From Escherichia phage ECO340P2: a DNA stretch of 64,000 bases. The notes below the pieces were generated by a model, which was given only the letters and a program-made list of their open reading frames with translations, ran no database searches and was not told the origin of the DNA. The number at the start of each line of letters is the position of its first letter. Within the stretch, counting starts at the first letter, position 1. Of the stretch, positions 1 through 64,000 are shown one piece after another. The stretch lies in the sequence record OP172792; one strand, 5' to 3'. The position numbers and the translations under genes are program-made.

Positions 1-34
1 TTTATTTACGTTTAAAAGAAGATGCTCAACATTC

Positions 35-47
35 CCGCCTGTGGCGG
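35..47. repeat. short GC hairpin CCGCC-tgt-GGCGG in non-coding left end
   Basis: inverted repeat read directly. Confidence 0.4.
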
Positions 48-171
48 TAACATTTCGCCCCCAAAAGTATTGACTTTTATTCTATTATGTGCATAGTGTG
101 CAATGTATCGGAATGATGATAATCATCCTCCCATTGCCCCCAATAATTATTGCCATGCTAATGATTTCATA

Positions 172-329
172 TTGTAACCATTACAATGATTATTGTTATT
201 GCGCTAATGCTATGATCTTGGTAATTACATATAATGCTAATAATAAGCCAGCGCAATGAGTGTAAGCGTCATTACGCTTGCAATCATTGCAAGCTACGCA
301 GTAACAAGAAATAACCATCACCGATGGTT
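172..329. repeat. cluster of perfect palindromes (TTGTAAccaTTACAA 172-186; AAGCGTcattACGCTT 264-279; GCTTGCAATcATTGCAAGC 276-294; AACCATCaccGATGGTT 313-329)
   Basis: inverted repeats read directly; region has no credible ORF. Confidence 0.6.
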
Positions 330-910
330 ATGATTGTTGGGGTGTAGTTGGCTTATTATTAGCTCGCTATGTGTCCGGCATAGCGTGCTAATGATGATCC
401 TGGGAATGATTCATTTTGTAATTATTTCATTCAGTCACTATTATGGCAATAGTTATTATTTTAATGGTTTCGTTTGTTATTGTTCGTTAGTTGGTTGTTT
501 TGTCGTGTTATCGTTATCTTGCTTACTATTTATCATGGTTTGATTGTTTGTCGTTATCAATCATCTTGCTATTATTCCTTTGATTATGATTAGTTTGCTT
601 ATTGTTTTAGGTTGTTTGTTGGTTAGTTGTTGCGAACTATTATCAACATTATAATTATGCGCTTATACTGCATAGATAATCATTGATAGATGATAATGGT
701 TATCATTGCACTAACCAGGAAGGAAAACAGTGTTTTTGATGGTTTGTTGTTGGTTGTTGATCGATTTTAACCGTTCTAAATAGCTCTCTAACAGCCTGTT
801 TCCCTGGGAGGTATGGTTATTCGTTTAATGGTTGATTAGCTCGATACCGCGATTTATTCAATTTTGTTCTGTGTCGGTTTTTCATAGGCGAAAGCTATCA
901 ACATTGTTCG

Positions 911-950
911 GGCAAAAAGAAAGGGCGCTTGGTGCGCCCCTTGTTTTGTT
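911..950 (-). terminator. intrinsic terminator (GGGCGCttggtGCGCCC + T-run) downstream of first early gene
   Basis: GC stem followed by TTTCTTTTT on minus strand. Confidence 0.6.
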
Positions 951-955
951 GTCGC

Positions 956-1375
956 TTATAACGCTTCATAGATTGAGTAGATCCGGTTTGCCAGGTCGTT
1001 ACGAAAGCGGAATTTTTCATCACGTTTGATCATCAGATCCTTAAAACCGCATTCTTTCAGTGCTTCATTAACTTTATGGCGGCAAACGTTCATATTATCC
1101 TGCGCGTCACCAATAAACTTATTGCTGTGATGCATTGCTTTGATCTCTTCCTCTAATACCAGGGCAACTACACGGATCGGATCAAGCTGATATGCGGTAA
1201 CATCCATGCGGCATTGTAGACGGCTTTTAACATCGTTTACCGGATATACTGCAACCTCTTCCCCGTCAACGTTCACAATAACCAATTTACCATCGATTTC
1301 GAAGCCTTTGGCGGCGCTACCGTGACAAAAAGCGTTATCGAAGGAGTAAGCTGGATTATTTGATTTAATGTTCAT
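956..1375 (-). CDS. hypothetical early protein
   Basis: ORF track 956..1459 trimmed to internal ATG at 1375 with AAAGGAT RBS; the upstream part overlaps its own promoter. Confidence 0.5.
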   Translation of the reverse strand: MNIKSNNPAYSFDNAFCHGSAAKGFEIDGKLVIVNVDGEEVAVYPVNDVKSRLQCRMDVTAYQLDPIRVVALVLEEEIKAMHHSNKFIGDAQDNMNVCRHKVNEALKECGFKDLMIKRDEKFRFRNDLANRIYSIYEAL

Positions 1376-1415
1376 AGTGTTATCCTTTGTTTCGTTGTTT
1401 GCTGCCAGTGAATTA

Positions 1416-1444
1416 AATATAATATAACGCCGATCCCCTGTCAA
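1416..1444 (-). promoter_or_regulatory. sigma70-like promoter TTGACA-N17-TATATT
   Basis: hexamers read on minus strand; -35 flanked by CCCCT/AGGGG inverted repeat. Confidence 0.55.
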
Positions 1445-1469
1445 TAGGGGATAGCGCATTATTTACATT

Positions 1470-1500
1470 TCTTTACGTTAAAGGGCGCTTAGTGCGCCCT
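1470..1500 (-). terminator. terminator-like hairpin GGGCGCttagtGCGCCC
   Basis: same hairpin family as 911-950 and 6544-6571; weak T-run. Confidence 0.4.
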
Positions 1501-1509
1501 TGTATAATC

Positions 1510-1878
1510 TTACTTTGTGCTGTTGTAAACGTTATCGCGTTCAACCATCACGGCAAGGCGGATCAGTTGATCAGTTGTATCGCGTAAATTGTCGGGCCAT
1601 GTTTTACTGTTCCAGCTATCCAGGTTTGATTGTATATAGGTTTCAATGGCTTGATCCATATTATCAAACAAGTTTTCCTCCAGGCTCTCGGCTGTTTCAC
1701 ACTGGAAAGCATTAGCGACACTATTAATCAATAAGCAAGCCAGTAAATCAGCATTACGCCAATTTTTACGGATAGTTTCATCTGTCAAATAACCAACGAG
1801 ATTAACCTTTGCGCCAGTGGTTGACGTTGCGATCACTTCTTGTGCTTTTTCAAGTGCTTTAATTGCTGATTTGCTCAT
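1510..1878 (-). CDS. hypothetical early protein
   Basis: ORF with AAGAGGAAAAG RBS. Confidence 0.55.
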   Translation of the reverse strand: MSKSAIKALEKAQEVIATSTTGAKVNLVGYLTDETIRKNWRNADLLACLLINSVANAFQCETAESLEENLFDNMDQAIETYIQSNLDSWNSKTWPDNLRDTTDQLIRLAVMVERDNVYNSTK

Positions 1879-1892
1879 CTTCTTTTCCTCTT

Positions 1893-1955
1893 TGTGGGCT
1901 TGCTGTATTGCTCGCCCTACGCAATAACTATAAGTTAACAGGAGAAATAAAGCAA
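1893..1955 (-). promoter_or_regulatory. early promoter (TTGCTT-N17-TATAGT) with degenerate leader hairpin
   Basis: promoter-like hexamers and cgtagggcg leader motif. Confidence 0.4.
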
Positions 1956-1956
1956 G

Positions 1957-2190
1957 CTATTTTTTATAAAATTTTTCTGCTGTGATATTCTTCCCAGTAG
2001 GCTTAACCACTTGCAAGATCTTATCATGTGCCGAACGTCCAAAAGAGTAAGATCCGTACACGGTAAACCAATAATCCCCGTTCGGTTGAACGGTTACGGC
2101 GGCGTACGGTGTACCTCTTTCATTATCCCCGATAAAGTGAGAAACATTACCGTTAACATTTGGTTTAGTGCTTTTAATTTGTTCGATCAT
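1957..2190 (-). CDS. hypothetical early protein
   Basis: ORF with TAGGAGT RBS. Confidence 0.55.
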   Translation of the reverse strand: MIEQIKSTKPNVNGNVSHFIGDNERGTPYAAVTVQPNGDYWFTVYGSYSFGRSAHDKILQVVKPTGKNITAEKFYKK

Positions 2191-2208
2191 GATATGACTC
2201 CTAAATCA

Positions 2209-2267
2209 GGCGGGAAACATTCCCGCCCTACGTGATAAATGATAATGTAAGCGTGATCCGGTGTCAA
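2209..2267 (-). promoter_or_regulatory. early promoter + leader hairpin unit (TTGACA-N17-TATCAT; hairpin GGCGGGAAacaTTCCCGCC 2209-2227)
   Basis: read on minus strand; member of repeated module. Confidence 0.6.
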
Positions 2268-2579
2268 TAGGTAGGATTGTAAAGATTTGATAGTTTATCT
2301 CTTTGATGTTTTGTTGTTTGATAGATGTTAGCTATCAATATATAGCGGGGTCGTCCGGTGATTATCTTCCCCTGCTCCCAGGTGCCGCCCGTTCAATAAG
2401 TATAACAAAAAACAGGACAAAAACAAGCCCTGTTTATTTATCTTAAAACCAGTTGCCAACCGTTTCCAATAGGTCACTGACTACCAGGACAACATTAATC
2501 AGCACATATTCAACCAGGAAGGGAATAAGCGCCAGCGTTGCTACTACGATCCCCATTGTGATGATTACCTTTCTCATGG

Positions 2580-2864
2580 TTAGCGGCTTATGTAGGCTTT
2601 ACCGTTTACGGTCATCGGTATGGCTTCAAGGTCGGGATCTTCTTTAAGGTCGCGTGCAAGCTCACCGCACCGGATACCCTCGAAGCCGTGATATTCTGTC
2701 TCGCCATCCTTGAAAGTTTTAGCGGCAAGGCATAGGCGGTAATTAACGCCGATCCGGTTTACTGCGTTAATGTCGGTTAGTGTGATAGATTCCGGCAACT
2801 CTTTAGCCACTACAGGCGCGTTAATACCAACAACCAGGGCAACTACTGCGATCATCTTTTTCAT
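2580..2864 (-). CDS. small secreted protein (signal peptide)
   Basis: N-terminal MKKMIAVVALVVGINAPVVA; RBS GGAAGAGGA. Confidence 0.55.
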   Translation of the reverse strand: MKKMIAVVALVVGINAPVVAKELPESITLTDINAVNRIGVNYRLCLAAKTFKDGETEYHGFEGIRCGELARDLKEDPDLEAIPMTVNGKAYISR

Positions 2865-2896
2865 GCTGTCTATCCTCTTCCTATTGCGTTTAATGG

Positions 2897-2910
2897 GGGC
2901 GTTACCGCCC
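2897..2910 (-). promoter_or_regulatory. leader hairpin GGGCGttacCGCCC (promoter overlaps upstream gene end)
   Basis: hairpin of the repeated family immediately upstream of RBS. Confidence 0.45.
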
Positions 2911-2920
2911 TGCTTATGGT

Positions 2921-3157
2921 TTATTGATTGATGTTATGATGAAAGTTATTTTCTTCAATAGCTTTTAAAATAAAAGCCGTGATCGCTTTCGTGTCTACTT
3001 GTTCGAACGTATCAGAATAACACCAATAATAATCATCCCCTACTTTAGGCGGGTAAACTTGGACAAGGAGATCGCCACCTGGTTGATCTATAAGCTCAAC
3101 ATGCAAGCCGGATGATTCGGCGGTTTTAACGGCGTGTAATACTGTTGCTATACTCAT
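2921..3157 (-). CDS. hypothetical early protein
   Basis: ORF with AAAGGGAAAG RBS. Confidence 0.55.
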   Translation of the reverse strand: MSIATVLHAVKTAESSGLHVELIDQPGGDLLVQVYPPKVGDDYYWCYSDTFEQVDTKAITAFILKAIEENNFHHNINQ

Positions 3158-3177
3158 AATCTTTCCCTTTCTGATGT

Positions 3178-3193
3178 GGGGCGTTGCCGCCCC
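3178..3193 (-). promoter_or_regulatory. leader hairpin GGGGCGttgcCGCCCC
   Basis: hairpin of repeated family. Confidence 0.45.
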
Positions 3194-3201
3194 TTTGTTG
3201 A

Positions 3202-3501
3202 TTAGATCGCTGTTTCCAGTAGTTCGGCTAACGTTTTACCGCCTGATAGTTGGTCTAATGTTTGCTCTTCTGGCAAGAAATTAGCGGACACTAAACCTAC
3301 TTGATCCCCTTTGTGCCAATTAGCCTGGCGGGTGATGCCATCCTTCAAAGATTTTATCGCCATAGTGCAACCATCGCCAAATGATTCATTTTTATGATCC
3401 ATCACTTCATAAGCGCCCAGCTTGCTACTGTTAGGTACCATTAACATAAATACATCACCAACAATCAGTTTTTCTACGGTAATAATAGCGATAGTTTCCA
3501 T
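3202..3501 (-). CDS. hypothetical early protein
   Basis: ORF with GAGGAAAG RBS. Confidence 0.55.
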   Translation of the reverse strand: METIAIITVEKLIVGDVFMLMVPNSSKLGAYEVMDHKNESFGDGCTMAIKSLKDGITRQANWHKGDQVGLVSANFLPEEQTLDQLSGGKTLAELLETAI

Positions 3502-3519
3502 TTTACTTTCCTCATTATC

Positions 3520-3576
3520 GGCGGCACCATTGCCGCCCTACGTGGTAAATATTAGCACACTGGCGATCTGTGTCAA
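3520..3576 (-). promoter_or_regulatory. early promoter + leader hairpin unit (TTGACA-N16-TAATAT; hairpin GGCGGCAccatTGCCGCC 3520-3537)
   Basis: canonical copy of the module. Confidence 0.65.
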
Positions 3577-3582
3577 TACTTT

Positions 3583-3969
3583 TTATTCAATATAAATCAA
3601 ATTATCTTCACCAATGTAAGCCGACACGTTCGGCATAAACTTAGCTGCATTGGTTAGGCGGTTGGCTGTGTTAGTGGTGTATATTTCAGGGCGATCCCAA
3701 AAGCCTACGCCGTGACCGTTACGGGTAAAATGTAAATCATTCCCGATCTGGTTGGCTGTTGCGCCGTCGCTCATTGCCTCAGAGATAGCGGCAAGATTAG
3801 CATTAATAAAGGCTGTTACATCCTGGGCGATCCGTTGATCTGCGCTAGGAGAAAAATCATAATCGTCTAAGTTATCAATAAAATTACCTTCATGATCCCT
3901 TGCTGATTCAGCAAAAATAAAGGCTTCTTTATAGCCGTTGATGATTTCAATAATGATTTCTGTTTTCAT
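3583..3969 (-). CDS. hypothetical early protein
   Basis: ORF; start overlaps stop of upstream gene (translational coupling). Confidence 0.55.
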   Translation of the reverse strand: MKTEIIIEIINGYKEAFIFAESARDHEGNFIDNLDDYDFSPSADQRIAQDVTAFINANLAAISEAMSDGATANQIGNDLHFTRNGHGVGFWDRPEIYTTNTANRLTNAAKFMPNVSAYIGEDNLIYIE

Positions 3970-4181
3970 GCTGTACGCTCGACAATAATAATAGTTTGCG
4001 GGATCTCGTTTTCTACTACTAACAAGGCTTTTTTCTGTGTGATAGATATTTTAACACGTTGTAAAGTAGCGGTAAAATCTTTCATTTCATTATGCGCGGA
4101 TTTAGTACAATGCCAGATCTCAGGCTTACCAACTTGTAAGCCGCGTAAAAATTCCGTTTTGCCTGTTTTGTTCGTGATCAT
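3966..4181 (-). CDS. hypothetical early protein
   Basis: ORF; ATG at 4181 with TAAGGTGA RBS (track uses GTG at 4190). Confidence 0.5.
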   Translation of the reverse strand: MITNKTGKTEFLRGLQVGKPEIWHCTKSAHNEMKDFTATLQRVKISITQKKALLVVENEIPQTIIIVERTA

Positions 4182-4191
4182 TTGTTTCACC

Positions 4192-4296
4192 TTAACCGAT
4201 ACCGTGGGAAGATAGGATCATATTAGCCATAGTTGCAACTACTCCAACCGATAACGCCAGGCCAACCACTGCAACCGTGAAAATTTTCTCTAACAT
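4192..4296 (-). CDS. small hydrophobic membrane peptide (34 aa)
   Basis: track ORF 4192..4395 trimmed; its upstream part runs through the leader hairpin and promoter; hydrophobic sequence. Confidence 0.4.
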   Translation of the reverse strand: MLEKIFTVAVVGLALSVGVVATMANMILSSHGIG

Positions 4297-4314
4297 GATT
4301 CTACCCTCATTAAT

Positions 4315-4377
4315 GGGCGTTGCACCATTGCCCCGCCCTACGTAATACACTTTACTAGATAACAAATTATTGTCAAG
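4315..4377 (-). promoter_or_regulatory. early promoter + irregular leader hairpin unit
   Basis: TGTCAA at 4372-4377 (minus-strand TTGACA); hairpin with enlarged loop containing caccattgcc. Confidence 0.5.
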
Positions 4378-4379
4378 CT

Positions 4380-4517
4380 TTATTTTACTTCCCAAACGGA
4401 AAATTCGCTGCCTGTTGGGATCATTTTTTTAATCTTGTTTGCTGCCGCTACCAGGTCAACGGCTTGTACTGTAATAATATAACCAATTGTCGAGGCTGTT
4501 GCGTTGAAAGTTTTCAT
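4380..4517 (-). CDS. hypothetical small early protein (45 aa)
   Basis: hand-translated ORF below track size cut-off, sits in a gap between genes. Confidence 0.4.
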   Translation of the reverse strand: MKTFNATASTIGYIITVQAVDLVAAANKIKKMIPTGSEFSVWEVK

Positions 4518-4536
4518 TATATTGCCCTTTAATACA

Positions 4537-4554
4537 GGCGGGATTAATCCCGCC
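4537..4554 (-). promoter_or_regulatory. leader hairpin GGCGGGAttaaTCCCGCC
   Basis: perfect palindrome 7 nt after stop of upstream gene. Confidence 0.45.
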
Positions 4555-4561
4555 TTTTTGA

Positions 4562-4732
4562 TTACTCTTCATTATCGCCGTTATAGTATTCAATGCCGTT
4601 TTCATCGGTTACGGTGATGTTAACGCCACCGATAGCAACACGATCACGGGCAAACGTCATAGCTTCATTTAAATCTTCAGACCAAAAAATATTGTGACCT
4701 TTGCGCGATACATAAAACATAGTCGGGATCAT
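4562..4732 (-). CDS. hypothetical small early protein (56 aa)
   Basis: track ORF 4562..4816 trimmed to ATG after leader hairpin. Confidence 0.5.
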   Translation of the reverse strand: MIPTMFYVSRKGHNIFWSEDLNEAMTFARDRVAIGGVNITVTDENGIEYYNGDNEE

Positions 4733-4755
4733 GATTTGTTTCTCTTCTGTTATGA

Positions 4756-4816
4756 GCGGTGGACCATTCCGCCGCCCTATGTGGTAAACTTTACTACGTT
4801 GTTTGCCTGCTGTCAA
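4756..4816 (-). promoter_or_regulatory. early promoter + leader hairpin unit (variant hairpin GGCGGtGGACCAttCCGCCGCC)
   Basis: TGTCAA at 4811-4816; hairpin variant. Confidence 0.5.
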
Positions 4817-4817
4817 A

Positions 4818-5102
4818 CTATTTTTTAATGTTTTGCCCTACAAAATCGATCACTTCCTTAAGCTGTCTCTCTGTCATGATCGTACCTGGTAACTCTTCTT
4901 TAATTTCTTCCGGTAAATAGATATTACCGCGCCAGGTTAACAAACAACCGTTTTGATCTTCGCAGATAGAATAAGAAAACATCCACTCGCAATCATTTTC
5001 AAGCTCCCAAAAACACAAAAAGTCTTCTTTCCCTAAGTTTTCAACGGTTAAACATAATCCGCGACGTGCTGCATAATTAGTTAGGCTTTTTGTGATTTTC
5101 AT
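4818..5102 (-). CDS. hypothetical early protein
   Basis: track ORF trimmed to ATG 5102 with AGAAGAGAGAAAAA RBS. Confidence 0.5.
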   Translation of the reverse strand: MKITKSLTNYAARRGLCLTVENLGKEDFLCFWELENDCEWMFSYSICEDQNGCLLTWRGNIYLPEEIKEELPGTIMTERQLKEVIDFVGQNIKK

Positions 5103-5123
5103 GATTTTTCTCTCTTCTTGTGA

Positions 5124-5179
5124 GCGGCACCATTGCCGCCCTACAAGATACATATTACCAGATTAAGCGGACTTGTCAA
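5124..5179 (-). promoter_or_regulatory. early promoter + leader hairpin unit (hairpin GCGGCAccatTGCCGC)
   Basis: TGTCAA 5174-5179. Confidence 0.6.
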
Positions 5180-5300
5180 ACTATTTTTTCTTTTTCTTTG
5201 CTTTCAATCGTCTAAGGTTACGGCTGGACTTATTGCGCAAGGCGCTTAGATCGTCGTACCCTTTCCATGCTTGCATATCTTTCGGATTCATGTTATCCCC

Positions 5301-5462
5301 TTACTTGTTAGCCGGATCATATACCAGGACCGCGCCGCTTGCTTTCACGCTTTCCGCTTCATAGTTGCGCAGATCGTTTTCTGTAAGATTGAGCGCGATC
5401 ACTTCCTCGATCTCAACGCCAGCGGCAAGGGCGATCTCTTTGATAATATCTGTTGTTTTCAT
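5301..5462 (-). CDS. hypothetical small early protein
   Basis: track ORF trimmed to ATG 5462 with AAGGTG RBS. Confidence 0.45.
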   Translation of the reverse strand: MKTTDIIKEIALAAGVEIEEVIALNLTENDLRNYEAESVKASGAVLVYDPANK

Positions 5463-5472
5463 GGTGTGCACC

Positions 5473-5592
5473 TTATAAGATGATTGATAAGATAGTGACA
5501 ACGAAAGCGATTATACTGATGGCAAATGTCATCTTTTTACCTTCGGATACTGCCGGATTTTCTACCGTGTATTCTACTGTGTACTTGCTCAT
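5473..5592 (-). CDS. small hydrophobic membrane peptide (39 aa)
   Basis: hand-translated ORF below track size cut-off; hydrophobic C-terminal half. Confidence 0.4.
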   Translation of the reverse strand: MSKYTVEYTVENPAVSEGKKMTFAISIIAFVVTILSIIL

Positions 5593-5614
5593 CGTGTAAT
5601 CCTCTCGTTTGCTT

Positions 5615-5677
5615 TGGGAACTATTCCCGCCGCCCTATGAATTAAATATACACTATCTCAAAATGATTGCAAGCCTT
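5615..5677 (-). promoter_or_regulatory. early promoter (TTGCAA-N16-TATATT) + leader hairpin GGGAActaTTCCC
   Basis: read on minus strand. Confidence 0.5.
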
Positions 5678-5690
5678 TTTCTAAATTATT

Positions 5691-5975
5691 TTATTCAGTA
5701 AACAAACCATCATTTACAACGGCGGCGATGATCTCCCGTGCCATTGATTCAGGGAAAGGGGCGCTATAGTCCTGGCTTGTCTCATCGGTATCGGTGATCC
5801 AATGATAAGCTAACGAGTAAAAGCCTTTACTAACTGTTTTCAGTGAGATGATGATCACTCGGTCAAGCTTATTGGTGAATGTTGCCGTTAATGTGTTACC
5901 CTCCTGCGTCATGTTGGACAAGTAAGCGAGATCATTAATCAGGGAAAACATTAGCACGGTGTTAGCTTTACTCAT
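5691..5975 (-). CDS. hypothetical early protein
   Basis: track ORF trimmed to ATG 5975 with GAGGA RBS. Confidence 0.5.
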   Translation of the reverse strand: MSKANTVLMFSLINDLAYLSNMTQEGNTLTATFTNKLDRVIIISLKTVSKGFYSLAYHWITDTDETSQDYSAPFPESMAREIIAAVVNDGLFTE

Positions 5976-6005
5976 GATTGCATCCTCAAAGGGGCGCGGC
6001 ACCAT

Positions 6006-6060
6006 TGCCGCCCTACACGATAACTATAACACAATGTAAAACAGGGTCAACCTTTATTTT
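6006..6060 (-). promoter_or_regulatory. early promoter (TTGACC-N16-TATAGT) + leader hairpin
   Basis: read on minus strand. Confidence 0.55.
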
Positions 6061-6253
6061 TCCACGGTGTCAGCTTGTTAATCATTGGTGATAAATAGCG
6101 TTTACCAACGTAAAACAGTACGCCAACTGATGCAACGGCGGCGACCTCATGCATAGCCGACGGGAAACGGGTATCATAATAAGATCCAATAATAGCAATA
6201 GCGGCAACGGCTGCAACGTCGATAATGATTTTCTCTTGTTTTGCGGTGATCAT
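6047..6253 (-). CDS. small membrane protein
   Basis: hydrophobic segment AAVAAIAIIGSYY; RBS AAAAGG. Confidence 0.5.
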   Translation of the reverse strand: MITAKQEKIIIDVAAVAAIAIIGSYYDTRFPSAMHEVAAVASVGVLFYVGKRYLSPMINKLTPWKNKG

Positions 6254-6275
6254 AGTATTTACCTTTTTGTATGGT

Positions 6276-6332
6276 GGGGAACTATTCCCCGCCTGATGTA
6301 ATACAGTTTAACAGGTCCGGTTATGGTGTCAA
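6276..6332 (-). promoter_or_regulatory. early promoter + leader hairpin unit (GGGGAActaTTCCCC)
   Basis: TGTCAA 6327-6332. Confidence 0.55.
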
Positions 6333-6338
6333 CCACTT

Positions 6339-6524
6339 TTAAAGATATTTTATGCTAATGACGTTTTCAGGTTTTACCTTGTTATGATGTGCATCAACAT
6401 AGATCAAACCATCGTCAGAAAAGCCCAGGATCACGCCCTGCGCGATAAAACCGTACTCGTCACGGTAACGCACGGCTATTTTTAATGTTGCGTTGTAGGC
6501 TGTTTTAAGCTCGTTTAAAGTCAT
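6339..6524 (-). CDS. hypothetical small early protein
   Basis: ORF with GAGGATAAACAAAA RBS. Confidence 0.5.
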   Translation of the reverse strand: MTLNELKTAYNATLKIAVRYRDEYGFIAQGVILGFSDDGLIYVDAHHNKVKPENVISIKYL

Positions 6525-6543
6525 TTTTGTTTATCCTCTACAT

Positions 6544-6571
6544 GTAAAAAGAAAGGGCGCTTGATGCGCCC
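6544..6571 (-). terminator. intrinsic terminator/attenuator (GGGCGCatcaaGCGCCC + TTTCTTTTT) between two co-directional early genes
   Basis: GC stem plus T-run on minus strand. Confidence 0.55.
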
Positions 6572-6579
6572 TTGTTATG

Positions 6580-6726
6580 TTAATCCTCTAAATCCATCCA
6601 ATTATATTTGTCACTCTTCCCGCGCTTTGTTTTATTACGCTTGTCACCTTTGCGGATCACTTCCTCGTTCCAGGCCTTGCGGATCTTGGAAGATTGAATT
6701 TTTTCTGCGCGATTAGATGTATTCAT
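6580..6726 (-). CDS. small basic protein (48 aa)
   Basis: hand-translated ORF; Lys/Arg-rich. Confidence 0.4.
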   Translation of the reverse strand: MNTSNRAEKIQSSKIRKAWNEEVIRKGDKRNKTKRGKSDKYNWMDLED

Positions 6727-6746
6727 TTTGTTTCCTCTTTATATGA

Positions 6747-6799
6747 GCGGCACCATTGCCGCTATATTGTTAATTTAAACTGTTTTGTAAAATTGTCAA
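6747..6799 (-). promoter_or_regulatory. early promoter (TTGACA-N16-TAAATT) + leader hairpin
   Basis: read on minus strand. Confidence 0.6.
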
Positions 6800-6805
6800 G
6801 GTTTA

Positions 6806-7159
6806 TCATTCATAAGAGCAAGCAAGGATCACGCCTGCAATATAAAGCCAATAATTTTCCCTTTCTCGTTGGATTTTATCATCGCTGCTATTCTCTTTAA
6901 TGTATCCCCAGGATGTTAACAGGCGATCAATTTCCCAATATTCGAAAGCGATATTGATATCTGATGGCAAACCTTGTAACCATGATGCAAGTGCTTTAAC
7001 AATACTATAATTAAAACGTGATTGGTTATCAGGGTACCAGTACTCGGAATTAAAACGGCGCATCAATTCCGCGATCTTCTCTTTTTCGGTTGTAATACCA
7101 TAATCATTAAAATCGATAGCGGCAAGGATGTACTCTTTAATTGCATTTTGTGCTTTCAT
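6806..7159 (-). CDS. hypothetical early protein
   Basis: ORF with AAAGAGAGAAAGACC RBS. Confidence 0.55.
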   Translation of the reverse strand: MKAQNAIKEYILAAIDFNDYGITTEKEKIAELMRRFNSEYWYPDNQSRFNYSIVKALASWLQGLPSDINIAFEYWEIDRLLTSWGYIKENSSDDKIQRERENYWLYIAGVILACSYE

Positions 7160-7178
7160 GGTCTTTCTCTCTTTTTGA

Positions 7179-7235
7179 GCGGGAACTATTCCCGCCCTAC
7201 GTGTAACAGTTTACTGAAAATTAAATCCGTGTCAA
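7179..7235 (-). promoter_or_regulatory. early promoter (TTGACA-N16-TAAACT) + leader hairpin GCGGGAActaTTCCCGC
   Basis: read on minus strand. Confidence 0.6.
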
Positions 7236-7238
7236 GCT

Positions 7239-7460
7239 TTATTTTGTTACTACCATTTGGTACCCTGTTTCAATGTTAGTAAATACTGTTATCCCGTCCT
7301 GGCGTTCACTCATTAGCATACAAGGCGCTAACATCCTTTCTACTGCCTTGCACTCATTGTAAACGGCGGTTATGTCTCCTGCGGCCTTGTCTTCTGTGGT
7401 GAATGTATCGTTTACGTAAACCTGACCAGCGACAACGGTGACAATAGCGAAAGTGATCAT
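7239..7460 (-). CDS. hypothetical small early protein
   Basis: ORF; shares RBS and first 5 codons (MITFA) with gene 7535..7702. Confidence 0.5.
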   Translation of the reverse strand: MITFAIVTVVAGQVYVNDTFTTEDKAAGDITAVYNECKAVERMLAPCMLMSERQDGITVFTNIETGYQMVVTK

Positions 7461-7493
7461 GGTGTTTCCTTGTTAGTAGTGGTTTCTCTTCTC

Positions 7494-7532
7494 TATAGCG
7501 CCCATTGTAAGGCGCTATAACGAAAAGTCAAC
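7494..7532 (-). promoter_or_regulatory. promoter TTGACT-N16-TACAAT embedded in a hairpin (TATAGCGCC/GGCGCTATA)
   Basis: -10 lies in the loop of a 9-bp inverted repeat. Confidence 0.45.
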
Positions 7533-7534
7533 GA

Positions 7535-7702
7535 TTATTTTTTAAGGCTTAAAGTACCTAACTTGTCAGCATGACGCAGACCAGGGAAGATCCATTTGCC
7601 TGACTCATCTTTCACCGGGGCTTTAAGCGTAGCGCCCAGGTTGGCGGCGTTAACTTTACGTGCAACGTTGCGAGCGGCTTCACGGGTAGCGAAAGTGATC
7701 AT
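7535..7702 (-). CDS. hypothetical small early protein (55 aa)
   Basis: hand-translated ORF below track size cut-off. Confidence 0.4.
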   Translation of the reverse strand: MITFATREAARNVARKVNAANLGATLKAPVKDESGKWIFPGLRHADKLGTLSLKK

Positions 7703-7726
7703 GGTGTTTTCCTCTTCTCTTTGTTA

Positions 7727-7788
7727 GGCGGTGGACCATTCCGCCGCCTTGATGTAATACAGTTTACTTTATTTTATTAAGATTGCAA
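7727..7788 (-). promoter_or_regulatory. early promoter (TTGCAA) + variant leader hairpin
   Basis: same hairpin variant as 4756-4776. Confidence 0.5.
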
Positions 7789-7794
7789 GCGGTT

Positions 7795-8010
7795 TTATGA
7801 AATAATTGTCAAAGTAAAATCATAAGACTGATTTAATTTATATTGTACTTTATTGCCGTAGTAGTCACCTTTACGTAAAGATCCGCGAATACCTATCACA
7901 TCCTTTACATCTTTAAGACTTTTTACGCCTGTAATGTCTTTATTGAAATACTCGTCATCTGAAAATAAAACTTGACTTGCATTTTTTAACAGTGTGCGGA
8001 TATTAGCCAT
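7795..8010 (-). CDS. hypothetical small early protein
   Basis: track ORF trimmed to ATG 8010. Confidence 0.5.
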   Translation of the reverse strand: MANIRTLLKNASQVLFSDDEYFNKDITGVKSLKDVKDVIGIRGSLRKGDYYGNKVQYKLNQSYDFTLTIIS

Positions 8011-8031
8011 CGTGATAATCTCTCTTCTTGT

Positions 8032-8089
8032 TGGCGGCACCATTGCCGCCCTACGTAATACAGTTTACTCTTTTTCTTTCCAGTGTCAA
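8032..8089 (-). promoter_or_regulatory. early promoter (TTGACA-N16-TAAACT) + leader hairpin GGCGGCAccatTGCCGCC
   Basis: canonical copy. Confidence 0.65.
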
Positions 8090-8098
8090 CAATCTTTT

Positions 8099-8326
8099 TC
8101 AGATTATTTCATCCAGGCATAACAGGCGATCAACGTTGAGATCGGTTAGGCTGATGGTTGGCACCTGGTAGGATTCGATGTACTCAACACTAGCCCATTG
8201 CCCGAAATTAGCGACCGCCCAGCTATTCAAGGAAGATTGCAGATCATCCCCTTTCTTCTCGGTGATAACTGCTACTGTCTGGAAGTTGCCAACGGTGCCG
8301 GATACGCGAACAATAATGATAGCCAT
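8099..8326 (-). CDS. hypothetical small early protein
   Basis: ORF with AGAAGAGAGAAA RBS. Confidence 0.55.
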   Translation of the reverse strand: MAIIIVRVSGTVGNFQTVAVITEKKGDDLQSSLNSWAVANFGQWASVEYIESYQVPTISLTDLNVDRLLCLDEII

Positions 8327-8350
8327 GATGATTTCTCTCTTCTGTTAGGC

Positions 8351-8405
8351 GGGGCGCTTGTCGCCCCTATGTGATACATTTTACACTAATTTAAAACGTT
8401 GTCAA
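8351..8405 (-). promoter_or_regulatory. early promoter + leader hairpin GGGGCGcttgtCGCCCC
   Basis: TGTCAA 8400-8405. Confidence 0.55.
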
Positions 8406-8414
8406 CTGCTTTTA

Positions 8415-8654
8415 TTACATTCCAACCATTGCGGCGCGGATACTGGATTTACTGAACTTGTAACCGTCTGGCGTTTTATCTTGTCCAGTTTGTTCCAGAA
8501 ATAACATCATATGACGGGCTGCATCATTACGATTAGTATTAGCGTCGATAAACTCTTTCGCCAACCGATATAATGACTCATCGTTATTAATCCAAAGGCT
8601 TACATTCCAATGAGTTTTATTTTTGTGACCTAAGAACATTTTTGATTTAGCCAT
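8415..8654 (-). CDS. hypothetical early protein
   Basis: track ORF trimmed to ATG 8654 downstream of leader hairpin. Confidence 0.5.
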   Translation of the reverse strand: MAKSKMFLGHKNKTHWNVSLWINNDESLYRLAKEFIDANTNRNDAARHMMLFLEQTGQDKTPDGYKFSKSSIRAAMVGM

Positions 8655-8688
8655 GATGTTAATCTCTTTTTCAGTGAGGCGGGAACTA

Positions 8689-8747
8689 TTCCCGCTCTCG
8701 ATGTAAAACATTTTACGCTTTTTCTTTCTGTTGTCAATGCTTTTTAT
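8689..8747 (-). promoter_or_regulatory. early promoter + leader hairpin GCGGGAActaTTCCCGC
   Basis: TGTCAA 8742-8747. Confidence 0.55.
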
Positions 8748-9109
8748 AAATCTTTTTTACGTTTAACATCGCTTGCATGACTGTATACAGTGATCCCATT
8801 GTCACGGCAAAAACGGGAAAGATATGTGCCGCGTGAAAACTCCTTGCCTTCAAGGTTGATAACCTTGCTAAATTCTTCCAGGGCGACGGTATCAAAATGA
8901 TCACCATAACCATATTGAAACGGAACGTTAACCACTTGAATCAATTTACCGCCGATCTCAACGTCAACCATTAAAGAAAAATATGTGTTACCGTAGGACT
9001 GTTGAAACCAGCGACGGGCGCTAATATGCACCGCCTCAATGCTGGATAGTTCAATTTTAGCAGTATTAGCCAAGGTAGCATAAGCGGAAACATTGATATT
9101 AATAGCCAT
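8744..9109 (-). CDS. hypothetical early protein
   Basis: ORF with AAAAGG RBS. Confidence 0.55.
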   Translation of the reverse strand: MAININVSAYATLANTAKIELSSIEAVHISARRWFQQSYGNTYFSLMVDVEIGGKLIQVVNVPFQYGYGDHFDTVALEEFSKVINLEGKEFSRGTYLSRFCRDNGITVYSHASDVKRKKDL

Positions 9110-9129
9110 GATGATAACCTTTTATTGTT

Positions 9130-9186
9130 GGCGGCACCATTGCCGCCCTACGTGATAAACTATACCAGAATTTTAAATAGTGTCAA
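9130..9186 (-). promoter_or_regulatory. early promoter + leader hairpin GGCGGCAccatTGCCGCC
   Basis: TGTCAA 9181-9186. Confidence 0.65.
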
Positions 9187-9192
9187 ATGTTT

Positions 9193-9555
9193 TTATTCGT
9201 AAATTTTGCCGCTTTCTACCCATACCGTAACACGGCGCATATTATCCCAAGTGTCTTGATCCAAGTTTAAGCCGTGCAACTCTTCGGTACTTCCCAGACC
9301 AGGTACCGCCTTGTTGTAAGTTGCATATAAGCGCCCTTGATACTCATACGCCAGGGTGAGATCCGTTTGAATCATCTTTTTAAGCATAGCGTTAAGCATC
9401 ATATTAGCGGCATGTTGATCACGTTTTAGCGGTAACATGTCAATAAGGGCGCGATAAGCTGAAATATGAATATCAACCGTTTCACGTGGTAAATTTTTCA
9501 TATCATCGCGGAAAGATACCAGATTAAACATGATAGTATTGATTTGCTTGCTCAT
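9193..9555 (-). CDS. hypothetical early protein
   Basis: ORF with AAAAAGGG RBS. Confidence 0.55.
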   Translation of the reverse strand: MSKQINTIMFNLVSFRDDMKNLPRETVDIHISAYRALIDMLPLKRDQHAANMMLNAMLKKMIQTDLTLAYEYQGRLYATYNKAVPGLGSTEELHGLNLDQDTWDNMRRVTVWVESGKIYE

Positions 9556-9566
9556 TGTGTTACCCT

Positions 9567-9627
9567 TTTTTGTTTTGGCGGGGAAGTATTCCGCCGCCCT
9601 ATGTGATACATCTTATCAGATTAAAAA
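9567..9627 (-). promoter_or_regulatory. early promoter (TTGACA-N16-TAAGAT) + leader hairpin
   Basis: read on minus strand. Confidence 0.6.
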
Positions 9628-9658
9628 ACGTTGTCAAGAATATTTTTAAAAATAATTT

Positions 9659-9940
9659 TTAGCTATATGATCCGCACCGCTCGCAATAGTGATCATCGTC
9701 GTCATCTGCCACCTGGCTGATAAAGTGATCAACCTTCATTTTCAGGTTATTATAATTGTTTTCAACTTCTTTTAATCTTTCTTGGTAGTATTCCAGGGCT
9801 TCAACATATGCCGCCTCAGCCGTTTTTTCACGCATAGCTAAATTCATGCCGCGCGTATCATCGTACAGCCAAAAACCATCAGTGCATTCACTCATTGAAA
9901 GCGTAGGGCTTAACTCTTTATGACTAATTACCTTGCTCAT
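9659..9940 (-). CDS. hypothetical early protein (C-terminal CxxC)
   Basis: track ORF trimmed to ATG 9940. Confidence 0.45.
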   Translation of the reverse strand: MSKVISHKELSPTLSMSECTDGFWLYDDTRGMNLAMREKTAEAAYVEALEYYQERLKEVENNYNNLKMKVDHFISQVADDDDDHYCERCGSYS

Positions 9941-9950
9941 AGTGTGCGCC

Positions 9951-10055
9951 TTATAGAAGGATTGAAATAACAATTGCTACAGTGATCCACACTGGAACGG
10001 CTAGAATGATAGCGTTAATCGTTCCAACCGTCAAGCTATTTTCTTTATTAATCAT
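9951..10055 (-). CDS. small hydrophobic membrane peptide (34 aa)
   Basis: hand-translated ORF directly after leader hairpin. Confidence 0.4.
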   Translation of the reverse strand: MINKENSLTVGTINAIILAVPVWITVAIVISILL

Positions 10056-10084
10056 TGTAAACCTTTTATATAATTTCACTATGA

Positions 10085-10141
10085 GCGGCACCATTGCCGC
10101 CCTACGTGGTAAATATTATGCTAGTGGCGGCGATATGTCAA
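10085..10141 (-). promoter_or_regulatory. early promoter (TTGACA-N17-TAATAT) + leader hairpin
   Basis: read on minus strand. Confidence 0.6.
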
Positions 10142-10695
10142 AGGCTATTTTCAAAGTTTTCTAGCGCGATCCTTTTTTCTTCCTCTGTCGGCTGATAATC
10201 AGGAAAAGCATCAATACACAACAACGGCGGGATCTCTTCGTACTCTTCCTCTTCCGTTGTCTCCTCGTCTTCCTCCTGGGCTATGGCTGCAATTTTGGCT
10301 AATTTTCTTTCAGCTTGAATCAGTTTACCATCAAGTACATTTTTTGCCATGTTGTAAGCGGTCCAGGTGATGCGCTTATTTTCCAGGGCTTCATCAAGCG
10401 CCGCTATCTTGCTGGGATATTCATCAAGGACACGAAAAGCCGGATCAACCTTGTACAAAGGATTATCTTTCGCGCCGTCGCTAGGATCTTCCGCACTGGA
10501 TAAATCAGCGTTACCATTTGCCAGCCAACCAGGGCGCACATGACGCGCTTTTACGTTGCCGTTACTACGTGCTAACCTGTTACCTATTTGCTCACCACTA
10601 TAGCCCGTTGATTCATCGACAAGATGATCGGGAATGATGCGCGGATCATCTGCCTCATGCTTTACCCAAGACTGGATCACATATTCACGCCCCAT
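10138..10695 (-). CDS. hypothetical early protein with acidic stretch
   Basis: ORF; ATG 10695 with AAGGTGG RBS; EEDEETTEEEEYEE run. Confidence 0.55.
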   Translation of the reverse strand: MGREYVIQSWVKHEADDPRIIPDHLVDESTGYSGEQIGNRLARSNGNVKARHVRPGWLANGNADLSSAEDPSDGAKDNPLYKVDPAFRVLDEYPSKIAALDEALENKRITWTAYNMAKNVLDGKLIQAERKLAKIAAIAQEEDEETTEEEEYEEIPPLLCIDAFPDYQPTEEEKRIALENFENSL

Positions 10696-10696
10696 A

Positions 10697-10954
10697 TTAA
10701 CCACCTTTTTTCAACAATTGACATACTTTAAAAAGACTTGCGGAATCCTTGCAAGGGTAGAAAGATGTACGATAGTCACGTACGCCAACCTTGCGGATCT
10801 CGATGTTCTCGCATGTTGTTTGATCAAAGATATTTATTTCATCACGCCCCCTTATATAAACATAGTGAGGATGGATCAAAGCATACTTAGCTAATCTGTA
10901 AAAAGCGTTATCTTTGAACGCGATCACGTGACCTTTTAACTTGATGTAAAACAT
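10697..10954 (-). CDS. hypothetical early protein
   Basis: ORF with TAAGGTGA RBS. Confidence 0.55.
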   Translation of the reverse strand: MFYIKLKGHVIAFKDNAFYRLAKYALIHPHYVYIRGRDEINIFDQTTCENIEIRKVGVRDYRTSFYPCKDSASLFKVCQLLKKGG

Positions 10955-10978
10955 TTTGTCACCTTACAAATAGCGGGA

Positions 10979-11034
10979 ACTATTCCCGCCTTATGCAACA
11001 TATTAGTAAATTATTCGCTAATGTCAAGCCTTAA
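10979..11034 (-). promoter_or_regulatory. early promoter + leader hairpin GCGGGAActaTTCCCGC
   Basis: TGTCAA 11029-11034. Confidence 0.55.
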
Positions 11035-11303
11035 AGCAAAAATGCTACATCTTGCGCTTTTAGTGTAGTGTCAACCATTTTCGGGCTTTTATAATCAACA
11101 AACCGCGCGGTTTTTTCAATAGCGAAACCTAAATAATCTTGCTTGTTGAAATTACATTCTTTCTTAAATGTTTCCCGCGCCACGGCGATCGCTGCGTCCA
11201 GGGATAAACGACCATCAATATTAATATTAGCGAAAGATCCGCCACCGCTCATAGGTTTACCAGTGGTGCCAGTTACAATCATTGTTGCGCTATATGATGC
11301 CAT
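11031..11303 (-). CDS. hypothetical early protein
   Basis: ORF with AGAAGAGAGAAAAA RBS. Confidence 0.55.
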   Translation of the reverse strand: MASYSATMIVTGTTGKPMSGGGSFANINIDGRLSLDAAIAVARETFKKECNFNKQDYLGFAIEKTARFVDYKSPKMVDTTLKAQDVAFLL

Positions 11304-11326
11304 GATTTTTCTCTCTTCTGTTAGGC

Positions 11327-11382
11327 GGGGCGCTTGTCGCCCCTATGTGATACATCTTATCAGGTTGTTGCCTGTTGTCAAT
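11327..11382 (-). promoter_or_regulatory. early promoter + leader hairpin GGGGCGcttgtCGCCCC
   Basis: TGTCAA 11377-11382. Confidence 0.55.
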
Positions 11383-11387
11383 ACTTT

Positions 11388-11585
11388 TTATTCAAGCCCT
11401 ACGATATGCAAAACACGGCGATCAGCAATAGCGTGCTGGTCTTCTGTTATAACGCACATTTCTACCAGTGAATCAAGAAAGGAAAGCACAGTAATATATT
11501 CGTCATCGGGTACACTCATTTCATTAGTACCGTTTACCATTACGTTGATTTGTCCTGCTTTCGCTACAATGTGCAATGTTGCCAT
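11388..11585 (-). CDS. hypothetical small early protein
   Basis: ORF with GGAG RBS. Confidence 0.5.
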   Translation of the reverse strand: MATLHIVAKAGQINVMVNGTNEMSVPDDEYITVLSFLDSLVEMCVITEDQHAIADRRVLHIVGLE

Positions 11586-11780
11586 GATCTTAACTCCAGG
11601 TGATAAATGATGTTTTTGTTTGTTGACGGTGGATTATGGAGATCCTCACCTTTGCCCGTCCTACATTGCACCCTCCTGTTGTTTATTGTCGTTGTGCCTC
11701 GCCCCCCTCGACAAGATGAATACTACGCTACCCCCTGGCGAACGTCAATCACTTTTCAATCTTTTTCATTTCTTTTTTGC

Positions 11781-11809
11781 TTGCTATCTATAAAGGAAAG
11801 GGCTATTAT
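11781..11809 (+). promoter_or_regulatory. sigma70-like promoter TTGCTA-N17-TATTAT
   Basis: hexamers read directly. Confidence 0.45.
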
Positions 11810-11856
11810 CTTTCTACCGCGCCAACCAGGGCGCACAACAAAGAAAGGGCGACACC

Positions 11857-12120
11857 ATGACTACTACATTACATCTTATGCACTCGTTAGGCTGGCAAGG
11901 CGGCACGGTGCACCAAGTAGCAAGCGCAACGGGCTTAAAGGTTGAAACCGTGCTTACCCTGGGCGATCATAAGGTGGAAGAGATAGACCATTTTGATCCG
12001 TTTGCTGATGGTTATTTGTGGGCGCTCAGTGGCGGCGGGGAAAGCAAGATCCCGCCAGGGGCGCGGGGCGATATGTATTTTTGGTTAGGTGTCCTCTCCT
12101 GGCAAGAAAACAAAAAATAA
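11857..12120 (+). CDS. hypothetical protein in GC-rich island (possible moron)
   Basis: 87-aa ORF with AAAGGG RBS; local GC clearly above flanking DNA. Confidence 0.35.
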   Translation: MTTTLHLMHSLGWQGGTVHQVASATGLKVETVLTLGDHKVEEIDHFDPFADGYLWALSGGGESKIPPGARGDMYFWLGVLSWQENKK

Positions 12121-12122
12121 TC

Positions 12123-12151
12123 TTGACAAGCCCAGGGATCGGGCTTATACT
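12123..12151 (+). promoter_or_regulatory. sigma70-like promoter TTGACA-N17-TATACT
   Basis: near-consensus hexamers; no credible ORF downstream. Confidence 0.55.
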
Positions 12152-12378
12152 GCTTTACATACAGAAGAGGAAGCGCCACCCCACGGCGTAAAGGCGGGGC
12201 TAACATACCAGGGCGCTGGTTGGAAGGTTGATCGCCGGGAGGCTGGACGCTATACATTTGTAAAGAAATGTAAAGACTAAAATAATTGCTTGCTTTCCAG
12301 GGTAGATCTGTTATTCTTATTACATGGCGAGGGGACACGGGAGCGCGAGACAAACACCACTCCTGCGCGTCATTCCCT

Positions 12379-12541
12379 AAATGAGAATGATTATCATTTA
12401 CCTTCTTAAATAAGAATCAATCTCATTTGAGTAGTTGAATGAGAATCATTCCTATTCGCAAAGTGAGAATAAGTCTCATTTACAACATTAAATGCGAATC
12501 AATCTCATTTGCATTTACATATGAGAATTGTTCTCATTCTC
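12379..12541. repeat. six palindromic iteron/operator-like sites (approx. AAATGAGAAT-N3-5-TCTCATTT)
   Basis: sites at about 12379, 12409, 12437, 12460, 12488, 12519; the last (ATGAGAAttgTTCTCAT) is a perfect palindrome. Confidence 0.6.
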
Positions 12542-12560
12542 ACCTGCATAAAAATTTTTG

Positions 12561-12600
12561 TAAACTTTAAATTTTGCTTTTGTACTTTCATTTTTGTAAA
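12561..12600. repeat. AT-rich 40-bp direct repeat, copy 1
   Basis: about 35/40 identity with 12700-12739. Confidence 0.55.
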
Positions 12601-12699
12601 AGCAAAAAAACTTTAAATACTGTGGGCGCGCAAAATTTTTAAAATTTTCCTTGACTTTTAAGTCTTATTCTTGTATGTAACATTTTAAGATAATTTTCC

Positions 12700-12739
12700 T
12701 AAACTTTAAATTTTGGTTTTCAACTTTCACTTTTGTAAA
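12700..12739. repeat. AT-rich 40-bp direct repeat, copy 2
   Basis: about 35/40 identity with 12561-12600. Confidence 0.55.
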
Positions 12740-12888
12740 TTCTTAAAAAGTTTAAATAATTTGAGGAATTTTTGAGATAACAGATAGTGAGAATTTGAGA
12801 TAACCTTTAATCTTGTTGGTAAACCTTCAGGAACCCATCTAGATCAAATCCTAGCGATGCAAACTGAAAAGATAAGTGTTCGTATAGG

Positions 12889-12933
12889 ACAAAATAATAG
12901 GCTCTCTACAGTGCTGTAGGAGCCTTATTTCTG
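12889..12933. terminator. bidirectional intrinsic terminator (AGGCTCtCTACAG-tg-CTGTAGGAGCCT flanked by T-runs)
   Basis: 12-bp stem with T-rich tracts on both strands; downstream of the leftward operon ending at 12990. Confidence 0.6.
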
Positions 12934-12989
12934 TGCTACAAAGTGACACCTTTGTTTTAAAAATGAAAAAAGTTAAAATATCACAAATA

Positions 12990-13523
12990 TCATCTTTGCG
13001 GTATTTTGTCTGGGAAAAGTATTTCTATCAGCTTGTTATGATATTTACCTAAAAGATTCTGCCCTTTCCAGGTGGCAGGGTTTAGCACCCCTGGTTCATA
13101 CATCCCCATTCCAATTCCGTATACCTTATCGTAAGGACTTGCTTCAACAAATGTTTTGTATTGATATAGACGTAAATCGGCATACAAGTCTGGATTCTGT
13201 ACATACTTCAAGCATAAGCCTCGCATTACAATACGCTCACGATTCTCTTCCCATACTTTGTTATCGAAGCCAGCTACTGCCCTACCCATACGTTTGTAAT
13301 AAGCTTGTATCTTCTCATCTTCTCGTTTTAAACTATGAGTCAGAATAGCCTGTGCAGTGCTGTGGTCATTAAAAAGCAAAGCTTTACGCCACATCATATA
13401 TTGTTCTACACAGTTAAATGTTTCATTGTATCCTAGCTCCGTCTCTGTAAATGGTGCAAGATACCAATTACTAAACACATCTTTATGTGAAAAGAAGAAT
13501 ACATATTCATCAGTTATTCTCAT
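12990..13523 (-). CDS. NADAR (YbiA-like, DUF1768) domain protein; putative ADP-ribosyl/N-glycoside hydrolase
   Basis: recalled YbiA-family pattern: FFFS..FSNWY..PF, EQYMMWRKALLF, YYKRMGRAV, C-terminal LGKYHNKL; AGGAGG RBS. Confidence 0.7.
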   Translation of the reverse strand: MRITDEYVFFFSHKDVFSNWYLAPFTETELGYNETFNCVEQYMMWRKALLFNDHSTAQAILTHSLKREDEKIQAYYKRMGRAVAGFDNKVWEENRERIVMRGLCLKYVQNPDLYADLRLYQYKTFVEASPYDKVYGIGMGMYEPGVLNPATWKGQNLLGKYHNKLIEILFPDKIPQR

Positions 13524-13698
13524 TTTTCATACCTCCTAAGACTTCAGCTTGCCCGTCTTGAAAAGCTTTCATCAGAACTATCTTAAGATTGACTTCCAAA
13601 CGTTCTTCATCCTTTCTATAACAATCCAACACTGCCTTAAGTTCATCATAGTGGTTCAGGATAGGTTTAAAGATTTCATGATCTGCTAAACGTGCCAT
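13510..13698 (-). CDS. hypothetical protein
   Basis: ORF in operon. Confidence 0.5.
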   Translation of the reverse strand: MARLADHEIFKPILNHYDELKAVLDCYRKDEERLEVNLKIVLMKAFQDGQAEVLGGMKNENN

Positions 13699-13711
13699 AG
13701 TTCCTCCTTTG

Positions 13712-14077
13712 TTAGTCCATCCACCAGTAGCCGTAAACCGCGTCTGCGTCGATGAGTTTGTGTTTGTTGTTCCGCATGTAGTCTAAGATAAGTAGACGTT
13801 TATTGTATCTGGAGAGATTATGACCCTCTTTTCCGCCATAGTCAAAATATTTTGCAAGATCTTTACATTCAAACAAAATTAGTTCAGGAGTTTCCTCACA
13901 CTGGTCTGTCTGGTACACTTGACGAATGATCATGTATACATCATCGTCTTCCGCTAAATGCTCTACTGGTCCACATCCAGCAGGAACAAATTCATAATCC
14001 CATCGAATCAGATGTGTCTCTACTGCTTCAAAGAAGTCCATTCTTTCGTTGCGCATAATTTGAACGTCAACTAACAT
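13712..14077 (-). CDS. hypothetical protein
   Basis: ORF in operon. Confidence 0.5.
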   Translation of the reverse strand: MLVDVQIMRNERMDFFEAVETHLIRWDYEFVPAGCGPVEHLAEDDDVYMIIRQVYQTDQCEETPELILFECKDLAKYFDYGGKEGHNLSRYNKRLLILDYMRNNKHKLIDADAVYGYWWMD

Positions 14078-15279
14078 GTTTCCTCCTGTAATGTTCCACC
14101 ATAAAGTTTATAAATATTTTGTATTGATGCCATGCAAGATAACTCCACTGTCTCTGTGTAGCCATCTGGCATAGAATATTTGCTCACTGCTTCCGTGTGA
14201 AGGACACGCTTACAACGCTTTTCTGCATCTTTGCATTGCTTCACAGTAGGGAAGTGCCACACTTGGCTCTGTTTCATAGTAAACACATTACGACTATTTT
14301 GTTCTTTGATACGGCGATTACTATTATTAGCAATACCAAACTTCAGTGCACAGATAATATCTTGCTCATCGTAAATATAATTAATGTAGGCTTGTTGTTG
14401 ATTCATACCTGCACAACCAGGGCAACCACACCCCTTATTTAACCAATTGTTAGCACTACACACATGTTTCCCATGATCCTTGCAACCATATTCAAAATCC
14501 CCAAGTATAGAAGCTTTCCCGATCCACCCCAACCACACGTACCCTCTACGTTCTACGTCACTTTTTGCTCTAAATGTCACCTCTTCTTCAGAATATTTGT
14601 AACTGGCAGAACAACGACAAGGGCGCATACCCTGTTTTAATGAACTACCTCTACCGATAAAATATCCCGTTCCTACCCCAGCTTTGGAAAACTCATCTAT
14701 AGCACAGATAGGGCAAAATACACTCCAAAGTATTTCGCTCCTCCCAGCTTTTTCCCCTGTATTAGTGAAGGTAGTGCCTTCGGGAAACACACCCGTACTC
14801 ATGAAATCTTGTATGTGCTGATCGTCTGAAAGCTTATTGTGTTTACCTATACCCTCTAAACGACAAACTGGACAACCTTGTTTATTATTCTTAAAGTTGT
14901 CTATGGTAGATGTGTTAAACTCGTGACCCCTATCACAACGTAAGATTACTCGTGTCTTTTTAGCTTTCAGCCATTCTCCGTAGATACCCAAGAAGCGCCA
15001 ACCTCTTTTTAACGCTTCTTCTTCACACTCTTTCTCTTGGTCCTCTCTGCTCTTCGTTCTCTTCTCCCTTTTTGTTAATTCACCACAAGAAGGGCAAGAC
15101 TTCCCACTTTTAAAGTTAGATATTTTACAAGTATCCCATACACCGTGCACAGGACATTCTATCAGGAGTTTAGTCTCACACCCTTTCCATTCTTTATGGC
15201 CTAAAATTTTATATCCTTTAGAGAGAGCTATGATCTCGCATTCTGCTTTATATTCTTCCCAACTTTTAGCTTTACTCAT
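14071..15279 (-). CDS. Cys-rich protein with three tandem zinc-ribbon-like repeats
   Basis: three repeats of C-x-x-HG-x-[WF]...NF...G-x-x-CP-x-C (CPVHGVW..CPSCG; CDRGHEF..CPVCR; CKDHGKH..CPGC). Confidence 0.55.
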   Translation of the reverse strand: MSKAKSWEEYKAECEIIALSKGYKILGHKEWKGCETKLLIECPVHGVWDTCKISNFKSGKSCPSCGELTKREKRTKSREDQEKECEEEALKRGWRFLGIYGEWLKAKKTRVILRCDRGHEFNTSTIDNFKNNKQGCPVCRLEGIGKHNKLSDDQHIQDFMSTGVFPEGTTFTNTGEKAGRSEILWSVFCPICAIDEFSKAGVGTGYFIGRGSSLKQGMRPCRCSASYKYSEEEVTFRAKSDVERRGYVWLGWIGKASILGDFEYGCKDHGKHVCSANNWLNKGCGCPGCAGMNQQQAYINYIYDEQDIICALKFGIANNSNRRIKEQNSRNVFTMKQSQVWHFPTVKQCKDAEKRCKRVLHTEAVSKYSMPDGYTETVELSCMASIQNIYKLYGGTLQEETC

Positions 15280-15320
15280 GATTTCATCCTATAAGAAATG
15301 CCCCTTGCGGGGCATCTTTA

Positions 15321-16460
15321 TTAGAACACGCTACCCAGTGTGGTGGAACGTTGTGTTACAGGCTCCAGCACCACTCGCAGAGTGTTTCCTGGCGTAGTGC
15401 TCATAACCAGAATCTTACCACCTTCAATCAGATCACAAGTTAGACCATCAGCCGTTGCACATAGATCAATATGTGGATCACCATCTTCATCTAGGATAAC
15501 ATAACTATTGGTTTCCATTGCTTCCACTTCATCATCTTTCAAGCTTTGTAGATAGATGTTCAGGGAACAAGCACCCGACAAAAACTTAGTAGGGGTAAAG
15601 TCGTGCCAGTTATTGATCCAATTCACCTTCAGGGTTTTGCCATTAGCTACGATAGAAGCCACATTCCATTTAGCATCGTTGCCTAAAGAAATACCCATCA
15701 TTTCAAGACATTCTTTAAAAGTCATTTTTGGATAGAAATTCAATTCTTCTACAATGCCTTGAATAACATCGAAAGACAACTCTGTGCTAACATCCCATAA
15801 ACGTTGGAAGTTATCTACGTGCTTTTTATTTACCAAGTTCTTATCTAAGTAATCTAACATAGTTTCACTAGACAGTTTATCGTAATTGAAACTGTAATAG
15901 ATACGACTAGGACGGTTTACAAAATATTCCGAGATATAACCACTATTTTTAGTGAGGATGTAAAGTTTATTCCCACTTCCTGTTCCATCCAACAAGGTCA
16001 ACAGTGCTTCCTGATCTTCTTTCTTAGCGTACACTTTATCAAATTCGTCAAATAAAACAACAGCACGATCTGTAATTTTACTCATAAATTCTAAGAAGCC
16101 AGCATCTGTGTAAGGCTGTGTAACCAAAATGGTTGGAATACCTAAACCTTCTGTGGACATTAGAGACATGCTAATTAGTTTAGCTAACATCGTCTTACCA
16201 CTGCCTTTTGTCCCTGTCAGTAACACTCCAGTATTTTTACCTTCTTTACTACGACGAGCAAATGTTTTAATAACATGTGCGGCGCGGTCTTTAGTTTCCC
16301 CATAAAGAGTGTTCGGAAGAGAGAAACTTTCACCACGCACTAAAGAGTAGTTACCGTGCGGATCGCAGTTGACAACCCAAACTCCAGCAGGAAGTTTATT
16401 AGCTTCAACGCCATATTCCTTATTTACAACAGCGACATCTCCAAAAATAGTGTATTTCAT
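15321..16460 (-). CDS. AAA-type ATPase
   Basis: Walker A LLTGTKGSGKTMLAKL and Walker B VVLFDEFDK. Confidence 0.7.
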   Translation of the reverse strand: MKYTIFGDVAVVNKEYGVEANKLPAGVWVVNCDPHGNYSLVRGESFSLPNTLYGETKDRAAHVIKTFARRSKEGKNTGVLLTGTKGSGKTMLAKLISMSLMSTEGLGIPTILVTQPYTDAGFLEFMSKITDRAVVLFDEFDKVYAKKEDQEALLTLLDGTGSGNKLYILTKNSGYISEYFVNRPSRIYYSFNYDKLSSETMLDYLDKNLVNKKHVDNFQRLWDVSTELSFDVIQGIVEELNFYPKMTFKECLEMMGISLGNDAKWNVASIVANGKTLKVNWINNWHDFTPTKFLSGACSLNIYLQSLKDDEVEAMETNSYVILDEDGDPHIDLCATADGLTCDLIEGGKILVMSTTPGNTLRVVLEPVTQRSTTLGSVF

Positions 16461-16816
16461 TAGAACGTTTCTCCTTTTAAAATAATTACTGTAAACTTTG
16501 CAGTTTTTTCACTCTTAATATTCTTGACTAATAAGTATTCTCCTCCAGGGGCATCTTTGTATTGTTTAATAGCTACTATTTCATTTTTGCAAGTAGCTAT
16601 AATCGAATAAAAAGGACGTTCCGTGTTATCTTCTTTTCCTGTATATGCCTCAACATCTTTGCACTCTTCTAGAACACCATTCCCAGGTGTATAGTAAAAC
16701 TTGTTGCCTGTGATCACAACATCTTTACCAATATCTGTTTTAACTGCTACAAATTTTTGAGCGTAAGTGGTGAAGCTTACGGTAGCCAGCAATGTGGCTA
16801 AGATTAGTTTTTTCAT
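16460..16816 (-). CDS. secreted protein (signal peptide)
   Basis: MKKLILATLLATVSFTTYA after trimming track ORF to ATG 16816. Confidence 0.55.
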   Translation of the reverse strand: MKKLILATLLATVSFTTYAQKFVAVKTDIGKDVVITGNKFYYTPGNGVLEECKDVEAYTGKEDNTERPFYSIIATCKNEIVAIKQYKDAPGGEYLLVKNIKSEKTAKFTVIILKGETF

Positions 16817-16827
16817 AAACTTCCCTC

Positions 16828-16992
16828 CTATTCCCACAACATACAAATCGCAGCGACAAACATATTAGCAATAGCCGCACCAAGAACTATAAACATCGCC
16901 AGTTCAGAACAATATTCACCAACCAGAGGGGATACTATTGCACAGAGTAATCCCAATGTCAAACACAAGTTGATGATGAAGTTTAAAATCAT
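16828..16992 (-). CDS. small membrane protein (54 aa)
   Basis: hand-translated hydrophobic ORF in gap. Confidence 0.4.
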   Translation of the reverse strand: MILNFIINLCLTLGLLCAIVSPLVGEYCSELAMFIVLGAAIANMFVAAICMLWE

Positions 16993-17001
16993 ACTCTCTC
17001 C

Positions 17002-17193
17002 TTACAACCAACCTTTTGCCTGATAGCCTTTAGAAAATCCATCTTCCCATTCTTCGAATTCCTTTTTGTGTGTCATTGGACAGTATGGATTTACTTTATT
17101 AAACATACCAAACTTGAATCCTGCTGTATACCCTTTCTTAAAAGCTGTTGATTCTAAAGAGATCATATTCTTTCTCCTCTTAGAACTCGACAA
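17002..17193 (-). CDS. hypothetical protein
   Basis: ORF in operon. Confidence 0.5.
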   Translation of the reverse strand: MSSSKRRKNMISLESTAFKKGYTAGFKFGMFNKVNPYCPMTHKKEFEEWEDGFSKGYQAKGWL

Positions 17194-17431
17194 TAGTTTT
17201 GTCTAAATGTTCTGCTTCGACTTGGGATAATGTTAACACCTGCACCAAACCTCTGTCAATACCAATTTTAATGACTTGCAAATAATCACCAAAAAGATCT
17301 GATAAAGAAATAGCATGTTCCGTAACTACAATAACTTCATTACCTTTAGTGTATTCTTTCCACACCCGACCACATTTATAAATGTAATCTTTCTGATCTT
17401 CAGTAATCATTTTAGGTTTGATACTTAACAT
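17180..17431 (-). CDS. hypothetical protein
   Basis: ORF in operon. Confidence 0.5.
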   Translation of the reverse strand: MLSIKPKMITEDQKDYIYKCGRVWKEYTKGNEVIVVTEHAISLSDLFGDYLQVIKIGIDRGLVQVLTLSQVEAEHLDKTIVEF

Positions 17432-17775
17432 TACATACTCCCGTATTCTGGTTCAATATTATGTTTACGACAAATAGTATCCCAACGTTCATTACCAAAA
17501 CCAAAACTTCTTCCATGTAGAGCGTTAAATGCGAAATGCTCTGCCAACCACAATACTACATCATCAGGATCTGTGTCAAGAGGAATTCTAAACTCTCGGT
17601 CATAACGCATACGCAGAATAAAATCCTTATCATCTTCAAGGAGATACATGTAACTTTTAGCCCGTGATGCCAAATCAAAGAAAGGAGGCTCATCTTTCCA
17701 AACGTGACGCTCAACTTCAACACCATGATCAACTACCAAAGTGGCAATTACATCTCTCATCTCTTTACTAAACAT
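17431..17775 (-). CDS. hypothetical protein
   Basis: ORF in operon. Confidence 0.5.
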   Translation of the reverse strand: MFSKEMRDVIATLVVDHGVEVERHVWKDEPPFFDLASRAKSYMYLLEDDKDFILRMRYDREFRIPLDTDPDDVVLWLAEHFAFNALHGRSFGFGNERWDTICRKHNIEPEYGSM

Positions 17776-17784
17776 ATTTCCTCC

Positions 17785-17973
17785 TCAACTAATCAGTTCG
17801 GCTGCTTTACACAGGTACACAACTAACGGATTCAAAGCAAAACCAATCCCAGCTAAAATCTTAACTTTATTACTTTCTGCTTGCATTAACGAAACAGCAA
17901 ACCCAACTACAGTAACAATCATGAATATCATTAAGAACATATAAGTGATTTCACCAGACATATTTAGCTCCAA
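17785..17973 (-). CDS. small membrane protein (two hydrophobic segments)
   Basis: hydrophobic helices; overlaps next gene start. Confidence 0.5.
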   Translation of the reverse strand: MELNMSGEITYMFLMIFMIVTVVGFAVSLMQAESNKVKILAGIGFALNPLVVYLCKAAELIS

Positions 17974-18323
17974 AGATTATCAAAATAGCGAGCAAATAAA
18001 AGACGACCTTGTAATCGTGCTTCTCGTTCCTCTTCAGTATACACGATTTCTGGATGACCACAATCAATAAATGCATTTTCCATAGCTTCCAGAATGTCCA
18101 ACCATTCCTTTTTCCCTTTGGCTTCTTCCTCATCTGTATATGGTGCACTTTTGTTTGGACATACATTGTGCATCACTTTGGTCGGAATCATGACAAACGT
18201 GCTTTTGTTTGCCTTCTCACGGAAGGCTTTAAGCCCTTTGTAAATCACCTCGCCCAAGGCTGCATCTAAATCCATGAGATCATTTTCTTCTATTTGAATT
18301 TCATCATGTACAATTTTCATCAC
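17964..18323 (-). CDS. hypothetical protein
   Basis: ORF in operon. Confidence 0.5.
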   Translation of the reverse strand: MMKIVHDEIQIEENDLMDLDAALGEVIYKGLKAFREKANKSTFVMIPTKVMHNVCPNKSAPYTDEEEAKGKKEWLDILEAMENAFIDCGHPEIVYTEEEREARLQGRLLFARYFDNLWS

Positions 18324-18604
18324 ACCTTCTCCCGCTCTGCGTCCAATTTCAACAAGAAGGCGGCATACTCTTCTGAACCTTGATGCAAGAACATACGATA
18401 AGAACTTACCAGTTTCTTCGTCGTTGTATAACGTTCCATTTCACCAACAACTCCAGTACCAAGAGTGTAGAGCACAACACCTTCGACTCCAACATGGGTT
18501 ACTACTTCAACCAAATCTGTGTTATCCCAATGGTAGTTAGGTGACACAATAAGATCGCCCACTGCCAGTTTAATGTTTGCTGCTTCGTCTTGTGAATAAT
18601 ACAT
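18320..18604 (-). CDS. hypothetical protein
   Basis: ORF in operon. Confidence 0.5.
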   Translation of the reverse strand: MYYSQDEAANIKLAVGDLIVSPNYHWDNTDLVEVVTHVGVEGVVLYTLGTGVVGEMERYTTTKKLVSSYRMFLHQGSEEYAAFLLKLDAEREKV

Positions 18605-18616
18605 TTGGTTCTCCTC

Positions 18617-18910
18617 TCACATTAAGACACGTTTTGTGTTGATGGGAGCATTATCAAACATGTTAAGAACATTGTCAAGCAGTTTTACTAATTCATTTGT
18701 AATTTGTTCTTTTGAACGGGAGGAAGTGAGCACTTTGCTTTCACCAACGATATGCATAACTTTTATAGGAGCATCTAAAATAATGTTGTGCTGACGATCC
18801 TCTTCAAAAGAAGCCAACCATTTCTCGTTGTTACCGTGTAAGGCTACAATCACACCAAAACCGTTAATTGTTTCAGAAATATTCTTAGTTGCTAAAGTAA
18901 TGTTCATCAT
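18617..18910 (-). CDS. hypothetical protein (first gene of leftward operon)
   Basis: ORF with AAGAGAGGTAG RBS. Confidence 0.55.
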   Translation of the reverse strand: MMNITLATKNISETINGFGVIVALHGNNEKWLASFEEDRQHNIILDAPIKVMHIVGESKVLTSSRSKEQITNELVKLLDNVLNMFDNAPINTKRVLM

Positions 18911-18935
18911 CTACCTCTCTTGTTAATGTTCATAC

Positions 18936-18963
18936 ATGATACCTGAAAATAATTTCAGATCAA
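18936..18963 (-). promoter_or_regulatory. leftward promoter TTGATC-N16-TATCAT
   Basis: hexamers on minus strand; back-to-back with rightward promoter. Confidence 0.5.
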
Positions 18964-18966
18964 GTA

Positions 18967-18994
18967 TTGACATGCTTTTTAGTCCTGTTAAGAT
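18967..18994 (+). promoter_or_regulatory. rightward promoter TTGACA-N16-TAAGAT
   Basis: hexamers read directly; 30 nt upstream of gene at 19025. Confidence 0.6.
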
Positions 18995-19024
18995 CAACTC
19001 ATACAAAACGAGAGGAGAAAACAA

Positions 19025-19459
19025 ATGCAAAACATCAAACTAACTTGGACCGAAGCTAAAGAAGCAATGAAGGAAGGTAGACGTGTTGAGCACAGCTATT
19101 TTTGCGGTGGCGAATGGTTTGAGATGCGAGATGGTGTTATTCTCGACGAACACGGTTATAACATGGAAACTTGGTTCAGAGGGGAAGCTTGGCAAGAAAA
19201 TGATTGGTCGGTAATTGAAAAAGAAGACAGTAAGGAAGAAGGGGTGTTGTCTAATGTAGAACGCGAGATGAGGGAAACAAAGATGCCTGCTTTGGATTTT
19301 GTATACCTGGAAGAACTTGTGGCAGCCTCTTTTGTAGCAGGGCATCTTTGGAAGACACCTGTTAGCCGACTGGAGAACCAAAATAACCCGTCTGCTCGTA
19401 ATCACAAGCTTTATAAGGGTAAAGGTCACAACAAATTAAAGAAAGGAAAGAAGAAATGA
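19025..19459 (+). CDS. DUF2829-like (Tad2-like) domain protein with Lys-rich C-terminus
   Basis: N-terminal KLTWTEAKEAMKEGRRV...W...EAWQENDWSVIE resembles DUF2829 pattern from memory. Confidence 0.5.
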   Translation: MQNIKLTWTEAKEAMKEGRRVEHSYFCGGEWFEMRDGVILDEHGYNMETWFRGEAWQENDWSVIEKEDSKEEGVLSNVEREMRETKMPALDFVYLEELVAASFVAGHLWKTPVSRLENQNNPSARNHKLYKGKGHNKLKKGKKK

Positions 19460-19602
19460 TCTACAAAAACAAGTTCACTGGTTGTCTCCGTAAATTTATC
19501 GATAAGAAAGGGTATGTTTCTCTTGACAACGGGGTTACATGGACAGAGAATGGCACTTCAGAACAGTTGATCAAAGCTTTGTCTTACTACGAGGAGGTTT
19601 AA
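19456..19602 (+). CDS. hypothetical small protein (48 aa)
   Basis: hand-translated ORF filling gap; ATGA overlap with upstream stop. Confidence 0.45.
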   Translation: MIYKNKFTGCLRKFIDKKGYVSLDNGVTWTENGTSEQLIKALSYYEEV

Positions 19603-19926
19603 ATGTCAAACAGTCTGTTTAGCGTGTCAATTGCACCACGTGTCAATATCCGTTGTCAGTTTGTTACTTTACCTGGTGTAACGCATATCGCATTAGAATA
19701 CGATCCCCGCTCACGAGACAACCCAATCACAGGGAAAATTGATTGTGCTTATGGGAACTTTGTTATGGATCACCAAACCCTCTTATGCTGTGTGCAACGC
19801 TTACAGGCAGGATCTTTATACATCTTTAAGAAAACGGTGTTCCAAGAGATTGCTCAAGCAGTTGAAAGTGGTATGGAGACTCTTAACGCTATGATTGAAG
19901 CAGCCAACAAGAAGGAGGTTTTATGA
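19603..19926 (+). CDS. hypothetical protein
   Basis: ORF with GGAGG RBS. Confidence 0.55.
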   Translation: MSNSLFSVSIAPRVNIRCQFVTLPGVTHIALEYDPRSRDNPITGKIDCAYGNFVMDHQTLLCCVQRLQAGSLYIFKKTVFQEIAQAVESGMETLNAMIEAANKKEVL

Positions 19927-20183
19927 CACTTTATCACGTAACTACAGAAGGCGACTGTGAAGGCCGCACTACAAAAGATTTGGGGTATGTTGAAGCAGAT
20001 TCACCTGAACATGCTATCAAATACCTGCATTCCATCGGGAAGTATGCGGGTTATGAGTATACTATCTATGAGGTTGAAATTATTAACCTTATACAAGTGG
20101 CAACTCCTATGGCAGAGTTGAAACATCTTAAGGCAAAAGTAAGACCTGGTATAGTGTCCGATTACAAAGGGGAAGTAAAGTGA
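19923..20183 (+). CDS. hypothetical protein
   Basis: ORF with AAGGAGG RBS. Confidence 0.55.
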   Translation: MTLYHVTTEGDCEGRTTKDLGYVEADSPEHAIKYLHSIGKYAGYEYTIYEVEIINLIQVATPMAELKHLKAKVRPGIVSDYKGEVK

Positions 20184-20392
20184 GTGGATGGATTAAAGTA
20201 TCTGGTACCGAGGATGTTCCTATCGGAGAGTGGCTTGTAATCATGGCAAACGGCAAGAAGGGATTCTGTGAAGTTAACAAAACACGCAATGGCACGATAG
20301 CTGTTATCAATGGTCATTTTTATTTTGACTTGGCACCTGTGATCGCATATCATGCACTACCAACATATGAAGAGGAGATTAACAATGGCTAA
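20180..20392 (+). CDS. hypothetical protein
   Basis: ORF, translationally coupled. Confidence 0.5.
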   Translation: MSGWIKVSGTEDVPIGEWLVIMANGKKGFCEVNKTRNGTIAVINGHFYFDLAPVIAYHALPTYEEEINNG

Positions 20393-20708
20393 CAAAGGAC
20401 CACATGTATATACTGCACTGGTAAAGCACTTGAACAAAGAACGTAACAGGATCATTGCAGATTATCGTAAATTTAAACGTAGTAGTCTAAATCGTAAATA
20501 CATGCCACATGCAGCTTTTGACGCTACACGTGCAGTATTTCGTGCAAAGATTGCGGAAATGGATAATCTGCTTAAGCTTGCACGATTATCTATTCATGCA
20601 TCCAAAGTAACAGGAGTCACTCACTTCTTTGACTTCGATACTAAAGCACTATATGCACCAGAAGCAGGTGAACAATTGATTTATCTGCTTACCAAAAATA
20701 AGTGTTGA
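20385..20708 (+). CDS. hypothetical basic protein
   Basis: track ORF trimmed to ATG 20385 with GGAG RBS. Confidence 0.5.
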   Translation: MANKGPHVYTALVKHLNKERNRIIADYRKFKRSSLNRKYMPHAAFDATRAVFRAKIAEMDNLLKLARLSIHASKVTGVTHFFDFDTKALYAPEAGEQLIYLLTKNKC

Positions 20709-20733
20709 CTTTTTTCAAAAAATATGCTACCCT
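20705..20733 (+). promoter_or_regulatory. possible promoter (TTGACT; -10 ambiguous)
   Basis: TTGACT at 20705; weak -10. Confidence 0.3.
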
Positions 20734-20780
20734 AACCCCGAAGGGTCGAGCGATAGCGAGTATAGATTATGTAATAGATT

Positions 20781-20860
20781 AATCTCTATCGTTAGATGTT
20801 CGAAGAACAGAGATTTAAGTACTTGTTCTTATCGGTAGATGATCGTAAGATCAAGAACAA
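20781..20860 (+). promoter_or_regulatory. two tandem stem-loops with near-identical loops in 5' UTR
   Basis: AATCTCT...AGAGATT (20781-20815) and TTGTTCTTATC...GATcAAGAACAA (20823-20860); loops share ATCG(T/G)TAGATG(T/A)TCG(A/T)AAG. Confidence 0.5.
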
Positions 20861-20877
20861 TAATAGGAGAGTGTGTT

Positions 20878-21075
20878 ATGTTAGTCAGTGGGACACTACC
20901 TGATTCTAACGGTAATCAGATCACTATTGATTGGTTTCCTGGTACGGGTACACTAGATCTAACTGCTGAATGGTCTGGTGATATTTATGGAGAAGGTGTA
21001 CTATCATTGTCTACAGAACAAATGATCATCCTTCGTGACTTCTTAATTAGTTTAGATCTAGGAGAAAACAAATGA
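20878..21075 (+). CDS. hypothetical protein
   Basis: track ORF trimmed to ATG 20878 with AGGAGAG RBS. Confidence 0.5.
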   Translation: MLVSGTLPDSNGNQITIDWFPGTGTLDLTAEWSGDIYGEGVLSLSTEQMIILRDFLISLDLGENK

Positions 21076-21341
21076 GTAAAACTTCTGTCGAGTTTATCGA
21101 GAAATCCCCTATTCCAAAGCTATACCGTTTAGCTGAAATTGAACCTATGTCTGTTTTCTACTACTACATTGCAGAAGTAGATGAACAAGAACGGGAATAC
21201 TATTTGGCTACAGACACAGGTGCAGTGTGCTTAACAGGCTCTCGTGCAGGAGAATACATTGTAAACAGTCGTTTTAATGAAGCAGACTCTTGTTGGGCTA
21301 AGGTTGAAACTAAGATTGTCATCAACATCACCAATCATTAA
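21072..21341 (+). CDS. hypothetical protein
   Basis: ORF with GGAGAAAA RBS. Confidence 0.55.
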   Translation: MSKTSVEFIEKSPIPKLYRLAEIEPMSVFYYYIAEVDEQEREYYLATDTGAVCLTGSRAGEYIVNSRFNEADSCWAKVETKIVINITNH

Positions 21342-21363
21342 GACTAATCTGACAAAGAGTTAC

Positions 21364-21393
21364 TTGACATGTGCAAAGCTCTTTGTGTAGAAT
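21364..21393 (+). promoter_or_regulatory. promoter TTGACA-N18-TAGAAT
   Basis: hexamers read directly; -35 flanked by CAAAGAG/CTCTTTG inverted repeat. Confidence 0.55.
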
Positions 21394-21423
21394 AAAGATT
21401 CACTTACTAAGGAGATTTTATAA

Positions 21424-21621
21424 ATGGCTACAAAGAAACAGAAAATGAAATGTCTTACTCTTACTGAACTGGGTCAAGCTTCCAACTGCATCACTGTTGG
21501 TAAGATTTATTCTACAGTTCTTGATAAAGACAACAACAGTTTTACTTTCAAAGATGATAACGGAAACCCTCAAGTTGGAATCTACCCTTCCTGTGCTTTT
21601 GGTACTTGGGAAAAAGTGTAA
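21424..21621 (+). CDS. hypothetical protein
   Basis: ORF with AAGGAG RBS. Confidence 0.55.
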   Translation: MATKKQKMKCLTLTELGQASNCITVGKIYSTVLDKDNNSFTFKDDNGNPQVGIYPSCAFGTWEKV

Positions 21622-21664
21622 CTAATTAGAGGGTATACTTGTAAACAAGATTAAGGAGGCATTT

Positions 21665-21838
21665 ATGGGAGATAAACAAAGTAACATCCGTTACGCGCTT
21701 TATGGAAGAATGGGTGCAGATTGTGAATGGATGCTTCTGTCGCAACGTATACCCTCTTACAAAGAGGCTCTTGAAAAAAGAGACTATTATAAACAAACAT
21801 GGCGTTTTGTCATTTGTAAACACTATTTGGAGGCGTGA
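21665..21838 (+). CDS. hypothetical small protein (57 aa)
   Basis: hand-translated ORF with AAGGAGG RBS. Confidence 0.45.
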   Translation: MGDKQSNIRYALYGRMGADCEWMLLSQRIPSYKEALEKRDYYKQTWRFVICKHYLEA

Positions 21839-22146
21839 TGAGCACATTATCATTAGCGGTTACGGTACATCAATATTATGAAGAGGCTGTGAAAGATTCA
21901 GAAAACCCTTCTACATTGGTGTTTGAAGATCGGACTGGTCTTAAATGGGTAGAATCTTGTGGTGAACTTTACTTTTGGTATCCACAAGGTTGCACAAGTA
22001 ATTCTAATTTGTACAGTTACGAATTGGAGTATCGTGCGCCTGTAGACGAAGATGATAATTATATCATGTATTACGTTAATAATGGTTGCGGTGAAATGTT
22101 TAATGTAGTATTCTCTAAAGCCTTGAAGTCCGACGAGGAGATGTGA
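21838..22146 (+). CDS. hypothetical protein
   Basis: ORF; ATG 21838 overlaps upstream stop. Confidence 0.5.
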   Translation: MSTLSLAVTVHQYYEEAVKDSENPSTLVFEDRTGLKWVESCGELYFWYPQGCTSNSNLYSYELEYRAPVDEDDNYIMYYVNNGCGEMFNVVFSKALKSDEEM

Positions 22147-22505
22147 TGAGAAAAGTGCTGCTTGCCTTGATGTTATTAGCCTCTGCTGGTGTTTTTGCTC
22201 GTGACGGCTTTAAGGTTGGGGCAGATCGCACTAAATTCTTCACATGGTTCGGAGGTGAAGCACTTTACCAAGATGGTAAAGATAAAATAAAATGTAAGTA
22301 TGTAGAAACATTAAAAGGTGTAGATGATTGGGGTGATGCTTATCAAGCAACAGGCTTCTCTTGTAAGAAACACCTTTACATTGTAGTAAAAGAGTTTCAA
22401 GATATAAATAAACAACTTTTTATTTTAGTAGATCCTAGTAAATTTGATGAACGGACAGCTTATGAAGTTGACATGTTCTTAGAATACAAGAAGGAGGAAA
22501 AATGA
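22143..22505 (+). CDS. secreted protein (signal peptide)
   Basis: MMRKVLLALMLLASAGVFA; GAGGAG RBS. Confidence 0.55.
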   Translation: MMRKVLLALMLLASAGVFARDGFKVGADRTKFFTWFGGEALYQDGKDKIKCKYVETLKGVDDWGDAYQATGFSCKKHLYIVVKEFQDINKQLFILVDPSKFDERTAYEVDMFLEYKKEEK

Positions 22506-22864
22506 GAGAAACGATTGTAGATGTTGTTATTAATGGTCAACGTTATGTGCCTGTGGTAGAGAAAGCTGAACCAGATGCTTTAGATGTTGTCTTTGAAGAT
22601 GATGATCTTGGTACTGTCACTGTGCGTGAATATTTCAGACGACTACTATCTACACTTTGGGAAGAAGAAGATAGTTTCAGTGGAAAGCGTCCTTTCGGTA
22701 ACTCTTGCTGGCAGTTCGATTTGATTATTGGTTTGATCGATGCTGGCTACCTGGAGGGTAAAGTTTATCGTGACGAAGATGGTGGCATAGAAGATACCGA
22801 CTATGATCGGGAAGAAGCAGATAAACTCATCCAAGGTCTGATCGCACGTATGTGTTTAGGTTAA
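22502..22864 (+). CDS. hypothetical acidic protein
   Basis: ORF with AAGGAGG RBS. Confidence 0.55.
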   Translation: MRETIVDVVINGQRYVPVVEKAEPDALDVVFEDDDLGTVTVREYFRRLLSTLWEEEDSFSGKRPFGNSCWQFDLIIGLIDAGYLEGKVYRDEDGGIEDTDYDREEADKLIQGLIARMCLG

Positions 22865-22865
22865 T

Positions 22866-23234
22866 ATGAAGGTATTAAACTTTTACCATTTAGGCAAAAC
22901 AATCCCAGAAGGTGCTATTTATATTGGTAGAGCAATGCCACACATGGGACTAAAAGCCTCCAAGTTTGCAAACCCTTTTAAGTTAAAAGATGATGAACCA
23001 CGAGGATCAACTATACAAAAGTATAAAGAGTGGTTGTGGGAGCAAATTCGTTGTGGTAAGATCACTCTTGAAGATTTATTAGAATTAGAAGGGAAAGATT
23101 TAGTTTGCTTCTGCTCACCTCAACCCTGTCATGGAGATGTATTGGTAGCAGCCGTGGCTTGGGCTAGAAAAGAGTGGGACAAAAGGCATCCTACTTATGT
23201 AGACAACTATTGGATTTGGGAGGAGAATTTTTGA
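22866..23234 (+). CDS. conserved hypothetical protein (possibly DUF4326-like, PCHGD motif)
   Basis: YHLGK...IYIGR...FANPF...CFCSPQPCHGDVL; family assignment from memory, uncertain. Confidence 0.4.
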   Translation: MKVLNFYHLGKTIPEGAIYIGRAMPHMGLKASKFANPFKLKDDEPRGSTIQKYKEWLWEQIRCGKITLEDLLELEGKDLVCFCSPQPCHGDVLVAAVAWARKEWDKRHPTYVDNYWIWEENF

Positions 23235-23584
23235 AAAATATTATTGATGTAGATGTGTTTGGTATCACAGCACTACAAGACAAACAAGCAACATTGTATT
23301 ATCATAAAAAAGAAGACCAAGCTTATATCTACATCGGGGCAGAAAAGTTTGGTGTCGGAGACATGGCTTTAAATGTCGAAGGAGATCTTCCTTTAGAACA
23401 AAAGTTGAAAGTTTTTCGTTTCACAGGAGATATTAAACTGGATGGCGTTATTGCAATCCTACAAGAAGAGCATTATTATATGGTAACTTTCGTTACTCCT
23501 GCTTTCTCTGGCCTTAATGGAGAAGAAGCTCTTAACGATGTTATTATCTTAAAGATTGGTAATGCTTTAAACGATGTAAATTAA
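23231..23584 (+). CDS. hypothetical protein
   Basis: ORF; probable TTG start after GGAGGAG RBS. Confidence 0.45.
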   Translation: MKNIIDVDVFGITALQDKQATLYYHKKEDQAYIYIGAEKFGVGDMALNVEGDLPLEQKLKVFRFTGDIKLDGVIAILQEEHYYMVTFVTPAFSGLNGEEALNDVIILKIGNALNDVN

Positions 23585-23598
23585 AGGAGGGAGTGAGT

Positions 23599-24108
23599 AT
23601 GTTCTTTGATGCAAATTCTCTTTTTGTATCTACAGCAGGGCAGTCTGCTGTTAATGCAGAATTTGAGGAAAGAGAAGAATGGATCGATAATCACAACTAT
23701 GATCCAAGTAATCTAAACTGGTGCAGTTTGGATGTTGGTAATCTTAGTCGAGATAATGCACTTAGAGCATACTACTCTGTATACACTGTTGACAATCTTT
23801 ACCAATACTACGTGTTTCGTAGTCTTATTGTTAATCTTAACTTAGCTGGACGTTTAAAGAACAATAAGGCATTCACATTAGGACATTATATTCCCTTCCG
23901 TAAAGGTGGTGTGCATTTTCCATGTAATTGGATTATTCAAACACGAAAAGAAAACAGTTTAGCAGGAGATACCATGCCAAGATTTAAAGATAAGTGGACA
24001 TGGGAAAAACAAATGGGATACATTAATGCACATTTGCCACCTAATCTAAAAGAACCTTACGCCAGCAGAGCTAAGGAAATGATGAGGATTGTCAAGAGTT
24101 TTTATTAA
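23599..24108 (+). CDS. hypothetical protein
   Basis: ORF with AAAGGAGGGAG RBS. Confidence 0.55.
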   Translation: MFFDANSLFVSTAGQSAVNAEFEEREEWIDNHNYDPSNLNWCSLDVGNLSRDNALRAYYSVYTVDNLYQYYVFRSLIVNLNLAGRLKNNKAFTLGHYIPFRKGGVHFPCNWIIQTRKENSLAGDTMPRFKDKWTWEKQMGYINAHLPPNLKEPYASRAKEMMRIVKSFY

Positions 24109-24122
24109 GAGAGGAGAAATAC

Positions 24123-25715
24123 GTGTCTACACAATTGAGTTTTACACCTACCGATGAACAATATGCTATTGAAAGCGGGTATAAAGAAAATCGTTTCGTT
24201 ACAATTCAAGCTAAATCTGGATCAGGTAAAACGTCAACACTGTATATGTTGGCTAATGGCACAAATGACAGTATTCTATACCTGGCATTTAATAAAAGTA
24301 TGGCAGAGGAAGCTCGACGTAAAATGCCGCCTAACGTTATGTGCCGAACACTACATTCAATCTGTTACCAACGTCTTCCACAAAACCTTCGACACAAGTT
24401 GTCTCGTCCAGAAGGTCAGTATGTTAACGTAGCTGGAACGGGTAGTGAGATTGCCAAGAAATTCAAGATTCAGAACTTGATCGATAAGAATGGTAAAGTG
24501 CTGCTGACTCGTGCAATGATCGGGTTAATGGTAAAACAAACTTTAGCTAAATATGAGTTTTCTGACGATGAACATATTGGACATAAACATTTTCCTAAAG
24601 TGCACATGTCAGACCTAAAACGTAAAAACATCAACGAACAAAAACTTATTAACGAAGTTGTTAAATATGCCAAGCAACTTTGGCGTGAGCGTATTGATCC
24701 TAAATCAGAAACCATTATGACTCATGATACCTATGTGAAACTCTTTGAATTGAGTAAAGAAGATTTAGGGTATGATATTATTTTCGGAGATGAATTCCAG
24801 GATGTTAACCCTGCATTTCTGTCTATCCTTCGCAATGCTAAATCGGCTAAACGTATTGTTGTTGTGGGTGATGAATTTCAGAGTATTTATCAGTTCCGTG
24901 GAAGCCAGAATATGATGAAGCAAACGGCTACATATGGGGTCGAGTTGCCTCTGACAGCTTGTTTTCGCTTTGGTCCTAAAGTTGCGGACATTGCCAATGC
25001 GATCCTTTCTGATCGCTCACCTCTGAAGCATCCGCTGGTAGGCAAAGGTTATGATACTGTCACCGGAAGTTTTCATTCTGATGTGGTAGATTATAGTAAA
25101 CCTTACACCATTATTTTCCGTAAGAATTTGACTTTGTTGCTCGAAGCTATGGACCGAATTGCTAACGGAGAAGAAATTATTATTAACGTAGATACCAAAG
25201 ACTTCATTTCTATGGTTGACAGTGTTAATGCTTTACGTAGAGGGGATTTGGACAAAGTTAAACATGAGACAGTTCTACCTTACACTTCTTGGGAAGAGTT
25301 TGTAGAGTGTGCAGAATCAGATCCTGATGCAAAACGACTTTTAAACATTGTTGTCTCTGGTAAAGCTAATAATATTGCATACACTTTACGTATGCATCGT
25401 AACTCGCCAACGGCTAAAGTTACTTTAACTACAGCCCATAAATCAAAAGGTTTGGAGTGGGATCAGGTTATTGTTGCAAATGACTTCCCTTCCAACTATG
25501 ATAAGAAGGGTGAGTGGGTAGGTCTTGAAGAGTCAGAACGAAATCTTCTGTATGTTGCACATACACGTTGTATTAAATGTCTGCAATGGAACCGGACTGT
25601 TCAAGAAATTTTAGACATGCATCGTTTAGGTAAGAGCACGGCTCCTGTATCCGAAGAAGATAAGCTTATAGCTGCCCTTGCTCGTAAGATTAATCAAATC
25701 AGAGAGGATCGTTAA
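24123..25715 (+). CDS. UvrD/Rep-family (superfamily 1) DNA helicase
   Basis: Walker A QAKSGSGKTST; GDEFQDVNP; VVVGDEFQSIYQFRG. Confidence 0.75.
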   Translation: MSTQLSFTPTDEQYAIESGYKENRFVTIQAKSGSGKTSTLYMLANGTNDSILYLAFNKSMAEEARRKMPPNVMCRTLHSICYQRLPQNLRHKLSRPEGQYVNVAGTGSEIAKKFKIQNLIDKNGKVLLTRAMIGLMVKQTLAKYEFSDDEHIGHKHFPKVHMSDLKRKNINEQKLINEVVKYAKQLWRERIDPKSETIMTHDTYVKLFELSKEDLGYDIIFGDEFQDVNPAFLSILRNAKSAKRIVVVGDEFQSIYQFRGSQNMMKQTATYGVELPLTACFRFGPKVADIANAILSDRSPLKHPLVGKGYDTVTGSFHSDVVDYSKPYTIIFRKNLTLLLEAMDRIANGEEIIINVDTKDFISMVDSVNALRRGDLDKVKHETVLPYTSWEEFVECAESDPDAKRLLNIVVSGKANNIAYTLRMHRNSPTAKVTLTTAHKSKGLEWDQVIVANDFPSNYDKKGEWVGLEESERNLLYVAHTRCIKCLQWNRTVQEILDMHRLGKSTAPVSEEDKLIAALARKINQIREDR

Positions 25716-25967
25716 ATGGCAGGGTATCACATAATAAACATTAAGAAACAACCTTATGGAAGCATAGAAAAGATTAAAGAGGAAGTAGAAGAACTTTTTG
25801 ATGCTGTTGAACAGGATTGTAAAATAATGCAACTTGTTGAATTATCAGATATCATAGGTGCTGTCGAGGGCGTTTTAGAACAACAGTTCCCAGATATGAC
25901 TTTACAAGATCTGATCATTATGTCAAACATTACTAAACGTGCTTTCCGCACAGGAGGGAGGTCATGA
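25716..25967 (+). CDS. possible MazG-like nucleotide pyrophosphohydrolase
   Basis: EEVEELFDA...ELSDIIGAVEGVLEQ resembles MazG EExGE/ExxD pattern; weak. Confidence 0.35.
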   Translation: MAGYHIINIKKQPYGSIEKIKEEVEELFDAVEQDCKIMQLVELSDIIGAVEGVLEQQFPDMTLQDLIIMSNITKRAFRTGGRS

Positions 25968-26518
25968 ACGTAGCTGTTATTGCTCAAGCTATTGATTACT
26001 ATGGGCGATTTGCGGAGATGTTGGAAGTCCCTTATCTTGTAGATGCGGATATCCTTGCATATACATTACCAGAAGGTAAAGAGGATCGACCCTTGGGGCA
26101 TCTTAATGGTAAGTTCTACGTAGCCAGTGCAGAGCAGTCTTTCCTCCAGATGGAGAAAGATGGGTTTGAATTTTCAACAGATCATCCTTATATGGCTCTA
26201 ACACCTTGCTACCGAACAGAGGAAGAATTGGATGATGTTCATTTTAACATTTTCTTAAAATTGGAAATTATTGAGTTTTATCCAGGAGCATCCGTCAAAG
26301 AATATGCTGAAACTATGCGCTATTTCTTTTGGACGTATTACAAAGTTCAAACTCAAATCATAGAGACAGATATTGGTCTTGACGTGGAAGATATGTATGG
26401 GTTAGAATTAGGTTCGTTTGGGATGAGAACTTCTCCACAAGGTCATCCATATTTATACGCCACTGGTATCGCAGAGCCTAGGGCATCTATTGCAATAAAA
26501 CGAGGAGGATTATTATGA
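25964..26518 (+). CDS. hypothetical protein
   Basis: ORF in operon. Confidence 0.5.
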   Translation: MNVAVIAQAIDYYGRFAEMLEVPYLVDADILAYTLPEGKEDRPLGHLNGKFYVASAEQSFLQMEKDGFEFSTDHPYMALTPCYRTEEELDDVHFNIFLKLEIIEFYPGASVKEYAETMRYFFWTYYKVQTQIIETDIGLDVEDMYGLELGSFGMRTSPQGHPYLYATGIAEPRASIAIKRGGLL

Positions 26519-27858
26519 ATGTATATGCACATAAGCAAGATTTGGTAACAGCGGCAAACAATCGTGGCTTGTTTGATAGTCTTTGCAAAGCTATTGAGAT
26601 TGCATATGGTTGGACCAAAGAGACAGATCCTAAACTTACAGGAAAGTATGCTCTTTTACACGGTTGCACAAATTTTCCATACATCTGTCACACAGTTGGG
26701 ACCGATGAATTTACTGGAGATCCGACAGTAGGAGATAATGAACTGCGTTTTACAGGAGATGCAATGCTAGATTTAATTCTTAAGAAAACTAAAATGCTAA
26801 AAATTGAAGATGTTTACACAGACACTAGTAACCTTTCCGAAGAAGAAATTGAAGAAATGATTACTACTTTCAATAATACAACAGGGAAGAGTTTTTGGAC
26901 TAAAAGCGACGCTTCCCGTCTTAAACGAGTAGACCCTGCTATTCCAGAAGACGGTAAGAAGTATCGAAAAGTTATCTTTTACGATAAAATGGCAGGTCTG
27001 GATGCTCTACATCTTGAGTGTGGAAGCCTTGTGCCTCCGACTGTTAGAGAACATGAGTTTGCAGTTGAGGTTGAAGCACAGGAGTTTAAAGATATGTTTT
27101 ATACTAAGCATGTAAGAAAAGTAGAAGATGTGGAACAACAAAAAGAGACTTTTGAACCAGAAGACACAGAGCCTACCTATATTCCTAATACAGGTATTCA
27201 ACCTTGTGAGGACTTTGTTCAAGTCCGTTACAAAAATGGTGTTTTAGAAGTATGCAAAGCCAACCACTTTGAATGGGAGAAATACGATAGTGAATGGCAA
27301 ATTGAAGAATATTTTGTTCTCCCAAGAACAGCAAAATACCAAGCCCATATTGGAGGTAGACGTCCTTGTGATGGTCCTGTTAATGTTCTTTTTCGAAATG
27401 GTGATAAAGGGAAAGGTTTGGCAGAGACATTTTATTGGAGCCACTCTGGAGATGGATCAGATATTGTAGGCTATATTAAACTTAACCCATCTCCACGTTA
27501 CCGCAAGCGTCGTCAGAAGCCGCCAGTAGGTAAGAAGAGTGTCGTTCGTGTCCTCTACACTACACAACAGACATACACATTTAAAAACGTTGTTGATGTG
27601 CAAGTAACCGAAGAGCGGGTTTATATCCAGTATGATCGTGAAGTTACAGAGGGTATCAAAGAATCGGTTACTACCGAAATTGAAAATAAACTTGTTATGG
27701 CGATCATTGTGGAAGAAAGTAAAGTAGAGAACGGTAGAGCCTATACTATTCGTGATAGCTTCTTACGTAATATCGACGGAACTTGGGATTATAATGGACA
27801 CGATGGGACCGCTGTAAAGAACGGTAAGATCATGGGAAGACAATTCCTCTCCAAATGA
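26515..27858 (+). CDS. hypothetical protein (447 aa)
   Basis: ORF with GAGGAGG RBS. Confidence 0.55.
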   Translation: MNVYAHKQDLVTAANNRGLFDSLCKAIEIAYGWTKETDPKLTGKYALLHGCTNFPYICHTVGTDEFTGDPTVGDNELRFTGDAMLDLILKKTKMLKIEDVYTDTSNLSEEEIEEMITTFNNTTGKSFWTKSDASRLKRVDPAIPEDGKKYRKVIFYDKMAGLDALHLECGSLVPPTVREHEFAVEVEAQEFKDMFYTKHVRKVEDVEQQKETFEPEDTEPTYIPNTGIQPCEDFVQVRYKNGVLEVCKANHFEWEKYDSEWQIEEYFVLPRTAKYQAHIGGRRPCDGPVNVLFRNGDKGKGLAETFYWSHSGDGSDIVGYIKLNPSPRYRKRRQKPPVGKKSVVRVLYTTQQTYTFKNVVDVQVTEERVYIQYDREVTEGIKESVTTEIENKLVMAIIVEESKVENGRAYTIRDSFLRNIDGTWDYNGHDGTAVKNGKIMGRQFLSK

Positions 27859-27866
27859 TAAAACTT

Positions 27867-27891
27867 AAAGGCGCACTTTGCGCCTTTTTTG
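27867..27891 (+). terminator. intrinsic terminator GGCGCActtTGCGCC + TTTTTT
   Basis: GC stem followed by T6. Confidence 0.7.
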
Positions 27892-27961
27892 ATTTCCCTC
27901 AAAGCTTTTTTCGGTTGGAAGAGGTAGAATAATAGTTCTACTCACAAAATAAGGATTAATA

Positions 27962-29776
27962 ATGAAAGATTTGTACCAAGATGTTTTTTCTTTTTTAGAT
28001 CGCACTTCAGAAACATACACTAGAGAGAATGCAAACAAACCTTCCCACCTCGTTAACACGCACAGGGATCTCTTGGCTGGGATTTTAAGCAAACATATGG
28101 CAATGACCCAGATACTGCCAAAAAGCTTGTCAGAATGGCATACAGAAGGTTTTGGACATATTCACGACTTGGATTATCTACTCTCCCCTCTTACAAACTG
28201 TTGTCTTGTTAATTATCAAGATATGTTAGAGAATGGTTTTAAGATCGGTGCTGCACAGATAGAAAAACCAAAATCTATTGGAGTAGCTACTACAGTGCTA
28301 ACTCAAATCATCCAAGCTGTTGCCTCCAGTCAGTACGGAGGTCAGACGTGTGCACACATTGACAAGGGTCTTAGCCCTTATGTTGAAGCTAGTTTCCTTA
28401 AAAACATGGAGATAACCAAACGTCGCTACGGTTGTTATGCAAGGAAAGAAGCCCTGGAAATGACCGAACAAGATGTATATGATGCTATGCAAACTCTCTT
28501 GTATCAGGTTAATACTTTAATGAGTGTTAATGGACAATCTCCTTTTATTACAATCAGCATGGGTCTGGACACTTCTGTTTTCGGCAGAATGATTACAGCT
28601 AACTATCTTAAAGTGCATAGTAACGGTCTAGGCAAAGATCATGTAACGCCTGTATTCCCTAAAGTTATTTTCTTTTTACAAGAAGGTGTTAACATGAAAC
28701 CTGGTGATCCTAATTACGACCTTAAGCAACAAGCTTTGGCATGTTGTGCTGATCGTATTTATCCAGATTTTATTTCTGTTCCTTTGAACAAAGAAGTTAC
28801 AGGATCAGCAGATGGTACCGTTACGAGTATGGGTTGTCGTTCCTTTTTGTCGTACTATGCCACCGAACAAGGAGAAAAATATGATGGACGATTCAACCTT
28901 GGAGTAGTTTCTATCAACTTGCCTCTGATTGCTGCGGAAGCGAGAAGTAAAGGAGAATCTTTCACCGATCTTCTTAATAAACATATGGAGATAGCCTACG
29001 ATGCTCACATGCTACGTGTAAACCGTATTAGACATACCAAAGCATCTGAAAACCCTATTCTTTTCATGGAAGGGGCTTTAGCTCGTTTAAATGCCAACGA
29101 TGAAATTGGTGTTTTGTTTGAAGGTGGTTATGCTTCTATTAGTATAGGTTATGTAGGTCTTGCCGAAGCTTTGGAAATCCTTTATCCAGAAGAAAAAGAT
29201 AAAAAGGAATTGGGTAAAAACATTCTGCAACATATGAAAGATGTGTGTGCTGTGTTTAAAGAACGATCTAAGCTGGCGTTTAGTCTCTATGGAACTCCAG
29301 CAGAATCCTTGTGCTATAAATTTGCAACAGCTTTAAATGAAAAATATCCAGGGCTGGTAGAAAGAGACTATCTTACTAATTCTTTTCATCAACCTGTGTG
29401 GTTGGTAACAAATCCTTTTGAAAAATGGGATTATGAAGCAGGTTTTGCACAGATTAGTAATGGTGGTAACATAAGTTATGTCGAAACACCAAACTTAAAG
29501 AATAACTTAGAAGCTTTGGAGACTTTAGTAGACTACGCTTATGAACATATTCACTACTTTGGTATTAATCAGCCCGTGGATCAATGCTTTAAATGTGGTT
29601 TTCATGGAGAATTTAAGGCAACGGCTAAAGGGTTTGAGTGTCCTGATTGTGGCAACCATGAAGAAGAAACTATTTCTGTAGTTAGACGTGTATCAGGGTA
29701 TCTTTCTGCCCCTAATTCACGACCTTACAATAAAGGTAAAATGCAGGAAGTTTTGCAAAGGGAGAAACATCTTTGA
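27962..29776 (+). CDS. nrdD: anaerobic ribonucleoside-triphosphate reductase
   Basis: C-terminal zinc ribbon CFKCG...CPDCG and glycyl-radical motif RRVSGY. Confidence 0.8.
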   Translation: MKDLYQDVFSFLDRTSETYTRENANKPSHLVNTHRDLLAGILSKHMAMTQILPKSLSEWHTEGFGHIHDLDYLLSPLTNCCLVNYQDMLENGFKIGAAQIEKPKSIGVATTVLTQIIQAVASSQYGGQTCAHIDKGLSPYVEASFLKNMEITKRRYGCYARKEALEMTEQDVYDAMQTLLYQVNTLMSVNGQSPFITISMGLDTSVFGRMITANYLKVHSNGLGKDHVTPVFPKVIFFLQEGVNMKPGDPNYDLKQQALACCADRIYPDFISVPLNKEVTGSADGTVTSMGCRSFLSYYATEQGEKYDGRFNLGVVSINLPLIAAEARSKGESFTDLLNKHMEIAYDAHMLRVNRIRHTKASENPILFMEGALARLNANDEIGVLFEGGYASISIGYVGLAEALEILYPEEKDKKELGKNILQHMKDVCAVFKERSKLAFSLYGTPAESLCYKFATALNEKYPGLVERDYLTNSFHQPVWLVTNPFEKWDYEAGFAQISNGGNISYVETPNLKNNLEALETLVDYAYEHIHYFGINQPVDQCFKCGFHGEFKATAKGFECPDCGNHEEETISVVRRVSGYLSAPNSRPYNKGKMQEVLQREKHL

Positions 29777-30243
29777 ATTTTGCGGGATACGAACCTGTAG
29801 ATCTTATTAATGGTGAGGGAGTTAGGTGCTCCCTCTGGGTTAGTGGTTGTAGCCACGGTTGTCGTGGCTGTTTTAACCAGAAAGCCTGGTCTTATTCTTA
29901 TGGGAAACCGTTCACTCACGAAAATGTAGAGCAAGTTTTAAAAGATTTGTCAAGACCGTTTGTAAAAGGTTTAACAATTTTAGGAGGAGAACCATTAGAT
30001 CCGCAGAATATTGACAATGTTCAAAACCTTATAGAAAAGGTTAGAGACGTCTATGGGTCAAGCAAAGATATAATGGTGTATACAGGATATACTTTTGAGG
30101 AAGTGCCTTTGTATATTAAAAATCTTGTTGACATTATTGTAGACGGAAAGTATGAAATAAACAATCCAACTACAAAACCTTTCAGAGGGTCAGATAATCA
30201 AAGATTATGGACCAAAACGGCAAGTGGTTGGCAATCAGATTAA
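29773..30243 (+). CDS. nrdG: anaerobic RNR activating protein (radical SAM)
   Basis: CSHGCRGC radical-SAM cysteine triad; directly downstream of nrdD; TTG start. Confidence 0.75.
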   Translation: MNFAGYEPVDLINGEGVRCSLWVSGCSHGCRGCFNQKAWSYSYGKPFTHENVEQVLKDLSRPFVKGLTILGGEPLDPQNIDNVQNLIEKVRDVYGSSKDIMVYTGYTFEEVPLYIKNLVDIIVDGKYEINNPTTKPFRGSDNQRLWTKTASGWQSD

Positions 30244-30256
30244 CTTAGGAGGTTTT

Positions 30257-30448
30257 ATGGTTACATACTTTGCTGTAGGAGATAAAGTAGGGACGGCAGG
30301 AGAACTTTTGAAGAACAGTGATCGGGACGTTAAGGACATTCTTGCAACCCTTGTAGATATTTTACAAAGAAAAGAGTTGCTTTCTGATCGAGATGTTGCT
30401 AAATTACTTGATATCGGAGGAGATGAACTTCAAAGACTTCCATTTTAA
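30257..30448 (+). CDS. hypothetical small protein
   Basis: track ORF trimmed to ATG 30257 with AGGAGG RBS. Confidence 0.5.
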   Translation: MVTYFAVGDKVGTAGELLKNSDRDVKDILATLVDILQRKELLSDRDVAKLLDIGGDELQRLPF

Positions 30449-30463
30449 GTGAGGAGATAAGTA

Positions 30464-31069
30464 ATGCAACATAGTGTAGTAGTTAACATGCCAAATAACG
30501 GGGATAAATCTTTTGGTATCCCTGCTAAAAAAGTGTGGAAAGCCCATTTTCATCTTACTTTATCTAACGTTAGTTCTGAAGAGTTGATGGAAGCAGCTAA
30601 GATCATTGGTGCCAAATGCACAACAATTGATTTACATCGGGATACAAAGTCTCAACGTGATCGTATGCTAACAAAGTATCAAAGCGATCTCGACACTACT
30701 TTAATGTTGCAGTGTGTAGAAAAACTTGAGAATGCAGGTTTCAATGTTGTTCGTTACAAACTGGAACGAATGTTTAAACATGTTGCCTGTGTTCTTTTCA
30801 TGGATCTAAGTAAAGAAAATTATGGAGAAGTTCACATTAAGACTTCAGCAAGTGATCCTGAAGTAGAAACAAACTTCTTCCGTATTTCTTCTAATGTTGA
30901 AGAAATTGACTACCGATTTTATAATGCTCGCTTATATTCCGCAGAAGATAAGTTGCGTTTCAATGAAGCATATGATATGCTCTTGAACAGCGGGATACAG
31001 ATAAAAGGCTACCACATAGAACAAGTTGTGGTAGACAGTAACTTAAATCTTGATGCATGGTGGGCCTAA
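30464..31069 (+). CDS. hypothetical protein (weak 2H-phosphoesterase-like HxTx motif)
   Basis: single HLTL motif near N-terminus; second motif not canonical. Confidence 0.45.
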   Translation: MQHSVVVNMPNNGDKSFGIPAKKVWKAHFHLTLSNVSSEELMEAAKIIGAKCTTIDLHRDTKSQRDRMLTKYQSDLDTTLMLQCVEKLENAGFNVVRYKLERMFKHVACVLFMDLSKENYGEVHIKTSASDPEVETNFFRISSNVEEIDYRFYNARLYSAEDKLRFNEAYDMLLNSGIQIKGYHIEQVVVDSNLNLDAWWA

Positions 31070-31070
31070 T

Positions 31071-31727
31071 ATGACAATAAAACATATCTCTTTTGATGTA
31101 TGGAACACTCTTATTTCTACCAATCAAAACTATGCAGATGCACGTACGCATACTATCGCCACTTATGGTAGAATGTCTGAACGTGCAGCCAAAGAAGCAT
31201 ACAAAGATGCCAAAGAAATCATGGATAATGCTGCACTAAATGGGTGTGCAGAGGGTGTAGCATATGCATGGAATATGTTGGGAAGAAAGATAGGTTTAAC
31301 CCCTGTAGAATCTGCACAAATGCGTTTTGAGTGTGAACAATGGTTTCTTAAATTTCCTCCACATATTGCCTTAGATTTGCCAGTTTGTTTGCTATATTTG
31401 TCTGGTAAATATGACCTTAGTATTAAAAGCAATACTAATTTTATATCTGGGGATATTTTGCGTCGTGCTTGTATGTTTGACAGTTGGAATTGTTTTGAAT
31501 TTATGCATTTTTCAGACGAACATCTGTTGTGTAAACCAGATCCTAGATTCTTTGTTAGGACAGCCACATATTCAAGCATTCCTTTGAGGGCTGAAGAGAT
31601 TTTACATGTTGGGGACAGCGAAGAATTTGATGGTAAATGTGTTGACATAGGGATTAACTTCTGTCATATTAAGAACCCTAACGACTTACTAGAGAAACTT
31701 AAAAGAGGAGAAATTGTAAATGCGTAA
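31071..31727 (+). CDS. HAD-superfamily hydrolase (phosphatase-like)
   Basis: HAD motifs: FDVWNTL (I), SIKSN (II), KPDP (III), VGDSEEFD (IV). Confidence 0.65.
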   Translation: MTIKHISFDVWNTLISTNQNYADARTHTIATYGRMSERAAKEAYKDAKEIMDNAALNGCAEGVAYAWNMLGRKIGLTPVESAQMRFECEQWFLKFPPHIALDLPVCLLYLSGKYDLSIKSNTNFISGDILRRACMFDSWNCFEFMHFSDEHLLCKPDPRFFVRTATYSSIPLRAEEILHVGDSEEFDGKCVDIGINFCHIKNPNDLLEKLKRGEIVNA

Positions 31728-32547
31728 TCAAACTCAAATTTTTGCAAACAAATTTGATGATCTGGAAACTGCTACTTTTGATATCAAAGACTATTCAAAA
31801 TTGAAATTTGGTAGTAACCAGGCTGCGCGTCGTATGGGTAAAGAATTGGCCCTTCAGTTTTTTGCTCAAGTAGCAATGAAACATATTGGGGAACAATTTG
31901 TTATCATCCCTTCTCCTTATAACCATGTGCATAATGCTGCAACAATGATGACAGATCATTTTATTAATTACTTTAATATGTTGCAAGCACAATATGATCA
32001 AGGTCGTTCAGCAGAACTGGATATTATTCATCGTAAAGTTAGCTATATCAACGATTATGGTTTCTTGGATAAAGCTAGTCGTAAGAAACTTATTGATGGG
32101 GATACATTCTACTGCAACAAAGAATTCTGGGGTGATAAGAAGCTTGTGTTCATTGATGATGTAAATATCACTGGAACTCATGAAGACAAACTGATTGAGA
32201 TCCTTGATGAAAATCAAGTTAAAAATGATGTTTACTTCTTGTATTTTGCAAAATATGAAGGTAATCAAGCAGATACCGAAGCTAAACTGAATTTTAACTA
32301 TATTAATACACCAGAAGCATTTGTTAAAATGATTAATGAAGAACGTGATGCACAGTGTCTTGTTCGTCCTATTAAGTATCTTATGGGTCAAAATCACGAA
32401 GACTTCAAAATCATTCTTAGCCAATTGCCACACTACTATGTAGAGCAGCTTTTCTTCGGATGTTTGGGAGAAGGTTACAACCGAATTGCAAAGTATGCTG
32501 AAAACTTTGAGTTCTTGGATCGTTACACAAAACAACATATTCTGTGA
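31720..32547 (+). CDS. type I phosphoribosyltransferase-fold protein
   Basis: PRPP-binding loop KLVFIDDVNITGTHEDK. Confidence 0.6.
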   Translation: MRNQTQIFANKFDDLETATFDIKDYSKLKFGSNQAARRMGKELALQFFAQVAMKHIGEQFVIIPSPYNHVHNAATMMTDHFINYFNMLQAQYDQGRSAELDIIHRKVSYINDYGFLDKASRKKLIDGDTFYCNKEFWGDKKLVFIDDVNITGTHEDKLIEILDENQVKNDVYFLYFAKYEGNQADTEAKLNFNYINTPEAFVKMINEERDAQCLVRPIKYLMGQNHEDFKIILSQLPHYYVEQLFFGCLGEGYNRIAKYAENFEFLDRYTKQHIL

Positions 32548-32560
32548 TAAGGATCTAAAA

Positions 32561-33046
32561 ATGCTTAAAATGAAAACAGGTAATCTTATTGATGCCGCTA
32601 AAGCAGGGGAAGTAACGGTTATTGCTCATTGTTGTAATTGTATGTGTAACATGGGGGCAGGTATTGCCCCACAAATAAAATATGCGTTTCCATATGCATA
32701 CGAAGCAGATTTAGCTACAGGAGCAGGAAACCAGAAAAAGCTTGGTTCTTTTAGTTTAGGAGAACCAGAAGATTATCCTAATCCTATGGTATACAACCTT
32801 TATGGACAATATCGTTATGGATATAATAGTAAAGGTCGTCAATTAGATTATGATGCACTGTATGATGCTCTTGCAGCTATGGCAATGGACTTACACAATT
32901 ACGATAAAGGAGATCAACCAGCACATAAGATTGGTCTACCTATGATAGGTGCAGGTCATGCTGGAGGTAATTGGGCTATCATTGAAGTCATGATCAAAGA
33001 AACTTTAGTAAAAGCTGGTCACGATGTGACTATTTATAAACTTTAA
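32561..33046 (+). CDS. macro-domain protein (TARG1/Poa1p/DarG-like)
   Basis: VIAHCCNCMCNMGAGIAPQIKYAF matches recalled TARG1-type macro signature (hC.s.d..MGaGIA..F). Confidence 0.65.
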   Translation: MLKMKTGNLIDAAKAGEVTVIAHCCNCMCNMGAGIAPQIKYAFPYAYEADLATGAGNQKKLGSFSLGEPEDYPNPMVYNLYGQYRYGYNSKGRQLDYDALYDALAAMAMDLHNYDKGDQPAHKIGLPMIGAGHAGGNWAIIEVMIKETLVKAGHDVTIYKL

Positions 33047-33058
33047 GAGGAGATTAGT

Positions 33059-33280
33059 ATGGGTGTTTTTGCAGGTATTGTTGCGGTGGTAGGGTTTTTT
33101 GTTATTGCTTTTATGCTTAGTTTGATCCCAGCTTGGTTACTGTTGCTGGCTTACAACTATGTTGCTGAAGTTATGGGTCATGCAGATATCACTGTTCCAG
33201 TAACCTTCTGGACCGTGGTTTGTGTTTCGTTTATTCTGGCTGTATTACGAGGAATCTTTTCCTCTAGTTCTTCTAAGTAA
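33059..33280 (+). CDS. small membrane protein
   Basis: two hydrophobic helices; GAGGAG RBS. Confidence 0.55.
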   Translation: MGVFAGIVAVVGFFVIAFMLSLIPAWLLLLAYNYVAEVMGHADITVPVTFWTVVCVSFILAVLRGIFSSSSSK

Positions 33281-33300
33281 ATTTAAAACAGATGGAGGGC

Positions 33301-33525
33301 ATGATGAAAGTAGCTGTAGTAGAAACGGATACAGACTATCATGGAGCTTATGTTGACACCAAGATAATGGAATTCCCTTCTATGTTGGAGGCTGAAACCT
33401 GGTGTGATACAAGGTCTAGTAAAGGAAGTGCTTATTTTATCGACAAAAGCTTAACCAAAGCTTTGAACGAAGAGGAAAAGCCTAAGAAAGAGCCAGAAAA
33501 TAATATCAGCTTATCTTGGTATTAA
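33301..33525 (+). CDS. hypothetical protein
   Basis: ORF with GGAGGG RBS. Confidence 0.5.
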   Translation: MMKVAVVETDTDYHGAYVDTKIMEFPSMLEAETWCDTRSSKGSAYFIDKSLTKALNEEEKPKKEPENNISLSWY

Positions 33526-33528
33526 CTG

Positions 33529-33587
33529 TTGACAAGCTTTTTAAAAAGAGTAAGATATATCACATGAAGCGGGGAATAGTTCCCCGC
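33529..33587 (+). promoter_or_regulatory. promoter TTGACA-N16-TAAGAT + leader hairpin GCGGGGAAtagTTCCCCGC (same module as early genes, plus strand)
   Basis: hexamers and hairpin read directly; 18 nt upstream of terC RBS. Confidence 0.6.
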
Positions 33588-33604
33588 AAAGAGAGGAGAA
33601 AAGA

Positions 33605-34579
33605 ATGCAACTTGGTTTCCCAATTATTGATGTAGTTGTTTTAGTTGGTATTTTAGCATTGTCTATTGGTATCGATTTCTTTGGTCATAAAGAAAATAAA
33701 GAAATTGGAATCAAATCTGCTTTGCTTTGGTCTGTTTTTTGGATTGCTTTAGCTTTAGGGTATTACGCATTCATTTGGGTAGAACATGGTAAAGAATTTG
33801 CCGCGCTTTTCCTAAGTGGTTATGTGTTGGAAAAGAGTCTTTCTGTAGATAACCTAATGGTGTTCATGGCAATTTTTGCAAGCTTTGGAATTAAAAGCAC
33901 ACATCTCCAACATAAGATCTTACTTTGGGGGATTGCAGGAGCCATTGTCTTCCGAGGTATTTTTGTTGCAGCAGGCACCGCTTTGTTTAACCTTCATTGG
34001 TCGGTCCAAGTGTTGTTTGGTCTGATTGTAGCTTGGTCTGCCGTTGCTATTATCAAAGGGGGTGACGAAGAAGAGGATATTGATTACTCTAAACATTGGG
34101 CTGTTCGTTTAGTAGGTAAAGTTCTGCCTATGCACAATGCACTGGATGGTGAAAAGTTCATTACTATTAAGAATAGTATTAAATATGCAACCCCTGCTCT
34201 TCTTTGTGTGTTTGTTATTGAGCTTACAGATATTGTCTTCTCTTTTGATTCAGTTCCGGCTGTGATTGGTGTGACACAAGAACCTCTGCTAGTTTATTCT
34301 GCAATGCTGATGGCTGTTCTTGGCCTACGTGCACTTTTCTTTGTGTTAAGTGTAGCTGTGAAATATTTGGTTCACTTAGAGAAAGCTGTTGCTGTGGTTC
34401 TGGTGTTTGTTGGTGCTAAACTTATGTATCACCCGTTCGGTGAAACACTTCATGCCAAGTGGTCATTCCTCCCGCATGATATCTCTCCTAACGTAAGTTT
34501 AATGATTGTTCTAGGCACATTAGCTCTTGGTGTTATTGCAAGCTTTATCTTTCCTGAAAAAGAAGAAGCCACTGTTTAA
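33605..34579 (+). CDS. terC: TerC-family integral membrane protein
   Basis: multiple TM helices; SLSVDNLMVF and ELTDIVFSFDSVPAVIGVT signatures. Confidence 0.8.
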   Translation: MQLGFPIIDVVVLVGILALSIGIDFFGHKENKEIGIKSALLWSVFWIALALGYYAFIWVEHGKEFAALFLSGYVLEKSLSVDNLMVFMAIFASFGIKSTHLQHKILLWGIAGAIVFRGIFVAAGTALFNLHWSVQVLFGLIVAWSAVAIIKGGDEEEDIDYSKHWAVRLVGKVLPMHNALDGEKFITIKNSIKYATPALLCVFVIELTDIVFSFDSVPAVIGVTQEPLLVYSAMLMAVLGLRALFFVLSVAVKYLVHLEKAVAVVLVFVGAKLMYHPFGETLHAKWSFLPHDISPNVSLMIVLGTLALGVIASFIFPEKEEATV

Positions 34580-34584
34580 TAGAT

Positions 34585-34610
34585 GAGCCTCCTTCGGGAG
34601 GCTATTTTAT
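34585..34610 (+). terminator. intrinsic terminator AGCCTCCttcgGGAGGCT + T-run
   Basis: 7-bp GC stem, tetraloop, ATTTTAT. Confidence 0.65.
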
Positions 34611-34621
34611 AGGAGAGACTT

Positions 34622-34972
34622 ATGAGTAATTTTGATGAAATTCAAGAACTTGTTTGGGATTTATGTGGTGATGTGGATTACGTTTCGGACTATCTTTCAA
34701 AAGTTTACCCTGGGGTAAGCGTTATGATTGTGACAAAAGATCCAATTAACTTACCTCCTAATGTGGTAGCTTGTTGTGGAAGTGGTTCAGGAGAAGTGGA
34801 GCCTGTATCTCGTTGGGAATTAACTAAAGCCGTTTCAAAACGAAACGGTGAAGTTTTGAATATTGATATCGAGCAAATATGGACTTCTCCAGCAGCCAAA
34901 TGGAATGATCCAAATGGTTGGGATTTGTTCTTTTGGGATAATGAAACTGATGATGAGGTATTTTTAAAATGA
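34622..34972 (+). CDS. hypothetical protein
   Basis: ORF with GGAGAG RBS. Confidence 0.55.
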   Translation: MSNFDEIQELVWDLCGDVDYVSDYLSKVYPGVSVMIVTKDPINLPPNVVACCGSGSGEVEPVSRWELTKAVSKRNGEVLNIDIEQIWTSPAAKWNDPNGWDLFFWDNETDDEVFLK

Positions 34973-35155
34973 AATACTTGTTGGTTGTGTTTGAAAATAT
35001 TTGTTTTGCAATAGGTTTGTTTGTTGTAATTTTTGTATTGACAAGCGTAATCAACGGCAGTAAAGTGAGTTTATACCGAGATGGAGAGCAGCTTTATTGC
35101 TTCTCTGGAGATTTCAAACACAGATGTATTAATAGTCAAAACGAGGAAAGCAAAT

Positions 35156-35593
35156 ATGAAAAAACTAGCCCTGATTTTAATTGGTTGTATCTTTTTAACA
35201 GCTTGCGAGGATGAAACAAATCCTGCACAATACCAACAACCTCCTCAACAATACGCTCAACAAGGATCTGACGGAGATACAACTATTATCAACAATGGTG
35301 GCGGCTCTAGTAGTAGCGGTGTTGGGGAGTTTGCTACAGGTATGTTGTTAGGGCATATGATGAGCGGTGGTAGTAATCGTGGTGGCGGAGATTATAACGA
35401 TAACAGAACGATTATTAATAAACATTATAACACACCTAAACCAAAGACTAATTTTTATGGTAAACCTAAACAAGAGACAAAAACTTATGAAAAGCCGAGA
35501 CAAACTTTTAAAACAAATAGTAGCTATACAACTCGTAAATCTTACAGTAGCCCTTTAAGTAAAAAGAGTTCATCTCGTAGCAAGCGACGTTAA
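35156..35593 (+). CDS. lipoprotein with Gly/Ser-rich and basic C-terminal regions
   Basis: MKKLALILIGCIFLTAC lipobox after trimming to ATG 35156. Confidence 0.6.
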   Translation: MKKLALILIGCIFLTACEDETNPAQYQQPPQQYAQQGSDGDTTIINNGGGSSSSGVGEFATGMLLGHMMSGGSNRGGGDYNDNRTIINKHYNTPKPKTNFYGKPKQETKTYEKPRQTFKTNSSYTTRKSYSSPLSKKSSSRSKRR

Positions 35594-35607
35594 TAAGGAG
35601 AAAAACA

Positions 35608-36201
35608 ATGACAATTTCTATTCGTACTTCCATCGTAGGTGTTAAAAGGTTGCCTAATGCTTTGCAAATCACACGTGCTTTGAGGGATACGTTCTCTGCT
35701 GTGGATGAGCATAAAATGCTTGATAATCTCTCAAATTGGCCCTATTTTCATTATTTTAAAAATGAAGATGACGAGTTTATAGATGCTGTTTCTTATGGTT
35801 ATGATTTCGGTAAGGAGGTTTCTCCTGAAGAATTTGTAGCTACGGTATTCCCAAATGGTTTTCCTACTCGCAGCAAACGTAAAAAAGGACCAAAAAACAA
35901 GAAACGTGCTATTAATAAAGCTACCATTTTCTTTACTGATGGGACACAGTATACGATTAAAGATTTTGAAGAAGTATCTTATACAGCAGGTGGAAATCTT
36001 TCTTTCTACACCATCAAAAAACAAAACGCTACGTTCAGCCATGTTTCTAACATGATTGAAATGTTAGTAGAAGATATTGAAAGCGTGGCTGTGTTAGGTA
36101 TGCATAAAAGCTTTTTAATTACAAATATTTCAGATTTCAGTGCACGTTTATCTAGCCCTGATTTTGAAGCCACGACCACGCATTTCACTTTTAAGGTGTA
36201 A
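35608..36201 (+). CDS. hypothetical protein
   Basis: ORF with AAGGAG RBS. Confidence 0.55.
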   Translation: MTISIRTSIVGVKRLPNALQITRALRDTFSAVDEHKMLDNLSNWPYFHYFKNEDDEFIDAVSYGYDFGKEVSPEEFVATVFPNGFPTRSKRKKGPKNKKRAINKATIFFTDGTQYTIKDFEEVSYTAGGNLSFYTIKKQNATFSHVSNMIEMLVEDIESVAVLGMHKSFLITNISDFSARLSSPDFEATTTHFTFKV

Positions 36202-36204
36202 GTT

Positions 36205-36795
36205 ATGTATACCGAGAGAGACTTGCAACTCTTGTGGTGGGAAGTGATGCAGGAAATAAAAGAAGATTTTCCTGTTTACTACAACATGTTACGTGAAGCA
36301 GGATATAAAGCTTGCGTTAGAAACAAAGTGAATAACTCTTTTGGTTGGTGCAACTACCGAGATAAAATTGTTGTTGTAAATTGGCACTTGCATAAGAACT
36401 CTACAAGAGATATGATCGTGGATACAATGAAGCATGAAATTGCTCATGCTATTGATGGTTGTATGGGTAAGTTTAGTAGGCACGGTGCTCATTGGCAAAA
36501 ACTGGCAGCAGAATTAGGGGCTAATCCTAAAGCCACTTCCAAAGAGCCGTTGAACCACGAATATAAATATGTTCTTGTTCTGGTAGATAGGTTTGCGACA
36601 AGGTGTGTTAGAGGTTATAATCGTAAACCTAATCGCATGTACCCAGGTAAGCAACCTAATATGTGGTTGAAATCAGATAAAGAAGGGACCGAAGGAAAAT
36701 TATGGTTGTATAAATGGGACGATTGGGTTAAAGTAGCTAAAGAGTACGGTGTTTCACCATATATAAGAGATGCAGAAGAGGAGAATGAAGAATGA
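36205..36795 (+). CDS. SprT-like zinc metallopeptidase-domain protein
   Basis: HEIAHAIDG (HExxH) followed by HGAHW. Confidence 0.55.
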   Translation: MYTERDLQLLWWEVMQEIKEDFPVYYNMLREAGYKACVRNKVNNSFGWCNYRDKIVVVNWHLHKNSTRDMIVDTMKHEIAHAIDGCMGKFSRHGAHWQKLAAELGANPKATSKEPLNHEYKYVLVLVDRFATRCVRGYNRKPNRMYPGKQPNMWLKSDKEGTEGKLWLYKWDDWVKVAKEYGVSPYIRDAEEENEE

Positions 36796-37904
36796 CAAGT
36801 CCATTTTTAAAAGCAGCTACTGGTGGTCAGAAGAAGTCTGAAATGAGTGTATTCGCTGCAACAACAGATGCAAGTAAATCTGTATTCGCGCCAAGCGTGT
36901 TAGATGCCAGTCCTGTTTATGCACCAGCCGCACCGCAAGAAGTCCCAGTTTTGCCTTCTATGACCCGACAAGAGATCGAAGAGATTGGGGCAGAGGCAGG
37001 AACAACCTTGCGTTCCTTGAATGCCGAGGTATTAAAACATCAACGTAGTAATCAAGGCGATCAGATGAGTGAACGACTCACAGCTTTGATTAAACAGGCA
37101 AAACAACTTGATCCAAACTCTATTAAACAAAGCAAGGGTATTACTAAACTCATTAAAAAGGTCATGGGTATGAAAGAAGACCTGTTCGGGGAGTTTGATA
37201 ATGTTAATAACCGTATTGAAGAGTTAGTAAAGAACCTTCAAATGGATATTCGCAAAGAAGAAGATTCCTTAGTATATCTTGAAAAACTACATCAAGCTAT
37301 TGGACAATATGCTGCAAGTTTGAACCGAGATATGCAGCTTCTAACAGCAACCTATGAAAAAGAAGAGCAAGCTTTGGCTGCTCTTCCAGAAGATGCAGTA
37401 GAACAGCGACAAGTGATCCGAGATACTTTGGATCTTCTGGAGATTCGTATTGCGGATTTAAAAGCATTGCGCCTACTGTGTGTCCAAATGGGACCACGTG
37501 TACAAGGTATGCAAAAAGTTTCTGCAAGCTTAATGCGATCTGCGCGTAACATAGTAAATAATGTTATCCCTGCTTACTCTGCTAACTTCTCAATGTATAT
37601 TGAGAGCTTACGTCAAATGAAAGCCGCAGAAACACAGAATAACGTTCTTGATGAATTTAACCTGGCAATTAAATTAGGTAGTGATTTGGCTACACAAAAT
37701 CAGATTGAAGCCGCAGCATTGGCTAACCGTCAAGTGTTAGATATTGATACTCTGCGACACGATCAGGAAAACTTAGTTAAAATGCTGGAAGAAACAAATC
37801 GCATCAATACAGAAGCCCGTGCTGCTCGTGTTGATTATATTAATGAAGTTCAATCTCTGGAAGACGGGATGGTAGCTGCTGTAAAACGAGGACTTGGTAA
37901 ATGA
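36792..37904 (+). CDS. helical protein, possibly TelA/KlaA-like toxic-anion-resistance family
   Basis: 370-aa largely helical protein within Ter-like cluster; family call from context and composition only. Confidence 0.35.
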   Translation: MTSPFLKAATGGQKKSEMSVFAATTDASKSVFAPSVLDASPVYAPAAPQEVPVLPSMTRQEIEEIGAEAGTTLRSLNAEVLKHQRSNQGDQMSERLTALIKQAKQLDPNSIKQSKGITKLIKKVMGMKEDLFGEFDNVNNRIEELVKNLQMDIRKEEDSLVYLEKLHQAIGQYAASLNRDMQLLTATYEKEEQALAALPEDAVEQRQVIRDTLDLLEIRIADLKALRLLCVQMGPRVQGMQKVSASLMRSARNIVNNVIPAYSANFSMYIESLRQMKAAETQNNVLDEFNLAIKLGSDLATQNQIEAAALANRQVLDIDTLRHDQENLVKMLEETNRINTEARAARVDYINEVQSLEDGMVAAVKRGLGK

Positions 37905-38095
37905 GAATCCGTGTTTATATGATTGATGATAGCTTTGGTGTCCGTTATGATGACGAAAAACGATTCGCGCCGATTAGCGGCATACATCCCCTAAGTGTTT
38001 TGGCAGCTTGTCGTGATAAATATCTCTATGAAGCTTGTAATCATTTTGGTTTTGAGCTTCTTTCAGATGTAGAGTTTAATGAGGAGGAAGGATGA
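37901..38095 (+). CDS. hypothetical small protein
   Basis: ORF, coupled. Confidence 0.5.
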   Translation: MRIRVYMIDDSFGVRYDDEKRFAPISGIHPLSVLAACRDKYLYEACNHFGFELLSDVEFNEEEG

Positions 38096-38265
38096 AAATA
38101 TTACGCGTGAATATTGAAACCGCTTGGTGCGGATGTAATGAGGTTGTGGATATTGAAATTGAAGATGATATGTCTAAAGAGGATATAGAAGATCTTGCAC
38201 ACGAAACCTTTCAGGACTATTGTAGCTATGGGTTCCATATTTTAGAGGAGGAAGAAGATGTATAA
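38092..38265 (+). CDS. hypothetical small acidic protein (57 aa)
   Basis: hand-translated ORF with GAGGAGGAAGG RBS. Confidence 0.45.
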   Translation: MKILRVNIETAWCGCNEVVDIEIEDDMSKEDIEDLAHETFQDYCSYGFHILEEEEDV

Positions 38266-38656
38266 TCCAACAGGTATTCTTTTAAAACTCACAGTAACAG
38301 ATCCTACTCTTTTCACCAAGTTAGTCAGTGGTGAAGTCTATGAAGTAATGAAAGATGACGACGGTTGGTGTTATCTTTGTGGCTACTACCTCTGTGATGC
38401 AGAAGAGTTAGAATCCATTACAACTAAAGGTTTTTATGAAGAACCAGGCTTCCGTGTGGAAACTACACAGAAACCTGATACCATTACGTTGACTCGACAG
38501 GAACTGATCACAATCATTGAAGATGCTTTTATTGATGGTTGGAATACACAAGATAATGATTGGGGTGGACCTGAAGCTTTTCTAGAACATCATAAAGCTT
38601 ACGGAGAATTTTGTGAAACCACTGTAGCTCTTGATAATCTGAAGGAGGGTTTGTAA
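38258..38656 (+). CDS. hypothetical protein
   Basis: ORF with GGAGGAAG RBS. Confidence 0.55.
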   Translation: MYNPTGILLKLTVTDPTLFTKLVSGEVYEVMKDDDGWCYLCGYYLCDAEELESITTKGFYEEPGFRVETTQKPDTITLTRQELITIIEDAFIDGWNTQDNDWGGPEAFLEHHKAYGEFCETTVALDNLKEGL

Positions 38657-39219
38657 TGGGTTGTTTTAGCTTTTTGTGTAAGGAATCGGGCAAAGCTGCC
38701 CTTTCTACTTCTTTCGACGGATCGCCTTGCTATCTCTTTCTTTTGAAAGATGGTGTTGTTATTGAAGAGATGTATGGCAACTACGATAGTTATGGTTGTG
38801 TTTTCTCTGGAAAGGAGGACGAAAATGGCGTTCGTGAACGGTTTGATTGGGTTATGGATTGGAGTAAGGTTTGTGATTTGATGCATTCCTCAAATCCAAG
38901 GGACGGTATCGCTATGGTGCTGGAAGAGTACTTTACAGGTGAAATCCCTACAGAACAATCTGACAGAGATCCTAACCAAGGTTGGGGTGATGGTGAAGAA
39001 GATCCAGATTGTTTTTTCAGCACAGAAAAGAATAAGTTTAAACGTGTTGACAACCCTTATCACAAAGTGCATAATACTCTCATTGAAACAGAAGATGACA
39101 AGATGGAAATTGAAGAAGATGATCCTCTTGTAACACTTCCTATAAGCGAGTTACAAAAGATTACTAAAGAAGCTTACGATTTGGGCTTCAAAATTGGTAG
39201 AGGAGGTATGCGTGTTTAG
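38656..39219 (+). CDS. hypothetical acidic protein
   Basis: ORF with GGAGGG RBS. Confidence 0.55.
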   Translation: MGCFSFLCKESGKAALSTSFDGSPCYLFLLKDGVVIEEMYGNYDSYGCVFSGKEDENGVRERFDWVMDWSKVCDLMHSSNPRDGIAMVLEEYFTGEIPTEQSDRDPNQGWGDGEEDPDCFFSTEKNKFKRVDNPYHKVHNTLIETEDDKMEIEEDDPLVTLPISELQKITKEAYDLGFKIGRGGMRV

Positions 39220-39484
39220 ATTCAATATTCAAGAAGAAAAGTATAAGGATTTACCTGTTCCTTTCGAAGATCTTGACGTAGGGGATACATTCATGTATTA
39301 TGCTGCCTATGAAGATGCAGGGTTGGATACTTACATTAATTTGGTGTTCATTAAAAGTTCTCCAAACAGCGCAATCTGCATCAGTGGATCGCAACGAGGT
39401 TATACACATTGTATCCCGCCAGATACAAATATGGTGGAAGTAGATTTAGAAGTTACCAATATCACACTTAAGAAGGAGAAATAA
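39194..39484 (+). CDS. hypothetical protein, paralog of 40506..40775
   Basis: shared DLDVGDTF motif and C-terminal ..VT(N/G)ITLK. Confidence 0.55.
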   Translation: MVEEVCVFRFNIQEEKYKDLPVPFEDLDVGDTFMYYAAYEDAGLDTYINLVFIKSSPNSAICISGSQRGYTHCIPPDTNMVEVDLEVTNITLKKEK

Positions 39485-39485
39485 T

Positions 39486-40280
39486 ATGTCCGAGAAAATC
39501 AGCCTGAAAAAACGTCAAGAAAACCTTGCTTTCTCTCTGAAAAAGAATAAGAACCTGAATGAAGGTAAGATTGTTCTTCGTGTAGCATGTGCTCTAGATA
39601 TTTCTGGTAGTATGCATGGTCTATATGCTCGTGGAGTAGTGAGTGATTTTGTAGGTAAACTGCTCCCTTTTGGTATGCTGTTCGACGATAATGAACAAAT
39701 TGATATGTGGGCCTTCAATACAAGTTCTCAAGAGCTTACTCCAGCAACAGCAGACGTTTACGATGATTATGTTGGTAAATGTATGCGTAATGTTCGTATC
39801 GGAGGTGGAACAAATTACGCCCCTGTAATGGCAGATATCTACGATGAGTATTTTGGCACTGTTACCAAATATATTACCACTAAACAAGTGGTACAAGAGG
39901 AGGCTCCAAAGAAAGGCTTCTTTAATCGTCTGCTTGGTAAAACTGAAACAGTATCTGTAGAGCGTGAAAAGGTTGTAGCTGTATCTGAACCAGGTGCTGA
40001 CGTTACCCCTGGTGTTGTATTCTTCCAGACGGATGGTGAGAATGGTGATCCTAGTGCTGTTCGTCGTCTTATTGAAGAGAATAAGAATAAACCTATTTAT
40101 TGGTTCATGGTTGGCGTCGGTAATGAGAAGTTTGGCTTCCTGAAAGAACTGGCAAATGCTTATGATAATGTTGGTTTTATTGGCATTAAAGATTTAGACT
40201 TGACAGATTCAGAGCTTTATGACAAACTCTTATCTGAAGAGTTCGGAGAGTGGGTTGTTAAAGTAGGTGCTAAAAAATGA
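39486..40280 (+). CDS. von Willebrand factor A (vWA) domain protein, TerY-like
   Basis: MIDAS motif ALDISGSMHG; N-terminal KISLKK shared with TerD gene. Confidence 0.65.
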   Translation: MSEKISLKKRQENLAFSLKKNKNLNEGKIVLRVACALDISGSMHGLYARGVVSDFVGKLLPFGMLFDDNEQIDMWAFNTSSQELTPATADVYDDYVGKCMRNVRIGGGTNYAPVMADIYDEYFGTVTKYITTKQVVQEEAPKKGFFNRLLGKTETVSVEREKVVAVSEPGADVTPGVVFFQTDGENGDPSAVRRLIEENKNKPIYWFMVGVGNEKFGFLKELANAYDNVGFIGIKDLDLTDSELYDKLLSEEFGEWVVKVGAKK

Positions 40281-40525
40281 TCGACGAGCTTGCCTCTCAA
40301 GTCGTAGAAAATTATTGGCGCGAGAGAGAAGCTTTCATTATGCGCAGTCTCAAAGAATATTTCATTGGGACTGTGCGGATGGAAGATATTGTAAGTAGAG
40401 TAGAGATTCATGTATGGCCTGATTATGAAGAATGGGTTGACAAAGAAAATGAAAATGCTATAATTCTTCGTATATACAAACCGGAGATAACATTAGGAGG
40501 AAGAAGTGTTAAACTTCGAAATTGA
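40277..40525 (+). CDS. hypothetical protein
   Basis: ORF, coupled. Confidence 0.5.
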   Translation: MIDELASQVVENYWREREAFIMRSLKEYFIGTVRMEDIVSRVEIHVWPDYEEWVDKENENAIILRIYKPEITLGGRSVKLRN

Positions 40526-40775
40526 TGAGCAAAAAATAAATAAACGATGCCTTACCATTAAAGATTTGGATGTAGGAGATACTTTCGTCTATGAAAATGC
40601 ATTTGACGAAAATGGTTTAGACCTTAGTGAAGTCATTGTTTATTTAAAAGTAGATGATGGGGAAAATGATTATTCTGCTGTAGAATTAAACCATCATGCA
40701 CAATTAGTAGCAATCCAAAACACATCTAAGCTTTTGGAAGTAGAATTGACTGTAACTGGTATTACACTTAAATAA
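40506..40775 (+). CDS. hypothetical protein, paralog of 39194..39484
   Basis: DLDVGDTF motif. Confidence 0.55.
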   Translation: MLNFEIDEQKINKRCLTIKDLDVGDTFVYENAFDENGLDLSEVIVYLKVDDGENDYSAVELNHHAQLVAIQNTSKLLEVELTVTGITLK

Positions 40776-40790
40776 TAGAGGAGACAAAAG

Positions 40791-41393
40791 ATGACTGATA
40801 AAATTTCCCTGAAAAAAGGCTCTAGCGAAAAAATTTCCCTGAAGAAAGTTGCTCCGGCTCTGAAAGAACTGCGCCTGGAATTCTCTTGGAAATCTGATTC
40901 TAAACTGGATCTGGATGTAAGTGCACTGGTTTGTCGTCATAATGCCGCTGGCAATCCTGAAATGCTGTCTGCACGTCATCTGGTTTGCTATGCTAACAAG
41001 TTTGATCCTGAACGTTCTACCTTTGCTGGTGACGATGTTCGTGATGGGACTGGCAGCATGGAGCAGATTGATATTACTCTGGCTAAAATCTCTCCCGATG
41101 CACAAGAGATTGCCTTTGTTCTGACCATTGATGATGATACAGGTCTGAAACGTTTTGGTCATGCTTCTGAAGGTATGCTTAAAATCTTCGACTCCGAGTG
41201 TAATGTGGAAATTCTGGATTTTGACTTCCTGGCTCCTGAAGTAGCTGGCAACACAATCTGCCACGTGGCTTCCTTGGTTCGTGAAGATGGTGAATGGAAG
41301 CTGAAAGCATATGGTGTAGGTAAAGCTGGTCTGGATATTTGTGATGTGGTGATGGCCTTCGGTGGTAAAAAAGAATGGTATGAATGTCCATAA
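40791..41393 (+). CDS. terD: TerD-domain stress protein
   Basis: KISLKKG...ISLKK, DLDVSAL, GDDVRDGTG, MLKIFDSE, C-terminal WK..A.G.G.AGL. Confidence 0.75.
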   Translation: MTDKISLKKGSSEKISLKKVAPALKELRLEFSWKSDSKLDLDVSALVCRHNAAGNPEMLSARHLVCYANKFDPERSTFAGDDVRDGTGSMEQIDITLAKISPDAQEIAFVLTIDDDTGLKRFGHASEGMLKIFDSECNVEILDFDFLAPEVAGNTICHVASLVREDGEWKLKAYGVGKAGLDICDVVMAFGGKKEWYECP

Positions 41394-41411
41394 TAATTAA
41401 CAAATGATTTT

Positions 41412-41435
41412 GAGGGGGGAGAAATCCCCCTCTTG
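41412..41435 (+). terminator. hairpin GAGGGGGgagaaatCCCCCTC after terD
   Basis: 7-bp G/C stem; weak T-run. Confidence 0.5.
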
Positions 41436-41461
41436 CAATAAAGCCTCTATCGTGTTATACT
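41433..41461 (+). promoter_or_regulatory. promoter TTGCAA-N17-TATACT
   Basis: hexamers read directly. Confidence 0.5.
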
Positions 41462-41493
41462 AGAAGTTCGTTAACTTAAAAAGGAGGCAAAAT

Positions 41494-42015
41494 TTGCTGA
41501 TAAAAAACTTTGTAACAGTTGCGTTACTATCCTTAACTGCTTTTACATTTACACCTGTTGTGGCGAAAGCCGAAGCTGCAAACGTAAAAACCGCTAAAGT
41601 AGTTCACAAATGTACAAAGCAATATAATGATAAAATTCTATTAGCTTGTGCAATTTACGCAGAAGGTCGCGGTCTGGGTAAAAAAGGAATGAATGCCGTT
41701 GGGAATGTGGTAATCAATAGAAGAAATGATGCCTACTTTCCTAACACAGTCAGAGGAGTCTTGTTCCAGAAAGGACAATTTTCATATGCGAAAACTTTTA
41801 ACGTAACAGAGAAAGATAAGTGGCAGGAAGCAAAAGCAATAGCGGAGCGTTTACTTTATTTAGAGAAACATTTTCCTGAATTGCGATCTGTTTTAGATGT
41901 TACTAAAGGTGCTCTATACTTCAAGAAACGGAATATAAGGACACACTGGGAACGCGATATGCGTCTTGTTTATCGAGATAAAGTGCATGGTTTCTATCTA
42001 CCAAAGGAGAGTTAA
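41494..42015 (+). CDS. secreted cell-wall hydrolase, SleB/CwlJ-like (Hydrolase_2)
   Basis: signal peptide; CAIYAEGRG...GNVVINR...VRGVLFQKGQFS; TTG start after AGGAGG. Confidence 0.6.
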   Translation: MLIKNFVTVALLSLTAFTFTPVVAKAEAANVKTAKVVHKCTKQYNDKILLACAIYAEGRGLGKKGMNAVGNVVINRRNDAYFPNTVRGVLFQKGQFSYAKTFNVTEKDKWQEAKAIAERLLYLEKHFPELRSVLDVTKGALYFKKRNIRTHWERDMRLVYRDKVHGFYLPKES

Positions 42016-42016
42016 A

Positions 42017-42301
42017 ATGCAAGAAGATAATACTGTTGTTGTAGCAAGTTACCTGGTTGTCGGTCTTACCGAAGAGGATGTATACTACACCCGTAAACAT
42101 TTGGAAGCATACGCTACTTTGTTTATGGAAGATGAAAAGGATGTAGATAAATATAGCATTGATATGATCAACGACAGTATTTATCCTTGTATGGTTCTTA
42201 AAGTAGATGCTGTGTTGTGGGAGCGTTTTGCAAGGACTCATGATGCTGTAGAATGCTCCGCAGTAATGTCTCAAAACAACATTTTAGGGGAGATTCACTG
42301 A
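42017..42301 (+). CDS. hypothetical protein
   Basis: track ORF trimmed to ATG 42017. Confidence 0.5.
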   Translation: MQEDNTVVVASYLVVGLTEEDVYYTRKHLEAYATLFMEDEKDVDKYSIDMINDSIYPCMVLKVDAVLWERFARTHDAVECSAVMSQNNILGEIH

Positions 42302-42531
42302 TGGGAGAAGTCATTGAAGTCAATTTTCGCACTAAACAAAAAGTGCAAAAGTATGTCGTTATTAAAAACATTTGCGTTGTCTGCTTCAATACAGTAATAT
42401 ACGACTCACGACGCGGAGAAAACGAAAATGAACCTTACATTGAAATTTCTAAGAACAAAGGTCAATGTATTTGTAAGAACTGTGCAGTAGCTATTAAGGA
42501 GGTTGTAAATGAAAACGCTTGGGACCAATGA
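42301..42531 (+). CDS. hypothetical Cys-containing small protein
   Basis: CVVC...CKNC pairs; ATG 42301. Confidence 0.5.
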   Translation: MGEVIEVNFRTKQKVQKYVVIKNICVVCFNTVIYDSRRGENENEPYIEISKNKGQCICKNCAVAIKEVVNENAWDQ

Positions 42532-42700
42532 AACTGGCGAGATCTCTCTTCAAGAAGTGACAAACGACAAACTGATTAAACTACGAGATGTAGCTCGTGA
42601 CCATCTTCAAGAATCTTTTAAAGAATATATGGAAGCACGAGATCGTGTAATCCAGATCCAACAGGAAATGATTAAACGTGGGATTGTAGCCGACAGTTAA
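42509..42700 (+). CDS. hypothetical small protein
   Basis: ORF with GGAGG RBS. Confidence 0.5.
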   Translation: MKTLGTNETGEISLQEVTNDKLIKLRDVARDHLQESFKEYMEARDRVIQIQQEMIKRGIVADS

Positions 42701-42718
42701 TATAACGGAGGGGGGAGA

Positions 42719-43282
42719 ATGATTTATTATATTACTCCCTATCTGACAGGAAATATCGGCAAGGCTATTAATGAAGCCATTGCCGTTCTTCCAGATGATA
42801 GTTGGGTGTGTTTAAGAGATACTGATACAATGTTCCTTCTGCCTGATCAACCATCTATGTTGGAAGATCTTGTTATGTCAAACCCACCTTTTGATGTAAT
42901 AGGTGCAACTTGTAATAGACTAGGTAGTGGTTATCAGCTTTTCTCTAACCAAATTAATGATGACCCAGACATTCTAAACCATATAGAATATGCTAAAATT
43001 GCACGGGAATATCATAAAACAAACGTTGAAGAAGTTCCTTTTGGAACACCTTTAGCTGGTTTCTTTTTGCTTTTTAGAAAATCATTGTGGAATGAGATTC
43101 CTTTCGAAGAAAAATCTATCCAATTTGACTTAATTTTCTCTCGCACTTTACATGAAAAAGGAAAGAGGTTAGGATTGATGCGGGGAATGTATCTGTTCCA
43201 CATTTATAGGTTAGGTCAAACAAATCCTCAACGGTCTATAAACCATTTATTACACTGTCACGATCACAGTAAAACTATTTAG
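42719..43282 (+). CDS. possible glycosyltransferase (DxD-like DTD motif)
   Basis: LRDTDTMF motif; adjacent to other GT genes; weak. Confidence 0.35.
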   Translation: MIYYITPYLTGNIGKAINEAIAVLPDDSWVCLRDTDTMFLLPDQPSMLEDLVMSNPPFDVIGATCNRLGSGYQLFSNQINDDPDILNHIEYAKIAREYHKTNVEEVPFGTPLAGFFLLFRKSLWNEIPFEEKSIQFDLIFSRTLHEKGKRLGLMRGMYLFHIYRLGQTNPQRSINHLLHCHDHSKTI

Positions 43283-43290
43283 GAGAGAAA

Positions 43291-43974
43291 ATGGAAAATA
43301 TTAAAATCGGAGTAGGTGTTATCACTGTAGGTGTCCGTCCACTTAAAGATTACCTTGTAACAGATCCACGTGCAGATTTTCGAGTATTCAACGATCCAGA
43401 TCGTAAAGGTGTAGCTTATGCCAGGAATGAACTTATGCACCAGTTCTATGAAGAAGGTTATGATTATTGGTTTATTTTTGACGATGATTGTTACCCAGTT
43501 ATGGAGGGATGGGAAACATATTTTGTAGACCAAGCTATTTCTGGAAGATGGGATTTCTTTGGTATGCCGGAGTATTTCAAAGATAAAGTTGTCGGAAGCA
43601 AAGGAGAAGTTATTCTCTGGGAACTTGCAATGTGTCAATTTGCAATGTATTCTCGTGCCGTTGTTGAGAAGATGGGTTATTTCCGCCCTTACACTCACGG
43701 TTATGGTTTTGAAGATGCCGAATGGGGACACCGTTTGAAAGCTGCTGGTTTGAATCATGGTATTCAGGCAACACCTTGTCCACTTCGCATTATGGCTTAT
43801 ATTCACCCAGACGATGTTTTTGGAAACAATCCTATGCCTTTTGCTAATCTGACTAAAGAAGAGAAAGAAGCCGCTATTGGGATTAACTGGGAAGAATATA
43901 AAGCGTCTTTAGAGGATATTAAAAATGGGAAAATCCGACTTTCCTATGAGGAGGCAATGGCACATGTCAAATAA
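43291..43974 (+). CDS. GT-A fold (family 2-like) glycosyltransferase
   Basis: FIFDDDCYP and GYGFEDAEWGHRL. Confidence 0.55.
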   Translation: MENIKIGVGVITVGVRPLKDYLVTDPRADFRVFNDPDRKGVAYARNELMHQFYEEGYDYWFIFDDDCYPVMEGWETYFVDQAISGRWDFFGMPEYFKDKVVGSKGEVILWELAMCQFAMYSRAVVEKMGYFRPYTHGYGFEDAEWGHRLKAAGLNHGIQATPCPLRIMAYIHPDDVFGNNPMPFANLTKEEKEAAIGINWEEYKASLEDIKNGKIRLSYEEAMAHVK

Positions 43975-44911
43975 AAAATGGTCTAAACTAAAAATTGATG
44001 CAAAACCTCACAGCGGTTGTGATTATCATCGTATTGTTATGCCATTTGACAACAATAATTTTCAACCTAAAAAAGATATTGTTGTGTTTAACCGTATTCA
44101 CTCTAAAGGAGCAGAATACGTTCTGTCTTTGAAACGTCAAGGTGTTAAGATTGTTGTAGATTTAGATGATTTCTACCAACTTAATCCAGAACACTATTTA
44201 GCAAGTTTATATGAGTCAAACACCCATGCTATTGTAGCTATGGTTAAGCTTGCAGATGTGGTTATTGTGACTACGGAATACTTGGCATATAAAATCCGAC
44301 ATTTAAATAGAAATGTTGTTGTGATCCGAAATGCACTTCCTTTTGATAGTGGACAGTTCACTTTGTCAAATGATCGTTCGTCCGGTACCCCTGTTGTATG
44401 GGCTGGCGGCGCTAGTCATGAACCTGATTTACGACTGGTTTCTAATACTTTTGATGATGAACTTCTTACTATTGCAGGATATGAAGCTTCACAGAGCATC
44501 ACAGGGCAAGAATGGATTAAGATCCGTAGAAATTTACCAAATGCTAAATATAAAGCTGCCGTAAAAGATTTAGATAATTACATGAGTGTTTATGAGAGTC
44601 ATGCTATTGCTATAGCTCCTTTGGTAGATAATGATTTTAATAATTGTAAAAGTAATCTCAAAATCCTGGAAGCTGGAGCAAAAGGTATTCCGATTGTTTG
44701 TTCTAAGGTGTTACCTTATTTTAACCCTGTAGATGCTCGCGCTGTTGCTTATGCAGAGAATAAAGCAGAGTGGCATTACGAAATTGTTAAGCTTCTTCGC
44801 AATCCAAACTATCGGGAAGATCGTGGTTTGTTCTTGGCGGAACATGTTCGAACACATTATAATCTGGCAGATGCAAACGAGTTGCGACGCCAGGTTATTG
44901 AAAGTTTGTAG
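43964..44911 (+). CDS. GT-B fold glycosyltransferase (paralog 1)
   Basis: NCKSNLKILEAGAKGIPIVCS resembles GT4 E..G.P motif; paralogous to next gene. Confidence 0.55.
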   Translation: MSNKKWSKLKIDAKPHSGCDYHRIVMPFDNNNFQPKKDIVVFNRIHSKGAEYVLSLKRQGVKIVVDLDDFYQLNPEHYLASLYESNTHAIVAMVKLADVVIVTTEYLAYKIRHLNRNVVVIRNALPFDSGQFTLSNDRSSGTPVVWAGGASHEPDLRLVSNTFDDELLTIAGYEASQSITGQEWIKIRRNLPNAKYKAAVKDLDNYMSVYESHAIAIAPLVDNDFNNCKSNLKILEAGAKGIPIVCSKVLPYFNPVDARAVAYAENKAEWHYEIVKLLRNPNYREDRGLFLAEHVRTHYNLADANELRRQVIESL

Positions 44912-44918
44912 GTGAAGT

Positions 44919-45863
44919 ATGGGACAAATAATTCTTGACAATCGTAACGGAATCAATTATAGTGTCTGCGATTTCCATAGGGTAGTGCTGCCTTACTCAA
45001 GGCAGTTCTCTTCACAACCTAAACACAACGTTTTCGTTTTTAACGGAGTGCCAACAAAAGGTAAAGAGGGCTTTTTAGCCCTTAAAAACCTAGGCTTTAA
45101 AATGGTTATGGATTTGGATGACTCTTTAGTTATTCCAAAAGGACACATGTTAGAAGGTATTTTTGAATCAGGTATTCGTGAACATTTAAAATGGTTTTTA
45201 GAGCACAGTGACCTTGTTACAACTACGACACCTGCCTTGCAAGTTGAACTTTCACAATACAATGATAATGTGCACATAATCCCTAATGGACTTCCTTACG
45301 ATGAAGGTCAATTTGTGTTGACCCGTGATCGCTACTCCAAATCTCCTTTGGTCTGGGCTGGAAGTGAAACACATAAACAAGATTTGGCTATCTTGCCTGA
45401 TTTTGGTAAAGATCTTACAATATGTGGTTTTCGTAGGGATTCTGAAGTTTTAAGTAGTCGTGAATGGTCTGTAATCAGAGAAAATGTAGCACCAACTTGT
45501 GTTTATGAAGGTGTAAGACCATATTCCAACTACATGGAATCTTACGATGGTCATCAAATCAGTCTTGCACCATTAATCGATAACGTGTTTAATAATGCAA
45601 AAAGCAATCTTAAAATTCTTGAGGCAGGTGCTAAAGGTTTACCTTTAATCTGTTCTCCTCGTGAGAACTATCATACACAAGAGTTTAAAGATTTGTTATT
45701 CTTTGCTGAAACACCTTCCGAGTGGAAAGATATTACGGAATACTTATTAAGTGCTCCCGATGTTTGCATGGAGAAAGGATTAGCATTAGCTAAGTATGTC
45801 AGGACTCATTATCACATTGATGTGTTGAATGAGCGTCGTAGACTTTTATTTGAGGAGCTATAA
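44919..45863 (+). CDS. GT-B fold glycosyltransferase (paralog 2)
   Basis: NAKSNLKILEAGAKGLPLICS; N-terminal CDFHRVVLPY parallels CDYHRIVMPF. Confidence 0.55.
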   Translation: MGQIILDNRNGINYSVCDFHRVVLPYSRQFSSQPKHNVFVFNGVPTKGKEGFLALKNLGFKMVMDLDDSLVIPKGHMLEGIFESGIREHLKWFLEHSDLVTTTTPALQVELSQYNDNVHIIPNGLPYDEGQFVLTRDRYSKSPLVWAGSETHKQDLAILPDFGKDLTICGFRRDSEVLSSREWSVIRENVAPTCVYEGVRPYSNYMESYDGHQISLAPLIDNVFNNAKSNLKILEAGAKGLPLICSPRENYHTQEFKDLLFFAETPSEWKDITEYLLSAPDVCMEKGLALAKYVRTHYHIDVLNERRRLLFEEL

Positions 45864-46141
45864 TGATTAACACTTTTGATTTTGAATACACCACTCGTAA
45901 TGGGAAAACTTTAGTCGTGGAGGTGGATTACTATTATGAAGAACCTAATCCACTTTCTCGTGAAAGCGATTGGGACTACCACGGAGGGCTTTTAATTGAC
46001 GGTATTCGTTTTTATGAAGGATCTACAGAAGTTTTTGAAAAAGATTTAAATGTAACTGTGGCAGAAATTGCTTTTCAATTTAGAAAGCACATGGAAGAAC
46101 TAGAAGCAGAATATATGATGGAGACTAACGAACCATTTTAA
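45863..46141 (+). CDS. hypothetical protein
   Basis: ORF, coupled. Confidence 0.5.
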   Translation: MINTFDFEYTTRNGKTLVVEVDYYYEEPNPLSRESDWDYHGGLLIDGIRFYEGSTEVFEKDLNVTVAEIAFQFRKHMEELEAEYMMETNEPF

Positions 46142-46153
46142 CAGGAGAACAAA

Positions 46154-47932
46154 GTGTCGCACATTATAACTAAATATGGATTTGATGTTGATCTTAGCAA
46201 GGAAGGACATACAGGTTGTCCGCGCTGCATGAAAAATGGCAAGGATCGCTCTCGTAATAACCTGATGGTTTATGGATTAGATTCTAATGGAGAGCATAAA
46301 GGTGCTAAGTGCTTTGCGTGTGAATACACTATTCCTAGCGTAGAATGGTTACGAGAAAATGGTGAAGTTTTAGAAGAAGAGGAGGAGATTGTGGGTTCGG
46401 AATTTAATAAACAGATTCATCGTAAAATTGTTCAAGAAACATCAACCAACCCACGTGGTTATCGAGGCATTAAAGAAAAAGTTTCATCTTTCTATGGTGT
46501 TCGTTATGAATACCGTCAGGAAGGGGATCAGATGGTAGTAGAAAGCTGTTTATATCCAACTACTATCGGTAAAGAATTGGTTGGTTTCAAGCGTCGTATT
46601 CATCCTAAAGACTTCAGTAAGCCTATTGGTCAAGTAGGTAAAGATGTAGATCTTTTTGGACAAATTCGTTTTGCAGACCGTTCTCATACTGTTGTAATTA
46701 CAGGTGGTGAACACGATGCTCTGGCAGCTTATCAAATGCTGTCTGAAAACTTGGATAGTAAATATGAGCTTCCAGCAGTAGTAAGTGGCACAACTGGTGA
46801 AACCAGTATGTATAAACAAGTTCAGGCACAATATCCTTTCTTTGAAAAATTTAAGAAAATTATTGTTTGCATGGATAATGACAAAGCAGGTAATGAAGCA
46901 TTTGAAAATATTGTTAAGGTGCTGCCTCGTAACAAAGTATACCGTATGCAGATGGACCTTAAAGATGCCAATCAGTATCTGGAAGAAGGTCGTGCAAAAG
47001 ATTTCGTAAAAGCTTTTTGGAGTGCTCGTCTGTACACACCAGCAGGTGTTTATGCTTCCAACGTCTTGTATGAAGCTGCATTAGAATGCTTGGAATCCAA
47101 GATGATTACCTTGCCTCCTTTTATGCGTGTTGCTGCAAATATGCTGGGTGGTGGTTTAGTAGAAGAAGAGATTACAGTTATCCTGGCAAAGACTAGTATC
47201 GGTAAAACTTTGATGGTGAATGAGATCACCAAACATATTATCGTTGCGCACCCAGAACATACCCTAGGTATTCTGTCCTTGGAAGCAACTTATAAGAAAT
47301 ATTCTCGTAACCTGTTGTCCTCTTTCCTACACATTCCTCTACACAGGAAAACACCTGAAGAGAAATTTCAAATCTTGGAAGAGAATAAAGAAAAAATCCT
47401 AGATTTTTACGAAAGAGAAGATGGATCACCACGTTTTTATGTGTGTGATGATCGTGGAGCAGATGTGGAGTCTATCAAAGAAAAAGTTTTGGAGATGATC
47501 ATCTATTTTGGAGTAACAATTCTTGTTATCGACCCTTATTCTGATTTGCTTTCTGGTATGGATGTTCAAGCCCAGGAAGAGTTAGCAACATGGTTGAAGC
47601 GTATCATGAAAGAATATGCTATAACTATTATCGTCATCTCACACGTTAAGAAATCAGCTAATGGTGGCAATGAACACTTAACAGAAGACGATGCAATGGG
47701 TAGTAGTTTCTTGGCTAAAGGTGCTGGTATTACATTGGCTTTGGAACGAGATAAAGCTGCTGAAGACCCTGTAGAACGCAATACAACTCATTGCTTTATC
47801 CTAAAAAACCGTGAGTTCTCGGAAACTGGTCCGGCAGGGCAGTTTTACTATGACATTAGAACTGCAACTCTGCACGACAAAGAGCAGTATTTCAACAATC
47901 CTGCTAATTTGCCTACGGATAGCAACTACTAA
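46154..47932 (+). CDS. primase-helicase (Zn-ribbon + Toprim-like + DnaB-like helicase)
   Basis: N-terminal CPRC...CFAC; VVITGGEHDALAAY; Walker A KTSIGKT. Confidence 0.7.
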   Translation: MSHIITKYGFDVDLSKEGHTGCPRCMKNGKDRSRNNLMVYGLDSNGEHKGAKCFACEYTIPSVEWLRENGEVLEEEEEIVGSEFNKQIHRKIVQETSTNPRGYRGIKEKVSSFYGVRYEYRQEGDQMVVESCLYPTTIGKELVGFKRRIHPKDFSKPIGQVGKDVDLFGQIRFADRSHTVVITGGEHDALAAYQMLSENLDSKYELPAVVSGTTGETSMYKQVQAQYPFFEKFKKIIVCMDNDKAGNEAFENIVKVLPRNKVYRMQMDLKDANQYLEEGRAKDFVKAFWSARLYTPAGVYASNVLYEAALECLESKMITLPPFMRVAANMLGGGLVEEEITVILAKTSIGKTLMVNEITKHIIVAHPEHTLGILSLEATYKKYSRNLLSSFLHIPLHRKTPEEKFQILEENKEKILDFYEREDGSPRFYVCDDRGADVESIKEKVLEMIIYFGVTILVIDPYSDLLSGMDVQAQEELATWLKRIMKEYAITIIVISHVKKSANGGNEHLTEDDAMGSSFLAKGAGITLALERDKAAEDPVERNTTHCFILKNREFSETGPAGQFYYDIRTATLHDKEQYFNNPANLPTDSNY

Positions 47933-47950
47933 GGGCTTCGGCCCTTTTAT
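47931..47950 (+). terminator. intrinsic terminator AAGGGCttcgGCCCTT + TTTATT
   Basis: GC stem, tetraloop, T-run. Confidence 0.65.
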
Positions 47951-47951
47951 T

Positions 47952-47980
47952 AAAATACCTGTTGACAACTGTGCGGAAGG
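47952..47980 (+). promoter_or_regulatory. promoter TTGACA-N17-TATACT
   Basis: near-consensus hexamers. Confidence 0.6.
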
Positions 47981-48023
47981 GATTTATACTTGTCTCATCA
48001 ACCAAACAAGAGGAGAAGTAAAA

Positions 48024-48455
48024 ATGCGTATGACAATCGATCTGAATGCAAAAGTTAAAGCTGCTGGTGCTCTGGGTGCTGGTGTTATTAAACATAAACA
48101 AGCGTTGGCGTTTGCCATCCCACATATGATTGTTGAGGATCATCCTGAAGAGTTTGCTGTAAAAGTTGTTGAGAACAATGTCTCTGTTATTGAACATATC
48201 CCAACTGGACGTTCTTACCGTGTTGTTTCTTCTAAAGGTTTCCGTTTCGATGTAAGCCCTTCTTTCACAAAAGGGGCTGGTCGTAGTAAAGTAGGTATTC
48301 TTTCTTACAAATATTACATCAATAAAGTTGCAGATGGTGTTGCATTCTGTCGTGTAAGTGAGGGTAAAGTAGATATCATCTTTAAAAATACCAAAAACAT
48401 GGTTATTTCTGATGATGGTAAAGTTGACCTCACTATTGAGTTCGCTAACAACTAA
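48024..48455 (+). CDS. hypothetical protein
   Basis: track ORF 47811..48455 trimmed to ATG 48024 downstream of promoter, AGAGGAGAAG RBS. Confidence 0.55.
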   Translation: MRMTIDLNAKVKAAGALGAGVIKHKQALAFAIPHMIVEDHPEEFAVKVVENNVSVIEHIPTGRSYRVVSSKGFRFDVSPSFTKGAGRSKVGILSYKYYINKVADGVAFCRVSEGKVDIIFKNTKNMVISDDGKVDLTIEFANN

Positions 48456-48464
48456 GGAGGACTA

Positions 48465-49259
48465 TTGAGCAAGTTGAACACACTTGATCAATATTACACT
48501 AACCCCGCTTATGCGGGGTTCTTATGTGATAAGATCAAAGAAATTTTTGGAGAGGAAGCTAACTACGTAGAACCATCTGCGGGAGAAGGAGCTTTCTCTT
48601 CTTGTTTTAAAAACATAACTTCTTTTGATATTGACCCTAAGTTTGAAGATTGTATTGAGGCAGATTTTTTAGCCCAATCTGTTGAGTCTGTTGGTAGTGT
48701 AACTGCTTTTGTCGGTAATCCTCCATTTGGAAAAAATGCTAGTCTTGCCATTAAATTCTTTAACCATTGTGCTGAAATGCTAGATAACGAAGGTGGTATT
48801 TGTTTTATCTTGCCTCGCACATTTCAAAAAATCTTTTTTGCACACAAACTAAATCCCCACATGCATCTTCTTTACGAAGAAGAATGTCCAAAAGGATCTT
48901 TTATTCTTCATGGAGAACCTTGGGATGTTCCTTGTGTATTCCAGATATGGATTAAACGCAACGAGAAGCGTTCTCCCGTTGTTTTAGGAGAAAATCGACT
49001 ATTTGTATTAGGCAACAGTAAAGACTACGACATAGCCGTTAGGAGAGCGGGAGCAAGTGCAGGTAAAGTGTTATCAGAAGAAGATTCTTTATCTGAAGCG
49101 TCTACCTATTTTTTAAAAGCCTTGACTTCTGATCTTAAAACGCGTATCATTGAGGCTTACCCGTTACTTAAAGCTGAAGCTAGTAAAACTGCGGGAGTAA
49201 GAAGTTTAAGTTTAAAAGAACTTCAGTGGGTTCTGGAGAACATTAGAAAGGAGGAATAG
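48465..49259 (+). CDS. DNA N6-adenine methyltransferase (orphan)
   Basis: QYYTNP, EPSAGEGAF (motif I), VGNPPFGK (motif IV); TTG start; no adjacent endonuclease. Confidence 0.7.
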   Translation: MSKLNTLDQYYTNPAYAGFLCDKIKEIFGEEANYVEPSAGEGAFSSCFKNITSFDIDPKFEDCIEADFLAQSVESVGSVTAFVGNPPFGKNASLAIKFFNHCAEMLDNEGGICFILPRTFQKIFFAHKLNPHMHLLYEEECPKGSFILHGEPWDVPCVFQIWIKRNEKRSPVVLGENRLFVLGNSKDYDIAVRRAGASAGKVLSEEDSLSEASTYFLKALTSDLKTRIIEAYPLLKAEASKTAGVRSLSLKELQWVLENIRKEE

Positions 49260-52200
49260 TGAGTAAGTTTACATGGGATATTGAAGCAAACGGATTGTTG
49301 AATAATGACACTATTGATTATTTGGCTAGTCCTTATCGTCTCAAAGACACATTTCAAATGCACTGTATTGTCTTAGAGAACCATGAAACAGGAGAAATAG
49401 TAGCTTTCCACGATGGCCCTAAATACATTTTTGATGGGCGTCCTTATGAAGAATCAGATGGTAAATACACGTATGTTCTTAAAGAGTATGTGGCGCAAGA
49501 TTACACACATTTTCAACTAAAAGATTTCCCAGACTTTATTAATCATGAAGGTTATTTTCAAGACAAGCCGGAATATCTGGTTGAAATGGCTGTGGCACAT
49601 AACGGTATCAACTACGACTGGTTGGCTACAAAACTGTTTTACGGATTGGATTACAGTGTTAAATATAATACATGGGGTAAAAGCAAGGTAAAACTTATTG
49701 ACTCCTTGATTTTGAGTAAAGTGTTGAACCCAGATCGAAAGATTGAGGGCAAATCAGGACATAGCTTGGCAGCACTTTCTCGAAAGGCAGGTGGTGATGT
49801 AAAAATAGATTTCCGTAAAGAGATTCCAGAAGAAGATCGATTTAAGACTTTTGCTGCGGATATGCTTTATTACTGTATCTATGACAACAAAGCCAATACG
49901 AGCGTATATAATTACCTTATGGAAGAATGGGGTGATTATGATAAATGGGAAGGTCCGTTTGAACTTGAACAACGTGTAGCAGACATTATTACACGCCAGG
50001 AACACCGTGGGTTTGCTTTTAACATGAAGCAAGCAGAAGAGAACCTTGCTTTTTTGGATGCCGAAATGGAGCGTCTTCGTTTACTCGTTGAGCCTATTTT
50101 GCCACCTAAGCCAGCAACAAAAGGTTATCTTAAGGCTTTTATCCCACCTAAGTTGCAAATTAAAAAGAACTTAGAACCAACTAACCATATGATCAATTTT
50201 GCTAAGAAACATGATGGTCATTTGGAAGAGAGAGATGGGGACTGGTGGTTAGTTATGTTGGGGAAAGAGTGGAAACTGCCAGTTGCAGCAGACGAACCTT
50301 TATGTGATCCTCATATCCCTGCAACATTGAATGATACAACCCATATTAAAAACTGGCTTGTAGGTTTAGGTTGGGTACCATCAGAATATAAAGATAAAGA
50401 CTTGACTCTTAAATCTGGCACCAAGATTAAAAAGAGTGAGGAAGAACTTCAGAAAGGTATTCGAGCTTACGTTGAGCAAACTCTATCTTCTAATTTTTGT
50501 CAGGATCGTTGTGATCACCTTGAGTGCACACCGGAAACCTTAGAAAGGAAAATTCAAGAGCGTATAGCAAAAGGTAAAGGTCGCGGTCTTAAAGTGTTGA
50601 CTAACCCATGTTTTACCAAAGGTCAGGAAAAAGAAATTTGTCCTAACCTGCAAGCTTTGGGTGAGAAATTTCCTTATGCTACACAGATTGTAGAATACTT
50701 AACGTATAAACATCGTAGGAACTCTATTTTAGGTGGTGGTGCTGATTGGGAAGAAGACGAAGAAGATCAAGAATACGATAAAGGTTTCTTAGCCGCAGTA
50801 AGGGCGGATGGTCGTATTCCTACCCCAGCCGCTACATGTGATGCTGCAACCTCTCGTATGAAGCATAGGTCTGTCGCTAATATTCCTCGTGTTACATCTT
50901 TGTTTGGATGGGAGATGCGTAACCTGTTTGGTGTGGAGGTTCCTAAATACTTCCAGATCGGCTACGACTTCGACTCTTTGGAAGCAAAAATTGAATCACA
51001 CTACTGTGTGCCGATGGATGCTCAAGCTTTGACTCGTAAAGGTTGGGTAGGATATCACGACCTGAAGGAAGGGGATGAGATTTTAGGGTACAATGCTGAA
51101 ACAGGTCTGAAAGAATGGACTAAAGTAAAAGGTAAGGTCTTCTATAAAAATAGTAAGACGTTTGAGATTAAAGGGAAATCACACACTTACCGTGCAACAG
51201 CAGATCACCGTTGGTATGTTAATACCCGTAGTAAAGGGAATACTTATGTGCCTAAAGTCAGAACAACTGCCGAGCTTTGCACAGGAGATAACATTATTTG
51301 TAATGCTCCATTTAATATGGAACAAGATCAGGTAAATAGTTTAACTTCTGTTCAACAAGGTAAATGGGATGTTCCGTGGGTAGAACGTGTAGTTAATATG
51401 TCTCATGCCGAGCGTGTAGCTTTCTTGGAAGGTTTCTTGATTGCAGATGGTTACTGGCACGAACATAAACAAAAACCTGTTTGGCGTTGGGCGCAGAACC
51501 CAGGTGAACTTTTTGAAGCAGCTTTAACTGCCTCGTACCTGGTGCATGGAGGCAATATCTCTGTAGCTTTCAATACAAAAGAGCAGAAAGTAAAAGTGGC
51601 AACATTGACTAACCGCTCTCACATTCCTGTTCAAAGTTTGACTATTGAAGAGTGGGGTGTAGAGGATGTTTGGTGTCCACAAACAGAACTTGGTACGTGG
51701 GTCATGCGTCAGAAAGACTGCATTACCATCACAGGAAACTGTTGGCGGTACGAGCCGGAGCCACACGAGTATTGTAACGCTCTGTTGTTAGAGAAACCTA
51801 ATGATGTTCACACAATGATGGCAAAACGTATCACTGAAACTATCGGACGTAAATTTGAACGTAGTCCTGCTAAATCTGTTAAGTATGGTATTACCTATGG
51901 TGCACAAGCCGACAAGGTTGCTAAAACAATTGGTAGCGATAAGTTTACAGGTCAATTAGTGTTTGATGCTTTCTGGGAAGCTGCATTCCCATTGGCGCGT
52001 CTTAAAGAACGTTTAAACGATTTCTGGGTTAAGACTGGTAAACAATATGTTTTGGGTATTGACGGTCGTAAGGTTCCTACTCGTTCTGCTCACGCGATTC
52101 TTAACTCTCTGTTCCAAAGTGGTGGGGTTATCTGTGCTAAACGTGCAATGGTTATTTATGACGACATGATCGAAGAAGAAGGACTAAGTGTTGACTTCTT

Positions 52201-52591
52201 TAAAGATGACTGGAAGAATAAAGACTTCGTGCAACAAATGATTGCATATCACGATGAAGCCCAGCTTGAAGTTTCTCGTAACCTTGTAGAATTTAAATGG
52301 TTTTCACCTGAATCATTAGGTTGGAAGAAAGTAGACGATCCTGAAGAACAAAAGAAAATTGATAAAGAATGCCTTGCTAAAGTTGAAGAATGGAAGCATA
52401 ATAAGGAAAAAGAGACGGGACAAATTTGGGCTAACATTCATGAATCTCCCAAAGGTGGATGGTTTACAGCCTATAGTCGGGCAGGTGAACTTGCTGCCTT
52501 AGCTGTTACTAAGGCTGGAGAATTTTACAATCTTAATGTTCAGCTTACTGCCGGATATGATGTGGGTAATTCTTGGGCGTCCTGTCACTGA
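49259..52591 (+). CDS. family A DNA polymerase with 3'-5' exonuclease domain, interrupted by putative intein
   Basis: Exo I FTWDIEANGL; motif A-like GYDFDSLEAKI; motif B-like RSPAKSVKYGITYGAQ; 245-aa insertion between them; GTG start. Confidence 0.75.
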   Translation: MSKFTWDIEANGLLNNDTIDYLASPYRLKDTFQMHCIVLENHETGEIVAFHDGPKYIFDGRPYEESDGKYTYVLKEYVAQDYTHFQLKDFPDFINHEGYFQDKPEYLVEMAVAHNGINYDWLATKLFYGLDYSVKYNTWGKSKVKLIDSLILSKVLNPDRKIEGKSGHSLAALSRKAGGDVKIDFRKEIPEEDRFKTFAADMLYYCIYDNKANTSVYNYLMEEWGDYDKWEGPFELEQRVADIITRQEHRGFAFNMKQAEENLAFLDAEMERLRLLVEPILPPKPATKGYLKAFIPPKLQIKKNLEPTNHMINFAKKHDGHLEERDGDWWLVMLGKEWKLPVAADEPLCDPHIPATLNDTTHIKNWLVGLGWVPSEYKDKDLTLKSGTKIKKSEEELQKGIRAYVEQTLSSNFCQDRCDHLECTPETLERKIQERIAKGKGRGLKVLTNPCFTKGQEKEICPNLQALGEKFPYATQIVEYLTYKHRRNSILGGGADWEEDEEDQEYDKGFLAAVRADGRIPTPAATCDAATSRMKHRSVANIPRVTSLFGWEMRNLFGVEVPKYFQIGYDFDSLEAKIESHYCVPMDAQALTRKGWVGYHDLKEGDEILGYNAETGLKEWTKVKGKVFYKNSKTFEIKGKSHTYRATADHRWYVNTRSKGNTYVPKVRTTAELCTGDNIICNAPFNMEQDQVNSLTSVQQGKWDVPWVERVVNMSHAERVAFLEGFLIADGYWHEHKQKPVWRWAQNPGELFEAALTASYLVHGGNISVAFNTKEQKVKVATLTNRSHIPVQSLTIEEWGVEDVWCPQTELGTWVMRQKDCITITGNCWRYEPEPHEYCNALLLEKPNDVHTMMAKRITETIGRKFERSPAKSVKYGITYGAQADKVAKTIGSDKFTGQLVFDAFWEAAFPLARLKERLNDFWVKTGKQYVLGIDGRKVPTRSAHAILNSLFQSGGVICAKRAMVIYDDMIEEEGLSVDFFKDDWKNKDFVQQMIAYHDEAQLEVSRNLVEFKWFSPESLGWKKVDDPEEQKKIDKECLAKVEEWKHNKEKETGQIWANIHESPKGGWFTAYSRAGELAALAVTKAGEFYNLNVQLTAGYDVGNSWASCH
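51005..51739 (+). mobile_element. putative intein (245 aa) with LAGLIDADG-like motif inside the polymerase
   Basis: begins with Cys after motif A, TADH block, LEGFLIADGYW, ends ..ITGN followed by Cys; removal restores normal A-to-B spacing. Confidence 0.5.
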
Positions 52592-52609
52592 TCTAACATA
52601 TTGTTTTAT

Positions 52610-52630
52610 AAGGGGCTTCTGCCCCTTTAT
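52610..52630 (+). terminator. intrinsic terminator GGGGCttctGCCCC + TTTAT
   Basis: GC stem, tetraloop. Confidence 0.6.
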
Positions 52631-52640
52631 AGGAGGAGAT

Positions 52641-52832
52641 ATGCATTACGATTTAGATTGTCTTGGTATGCCTTACCTACCAGATGAATTCGAAGGTGAA
52701 GAAGAACGTGAATGGGACGATGGGGATATCCGTTGTTGGTCTTGTGGTAAAGATATGTCTTATGAACAACATATGCACAATGATGGTTTCTGCATACATT
52801 GTTATAATGAAATTGATCTGGAGGAAGATTAA
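52641..52832 (+). CDS. small zinc-ribbon protein
   Basis: CWSCG...CIHC; trimmed to ATG 52641 after GGAGGAG. Confidence 0.5.
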   Translation: MHYDLDCLGMPYLPDEFEGEEEREWDDGDIRCWSCGKDMSYEQHMHNDGFCIHCYNEIDLEED

Positions 52833-52999
52833 TGGGAAATGGTATCATGATTTGCTATAAAATTGTGCGTATTGTCGGAGACGAAGTTACCACTCGGTAT
52901 TTTATGATAGAGTCTCAAGCCGATGAGGTTTACAATGACTGGCTTGAAAAAGGTGGATACGATTTTGTATCTAAAGAAACTTTCCGTTTAGAAGTATAA
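52832..52999 (+). CDS. hypothetical small protein (55 aa)
   Basis: hand-translated ORF with GGAGGAAG RBS. Confidence 0.45.
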   Translation: MGNGIMICYKIVRIVGDEVTTRYFMIESQADEVYNDWLEKGGYDFVSKETFRLEV

Positions 53000-53009
53000 G
53001 GAGAAAACA

Positions 53010-53228
53010 ATGCGTAAATTAGTGAGCTTTAATGTTTCAATTCTTGTTGATGAACAAAATGAAGATGTTATTAAAGGTCTTGCAAATAAGATTGCAGGTG
53101 GAATGACGGAAGCTGAAGTGTGGGAAGAATGTGCTCGACTTTATGAGGAAGGTGTTATTGAGGTCTTAGGGGATGAGATTAATATGGACGATGTTGTAAA
53201 AGTAACTGTGGAGCGTATCAATGACTAA
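53010..53228 (+). CDS. hypothetical small protein
   Basis: ORF with AAGGAG RBS. Confidence 0.5.
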   Translation: MRKLVSFNVSILVDEQNEDVIKGLANKIAGGMTEAEVWEECARLYEEGVIEVLGDEINMDDVVKVTVERIND

Positions 53229-53814
53229 ATCAAAACAAATCAATATTGCCAAAGAAATTCTTACCATATTAAAGATCGCTGATCCTAATTCTGTCTTGGC
53301 TGGCGGTGCTGTTCGTGATTGGCGTATTCTTGATATTGCTGGACGTGATCTGGATTTCTATACATCCCTTCCTGCACATCGGACTGAAGAACAAATACAA
53401 GGATTAATTGCATCTGCTTTAATGGGAACCAATATTCGTAAACTAGGAAACAAAGAGGCTTCTGACAATTATGAAGGTGTTACTGGTCTTAAACACGTTT
53501 TTGAGTTTGAACGTGATGGTCAGCTTTGCAACCTTATGATTATGGAACCAAGCGTAATGACAACCTTTCTAAATGAGTTCGATCTGTCCATCTGCCAGGC
53601 TGCATTTGATGGGAAGGACTGTTATTATTCTAAAGATTTTGAAACAACCTTGGAAACAGGGATCTGCTTCTTGCACAAAGATGTTAGAGAAGATGCCAAA
53701 CATGTTATTAAAATTGCTACACGTTTCCCATATCTTCGTTTTGTGAAAGAGGTTAAGGTTCCACGTCCACCTCAAGTAGATACCAGATTGGAAGAAGATG
53801 ATATTCCTTGGTAA
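53221..53814 (+). CDS. minimal nucleotidyltransferase of CCA-adding/poly(A) polymerase head-domain type
   Basis: LAGGAVRDWRILDIAGRDLDFY matches GGxVRD...D.D signature; only 197 aa. Confidence 0.5.
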   Translation: MTKSKQINIAKEILTILKIADPNSVLAGGAVRDWRILDIAGRDLDFYTSLPAHRTEEQIQGLIASALMGTNIRKLGNKEASDNYEGVTGLKHVFEFERDGQLCNLMIMEPSVMTTFLNEFDLSICQAAFDGKDCYYSKDFETTLETGICFLHKDVREDAKHVIKIATRFPYLRFVKEVKVPRPPQVDTRLEEDDIPW

Positions 53815-53821
53815 TTAAAGC

Positions 53822-53851
53822 TTGACAATATTAAACATTTTATGATAGGAT
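53822..53851 (+). promoter_or_regulatory. promoter TTGACA-N18-TAGGAT
   Basis: hexamers read directly; ATG of next gene about 9 nt after -10. Confidence 0.45.
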
Positions 53852-53859
53852 AGCATTCA

Positions 53860-54252
53860 ATGACTGAACGTTCTAAGATAGCTGTTGAAACTGTTTATGG
53901 AAACTATACCAGTTTGACACTAGTTGAGAAAAATGTTGTAGGTCTTGACAACTCTTTTTATTTTCAAATTTTGGTTATTCAAGGTGGAAACAAGAAGCTA
54001 ACTGCTCGTGTCGAAACATCTGAAATAATTGAAACCACTGTTACAAACAAAGAATTCATTTCACTGCAAGATACAATCCGAAACGTTATAGACGAAGAAG
54101 GCAAAGCTGCCACAATTAAACTCGGAGGTTTCCCAGTGCAAATAGTTCATTTTCCTAATGGTGAAATTGGAGTTGGAATAGGTAAAGGTAAATACCTGTT
54201 AGAGCAAGATGATATGGAAAGACTCCGCTCTTTCTGTGCAAAATTAATGTAA
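53860..54252 (+). CDS. hypothetical protein
   Basis: ORF; no obvious RBS. Confidence 0.5.
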   Translation: MTERSKIAVETVYGNYTSLTLVEKNVVGLDNSFYFQILVIQGGNKKLTARVETSEIIETTVTNKEFISLQDTIRNVIDEEGKAATIKLGGFPVQIVHFPNGEIGVGIGKGKYLLEQDDMERLRSFCAKLM

Positions 54253-54268
54253 TGTAGAGGAGATAATA

Positions 54269-55201
54269 ATGTCCGTAATTAATACTGAAACTGATCGTAA
54301 AGGCAAAACCGTAACTTATGCAACTGGTATCGTAGACTACGTTAAACTGGATAAATTCGCTGAACCTAAAACTTTCCATTGGGAAGGAAAAACGATTGTT
54401 TCAACTCACCGAGCTTCTCTTGTTCTGAAAGAGAAAGGTGCTAAACCAGATGAGAAAGGTGTTTGGATTTCTCTTGGTGACATTGAACTGAAAGAAGGTT
54501 ATGAAAACCTGCAAGTCAAAGAAGGTGATAATTGGATCACTATTGAAAAAGGTGTAGAAGTAAGTATTGATATTGATCGCGTTGATAATAAAGGCGGTAA
54601 AACTTACTACAATACTAAAAAATCTCGTATTACAGTATTGTCTACCGAGGGTGTTCAGAAGTCTAACAAATCTTCTGGCAATAAAGGTTCCAACGATGCT
54701 GCTCCTAAGCAATCCTATAAAAAACGTGATACTGTAGGTCTGGAAACTGGTCACGCAGTAAATGGTGCACTGGAACTGATTCGTAATGGTGTTAAAGGCG
54801 ATGCTTTCGATATCGCTGGGGTTGTTCAATCTGCAACTGTCACGCTGAAATCGGAAATTGCTGAATCTCGTGGCGTTGATATTAATGATTATGATCTTGG
54901 GGCATCTGTTGGTCACGCTATCCTCAATGCTTGTAAAGACCATACCATTAAGACTGTATCTGTAGAAGATTTGATTGACTCTGCTCGTAAAGTTCTAGCT
55001 TTGTCTGATAAAGTTGCTGCTGCCATTCGTGGTTCCGTAGAACAACCTAAGAAAGAAGAGAAGAAAGAAGTTAAAAAGCCTGAACCACAACCAGAACCAA
55101 CTCCAAGCAATCAAGAAGAACCTCCAATGGACTTCGATGATGATATTCCATTTGCTCCTATTGGACTGCAATATGGTCGAAACTTCCTGCATTGCTTCTA
55201 A
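54269..55201 (+). CDS. SSB-like protein with acidic DDDIPF motif
   Basis: C-terminal region PMDFDDDIPF resembles SSB acidic tail, followed by 15 more residues. Confidence 0.45.
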   Translation: MSVINTETDRKGKTVTYATGIVDYVKLDKFAEPKTFHWEGKTIVSTHRASLVLKEKGAKPDEKGVWISLGDIELKEGYENLQVKEGDNWITIEKGVEVSIDIDRVDNKGGKTYYNTKKSRITVLSTEGVQKSNKSSGNKGSNDAAPKQSYKKRDTVGLETGHAVNGALELIRNGVKGDAFDIAGVVQSATVTLKSEIAESRGVDINDYDLGASVGHAILNACKDHTIKTVSVEDLIDSARKVLALSDKVAAAIRGSVEQPKKEEKKEVKKPEPQPEPTPSNQEEPPMDFDDDIPFAPIGLQYGRNFLHCF

Positions 55202-55235
55202 GGTTTGTTTCAAGTGCGTGAGGTTGAATGCTGAA

Positions 55236-55267
55236 TAAAAGAAAGGAGCCAAATGGCTCCTTTTCTT
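55236..55267. terminator. bidirectional terminator GGAGCCaaatGGCTCC between convergent operons
   Basis: 6-bp stem with T-runs on both strands. Confidence 0.7.
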
Positions 55268-57938
55268 ATTTATAACCCGAAGGAATATTATTATAATCAG
55301 AAAGTTTTGTGCAATACCTGAATAGGTAACTATTAGCTACTCCGCCTAATGTATTTGTTAATGTTGTTCCTGTTCCTGTAAGATTTGTGCATCCACTAAA
55401 GAAAGAAGATAATGCTCCACGTTTACCACAAACAGTTAACCCTGGGTTGTCATTAAAGATTTTATTAAAATCTGTAAGTGCTAAACAACCTTGGAATGTA
55501 GCTGTTAAAGAGGTCACTTTCGTTGGAATATTATCAAACATTCCTGCTGGAACTTCTGCAAGAGAGGTGCAATCTTTAAAGGTGTAAGAATATCTTGTAA
55601 CTTTTGATAGATTCTTAAATAAATCTGAAGGAATAGATGTTAAAGATGTACAACCTTCAAACGTGCTTGACATTGTTGTCATTGAAGGAAATAAAGCATC
55701 ACTGAATAATCCTTCAGGGATAGCTGTCAAACTTGTGCAGCCAGAGAAGATACCGCTTATAGATGTTCCGGTGTAAGATGTGTTACTAAAACAATCAGAA
55801 GTTATTCGTCTTAAGTTAGCACAACCTTTTAAGAATTGTGAGGCTGGGCTTGTAGAATAACCAATTCTGTTGCCGCCCCATAATTCTAAAAGATTTGGAT
55901 TTGCTTCCATAGACACATCAACACTATTCACTACTGAAGCACTTGCAAATTCAATAGCCAGTCTATATTCTCCTGCTGGATAACTATCCACTGTAGAGAA
56001 AGCTTTATTTCTAAATATTACTTTATTTGAAGGTATTACAACGTCATCCACTTTAACTACAAAGTTAGCTGGTGTGACAGTACCCGATAAAATTGGGAAC
56101 GTAATTGCCCCATCTGCCGAGTGGTTGAAATATCCGTTTAGAACCGTTAAACTACTACTCGGAGATGGAGCTAACTCCTTTCCCGCAACAGCATTCACCG
56201 TTAAATAAGAACTATCGGAAGCGGTAACAACACCTTGATACGTAGCTGTGCAACCAATCCTACAACCACCATCACCAACACCAGTTATTACACCAGTTGT
56301 AGGATCTACTGTAGCAACACTAGAATCTGTAGTTGTATATTCAACAACCATGCCAGGTAAGCTTGCTGCCCCTGTTGGCGTTATTTCTGCTACCATTGTT
56401 TGTGTTGTTCCTACATCCATCGCAGATAAGCTAGGGGTGTAAACACTCAATGTTGAAGCATATCCTCCAGAGGTATCTGATAAAGTTGTTCCTTCAGCGT
56501 TTAAGGCTGTCATACCTGCATCAAAACCACCTTCTGCATGGAAAGTCATTAAACCAGTAGATGATATTGTCATGTTTGCAGGGGCAGAAGAAGTGTATTT
56601 AATATTGAAAAGTTTACCTCCTTCTGGGCTAACAGAATGTGTCAACTGTTTAGTTCCACCTACAATACAAACTCCTAAAGAATCTGTAGTTAAGCTAGTT
56701 GCCAGCACATCTCCCGTAATCACAGAGCTTGCTATCGGTGTGAATTTATTATAATTTAGACCACTGTTGAACAGATACGAGGCTTTCCCATCTTTCCAAA
56801 TACCGGAATAATACATATCCCCGTTATAAACGAAAAAGGTTCCTTGATAACCTAATTGGTTAGTAATATCCATATTCAGCGTATGAACGCTTGTGAGCTT
56901 GTTTATATCCCAAGAACCCACTCCTTCAGGTTTAACTGGTTTTCCCACTTGGAGTGGATCTCCGCTCGCAGAATCATACCCCAAACCTAAGTTTGCAGTG
57001 TAGTTCTTACCAATAGCCCACAAGGAATTGTTGATCCCAACGAAAAAAGAGTGGCGGCTTGGTGGAAATTTCCATGTTGAGAAACCTGCTGCAAAGGTAT
57101 CCAGTTTAGTGTAGGTTGTTTCTGTATTAGACCTGACATATAAGTAGTTTACCGTGCCCGTACCACCAGAGGTGTCTCCTACAACTATTGTCTGGGAAAC
57201 TGTATTGATGTAATCTTTGACATACACTGTTTCAGTAGTGGATATCGTGGCATTGACAAAAGCGGTTGTTGTGTTATTATTACCTGCTAAACCTTTACTA
57301 GCTCCACAAACACGCAAGGTTCCCACATTGTTGACATAAGAGCATTGGTTGTAACCTGCATCAAAAGCAACTGCTGAACTTGTTATCTGACGAGGAGTAG
57401 AAACTTCGTTAGTAGTGCTTGCACCTAAACTACCTACTGTGTTTTGACCCGATCCATAAAGAACACCGCTATTCATTAACCAGAGAGTATTGTTATACCC
57501 TCCTTTAACCTCTTTAAGATTGGCTAAAGAAATAGTCCCTGTTATTACAGATGGAAAGCTGGTCCAAGTAGTTACACATGCATCCGTACCACCTGCTGCT
57601 ATAGATCCTACCAACCCTGCTGTCAATCCTGAATATTGCCATCCCCCACTGTTAGTTTTAATAACAAAACAACGATCTGCGGTAAACACATCCGCTACTA
57701 CAGTAGAAGCTAAGTGGAAATTATTGAATCGTGCACTACGAGTTCCATCTGCAATCTCACCAAAGAGGTTTGCGCCTTGAGTAAACAATCTACCATCATT
57801 AAGCAAAATTGCTAAACTGTTGTTAGAATTACCAGCGTTATCTGGGTAATCTAAAGTGATTACTTTTTTAACAATACCTGCTGGCAGAGGAACGACACCA
57901 GTGCTGGTCATAATAGTAAATATTGGAATTGGAAACAT
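55266..57938 (-). CDS. tail fibre / receptor-binding protein with C-terminal BspA-type leucine-rich repeats
   Basis: repeats F.GCTSLT.IP..LF near C-terminus; Gly/Thr/Ser-rich body. Confidence 0.5.
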   Translation of the reverse strand: MFPIPIFTIMTSTGVVPLPAGIVKKVITLDYPDNAGNSNNSLAILLNDGRLFTQGANLFGEIADGTRSARFNNFHLASTVVADVFTADRCFVIKTNSGGWQYSGLTAGLVGSIAAGGTDACVTTWTSFPSVITGTISLANLKEVKGGYNNTLWLMNSGVLYGSGQNTVGSLGASTTNEVSTPRQITSSAVAFDAGYNQCSYVNNVGTLRVCGASKGLAGNNNTTTAFVNATISTTETVYVKDYINTVSQTIVVGDTSGGTGTVNYLYVRSNTETTYTKLDTFAAGFSTWKFPPSRHSFFVGINNSLWAIGKNYTANLGLGYDSASGDPLQVGKPVKPEGVGSWDINKLTSVHTLNMDITNQLGYQGTFFVYNGDMYYSGIWKDGKASYLFNSGLNYNKFTPIASSVITGDVLATSLTTDSLGVCIVGGTKQLTHSVSPEGGKLFNIKYTSSAPANMTISSTGLMTFHAEGGFDAGMTALNAEGTTLSDTSGGYASTLSVYTPSLSAMDVGTTQTMVAEITPTGAASLPGMVVEYTTTDSSVATVDPTTGVITGVGDGGCRIGCTATYQGVVTASDSSYLTVNAVAGKELAPSPSSSLTVLNGYFNHSADGAITFPILSGTVTPANFVVKVDDVVIPSNKVIFRNKAFSTVDSYPAGEYRLAIEFASASVVNSVDVSMEANPNLLELWGGNRIGYSTSPASQFLKGCANLRRITSDCFSNTSYTGTSISGIFSGCTSLTAIPEGLFSDALFPSMTTMSSTFEGCTSLTSIPSDLFKNLSKVTRYSYTFKDCTSLAEVPAGMFDNIPTKVTSLTATFQGCLALTDFNKIFNDNPGLTVCGKRGALSSFFSGCTNLTGTGTTLTNTLGGVANSYLFRYCTKLSDYNNIPSGYK

Positions 57939-57949
57939 TTAAACCCTCC

Positions 57950-57975
57950 ATAAAAAGAAAGCCCCTTTCGGGGCT
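57950..57975 (-). terminator. intrinsic terminator GCCCCgaaaGGGGC + TTTCTTTTT
   Basis: GC stem plus T-run on minus strand. Confidence 0.7.
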
Positions 57976-57979
57976 TCTG

Positions 57980-60004
57980 TTATCGTGTTACAACAACCAT
58001 GTCCACGACATTACCCACACCAGGATACGTTAATTGCAAAATTGTTACTGCGTTAGCAGTAGTTGCTATTTCTGTATCATTCAGTGCTCCATAAGACGCA
58101 TCTAGTGTAACCGTGTGTCCCGTTGTATCTTGAATCAAATAAATCATTGCTGAAAACGCTTTAGGCTTTGTAGAGCCAGTGACACCAGGCCATGCTCCAA
58201 CTGTCAGAGCGTCAGTTACTGTAACAACATACATATTGGAAGTTCCAGAAGGAGTCCAAGATGCTCCAGAGTTGGCAGTAGTTGTTTCAAGTTCCATGAA
58301 ACCTGCTGTAACTTTAGTTGGTGTTATAGCTTCTGTAGGATCTGATCCTGATATTTCGATCCAGTTTCCATCAGAACGACCATACGTCAAGCCATCTTGA
58401 GGGGCTTCTGGTATACTAGGAAGAGTGCCTATAAGTATCCACGTAGAAGAATCTGTTTTCTTAAACACTGCTCCAGTGTTAGTATTGAAGGCGTAATCAT
58501 TGATAACACCGTCTCCTGCGACTGGATTAGTTGTTGCTACAAACCACTGTGCGCCGTCCTTACCGTTGGTCCCATCAGTACCATTGGTTCCGTTTGTTCC
58601 AGGATCACCCTTATCTCCTTTATCCCCTTTTTCACCTTTGTCACCTTTAATACTTCCCATGTCAACAAAAGATGCGGAATTAGTGTCTTGATCGTAGGTA
58701 TAGATGTAAAGATTACTAGTGTCTTCAGTTAAATAGGCATCACCATAGTTATTATAAACAGGGAGAGCTTCACTGTTCGGAACATGACCTTTAGCTGTAA
58801 TTGATGTTCCTCCAAGACTGCCAACATTCATCCATTCCGTAGCATCTTGAATCCAAACATACAAATCATTATTAATTTTATATGCATCACCTACTTCTCC
58901 AGTAGGAGGAAGTTCAGCTTCACTGTTCAGAACCCCGATAATCTCTAAGCCTGATCCTGTTGCACCCACTGGTCCTTGTGGACCTAGTTCACCTTGTGGA
59001 CCTCGCTCTCCTTGATCACCCTTGTCTCCTTTTGGACCTTTAAGTGAGGCAATAAAATCTACTTCTGTCCCTTCATTACCAGCATCCAGCCAACTTTGAT
59101 ATGCAGATTTCCCTTCATCTCCATCTGTTCCATCAAGACCGTCTTTACCTGCCTCACCTTGTGGACCTTGAGGACCAACAATATTACCCATGTTGACCCA
59201 AGCTGTCCCATTAGAGACATAAAGATTACCATTGATAGAATAAGCTTGGCTTACGTTTTCAGAGTTAGGTTGTGGTAAGTTACTTGTAGAAGGCAAATCC
59301 CCACGATAATCAAAACCGTTGGCGTTAACACCAGGTGCTCCCTGTGGCCCTGTAGGACCAACATCACCTTTATCACCTTTTATAGAGGTAAGAAAATCAT
59401 AAACAGATCCTGTATTACCATCTGCCAACCATACCTCGTAAGCTGATTTACCTTCTGGCCCAAGAGAAGAAATAAGTTTCCAAACAGAACCATCCCAAGC
59501 GTAGATTACATCACCTACGATATAACCATCCCCTGCAACGTTACCTGTGGATGGTAGTTCACTAGTGCTTGCTAATGATCCTTTAATATTAAGTTGAGCA
59601 CCAGTATCCCCTTTCAAAGAAGCAAGCCATTGTGCTTCTGTTCCAACAAAACCATTATCAAGTGCGATCTGATAAGCCGATTTACCAGCTTCAGGTATTG
59701 TTTCCGACAGATCATCAATTTGTTGCTGCATTGCCGTAAACTTGGCATTGATAATTGCTATATCATCAGCGGTCCCAACACTTTGCCATGCAAGGGAAGA
59801 AATACCACCTGTGGTGGCTGGCGTAGAGTTTGCTGGAACTACTTTAGGAAAAGTTCCTTTCCATTGGTAATAATTCCCTTCTGCTGCTAACAGCAAAACT
59901 TCACGGGAATTACGTAATGTAAAACCTGCCTCAAAGCTGCGACGTTTTCGATAAGTAGCTTCTACCAGATCGGCTATCGCACTATTAGGTCTTGTTAAAT
60001 TCAT
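57980..60004 (-). CDS. collagen-like tail fibre protein
   Basis: multiple G-X-Y runs (GDKGDQGERGPQGELGPQGPVGATG) and repeated KSAY(E/Q)..WL..G modules. Confidence 0.6.
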   Translation of the reverse strand: MNLTRPNSAIADLVEATYRKRRSFEAGFTLRNSREVLLLAAEGNYYQWKGTFPKVVPANSTPATTGGISSLAWQSVGTADDIAIINAKFTAMQQQIDDLSETIPEAGKSAYQIALDNGFVGTEAQWLASLKGDTGAQLNIKGSLASTSELPSTGNVAGDGYIVGDVIYAWDGSVWKLISSLGPEGKSAYEVWLADGNTGSVYDFLTSIKGDKGDVGPTGPQGAPGVNANGFDYRGDLPSTSNLPQPNSENVSQAYSINGNLYVSNGTAWVNMGNIVGPQGPQGEAGKDGLDGTDGDEGKSAYQSWLDAGNEGTEVDFIASLKGPKGDKGDQGERGPQGELGPQGPVGATGSGLEIIGVLNSEAELPPTGEVGDAYKINNDLYVWIQDATEWMNVGSLGGTSITAKGHVPNSEALPVYNNYGDAYLTEDTSNLYIYTYDQDTNSASFVDMGSIKGDKGEKGDKGDKGDPGTNGTNGTDGTNGKDGAQWFVATTNPVAGDGVINDYAFNTNTGAVFKKTDSSTWILIGTLPSIPEAPQDGLTYGRSDGNWIEISGSDPTEAITPTKVTAGFMELETTTANSGASWTPSGTSNMYVVTVTDALTVGAWPGVTGSTKPKAFSAMIYLIQDTTGHTVTLDASYGALNDTEIATTANAVTILQLTYPGVGNVVDMVVVTR

Positions 60005-60040
60005 TTATCTCTCCTATCATTAGACCATTCTATTGGAAGA

Positions 60041-60060
60041 AGAGGGGGGATTCCCCCTCT
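60041..60060 (-). terminator. possible terminator hairpin GAGGGGGGAttCCCCCTC
   Basis: GC stem; weak T-run. Confidence 0.4.
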
Positions 60061-60066
60061 ATTCCA

Positions 60067-63000
60067 TTAGGTTGTTGGCACATCTACTACTGGCGTTGGG
60101 CGAATAACCGCAGTATTACCTACAGAAACATTACTGGAATCATTAGGTATGGTTTTAATTCTAACTCCAGCACTTGTAGGCGTTACAATGGGATCTGCAA
60201 TGTCTATTTTAACTGGGTTAGTCCACGTATCATTATCTTGATAAGGTGCACGAGTAATAACTGTGTCCAAATCTGCTCCACCTACGCCAGCACCAGGAAT
60301 ACGGATACGTGTCCCTGCTGACAGAGGGTAATGATACAACCAAGAAGCATTTGTTGCTGTCCCGTTAGGAGTCAAGTTCTGTGTCAGGAAGGTATCTCCT
60401 GCTTGTGTAGCTCGAATACCGAAAGCTGGGATATCTGGAATATATGCCCCACTTGTTGTTACAAGGAAGAACGTATTATCCGCCTTGACTATCATATCAC
60501 CTTTGTCAAACTCTTTCCCTGTTGGGAAATGCATTCCATCAATGTTTCGACTAGGATTAGGCTCTAAGTAATAAACTTTGCCCGTTGTCCCTACAATAGC
60601 TCCAATACCACCTGCGATATTGGTATACATATTAGCTTCAACATTACAGTTGACACGATGAATATCCGAGTAACGGCAACGGCTCCACTGTGGACGACCA
60701 GTAACCATCGTCTTGCCATCTGGGTAACAGTTTACGTTAACCATTTCAAGAACAGATTTTTCTCTACGGAAGAATCCATCATAAAATGTCCCTGGACCAG
60801 ATTCAGGTTGACCAACACAATCGAAGATATTACAGGTGATGTTAGACATTGAAAGCCAAGAAGCTATACCGAACAACTGCAATGCAGCGCAACGAATATT
60901 TTCAAAGCTAACTCTGTTTTCATAACCTGGCCCAGCGGAAACTCCCGCAAAAACACGCCCAGTTTTGGTGTGAATGTTACGAACAGAATAGTTAAAGCAT
61001 GGGTTTGAAGGTCTACCCTGTGCCGGAACTACCGGATTACCCTCTTCGTCCAGAACTGCGTTAGTTCCCCACTCCAAATAAATCATACGGATATTACTTG
61101 CAAGTGTGCTACCGTCTGTTTTAGGCTCTCCATAAACACCGTCAATCGTAAAATCTTTACTTCCATACATTACAACTGCGCCAGTTGCCAAACCTGTCCC
61201 AACAGATACAGTCTGGTCTGGATCGCCATGAATGTTTTCGATAGAGATATTACGACCAACTTCTACGTGGACAATCTGACGACAACGTTTTGCAAAAACG
61301 TTACGAATTGTAATATTCTTGCAATATTGATCATCAGGGATTCCGTAACCATATGGTCCTTTACCAGCTACACCGATACCGATACCCCAGTTGGACAGAG
61401 GAATAGGAGCGTTAGTCCCATCGATATTAGACAGGTAAATATTCTCAATCACACAACCATCGTCATAATGTTTATTGATGACGTTCAGTTCTATTGCATC
61501 ACCTTGCATGTCCATGAAGGTAAGGTTACGGAAGACACCACGTGTTACTGGTTCCCCTGTTCCTTGTTGAAGGATGCCGTACAACCCGTTTTTAAAAGTA
61601 CAGTTATCAATTTCAAAAGTACCTGATATTGGGTTGCCTTGGAATACCAAGCTACCAACTTGACCTGGGCGAGGAGCACCGTCCCACAAACAATCGAACA
61701 TGCGCACAGCACCACCCCAATACATAACACGAGAGTTACGGAAAGTTGTGCCTTCTACTGTAGCATTCTGCACACGATAGTCGCGTTGACCACGGAACAC
61801 ACCACCACGCAAAGTGATATCTTGAATATCAAAAGAGCTTGTCGTGAAAGTCATATCGCAACCGTAAGCATCGAGAATCTTACTTTTCGAAGCTTTTGCT
61901 GCTAACAGTGCCGCCTGGAAAGCTGCTTCTGGTGTGGTATAGGTAGTTGTATTGTTAGCAAATTCGGACAAGTAAACAACATCGAATAAATCGTTGTATG
62001 TTCCACCACGAGGGGTTAACAGTCCTTCTGTATTAGTTAAAACCCATGCATTTGGACCTAATCCACCGCTTGTCTCCAATGTATCGGAGGCCAAAATACT
62101 TTTTGGTAAACTTCCAGCCCAACGATAACGACCAGCACCACGTCCAATCGTCTGATTTTTAGCTGTCAGAGTTACGTTGTTACCAAAGCTTGTAGGCAAA
62201 TGAACAAACTGTCCACGTTCAACAGCTAGTGCAGAAAGATCTACAGACCCCCCAGAATAAGTCATTACTCCAGAAACAGACAAGGATGTTAAAGTTCCTG
62301 TGATGTTAGGAGGTAATGTGTAGGAAGACTGTGCTACTGGATCATACAGAGCTTTAATCCCTGTTAACGATTGACCTGCTGTTGCGTAAGCCACCTCATC
62401 ATCTAACAAACCATATTTACGAGCAATAGTTTGCAGAGGGACTTTATCCATGCTTTCTGTTAGTTCTTCCGTTTTTGTTTCTAAACTAACAAGACGGTTC
62501 TCTAGATTAGGATCTGTATCTGCTGAAGCTACGATTTTACCAATATAAGCAAAAAGCTTGTTTGGCAGTCCTGTTGCAGGATCGTGTCCCAAAGGTTCAG
62601 ATAAGATGATCTTACTATCTTCTATACGGAAAGCTTCCCCCAGAACCTGAATAACACCATTGATCGTAACAATAGCACTATCAAAGATGTAAGGAGGACT
62701 AATTACTGTTTCATAACCAGTTGCACCAGAATATACCCAAGGGGTGACTTCTGTTGCCAATTGTTCTGTCTTCAGTCCCCACAATACCCAGTTGTTATCT
62801 CCTACTGGAGTCCCTTGCATAGGGATAGGGTTAACCAATGTAGCGTTAGGAGCATAGTAATAACCGCTCAATACTCCATTCTGGAAATAACGAAGTTGGT
62901 TAAAAACCGTTTCATTTGTGCCTTGCGCCCAATCCAATGGGCTTTTAAAGAAAAAGTTATCAACAAGGGCTTTTCTCAGGGTTGGTATCAATCCTGATTC

Positions 63001-63120
63001 TGTCTCAATACTTTCTGTCGCACTTCCATTAATAACATCATGAAGTTGATTGGACGAGAAAATAACCAGATCTACGCCCTGTTCAAGAGACGTTGCTGGA
63101 TACGTTGGGAATGTTGCCAT
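60067..63120 (-). CDS. tail fibre/tailspike protein, probable right-handed beta-helix
   Basis: 1017 aa; Asn/Gly/Thr-rich repeats such as NITIRNVFAKRCRQIVHVEVGRNISIENIH. Confidence 0.5.
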   Translation of the reverse strand: MATFPTYPATSLEQGVDLVIFSSNQLHDVINGSATESIETESGLIPTLRKALVDNFFFKSPLDWAQGTNETVFNQLRYFQNGVLSGYYYAPNATLVNPIPMQGTPVGDNNWVLWGLKTEQLATEVTPWVYSGATGYETVISPPYIFDSAIVTINGVIQVLGEAFRIEDSKIILSEPLGHDPATGLPNKLFAYIGKIVASADTDPNLENRLVSLETKTEELTESMDKVPLQTIARKYGLLDDEVAYATAGQSLTGIKALYDPVAQSSYTLPPNITGTLTSLSVSGVMTYSGGSVDLSALAVERGQFVHLPTSFGNNVTLTAKNQTIGRGAGRYRWAGSLPKSILASDTLETSGGLGPNAWVLTNTEGLLTPRGGTYNDLFDVVYLSEFANNTTTYTTPEAAFQAALLAAKASKSKILDAYGCDMTFTTSSFDIQDITLRGGVFRGQRDYRVQNATVEGTTFRNSRVMYWGGAVRMFDCLWDGAPRPGQVGSLVFQGNPISGTFEIDNCTFKNGLYGILQQGTGEPVTRGVFRNLTFMDMQGDAIELNVINKHYDDGCVIENIYLSNIDGTNAPIPLSNWGIGIGVAGKGPYGYGIPDDQYCKNITIRNVFAKRCRQIVHVEVGRNISIENIHGDPDQTVSVGTGLATGAVVMYGSKDFTIDGVYGEPKTDGSTLASNIRMIYLEWGTNAVLDEEGNPVVPAQGRPSNPCFNYSVRNIHTKTGRVFAGVSAGPGYENRVSFENIRCAALQLFGIASWLSMSNITCNIFDCVGQPESGPGTFYDGFFRREKSVLEMVNVNCYPDGKTMVTGRPQWSRCRYSDIHRVNCNVEANMYTNIAGGIGAIVGTTGKVYYLEPNPSRNIDGMHFPTGKEFDKGDMIVKADNTFFLVTTSGAYIPDIPAFGIRATQAGDTFLTQNLTPNGTATNASWLYHYPLSAGTRIRIPGAGVGGADLDTVITRAPYQDNDTWTNPVKIDIADPIVTPTSAGVRIKTIPNDSSNVSVGNTAVIRPTPVVDVPTT

Positions 63121-63123
63121 TAA

Positions 63124-63459
63124 TTACCCCTTATTCTGTGTACGTTTAACTATGTCATCTAGCATCATTTGGATAGTCGCATTCTTGAGGTCCATAATCT
63201 TTTCAATTTTTTGCTCAAGAGTGTTATTATTTGCCATTAATGTAGAGTTAATTTGATTTAGCATCTGGGTAAGTTCGGCTTTAGTTGCATAAGTTGATTC
63301 AACAAAGACCAACTTCTTCTCTAGCTCTCGACTTTTCTCCTCCATTTCCTCAAGATCAGAGCCGAATTTATCCATTTTTTGTTTGAAAAAGAACCAGATG
63401 ACTCCGATTAAAGGGATTATTGCATCCTTTGCAAGTCCCCATGCTTCTTGAAATTCCAT
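63124..63459 (-). CDS. membrane-anchored coiled-coil protein
   Basis: N-terminal TM segment then charged helical region. Confidence 0.5.
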   Translation of the reverse strand: MEFQEAWGLAKDAIIPLIGVIWFFFKQKMDKFGSDLEEMEEKSRELEKKLVFVESTYATKAELTQMLNQINSTLMANNNTLEQKIEKIMDLKNATIQMMLDDIVKRTQNKG

Positions 63460-63468
63460 AATGATCCC

Positions 63469-63960
63469 TTATTCCGTTGGTAATGTAGGCCAATCTATAG
63501 TGTAAGGATAGTCTTTTTGAAGCGGAACACGGTTTAGTTTAACCACATAAACTTGAAGATTTTTAAGATAAGCTAATTCATCTTCAGTAGCCATTTCTAA
63601 ATCTTTAGCATACTGTAAAGGTGTTATAAGTGCTACCGCTGTTTCTTGTAAAGAGCGAATTTTTGCACTAGCTTGTGTCATCAACTCTTCACGGGAATAC
63701 TCTTTATCCTTAAGAGTCAAAGTTTCTAAATCCAGAACCTTGTTTCTAATATCCTCAAAAGTGTCTATATTAAAGTCCACTTGTGCTATAGAAAGATCTT
63801 CAGGGCAAAGTAATGTAGGATCAGTGTTCCAAAACACAATACGATTTTGATCGTCAAAAACGACTTTCATTTTATCGTTATTGAATTCTGTGCTACGTAA
63901 ATCATACCAATCGTAACCTTGATCGCAACGAAGAAAAAGAATGTTCTCTACTTCTACCAA
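63469..63960 (-). CDS. hypothetical protein
   Basis: ORF upstream of tail-fibre genes. Confidence 0.5.
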   Translation of the reverse strand: MVEVENILFLRCDQGYDWYDLRSTEFNNDKMKVVFDDQNRIVFWNTDPTLLCPEDLSIAQVDFNIDTFEDIRNKVLDLETLTLKDKEYSREELMTQASAKIRSLQETAVALITPLQYAKDLEMATEDELAYLKNLQVYVVKLNRVPLQKDYPYTIDWPTLPTE

Positions 63961-64000
63961 TTCTTTTAGTTCGGGATCTTCGGGAATATATCTTTTAAAA

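Follow-up and report, generated by a model that had tools for sequence, protein, structure and literature searches.

Introduction

The ferric-uptake regulator, Fur, is a dimeric, Fe2+-dependent repressor, and the fhuA, fepA-fes, fepD-entS and fepB-entC promoters of the Escherichia coli Fur regulon are under its control. Fur boxes present in multicopy de-repress this regulon, which is the principle of the FURTA assay. In phage T7, host RNA polymerase pulls the genome into the cell by transcription from the early promoters A1–A3, and both the lambda ori and the T7 primary origin have a promoter/dyad or promoter/AT-rich layout.

The published Fur-box consensus of Xanthomonas campestris reads AATGAgAATcATTctCATT, and the published Fur boxes of Acinetobacter baumannii, which include TTAAATGAGAATCATTTTCATTTAT, have a 9-1-9 frame. 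For phage T5, a preprint review of the region of the injection stop signal (iss) lists palindromes and repeats, says that their function cannot be guessed, and gives a calculated shear point for first-step transfer at 9618, inside the palindrome/repeat region. A 2026 preprint on T5 is still without a mechanism, and our literature search found no paper linking Fur with this region. Both Fur operators and the injection stop region of T5 are well known; what would be new, judging from the sequence reported here, is a dispersed array of host Fur boxes as a fixed landmark. The window (the whole 64-kb stretch of DNA that was analysed) carries six palindromes that by sequence are members of the Fur-box family, with predicted Fur binding and an atypical placement.

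The locus and its surroundings

The window comes from a Phapecoctavirus, one of the phAPEC8-like myoviruses of E. coli (subfamily Stephanstirmvirinae, genome ~150 kb), and many records match it at 90%–94% identity. The palindrome array sits within an 870-bp non-coding gap (12121–12989) that is unannotated in relatives or carries only a dubious ORF. Since relatives annotate no credible gene there, the earlier note was right to place the palindromes in non-coding DNA. A protein-coding role for the gap was rejected: its only long ORF (12012–12353, minus strand) has no PHROG or Pfam match, and an 18-codon ORF that follows promoter P2 (below) is broken by indels in relatives. There is no plus-strand ORF between the array and the terminator, and hence no obvious regulated target.

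The left neighbour of the gap is the sole plus-strand gene in this part of the genome:

11857–12120, plus strand: syntenic gene for an 87-aa protein (phrog_19316)

The AlphaFold model of this protein (pLDDT 95) has five helices, and searches returned no family match, no significant fold match and no match to a DNA-binding fold. The protein, whose N-terminal segment is conserved, is present in 151 phage records; T5-like phages are found neither in the organism tally nor among the 40 matches listed. Leftwards of this gene follow ~35 small minus-strand genes with ~90-bp spacers, and to the right of the gap lie minus-strand genes for a NADAR-domain protein, an endonuclease-like protein and an AAA ATPase. 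A scan of 1–12200 for strong sigma-70-like promoters (at least 10/12) gave 27 rows representing 25 distinct sites, 21 of which (23 rows) are on the minus strand, that is, the strand of the genes.

The six palindromes

The array consists of six 21-bp palindromes of the form tAAATGAGAAT-S-ATTCTCATTt. They are listed here with one isolated site elsewhere in the window and with scores under a matrix of A. baumannii Fur boxes:

12379–12399, no strand: Fur-box-like palindrome 1 (AAATGAGAATGATTATCATTT), 26.2–26.3 bits, the best in 64 kb
12408–12428, no strand: Fur-box-like palindrome 2, 16.6–16.8 bits, 29 bp from site 1
12437–12457, no strand: Fur-box-like palindrome 3, 19.8–19.9 bits
12461–12481, no strand: Fur-box-like palindrome 4, 15.7 bits, start of the second block
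12490–12510, no strand: Fur-box-like palindrome 5, 13.7 bits
12519–12539, no strand: Fur-box-like palindrome 6, 16.5–16.6 bits, a perfect 7+3+7 palindrome (ATGAGAA-TTG-TTCTCAT)
689–707, no strand: isolated Fur-box-like site, 15.2–15.3 bits, non-coding, adjoining the terminal repeat

Taken as 19-mers, the same six start at 12380, 12409, 12438, 12462, 12491 and 12520, with a spacing of 29, 29, 24, 29 and 29. When the 64 kb were searched for AATGAGAATNNNTCTCATT with up to three mismatches, 12 of the 13 strand-matches were the six sites read on both strands, as against a mean of 1.44 matches and a maximum of 6 in shuffled controls. The six imperfect palindromes described in the earlier note are therefore real, and its description of the last as a perfect 7+3+7 palindrome is exact. 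The block 12454–12511, which holds sites 4 and 5, is 79% identical to 12372–12429, which holds sites 1 and 2, and this points to an old tandem duplication as the probable source of sites 4–5.

Symmetric positions of the palindrome vary independently of each other: for pair 7/15 of the 21-mer, complementarity was 0.50 observed versus 0.60 expected. Such independent variation argues for selection on two protein half-sites in duplex DNA. A hairpin, cruciform or RNA-stem role of the palindromes was rejected, complementarity being that expected of independent columns.

Match to Fur boxes

A logo built on 45 sites in 12 phages gives tAAATGAGAAT-S-ATT(C/A)TCATTt. This consensus is identical to that of the X. 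campestris Fur box given above and fits the 9-1-9 frame of the A. baumannii boxes. Against GATAATGATAATCATTATC, the six window sites match at 12–16 of 19 positions in shifted registers; palindrome 1, which is found in all relatives, reaches 16/19 to the E. coli 19-mer consensus in one register.

Two matrix tests connect the phage sites with bacterial operators. A matrix built from the six window sites alone was run over 77 kb of E. coli K-12 (27 + 50 kb). In the 27-kb ent-fep cluster, six of its seven top matches fell in the fepA|fes, fepD|entS and fepB|entC intergenic regions, which together make up 726 of 27,001 bp (2.7%), and no other intergenic region there scored; in the separate 50 kb, the best match was TATAATAATCATTCTCGTT, 54 nt upstream of fhuA. 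Conversely, when the whole 64-kb window was scanned with an independent matrix based on 22 published boxes of A. baumannii, the six palindromes took ranks 1–5 and 8 with 13.7–26.2 bits, and the E. coli operator matches score 12–20 bits under the same matrix. By these scores, the phage sites would be at least as good as genuine host operators. The earlier note had offered, as its second reading, a multi-operator regulatory site for a dimeric DNA-binding protein; independently varying half-sites uphold that reading, and the matrices allow it to be specified as a set of predicted Fur boxes. The likeness to the host Fur box, the connection with T5 and the place at ~8% from the genome end do not appear in that note. 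A qualification comes from the half-sites examined, 72% of which are GAGAAT and not the E. coli consensus GATAAT, so that the optimum may be that of another protein with Fur-like specificity.

To our knowledge, none of the RcsAB box (14 bp, wrong spacing), the ARG box, and the KdgR and UvrY sites fits the 7-1-7 frame. The aerobactin operator presumably contains AATGAGAATCATT, which was not counted as evidence. Papers found in a literature search for the half-motif dealt mostly with iron regulation.

Promoters, leader and downstream repeats

The array is embedded in a series of further elements within the gap:

12123–12151, plus strand: promoter P1, TTGACA-17-TATACT, pointing towards the array, 11/12 to the sigma-70 consensus
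12152–12289, plus strand: conserved non-coding segment 1, with invariant GCCACCCCACGGCG-AAA-GGCGGGGCTAAC and the repeat TTTGTAAAGA..TGTAAAGA
12290–12317, plus strand: promoter P2, TTGCTT-16-TATTCT with a TG extension, read from the sequence; the -35 TTG and the extended -10 are conserved
12318–12378, plus strand: conserved leader from P2 to the array (ACATGGCGAGGGG..CGCGAGACAAACACC..), near-invariant across subfamilies
12553–12763, no strand: AT-rich direct repeats, two 72-nt copies (12553–12624 and 12692–12763) with a period of 139, 82% identical
12900–12933, no strand: bidirectional terminator-like hairpin at the end of the gap (hairpin 12900–12924, A-rich/T-rich flanks)

P1 is conserved in 10/10 aligned relatives and is the only strong plus-strand promoter (11/12) in 1–12200. 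From the position of its -10, P2 would start transcription near 12324, ~55 nt before site 1. The only promoter-like match that overlaps any of the sites is a weak one on the minus strand (TTTACA-17-GAGAAT, 12564–12536, 9/12), at palindrome 6. Segment 1 was aligned across Phapecoctavirus, Justusliebigvirus, Klebsiella relatives, Certrevirus and Seunavirus, and an alignment of two subfamilies shows P1, segment 1, P2, the leader and the first Fur box to form, in that order, a near-invariant unit. The leader is taken as non-coding because indels disrupt any reading frame. Nor was there support for a structured RNA in segment 1 or in the array: there was no Rfam match at the gathering threshold or at E up to 1, the folding z-score of the segment was 0.06, and covariation was weak (RNAalifold term +0.35, two compensatory pairs).

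Downstream of the array, 12550–12800 is 72%–84% A+T. At this place each lineage carries two or three direct repeats (39–79 nt), whose sequence is lineage-specific and which resemble iterons for a lineage-specific protein. The phAPEC8 annotation has a terminator at the place equivalent to the 12900–12924 hairpin. The near-consensus promoter, the AT-rich direct repeats and the bidirectional terminator that the earlier note had set around the palindromes were all recovered, the promoter in every relative examined. Its G-rich transcribed segment fared less well, with only a slight excess of G (63 G versus 51 C in 12158–12379).

Conservation in related phages

The earlier note proposed checking the sites in related phages, and each of the 11 relatives examined proved to have an array at the equivalent position. 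These arrays, which occur in Phapecoctavirus, Justusliebigvirus, Klebsiella relatives, Certrevirus and Seunavirus, have one to six sites with free spacers:

anhysbys: 3 sites
phAPEC8: 3 sites
tuntematon: 4 sites
phiWec188: 6 sites
Paula (Justusliebigvirus): 4 sites
phi92: 5 sites
two Klebsiella Stephanstirmvirinae: 3 sites each
Certreviruses CR3 and P7_Pc: 4 sites each
Seunavirus SalP219: 2 sites
Seunavirus-like Salmonella phage R7: 1 site

No further motif match was found outside the arrays in the 3–10-kb loci of the relatives, and information content was 1.2–2.0 bits per position in the sites versus <0.5 bit in the spacers. The arrays always stand after two conserved host-type promoters and before lineage-specific AT-rich direct repeats, and two subfamilies share the layout of promoter, site array, AT-rich repeats and terminator. 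The feature is real, differs from chance and is strongly conserved, although a copy number that ranges from one to six speaks against a finely tuned structure.

Position relative to the genome end

Phage phi92, of the same subfamily, has annotated direct terminal repeats of 343 bp, and repeats of 342 bp and 317 bp have been reported for two related phages. In phi92, the array of five sites is 11,528–11,621 bp from the right end (7.8% of 148,612 bp). Nearer to that end are further Fur-like boxes, at distances of 71, 266, 1147 and 1205 bp, the last two of which form a pair of the same kind as the isolated window site at 689–707. Homology to phi92 locates the corresponding edge in the window:

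1–26, no strand: inner edge of the direct terminal repeat

In reverse complement, window 1–26 matches the beginning of the stretch of anhysbys DNA collinear with phi92 DTR-L 1–343, and this repeat-equivalent stretch of anhysbys contains the two Fur-like boxes also found in the phi92 repeat. Because the phapecoctavirus counterpart of the phi92 repeat lies directly against the start of the window, the window array would lie ~12.8 kb (~8.5% of the genome) from the physical end. The array is not at the cut site, and a role as packaging (pac) site was rejected, since by homology the terminal repeat is ~12.4 kb away.

A similar proportion is found in T5, whose array is at 7.8%–8.0% of 121,750 bp and whose first-step-transfer boundary is at 7.9%. 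Among relatives, the distance from array to end, taken from BLAST match positions, reaches ~14.7 kb in one Klebsiella relative; with distances of ~11.5 to 14.7 kb, the agreement on ~8% is suggestive, not exact, and may be coincidence.

Similarity to the T5 injection stop region

In a sensitive DNA search with the gap, the array matched T5-like phages. The T5 match (9550–9713) falls within the annotated injection stop signal, in the left terminal repeat (Repeat Region 3), where the motif AAATGAGAAT-C-ATT(A/C)TCATT occurs in four to five copies (e.g., AAATGAGAATCATTATCATTT) spaced by 23–58 bp. Under the Fur matrix, the T5 palindromes rank top in the first 12.5 kb of T5. The similarity (68% over ~170 nt by BLAST) stems from the repeated motif and thus indicates a shared binding site, not necessarily common descent.

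Other properties of the T5 region were looked for in the window. Within the 64 kb searched, out of a genome of ~150 kb, tblastn at E < 0.2 found no homologue of 18 annotated T5 proteins (T5.001–T5.018, including dmp, A1 and A2). Paired DnaA boxes were not found beside the palindromes, TTWTNCACA giving only two one-mismatch chance matches in 12100–12990. A pair of TTGAGATAA present in both phages (window 12772–12801; T5 near the repeat end) was treated as chance, given its single occurrence in the one relative gap checked, that of phi92. With the long repeat, the DnaA boxes and A1/A2 all sought and not found, the region resembles the T5 injection stop region but, by these sequence features, is not a member of its class.

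Proposed role of the array

We give about an even chance to the reading that the palindromes are operators for host Fur and that the bound array gates inward, non-coding transcription from P1 and P2 at the boundary of an early block. The match to Fur boxes, the conserved position, the behaviour of the half-sites and the geometry of the promoters were observed, and from them we infer Fur binding, a block to P1/P2 transcription and a purpose for that transcription, at a distance from the genome end that follows from homology. The array would stand in a conserved, non-coding, cis-acting region that forms the inner boundary of a ~12.8-kb terminal block of small early genes with host-type promoters. 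In an iron-replete cell, Fur-Fe2+ dimers would sit on the six boxes, its operators, so that a protein-DNA array would begin ~55 nt downstream of P2 and ~220 nt downstream of P1. These sigma-70 promoters would fire a non-coding transcript rightwards, to the genome interior, and the bound array would gate it by roadblock or repression. Such gating might extend to a transcription-driven DNA transaction in the AT-rich repeats, either replication unwinding or DNA movement. Counting against this reading are the GAGAAT half-sites, the place of the boxes downstream of the inferred P2 start and not on a strong promoter, the want of an obvious target and the variable copy number.

A host rather than a phage protein is suggested as the binder for several reasons: the motif is common to T5-like siphoviruses; the 18 T5 proteins tested have no homologue in the window; no T5-like phage is among the matches listed for the 87-aa protein; and no Fur homologue was found encoded in the 64-kb window. 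Fur operators and the alternatives below are not mutually exclusive.

Alternative explanations

The first reading of the earlier note, a transcription-activated replication origin, we consider unlikely, albeit with an appreciable chance. A phage initiator, or Fur in the part of a host accessory factor, would then occupy the palindromes and form a complex like the lambda O-some beside an AT-rich unwinding region, with P1/P2 activating or priming replication. The layout it relied on stands: two tandem strong promoters, an array of 19–21-bp dyads, 250 bp of 72%–84% A+T with direct repeats, and a terminator, with lineage-specific repeats in a conserved arrangement as for iterons that co-evolve with their initiator. 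However, neither a DnaA nor an IHF consensus was found in the gap, GC skew does not shift at the array (its cumulative curve turns at ~19 kb, along with gene orientation), and no recognisable initiator gene is adjacent, the 87-aa protein having no DNA-binding fold match. The G-richness of the transcript is weak. Unlike initiator-specific iterons, the palindromes are the same in phages whose replication genes are unrelated, and they coincide with the host Fur box; moreover, T5 carries the same array in a region that a preprint takes not to be the origin, reporting that T5 origins were mapped near the genome centre. The origin is on balance neither supported nor refuted.

Quite unlikely, in our estimate, is a delivery pause as at the T5 iss, in which the window-start end enters first with the ~12.8-kb early block, transfer pauses at the array, and P1/P2 then pull in the rest. 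The same motif array lies in the annotated T5 iss with the shear point at 9618 inside it, and positions are comparable (7.9% in T5, 7.8% from the annotated right end in phi92, ~8.5% by homology in the window), although, with relatives at ~11.5 to 14.7 kb, that agreement may be accidental. The enclosed block has ~35 small genes, with 21 of 25 strong sigma-70-like sites on the gene strand, and among strong promoters only P1 and P2 point inwards. Against this, the T5 proteins tested (A1, A2 and dmp among the 18) lack window homologues, the DnaA-box pairs are absent, and the terminal repeat is ~343 bp by homology versus 10 kb in T5. A pause also presupposes that the window-start end enters first, and a cytoplasmic DNA-binding protein has no obvious means to halt DNA entry. 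A bolder version, which we regard as very doubtful, would make the Fur array the pause site of a two-step delivery common to T5-like siphoviruses and phi92-, phAPEC8- and rV5-like myoviruses, with Fur as the missing host factor of the T5 stop, the ~12-kb block as first-step-transfer segment, and P1/P2 driving the second step.

A phage-encoded dimeric protein with Fur-like specificity, serving for instance to exclude or mimic Fur, seems rather improbable. It would account for the strong preference for GAGAAT over GATAAT and for sites that are more symmetric and higher-scoring than the host operators examined, and next to the region is a small syntenic gene whose product has a conserved N-terminal segment. 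However, the product of that gene matches no DNA-binding family or fold, and T5-like phages carry the motif, yet none is among the matches listed for it. A profile comparison with T5 A2 was negative, no Fur-family protein was found in the window, and the site matrix recovers genuine host operators as its best matches.

Highly improbable is a Fur decoy, in which hundreds of array copies titrate Fur during replication and de-repress host iron uptake (e.g., for the phage ribonucleotide reductase): the sites outscore the host operators examined and number several per genome, but a decoy needs no fixed position, and the strict synteny of the array with P1/P2 and the downstream repeats across subfamilies therefore argues against it, as does the retention of just one or two sites in some relatives.

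Implications

If Fur does bind, virulent phages of at least three lineages would be making use of the iron sensor of their host at a fixed genomic landmark, a new coupling between phage and host. The problem of two-step injection in T5, ~60 years old, would gain a testable host factor, and therapeutic phages of the phi92-, phAPEC8- and rV5-like groups would gain a conserved cis-acting control region in seemingly "empty" DNA. Should Fur prove not to bind, what remains is a conserved multi-site element common to unrelated phages.

Comparison with known systems

The phage sites have in common with bacterial Fur operators (fhuA, fepA-fes, fepD-entS and fepB-entC; Xanthomonas, Acinetobacter) a 19-bp 9-1-9 inverted repeat, and a matrix of either set recognises the other. 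Whereas host operators have one to three overlapping boxes on the -35/-10 of the promoter that they repress, the array, in a virulent phage, has six separate near-perfect boxes spread over 160 bp downstream of promoters.

With the origins of lambda and T7, the likeness is one of layout. The lambda ori (four dyad iterons, AT-rich, transcription-activated) has the same order of parts, that is, promoters, dyads of ~19 bp and then AT-rich DNA, and the T7 primary origin, as is generally known, joins tandem promoters to an AT-rich region, as in the window. The sites differ in matching a host repressor box rather than the site of a phage initiator, with no initiator gene adjacent. The T7 promoters A1–A3 are likewise known as strong host-type promoters near one end that point inwards, like P1 and P2; however, they lie ~0.5 kb from that end, versus ~12.5 kb for P1/P2.

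The T5 iss and the window each have a non-coding cluster of AAATGAGAATCATT-type palindromes with other direct repeats after it, and in each the array, at ~8% from the genome end (by homology in the window), bounds a block of early genes. A T5-type iss is at the inner end of an 8–13-kb terminal repeat, whereas the window array is ~12.4 kb outside a short one. Only in T5 does the array lie in a 10.2-kb terminal repeat, beside paired DnaA boxes (IRD'/IRC') and a nick site, and only there does delivery require A1 and A2; the conserved P1/P2 segment, in turn, is absent from T5.

Conserved non-coding DNA around the Fur-like array

The Fur-like array lies between a conserved non-coding unit and a set of direct repeats, and two features around it in the window are as follows.

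12123-12378: non-coding unit of about 255 bp upstream of the array, carrying a pair of sigma-70 promoters together with several blocks of invariant sequence
12990-13523, minus strand: gene for a NADAR-domain protein (Pfam E = 1e-35), immediately right of the gap

The upstream unit is 70-90% conserved across Stephanstirmvirinae and Vequintavirinae, and the flanking genes are far less conserved than this non-coding DNA. No Rfam family matched the unit, and an RNA structure was looked for within it and could not be demonstrated. In the Pectobacterium phage P7_Pc (L019:1560-1880), the conserved segment is interrupted by an insertion of about 190 nt, which contains an additional promoter (TTGACA-17-CATAAT) and differing downstream sequence. 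The Salmonella phage R7 record (PQ002170; L005 and L008) carries a Demerecviridae label, yet its conserved segment is of the Seunavirus type; 80-bp 'attL/attR' repeats stand at the ends of that record, approximately 70 nt from its single Fur-like box.

Downstream of the array, each lineage has direct repeats in two or three copies, 39-79 nt long and with a period of 63-186 (window 12541-12900 and loci L013-L018). The repeat sequence varies from lineage to lineage, and these repeats are like iterons, which would suit a lineage-specific protein.

Spacing and distribution of Fur-like sites

We compared site spacing in the arrays of the window, T5 (L006), phi92 (L020), locus L014, and the IMG/VR loci L025-L031, L090, and L108. 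In the T5-like and phi92/rV5-like arrays, centre-to-centre distances between neighbouring sites cluster at 17, 23/24, 29, 35, 46, 53, and 58. The majority of these values leave a remainder of 5 on division by 6, and site spacing therefore appears to be quantised in steps of 6 bp. The sequence AATGAGAATNATTNTCATT was found in at least 120 IMG/VR viral contigs (loci L021-L140). Among the matches listed, unplaced metagenomic contigs had clusters of three to five sites with other spacings (43/39; 22/34/34), and site clusters were frequently close to contig ends, perhaps for no other reason than that assemblies tend to break at repeats.

When the position weight matrix built from the six window palindromes was run over 50 kb of E. 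coli K-12, the second-best match was ATTGAGAATCATTCTGAAT (L141:44582-44600), located in the map|rpsB intergenic region, between map and tff-rpsB.

Genome ends and the terminal gene block

Homology to DTR-L, the left direct terminal repeat of phi92, suggests that the window begins where the direct terminal repeat has its inner edge. Approximately 920 bp of non-coding DNA follow this edge (window 1-950). They include GTT-rich stretches, one isolated site, and a hairpin region that is also conserved in phage BME3.

689-707: isolated Fur-like box within the non-coding stretch near the window start

The BME3 record (PP239276; L007 and L004) has a repeat-to-repeat junction and additional terminal-region copies at its end, a pattern that suggests misassembly at the terminal repeat. 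Strong Fur-like boxes also occur within or beside the terminal repeats of phi92 (L010:71-290; L020:14408-15560) and anhysbys (L011:425-622), and 231 bp from the left end of T5 (L006:231); the early block therefore has Fur-like boxes on either side.

In the window, this terminal block (950-11600) comprises about 35 small genes on the minus strand, most of them preceded by their own promoter (TTGACA-16-TAnnnT) in a spacer of about 90 bp, and the gene strand has 21 distinct strong promoter sites. The block has the appearance of an early region for host takeover. Its layout is like that of the T5 pre-early block, although none of the 18 annotated T5 proteins compared is shared with it.

Follow-up and report, generated by a model that had tools for sequence, protein, structure and literature searches.

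Gene setting and layout of the module

The window analyzed here is the whole stretch of 64,000 nucleotides from Escherichia phage ECO340P2 (sequence record OP172792), a phAPEC8-like phage (Phapecoctavirus, Stephanstirmvirinae). A megablast search with positions 11000-14500 matched 146 phage records, the best of them phAPEC8-like myoviruses at 90-93% identity. Position 1 of the window aligns with position 303 of Mt1B1_P17 and is 303 nt away from the right end of Schickermooser, for which a terminal repeat of 328 bp has been reported (PMC6563267). Since the window start maps 303 nt inside the ends of two independent records, the non-coding module described here lies approximately 12.6-13.2 kb (8.5%) from a physical end of the genome. 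The locus falls within a long arm of small early genes transcribed leftward, and the order from the terminus is leftward small genes, a short rightward unit, palindromes plus repeats, and then leftward genes again. The neighboring genes encode a NADAR protein, a CapR-domain endonuclease-like protein and an AAA ATPase, and no initiator-like domain was found among the nine neighboring ORFs. The features of the module are collected in Table 1.

Table 1. Features of the rightward unit and the repeat region, in window coordinates.
Feature	Position	Strand	Description
Small gene	11857-12120	+	87 aa; first element of the rightward unit
Promoter P1	12123-12151	+	TTGACA-17-TATACT; 11/12 matches to the sigma-70 consensus
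P1 leader RNA	12152-12285	+	GC-rich, ~130 nt; contains GCGCCACCCCACGGCG...GGCGGGGCUAAC
GTAAAGAAATGTAAA box	12260-12274	+	GTAAA-N5-GTAAA, just 5' of P2; conserved in the leader alignment of 8 phages
Promoter P2	12290-12317	+	Weak -35 TTGCTT, 16-bp spacer, -10 TATTCT; read from sequence
P2 leader	12322-12376	+	G clusters and conserved box GAGACAAACACC / GAGACAAnCACC (12347-12358)
Six palindromes	12379-12539		AAATGAGAATnATTCTCATTT; cores at 12380, 12409, 12438, 12462, 12491, 12520
Repeat copy 1 (unit 1)	12553-12624	+	5' box AAACTTTAAATTTTGCTTTT, 3' box AAAAACTTTAAATAC
Spacer	12625-12691	+	GGGCGCGC island, AAAATTTTTAAAATTTT, partial 5' box at 12643-12661
Repeat copy 2 (unit 3)	12692-12763	+	5' box AAACTTTAAATTTTGGTTTT, 3' box AAAAAGTTTAAATAA
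Two TTTGAGATAA boxes	12771-12803	+	Variant TTTAAGATAA at 12684
Bidirectional intrinsic terminator	12899-12933	both	Hairpin prediction

The small gene that opens the rightward unit is kept beside the module in Stephanstirmvirinae, with the N-terminal part only in Certrevirus CB7. Its product is confidently predicted (pLDDT 95) to form five helices, and no family, solved relative, structural match or recognizable DNA-binding fold was found for it. The gene is neither detected nor annotated in the E. coli Vequintavirus EmilHeitz, though EmilHeitz has repeat units. For want of a family or fold match and of a detectable copy in this unit-bearing phage, the protein was rejected as a candidate factor that binds the units.

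In all phages with the module, the repeat units form the distal part of one conserved rightward unit. P1 occurs at the equivalent place in phi92, Klebsiella phages, Tr1, CB7, Kashira and L065, and the leader that follows it is probably structured, with a consensus fold (RNAalifold, 8 phages) of -20.3 kcal/mol comprising 25 pairs, two of which carry compensatory changes; no Rfam family was matched at E<=1. The GTAAAGAAATGTAAA box near the end of this leader has two exact copies in 64 kb compared to 0.33 expected; the second, at 1462-1476 on the minus strand, likewise immediately precedes a TTGACA promoter. The GTAAA-N5-GTAAA pattern of the box presumably resembles a CpxR box. Hexamers like the -35 and -10 of P2 are present in 10 of 10 aligned upstream regions; P2 itself scores under the threshold of the promoter scan. 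The box in the P2 leader is found in 9 phages of two subfamilies, and the consensus RNA structure of this leader is weak at -3.9 kcal/mol. On the distal side, the terminator hairpin (-15.4 kcal/mol on the plus strand, then UUAUUUCU; -17.1 on the minus strand, then UAUUAUUUUG) ends both the rightward P1/P2 unit and the leftward block of the NADAR gene, and it is annotated as a terminator in phAPEC8. The predicted transcripts would measure ~775 nt from P1 and ~610 nt from P2. The repeat region lacks a credible ORF: of the ORFs of at least 40 aa, a single one reaches into it, and the conserved TTTAAATAA brings a stop codon in two frames.

Between the P2 leader and the repeats lies the array that the preliminary description had called iterons. 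Six sites of 19-21 bp do exist at 12380-12538, and they are palindromes rather than direct iterons. They give 13 strand matches compared to 0.66 expected, and their number varies from 2 to 6 across phages, with six in the window and four in the aligned Phapecoctavirus relatives. The palindrome core TGAGAATnATTATCA closely resembles the Fur 7-1-7 box. Measured against the Fur 19-mer, the palindromes agree at 12-16 of 19 positions (the best, 16/19, at 12383), while the AT-rich repeats reach at best 12/19 and are not Fur-like. The AT-rich genome reaches at least 13/19 at 57 positions in the 64 kb, so matches of this quality are not rare, and the Fur-box resemblance of the palindromes is a lead rather than proof of binding. 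The first 300 bp of Mt1B1_P17 also contain Fur-like palindromes of this kind, which lie within the terminal repeat or beside it.

Sequence, conservation and spacing of the repeat units

A pair of AT-rich direct repeats had been described at 12561-12739, with the copies 139 bp apart, and the pair is present as stated. A repeat search gives its true length as two copies of 72 nt that are 82% identical. The 40-nt cores originally recognized (12561-12600 and 12700-12739) agree at 36 of 40 positions, and the degenerate consensus written for them captures a real repeat with one of the four differing positions misplaced. The 3' end of the unit can be written AAAAA(C/G)TTTAAATA(A/C), and the GC content of the repeat DNA is 0.24-0.26. 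A 21-nt core, searched with up to 3 mismatches, occurs at two places only in 64 kb, both of them the pair (0.05 expected). The 11-mer AAASTTTAAAT occurs four times in the window compared to 0.55 expected, all within the pair, with two per copy 46 bp apart, and five times in the 150 kb of Mt1B1_P17. The TTTGAGATAA box likewise has two exact copies in the 150 kb of Mt1B1_P17, both at the homologous locus. The partial 5' box in the spacer is 84% identical to 12692-12710.

The AT-rich repeats are unannotated in the database records inspected, where the palindromes alone carry a bare "repeat_region" in two records, and the locus is undescribed in the literature searched. A scan of IMG/VR with a degenerate 20-mer returned 38 single matches and none with two copies; the single matches are probably chance matches in AT-rich DNA. 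A mini-CRISPR or solitary repeat, suggested by the 65-75-bp period, was rejected given that the repeated parts are merely 70-80% alike. To our knowledge, the units resemble no E. coli CRISPR repeat.

Conservation of the pair in related phages had been proposed as a check, and the pair is kept. At least 99% identity to copy 2 is found in 73 phage records, 28 of the matches listed being identical at 72/72 positions; the flanks of the repeats vary by 6-14%, and the listed Phapecoctavirus-like records each have two places that match copy 2. We aligned the non-coding region of the window with that of ten relatives and computed nucleotide diversity (π) from ten Phapecoctavirus sequences. The two repeat copies exceed all other non-coding DNA of the locus in conservation, with π of 0.003 for copy 1 (1 of 72 columns variable) and 0.000 for copy 2, compared to 0.018 for the spacer, 0.06-0.14 for the palindromes, 0.07 for the right flank and 0.008 for the terminator. 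Divergence from the more distant phiWec179 follows the same course, at 0.18-0.19 for the copies, 0.39 for the spacer and 0.46 for the flank, and in phiWec179 TTTAAATTTTG has become TTTAGAATTTG by the same change in both copies. These values point to strong purifying selection on the repeat copies, and the constraint on the module is stronger than that in adjoining non-coding DNA.

Units of the same kind are present in less closely related Stephanstirmvirinae, namely Citrobacter phage Tr1, phi92, Klebsiella phages phi1_175008 and 05F01, and one metagenomic contig. We aligned 15 units from 6 genomes, with the metagenomic contig compared separately. An A-tract precedes the core in all 15 units; the core is TTTAAATAA in 13 of them and TTTAAATAC in the other two (unit 1 of the window and of phiWec179). 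The aligned units also share a T-rich 5' box, which is less strict, and a middle part that varies. Where three units are present, their spacings are 75/68 bp in phi92, 76/67 bp in Tr1 and 75/67 bp in Klebsiella phi1_175008. The pair in the window is best understood as units 1 and 3 of such a triplet with a decayed middle unit, since the 139 bp between its copies is close to 75+67 (~142) and the 67-bp spacer keeps a partial 5' box.

The same geometry recurs with other sequences. EmilHeitz has three units of 62 nt, 74/65 bp apart and unrelated in sequence (..AAAAACAGATCGAGTAC), and Serratia phage Kashira has three units 65/67 bp apart, whose sequence is also unrelated to the Phapecoctavirus units; the unit ends in both read AAAAAC(A/C)GATCGAG. 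The repeats of Pectobacterium phage CB7 are GATCGAGACCC. Judged by eye, the units of EmilHeitz, CB7 and Kashira do not look AT-rich. Unit number, length and spacing have thus outlived a complete turnover of sequence. The fixed spacing suggests a DNA-protein assembly, and the use of different motifs by phages of the same host suggests that the reader of the units is encoded by the phage.

Taken together, we consider the repeats to be functional cis elements, specific in sequence and fixed in orientation, that belong to a conserved non-coding module (with a probability of roughly 0.7); a phage-encoded factor probably reads them as DNA. It is fairly secure that they are more than AT-rich filler or a generic unwinding element. 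The suggestion of a DNA unwinding element agrees with the low duplex stability of the zone (see below), but a plain element of this type does not fit, because it needs only AT-richness, while here the box A5-s-TTTAAATAA and the geometry are conserved and 71-72 of 72 columns are invariant among close relatives. The other half of the original suggestion, binding sites flanking an iteron array, fares better, with the roles apparently reversed: the supposed iterons look like palindromic Fur-box-like operator sites, and the AT-rich units look like the better iteron candidates.

A promoter function for the repeats, of the sigma-70 or a phage-specific class, is largely refuted. Both copies carry a weak minus-strand TTTACA-18-CAAAAT (9/12), but these hexamers are not kept in phi92, Tr1 and the Klebsiella phages, and no gene lies downstream on either strand. 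Nor are the conserved motifs used across the genome as those of a promoter class would be, with four of the five AAASTTTAAAT matches in Mt1B1_P17 at the homologous locus and TTTAAATAA found 5 times compared to 7.6 expected.

A packaging site (pac or cos-like) for the small terminase is very improbable. Three spaced direct sites beside host-factor sites resemble the arrangement of lambda cosB, and the genome of the related phage PhiTE is of the pac type, both of which speak for packaging. The physical ends of Phapecoctavirus (a 328-bp direct repeat) are nevertheless placed ~12.6 kb away by two independent records.

The units could also be operator or silencer sites bound by a phage early protein or an H-NS-type nucleoid protein, in which case they would insulate or shut off the two neighboring early-gene blocks and have no role in replication. 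The site lies between two co-directional early blocks, at a bidirectional terminator, and the conserved geometry would suit cooperative binding; H-NS, moreover, typically binds AT-rich DNA that contains TpA steps. A host nucleoid protein would not, however, explain why unit sequences differ among phages of the same host, and no regulated promoter is evident in the units or immediately downstream of them. We regard this explanation as rather unlikely.

Duplex stability, transcription and a possible origin

Helical stability profiling had been named as a further check, and the outcome agrees with the expectation of an easily opened zone. With nearest-neighbor energies, 12513-12812 is the least stable 300-bp duplex in 64 kb, and the lowest values for 100 and 200 bp are likewise at the repeat zone (z 3.6-3.7); at 50 bp the zone is one of several similar AT-rich spots. 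Helical phasing of A-tracts was not found in the module, which also contains no DnaA box TTWTNCACA, no TTATCCACA within 1 mismatch and no WATCAANNNNTTR; DnaA boxes and IHF sites are host-factor sites that enterobacterial origins typically carry. Cumulative GC skew turns only at switches of gene orientation, with its global minimum at 20.2 kb and no turn at the module; since the skew follows gene orientation, it is uninformative on the position of an origin.

Further along, the window encodes a T7 gp4-like protein with Toprim_2 and DnaB_C domains (46154-47932) and a family A polymerase (DNA_pol_A, 49259-52591). The fused Toprim-DnaB protein together with the family A polymerase indicates a replisome of the T7 type. 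The rV5 authors could not place a replication origin. For the phAPEC8/phi92/rV5 group as a whole, which has wide use in phage therapy and model collections, neither an origin nor any other cis-acting control site is known.

The reading that we infer to account for most features of the module is a transcription-activated replication origin with iteron-like sites and an unwinding zone, which we put forward tentatively and at somewhat less than even odds. In such an origin, the units would be cis-acting DNA recognition sites, the first and third of an ancestral three, set ~65-75 bp apart in one orientation, each presenting a T-rich 5' box followed by an A-tract and TTTAAATAA. A phage-encoded sequence-specific protein would bind the units, and these with the surrounding AT-rich DNA would make up the initiator-binding and unwinding part of the origin. 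Host RNA polymerase, starting at the tandem promoters P1 and P2, would cross the Fur-box-like palindromes (possible gates for it) before it enters the low-stability repeat zone, where transcription would open or prime the DNA for the T7-type replisome.

Several features expected of an iteron-type origin are present, namely two to three direct units per genome in one orientation, a motif specific to the lineage, and a kept number and spacing. So are features of an origin of the T7 type, with promoters (as consensus matches) aimed at an AT-rich minimum and T7-like replisome genes. The spacing of 65-75 bp, on the other hand, is unusual for iterons, and no initiator-like gene adjoins the module. 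Unwinding does not seem to be the conserved property either, given that the units of Kashira, CB7 and EmilHeitz look by eye not to be AT-rich. It also counts against an origin that the T5 region with the shared palindrome array (see below) is not regarded as one in the literature. A transposon study of a Vequintavirus found an insertion-free 2-kb non-coding region separating oppositely transcribed genes; this region is probably different from the module, because the gene setting does not match.

The units always lie in the sense orientation, with conserved promoters before them and a terminator after them, which also raises the question of whether the repeats act as RNA. A non-coding transcript of 600-780 nt from P1/P2, ending at the terminator, would then carry the U-rich and A-rich units as repeated protein-binding modules, e.g., to sequester Hfq, RNase E or a phage protein, and the host-factor-like sites (the Fur-like palindromes and the GTAAA-N5-GTAAA box) would gate its expression. 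The upstream P1 leader, which looks like a conserved structured RNA, and the absence of a credible ORF agree with this possibility, as do the U-run and the (ARN)n-like A-run that can be read from the sequence of each unit; regulator-like sites would suit a conditionally expressed product. The folding calculations do not agree with it, since the 15 units give no consistent signal on either strand (z from -2.3 to +1.9) and the two window copies give dinucleotide-shuffle z values of -0.5 and +0.4. A spacing conserved between units of unrelated sequence, and a lineage-specific core flanked by an A-tract, are better explained by DNA recognition, and no Rfam match was found. Phapecoctavirus RNA-seq was not found in the literature searched. 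We consider a function as RNA unlikely, though it is one of the main rivals of the origin.

Whether or not it is an origin, the module is the strongest non-coding candidate for a cis-acting control site or origin in the first 64 kb, and the three TTTAAATAA cores make a short testable target.

Comparison with known systems

The palindrome array connects the module to phage T5. By blastn it is similar to T5 9471-9634, a segment of the left terminal repeat that comprises direct repeat C and palindromes E-I; the array matches T5 and many T5-like phages with 68-72% identity over ~165 nt. T5 has the 9-mer of the TTTGAGATAA boxes as well, in its "direct repeat A" close to where the terminal repeat ends. 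This part of T5, "Repeat Region 3", has been proposed to be the injection stop signal, with its function unproven (Davison, bioRxiv 10.1101/866236). The module could accordingly be a counterpart of Repeat Region 3 that marks the boundary between the first-entering small early genes and the remaining genome. The palindromes and phage-specific repeats would then stop the DNA or make it pause, or they would be the mark by which a phage or host protein recognizes the boundary. Apart from the palindrome family AAATGAGAATCATTATCATTT, the two regions have the TTGAGATAA repeats in common, their flanking gene layouts are comparable, and their distances from the genome end are similar (8.5% for the module vs. 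7.9-8.3% for the T5 region). The additional Fur-like palindromes in the first 300 bp of Mt1B1_P17 also speak for such a counterpart.

The differences are substantial as well. The T5 region lies within a terminal repeat of 10 kb and works with A1 and A2, the proteins to which release of the stop is ascribed, whereas the terminal repeat here measures 328 bp and no homologue of A1, A2 or dmp was found in the 64-kb window (tblastn, E<=1). Where the module has its AT-rich units, which are without a T5 counterpart, T5 has DnaA boxes and differently spaced TGTGCAAATCCGACA repeats, and the DnaA boxes that have been stressed for T5 are absent from the module. It also counts against this idea that PhiTE has been reported to be circularly permuted with no fixed end, and that the stop function is only proposed for T5 itself. 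We hold a T5-like boundary role to be improbable.

A broader version of the idea, which we regard as a long shot, is that AT-rich units, Fur-box-like palindromes and tandem promoters make up a class of module partly common to T5-like, rV5-like and phAPEC8/phi92-like phages. Such a module would sit between the first block of small early genes and the remaining genome and would join sites for host metal or stress regulators (Fur-like, CpxR-like) with three phage-specific protein-binding units. If this were true, staged or host-factor-gated genome entry or activation in the style of T5 would exist well outside the T5 family, and the long-unexplained injection-stop region of T5 could be dissected by comparison. 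The Fur-box-like array in any case ties these phages to the T5 repeat region and suggests a host factor that is unmentioned in the T5 literature searched.

The nearest bacterial likeness of the palindromes is to the Fur operator of the aerobactin operon. On E. coli plasmids this operator sequence was confirmed to lie 21 bp upstream of iucA, and one T5 palindrome copy, read by eye, has 15 consecutive bases in common with it. The palindromes of the window likewise carry the 7-1-7 core TGAGAATnATTATCA. They differ from the iucA operator in that the phage sites form arrays of 2-6 in non-coding DNA, downstream of a promoter and not overlapping it.

The pseudo-ToxI repeats of PhiTE, which mimic a type III antitoxin, were also considered as a relative of the units. 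They are tandem repeats of ~36 nt similar to host toxI, whereas the units here measure 62-72 nt and are not tandem. This candidate was rejected because the escape locus of PhiTE lies elsewhere and the module corresponds to the phiTE_078/079 neighborhood.

Returning to the replication origin as the reading we tentatively favor, the module resembles lambda ori and iteron plasmids in that a cluster of candidate protein-binding repeats lies beside the least stable DNA of the region. That the repeats are lineage-specific also fits origins of the lambda or iteron type, because co-evolution with a cognate initiator would be expected. The units are, however, 62-72 bp long and spaced 65-76 bp apart, compared to ~20 bp in tandem in lambda and iteron origins, and the module has no DnaA or IHF sites and does not lie inside an initiator gene. 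To the primary origin of T7 (phi1.1A and 1.1B with an AT-rich region) the likeness is that two tandem promoters face easily melted AT-rich DNA. The promoters of the module are of the host sigma-70 type, unlike those of the T7 origin, and the Fur-box-like palindromes and long sequence-specific repeat units that lie between these promoters and the terminator have no equivalent in the T7 origin. The module is thus most like the T7 primary origin or a lambda-type origin of iterons plus AT-rich DNA, and it combines a likeness to each with features that set it outside the strict definition of both.

Leader RNAs and promoter-proximal elements

The RNA segment that follows P1, the first of two tandem sigma-70-type promoters (P1 and P2), gives a consensus fold of -20 kcal/mol with two compensatory pairs when eight phages of two subfamilies are compared with RNAalifold, and it could also close a pseudoknot via CGCC/GGCG and CCCC/GGGG pairing. 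Comparison of this leader with Rfam gave no matching family. The minus-strand ORF listed in the table overlaps P1, P2 and the leader RNA as well as the 87-aa plus-strand gene. A frameshift breaks it in the relative Schickermooser, and it is unlikely to be a true gene.

The 15-mer GTAAAGAAATGTAAA occurs twice in the 64-kb window against an expectation of 0.33, each copy lying just upstream of a sigma-70-type promoter. Its GTAAA-N5-GTAAA arrangement is CpxR-box-like.

The annotated "PHIRE promoters" of phAPEC8 are GC-rich hairpins (GGGCGGCAATGGTGCCGCTC), with window counterparts at homologous positions left of 11650. TAnnAT-like -10 elements precede these hairpins in the extracts examined, and two overlap annotated host-type promoters. 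Their appearance is that of stem-loops in the 5' leaders of early transcripts, not that of promoters.

Features of the window and of related phages
Feature	Genome	Coordinates	Strand	Remark
15-mer GTAAAGAAATGTAAA	window	12260-12274; 1462-1476	+; -	two identical copies
TTTGAGATAA boxes	window	12771-12803; 12684-12693		either side of last repeat unit
"PHIRE promoters", 20 nt	phAPEC8 (L001)	217-236; 1071-1090; 2087-2106; 2976-2995; 3615-3634		annotated
Leader RNA, ~130 nt	window	12152-12285	+	GC-rich, conserved; downstream of P1
113-aa ORF	window	12012-12353	-	annotated gene 00257 in phAPEC8
Fur-box-like palindromes	window	12380-12538		adjoin repeat units; match Fur consensus at 12-16/19 positions
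Same palindrome family	window	105-135; 686-707
Same palindrome family	Mt1B1_P17 (L056)	57-75; 236-255; 975-993
Same palindrome family	T5 (L004)	1498-1667

Short matches at the last repeat unit and the genome end

Staphylococcus podophages, among them 66, GRCS and Pabna, share the exact 23-nt sequence TTAAAAAGTTTAAATAATTTGAG with 12740-12762 in the second of the two 72-nt AT-rich repeat units (E 0.01); their copies lie about 450 bp or less from the genome ends. This match is probably due to chance in AT-rich DNA. The relative Mt1B1_P17 has only two exact copies of TTTGAGATAA in 150 kb, both at the repeat locus, and the same TTGAGATAA is present in T5 "direct repeat A" (2056-2094), near the end of the T5 terminal repeat.

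Window position 1 corresponds to Mt1B1_P17 303 and Schickermooser 150891. In two independent records the genome end falls 303 nt outside the window start, which lies near the point where the terminal repeat, reported to be 328 bp long, ends on its inner side. Hence the source record is likely to begin at or near this boundary.

The palindrome family here and in T5

The window carries 52 additional bases at 12421-12473, comprising two additional palindromes (six, versus four in nine aligned Phapecoctavirus relatives); phiWec179, also in the alignment, is likewise gapped there, and the surplus looks like a recent local duplication.

A literature search combining "Fur box" and "bacteriophage T5" found no relevant paper; DnaA boxes are discussed at the T5 palindrome region in Davison's preprint (bioRxiv 10.1101/866236). 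The family is found close to the physical genome end of Phapecoctavirus and in rV5-like phages; T5 itself has it in the terminal repeat, and many T5-like phages carry it too. Read by eye, the iucA operator and a T5 palindrome copy have 15 consecutive bases in common.

Follow-up and report, generated by a model that had tools for sequence, protein, structure and literature searches.

Does the open reading frame (ORF) at positions 12,990 to 13,523 of the Escherichia phage ECO340P2 sequence encode an enzyme that could free phage DNA from ADP-ribose attached by host defence systems, as the initial annotation suggested on the basis of a NADAR/YbiA-like signature? The window considered here is the whole stretch of 64,000 nucleotides from sequence record OP172792, which comes from a Phapecoctavirus (phAPEC8/ESCO5-like). 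The features at the locus are as follows.

12990..13523, minus strand: NADAR (AdfN-like) coding sequence, an intact ORF of 177 codons from ATG to TGA
13532..13537, minus strand: Shine-Dalgarno motif AGGAGG, 8 nt 5' of the NADAR ATG, read from the sequence
13510..13698, minus strand: upstream ORF of 62 amino acids, overlapping the NADAR start by 14 nt
12888..12924, minus strand: terminator-like hairpin (12900-12924, GGCUCCUACAG-CACU-GUAGAGAGCC) followed by a U-tract (UAUUAUUUUG)

The gene encodes a single-domain NADAR-family protein of 177 residues. The Pfam NADAR/DUF1768 profile (PF08719) was matched with a score of 123.6 bits (cut-off 35.1; E = 1.2e-35), far beyond chance, and the alignment spans protein residues 11-161 and profile positions 3-154 of 163, which bears out both the full-length signature proposed earlier and the Pfam search suggested as its check. 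A match to PHROG 1017 (E = 1e-50) was also obtained, and a phmmer search of the PDB recovered a solved NADAR structure, 8BAU, at an E-value of 4e-14; beyond it, only YbiA and an unrelated endolysin were detected at E-values up to 1. The AlphaFold2 model is of high confidence (mean pLDDT 96.3, pTM 0.90) and presents a YbiA-like α-helical core (helices 39-50, 54-62, 72-81, 88-108, 111-119 and 157-169) flanked by small β elements (strands 7-10 and 124-127). When the model was compared with the PDB using Foldseek, 8BAU (TM 0.79) and E. coli YbiA, 2B3W (TM 0.69), were the only structures at E < 1, so that structure prediction, the other check proposed at the outset, returned NADAR structures exclusively.

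The active site is intact. In the Phytophthora nicotianae enzyme (PnNADAR, the protein in the ADP-ribose-bound structure 8BAU), ligand contacts have been defined by crystal structure and mutagenesis (PMC11543638), and alignment with this structure gives the following set.

E40, K47, K77, R81, F86, W91, R95, E127 and D132 of the NADAR protein: predicted catalytic and ADP-ribose-binding residues

Eight PnNADAR contacts are kept (E40 for E43, K47 for K50, K77 for K75, R81 for R79, W91 for W89, R95 for R93, E127 for E125 and D132 for D130) and three show conservative substitutions (F86 for Y84, N88 for D86 and Y135 for W133). E40, K47, K77, W91, E127 and D132 are invariant across 68 homologues, and all nine residues of the set are invariant in nine Phapecoctavirus alleles. 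The catalytic Glu and Lys of NADAR enzymes are spaced by seven, as in PnNADAR (E43/K50), DarG1 of E. coli C7 (E88/K95) and T4 (E36/K43) (PMC11543638; PMC11257639), and the same spacing is found here in E40/K47, which align with E36/K43 of the T4 protein AdfN^T4, where mutation of these residues abolishes counter-defence (PMC11257639).

The gene closes a co-directional block on the minus strand. Its Shine-Dalgarno motif lies within the 3' end of the upstream 62-residue ORF and, therefore, the two genes are probably translationally coupled; this small ORF is 95-97 % identical at the nucleotide level in other Phapecoctavirus genomes. According to Pfam, the upstream neighbours include a CapR/MUG113-domain protein and an AAA ATPase, while those of 62, 121 and 128 residues gave no match in the Pfam scan. 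Since the same scan detected neither DarT nor any other ADP-ribosyltransferase (ART) domain among the adjacent genes, the NADAR gene is an orphan. The hairpin and U-tract start 66 nt past the stop codon; the RNA fold of positions 12880-12995 has an energy of -30.4 kcal/mol (z = -4.06), and the homologous site in phAPEC8 carries a terminator annotation (ARNold). A simple terminator pattern scan had missed the 12900-12924 hairpin, which was recovered by RNA folding together with the phAPEC8 annotation. The leftward transcription unit ends at this hairpin, and the gene's description as the last of that unit agrees with the end of the minus-strand block and with both of these signals. No tRNA genes were found in the ORF-free gap downstream or in the rest of the window.

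The closest validated relative is AdfN^Bas60 (bas60_0111, QXV83846.1) of Escherichia phage PaulScherrer (Bas60), a Justusliebigvirus (Johannesman et al., Nat Commun 2025;16:1598). The two proteins are 58 % identical over 172 residues (E = 4e-68), with 42 % of the aligned positions differing and a 7-residue gap near residue 28. Both phages belong to the subfamily Stephanstirmvirinae, in which Phapecoctavirus and Justusliebigvirus have been described as sister clades (PMC8594841), and the gene order is common to both: AAA ATPase, endonuclease-like gene, NADAR and then a long non-coding gap. The ORFs of 121 and 62 residues between the endonuclease-like gene and NADAR, which the window shares with the Phapecoctavirus records that were inspected, are absent from the Bas60 annotation. 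By sequence identity and gene order the NADAR gene is orthologous to that of AdfN^Bas60. The Bas60 protein counteracts DarT1, and in its presence RB69, T5 and Bas25 are rescued on hosts that carry DarTG1, whereas T5 is not rescued on those with DarTG2 (Nat Commun 2025;16:1598). Neutralisation of DarT1 and plating rescue have been demonstrated for AdfN^T4, AdfN^Bas32 and AdfN^Bas60 only (Nat Commun 2025;16:1598); of the two orthologues compared here, it is the Bas60 protein whose activity has been measured.

With a probability of roughly 0.7, we consider the gene to encode a free-standing ADP-ribosylglycohydrolase of the AdfN type, an 'orphan antitoxin' that would remove guanine-linked ADP-ribose from phage DNA and so defeat DarTG1. 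The analysis itself establishes the family, fold, intact active site, purifying selection, genus-wide presence and orthology to a validated AdfN; the guanine-ADP-ribose substrate on DNA and the anti-DarTG1 phenotype would be carried over from AdfN^Bas60 and from NADAR activity in vitro. The anti-DarT role attributed to the gene in the initial annotation gains support from this syntenic, DarT1-neutralising relative, and the general statement that NADAR enzymes hydrolyse guanine-linked ADP-ribose is in accordance with PMC11543638. In such a scheme, the protein would be made after infection from the last cistron of the leftward multi-gene unit, while a host ADP-ribosyltransferase of the DarT1 type would modify the N2 of guanine in phage DNA. 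NADAR would bind the attached ADP-ribose, with K47, R81, W91 and R95 predicted to hold the diphosphate, F86 to stack on the adenine, and E40 and E127 to flank the distal ribose. Hydrolysis of the N-glycosidic bond would then restore replicable DNA, and the abortive-infection defence by DarTG1 would be defeated.

Presence across the genus and the pattern of divergence add to this picture. The NADAR gene and an adjacent conserved ORF each match 70 phage records, and the counts per organism agree exactly. Against eight other Phapecoctavirus alleles, dN/dS for NADAR is 0.05-0.09 (~0.1) and the gene is under purifying selection. Its synonymous divergence is, however, 4-10 times that of the flanking genes, and half of the variable residues fall in codons 51-90. 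Diversifying selection, suspected from this divergence above that of the neighbours, was rejected, as dN/dS is 0.05-0.09 for the whole gene and 0.16 in its most variable segment; because the surplus of substitutions lies mostly at synonymous sites, it stems from alleles that are old or have been exchanged and not from positive selection. At 58 % identity, and with half of the variable residues in codons 51-90, in-vivo specificity could differ from that of AdfN^Bas60.

A broader or different eraser, acting on ADP-ribosyl-cytidine, on guanine-ADP-ribose in RNA or on soluble ADP-ribose-derived immune signals, and thereby countering ART or NADase defences beyond DarT1, seems unlikely but deserves consideration. 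It belongs to the general group of Glu-type NADARs, with PnNADAR as its best solved relative, and the position of its E127 is occupied by Asp in DarG1 and by His in T4-like AdfN; some members of the Glu-type and YbiA groups remove cytidine-linked besides guanine-linked ADP-ribose, in both DNA and RNA, which DarG1 and the T4 NADAR do not. Other ADP-ribosylating defences have been raised as possible targets (Nat Commun 2025;16:1598), and in the view of Iyer et al. the majority of phage NADARs act on small ADP-ribose-derived molecules. Nevertheless, AdfN^Bas60, the only close relative tested, is clearly directed against DarTG1, no phage-defence system that ADP-ribosylates cytidine was reported in the literature searched, and a wider substrate range would be largely compatible with the AdfN function and not exclusive of it. 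In view of the 4-10-fold synonymous divergence relative to the flanking genes and of the concentration of half of the amino acid variation in residues 52-90, it is conceivable, though rather doubtful, that the Stephanstirmvirinae NADAR lineage is a broad nucleic-acid eraser (guanine- and cytidine-ADP-ribose, DNA and RNA) and not an enzyme specialised against DarT1; its alleles, remarkably old and reshuffled, would then be adapted to differing host ART defences, some of them undiscovered.

A housekeeping role as a YbiA-type N-glycosidase, acting on reactive intermediates of the riboflavin pathway in metabolic damage control with no part in defence, is very improbable. It would be in keeping with a score of 112.6 bits (cut-off 73.7) for TIGR02464, the model named 'riboflavin biosynthesis intermediates N-glycosidase', with the presence at E127 of the Glu by which de Souza and Aravind defined the YbiA subfamily (PMC11543638), and with several GenBank records reading 'GTP cyclohydrolase II' or 'YbiA-like N-glycosidase'. 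However, AdfN^Bas60, with proven anti-DarTG1 activity, also passes TIGR02464 (109.4 bits) and, because both proteins exceed the cut-off, this model cannot separate the two functions. The identity with YbiA is 30 %, at a phmmer E-value of 0.45 as compared with 4e-14 for PnNADAR, and the published phylogeny places AdfN^Bas60 among the non-YbiA bacterial NADARs (Nat Commun 2025;16:1598). Moreover, ybiA is already present in the host, the protein is a single domain with no fusion to RibA or RibD, the ESCO5 annotation of the region carries no riboflavin-biosynthesis label save on the mislabelled NADAR gene, and the name 'GTP cyclohydrolase II' has been taken over from fusions of RibA with NADAR (COG3236 note). 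Less credible still is a partnership with a phage-encoded ART, in which NADAR would act as antitoxin or regulator by reversing or limiting self-inflicted ADP-ribosylation: NADAR genes of T4-like phages are expressed early along with ART genes (Iyer et al.), and T4 30.3 is a few genes away from alt, but Pfam detected no ART domain in the NADAR neighbours or in the 29 ORFs of the window that were scanned, a part of a genome of ~150 kb, and AdfN^Bas60 acts alone in E. coli.

The proposal that the phage carries a macro-domain gene besides NADAR was also followed up, and such a gene is present.

32570-33046, plus strand: macro-domain gene of the Tk.4/AdfM type (DarG/TARG1-like clade), assigned by homology

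It lies ~19 kb from the NADAR gene on the opposite strand and is unlinked to it; its start corresponds to M29 of the mechanical ORF 32486-33046, and M26 at 32561 is also possible. The Pfam Macro profile scored 20.6 bits (E = 4.6e-4), just under its gathering cut-off of 22, and PDB matches include 5E3B (E = 4e-12), the Thermus DarG macrodomain 5M31 (E = 3.9e-5) and TARG1 (E = 3e-3). DarG is the only NCBIfam and PADLOC match for this protein, as it is in PADLOC for Tk.4, and the identity with T4 Tk.4/AdfM is 39 % (E = 5e-21). Tk.4/AdfM has been reported, in a preprint and for T4 tk.4 only, as an anti-DarTG2 factor directed at thymidine ADP-ribosylation. Homology to AdfN^Bas60 and to T4 Tk.4/AdfM thus favours the earlier suggestion of two ADP-ribose erasers in one phage, and Phapecoctaviruses probably carry erasers against both DarTG1 (NADAR) and DarTG2 (the Tk.4-like macrodomain).

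Public records label the NADAR gene as 'hypothetical protein' or, wrongly, as 'GTP cyclohydrolase II'; the latter annotation was rejected, the protein having no such domain and the label stemming from the RibA-fusion naming of COG3236. The present assignment offers a functional name, AdfN-like DNA ADP-ribosylglycohydrolase, for the gene in all 70 Phapecoctavirus-like records that match the conserved neighbour. Phapecoctaviruses are among the phages isolated or studied for phage therapy, and the putative presence of both erasers may help in predicting host range on DarTG-bearing E. coli. A literature search returned no paper linking Phapecoctavirus with NADAR, the sole matches being the author surname Nadareishvili in reference lists. 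The AdfN concept and a close ortholog were already published in 2025 and the pairing of NADAR and macrodomain in T4 is known, hence no new question is opened.

Every NADAR family assayed to date hydrolyses guanine-linked ADP-ribose in vitro, and comparison with the known systems helps to place the window protein among them. As regards PnNADAR, the best match among solved structures, the window protein has approximately five additional residues in the 63-73 loop and lacks the N-terminal helices. Free-standing bacterial NADARs (Burkholderia, Kofleriaceae) are 42-49 % identical to it and likewise have no adjacent DarT. E. coli YbiA resembles it in fold, in the Glu at the E127 position and in the TIGR02464 match, but the ybiA gene, unlike the phage gene, belongs to a LexA-controlled chromosomal operon beside dinG. 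Both YbiA and T4 gp30.3 hydrolyse a guanine-ADP-ribose model substrate and yet do not rescue cells from DarT1, an indication that in-vitro hydrolysis is no guarantee of protection in vivo.

DarG1 (BC4488 subfamily; E. coli C7, Geobacter lovleyi) belongs to the same superfamily, and the same chemistry is predicted for the window protein, in which K115 of C7 DarG1, the Lys required for in-vivo rescue, is present as K77. DarG1 is, however, encoded beside darT1, whereas the phage gene has no darT1 adjacent to it, and the Asp of DarG1 (C7 position D171) is replaced by Glu (E127). The N-terminal β1-β2-α1 DNA-binding extension is also absent, the catalytic Glu being residue 40 here as against 88 in C7, with one short strand only preceding it in the model. 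Identity as a DarG1 antitoxin was rejected on these three grounds: no adjacent ART, E127 in place of Asp, and the missing N-terminal extension.

AdfN^T4 (gp30.3) is, like the window protein, a phage-encoded orphan NADAR, and it is a guanine-specific ADP-ribosylglycohydrolase countering DarTG1 (PMC11257639). The two are, however, only 17 % identical, and the T4-like clade has His ('KHSI' in T4) at the position of PnNADAR E125 (PMC11543638), where the window protein has Glu (E127); the C-terminal half of AdfN^T4 is shorter and, unlike the window protein, it matches neither TIGR02464 nor PADLOC. AdfN^T4 needs extra phage factors and fails to neutralise DarT1 in the absence of infection, in contrast to AdfN^Bas32 and AdfN^Bas60 (Nat Commun 2025;16:1598). 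Membership in the T4-like gp30.3 clade was rejected, given Glu instead of His and 17 % identity; at the level of the whole phage, the already described pairing of NADAR and macrodomain in T4 is mirrored. It is AdfN^Bas60 that shares with the window protein the Glu-type active site, the matches to both TIGR02464 and PADLOC PDC-M42C, and an orphan gene with no toxin beside it.

The NADAR signature that the initial annotation had placed at 12990-13523 was confirmed there by the open reading frame, by Pfam, by a match to the ADP-ribose-bound NADAR structure of Phytophthora nicotianae (PnNADAR, 8BAU) and by the predicted fold.

12990-13523, minus strand: NADAR coding sequence, an ATG-to-TGA open reading frame of 177 residues
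13532-13537, minus strand: Shine-Dalgarno sequence AGGAGG, 8 nt ahead of the NADAR ATG

The start of the gene shares 14 nt with the 3' end of a 62-residue upstream ORF, an overlap which suggests that the two may be translationally coupled. The Pfam search and the structure prediction that had been proposed as checks gave concordant results. Pfam NADAR (PF08719) covers residues 11-161 (E 1.2e-35, 123.6 bits, cut-off 35.1), and the AlphaFold2 model, built from an alignment of 68 homologues, has a mean pLDDT of 96.3 and a pTM of 0.90, its only significant fold matches in the PDB being 8BAU (TM 0.79) and E. coli YbiA 2B3W (TM 0.69). In phmmer searches of solved structures the protein matched 8BAU at E 4e-14, YbiA being found at E 0.45 only. 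It also matched TIGR02464 (112.6 bits, cut-off 73.7) and PHROG 1017, annotated as 'unknown function' (E 1e-50).

T4 gp30.3 (AdfN) strips ADP-ribose from DNA and counters DarTG1 (Johannesman et al., PMC11257639 preprint; Nat Commun 2025;16:1598, PMC11825919). AdfN^Bas32 and AdfN^Bas60, two unrelated NADARs of other phages, neutralise the toxin DarT1 in uninfected E. coli and allow RB69, T5 and Bas25 to plate again on DarTG1 hosts, but do not rescue T5 on DarTG2 hosts (Johannesman et al., PMC11825919). AdfN^Bas60 is bas60_0111 of phage PaulScherrer (Justusliebigvirus), where it is labelled 'putative YbiA-like N-glycosidase', and Bas60-62 are phi92-like phages, described as sister to the phAPEC8 phages (PMC8594841). 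A 4.5-kb segment that includes our NADAR gene matches Escherichia phage ESCO5 at 96.5% identity, and phAPEC8, ukendt, tuntematon and further Phapecoctavirus (Stephanstirmvirinae) at 92-96%. The NADAR protein is 58% identical to AdfN^Bas60 over 172 residues (E 4e-68), and both genes occupy a common genomic place, with an AAA ATPase gene and one resembling an endonuclease ahead of them and a long gap behind; on these two grounds, it is the Phapecoctavirus ortholog of this experimentally validated anti-DarTG1 factor. The nearest cellular homologues are free-standing NADARs (42-49% identical), for example from Burkholderia, with phage-like neighbours (Gp3-like and DUF7696 domains), and Kofleriaceae, and no DarT was found adjoining these examples. 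Such homologues agree with the position that AdfN^Bas60 has been given in the literature, among bacterial NADARs that are neither DarT-associated nor YbiA (Johannesman et al., PMC11825919).

The ADP-ribose contacts of PnNADAR have been defined, and mutagenesis of E. coli C7 DarG1, the NADAR antitoxin of DarT1, showed that E88, K95 and D171 are required for guanine de-ADP-ribosylation and K115 for rescue in vivo (Schuller et al., PMC11543638). Using the phmmer alignment to 8BAU (chain numbering offset +2), eight of these positions were found to be unchanged.

E40: PnE43 (C7 E88)
K47: PnK50 (C7 K95)
K77: PnK75 (C7 K115)
R81: PnR79
W91: PnW89
R95: PnR93
E127: PnE125 (C7 D171 position)
D132: PnD130

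Three more contacts carry conservative replacements (F86 for Y84, N88 for D86 and Y135 for W133). E40, K47, K77, W91, E127 and D132 are invariant in the 68 homologues, and every active-site residue listed is invariant among nine Phapecoctavirus alleles. E40 and K47 align with E36 and K43 of T4 AdfN, mutation of which abolishes counter-defence (PMC11257639). The third acidic position differs by subgroup: YbiA and general NADARs carry Glu, DarG1 carries Asp, and the NADARs of T4-like phages carry His (PMC11543638); it is Glu in our protein and His in T4 gp30.3 (aligned 'KHSI' segment).

A role as riboflavin N-glycosidase is what the TIGR02464 match and the database labels would suggest, however this model gives the validated AdfN^Bas60 an equal score, E. 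coli YbiA is only a distant relative, no gene of the region is labelled riboflavin biosynthesis in the ESCO5 annotation and the host carries its own ybiA. A more serious possibility is an eraser with a broader or different substrate. Some general NADAR/YbiA members remove both cytidine- and guanine-linked ADP-ribose from DNA and RNA, DarG1 and the T4 NADAR showing no removal from cytidine (PMC12945103); small ADP-ribose-derived signals have been proposed as phage NADAR targets by Iyer et al., and a NADAR that is active in vitro may still fail to protect against DarT1 in vivo (PMC11125620). Partnership with a phage-encoded ADP-ribosyltransferase found no support among the genes examined; since Pfam detected no such domain in the neighbouring genes, the NADAR gene is an orphan.

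The gene had also been described as the last of a leftward operon, and this is supported, as by the ESCO5 annotation it closes a block of 14 genes read in one direction from a divergent intergenic region near 18.9-19.0 kb, and is followed by a hairpin (fold energy z -4.06 for the region), at the homologous position of which phAPEC8 has an annotated terminator.

12900-12924, minus strand: terminator-like hairpin, GGCUCCUACAG-CACU-GUAGAGAGCC, then UAUUAUUUUG, 66 nt past the NADAR stop

The region holds a modest excess of sigma-70-like promoter matches (34 against a shuffle mean of 23.7). The 62-, 121- and 128-residue upstream ORFs have no Pfam hit; a neighbouring 379-residue protein is an AAA ATPase, and one of 402 residues (14071-15279, minus strand), which public records call 'endonuclease', carries three CapR-homology repeats and a weak C-terminal match of MUG113 type. 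The 402-residue gene is highly mosaic (99.7% to the ESCO5 and ukendt copies, ~75% over the 3' part elsewhere) and is missing from phiWec188, behaviour that fits a mobile, homing-type element two genes upstream of NADAR. Directly downstream of the terminator lies an ORF-free gap of ~870 nt, with ~6 copies of a ~21-nt palindromic motif, AAATGAGAATnnnTCTCATTT, at 24-29 nt spacing, and then a segment of very high AT content that contains a direct repeat of 72 nt, 82% identical (sites 12372-12540 and 12553-12763). By eye the array resembles iterons or a series of operators whose half sites are similar to Fur boxes, and it could act as a replication origin or bind a regulator; 'repeat_region' features are annotated here in phages tuntematon and anhysbys.

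At a threshold of at least 80% nucleotide identity, 70 phage records matched the NADAR gene (one by partial match only) and 70 matched the adjacent 121-residue ORF, with identical organism tallies, and hence NADAR occurs across the whole of the sampled genus. The two genes differ in their identities: 3 NADAR records fall at 95-99%, 31 at 90-95% and 36 at 80-90%, against 64, 6 and 0 for the ORF. Across eight fetched genomes NADAR is 81-96% identical to the window at the nucleotide level, the flanking 62-, 121- and 128-residue ORFs 94.5-99.5% and the AAA ATPase ~98% in seven, with 73% in phiWec188. NADAR is thus a local divergence hotspot among these genomes, and the excess is synonymous (Nei-Gojobori dS 0.18-1.26 against 0.01-0.28 for neighbours, leaving out phiWec188's divergent ATPase allele). 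Positive selection was rejected, as dN/dS is 0.05-0.09, and only 0.16 even in codons 51-90, which hold 17 of the 34 variable residues. The pattern suggests strong purifying selection on old alleles exchanged among genomes by recombination, and what sets the gene beyond the ordinary is this pattern, in which synonymous divergence is high and amino-acid variation clusters in residues 52-90. In phiWec188 the ATPase (L014 1762-2901 against window 15321-16460; 73% identical, dN 0.13), compared with ~98% in most Phapecoctavirus, indicates a second replaced segment.

Many GenBank/RefSeq records, including ESCO5, Mt1B1_P17, TSP7_1 and AV12x phages, call the gene 'GTP cyclohydrolase II', a wrong label derived from COG3236 RibA-fusion naming, and one Justusliebigvirus record calls the homologue 'DNA methyltransferase'; both names are wrong for what is a single-domain NADAR protein. 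In the literature searched no discussion of the Phapecoctavirus gene was found, and what our analysis adds is therefore a correction to the annotation and a host-range prediction that can be tested, with no new mechanism.

The companion macro-domain gene is likewise present, as last of a trio, directly after a ComF-like PRTase.

31050-31727, plus strand: HAD-like hydrolase (weak match), first of the trio
31720-32547, plus strand: ComF-like PRTase (PF15610, E 8e-42), middle of the trio
32570-33046, plus strand: macro-domain gene (mechanical ORF from 32486)
33605-41393, plus strand, past the trio: includes ESCO5-annotated TerC and 'tellurite resistance' genes
36205-36795, plus strand: SprT-like gene
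39486-40280, plus strand: vWA-TerF gene
40791-41393, plus strand: TerD gene

ARAGORN found no tRNA genes in the 64-kb window; one related Klebsiella phage record has a tRNA-Gln feature under its macro-gene match. Ter-linked clusters are proposed makers of a nucleoside-like metabolite, and the trio with its Ter genes presumably resembles them; the macro domain might serve such a pathway, instead of or besides anti-DarT2 defence. Pfam Macro scores just under its cut-off (20.6 bits against 22), and the protein matches solved DarG/TARG1-like macrodomains (SCO6735 5E3B, E 4e-12; Thermus DarG macro 5M31, E 3.9e-5; TARG1, E 3e-3). DarG is its sole match in both NCBIfam and PADLOC, as it is for T4 Tk.4 in PADLOC, and the two are 39% identical (E 5e-21). 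Tk.4 is reported to be AdfM, a macrodomain that T4 needs on DarTG2 hosts, where thymidine is ADP-ribosylated, and to work beside AdfN on DarTG1 hosts (HIDEN-SEQ preprint, 10.1101/2025.11.20.689424). For both genes, homology thus supports the proposal of two mechanistically distinct erasers that would differ in base specificity, and the interpretation as an AdfN^Bas60 ortholog paired with a Tk.4/AdfM-like macrodomain is well supported. A NADAR and macrodomain arrangement has already been described in T4, which the pair reported here mirrors.
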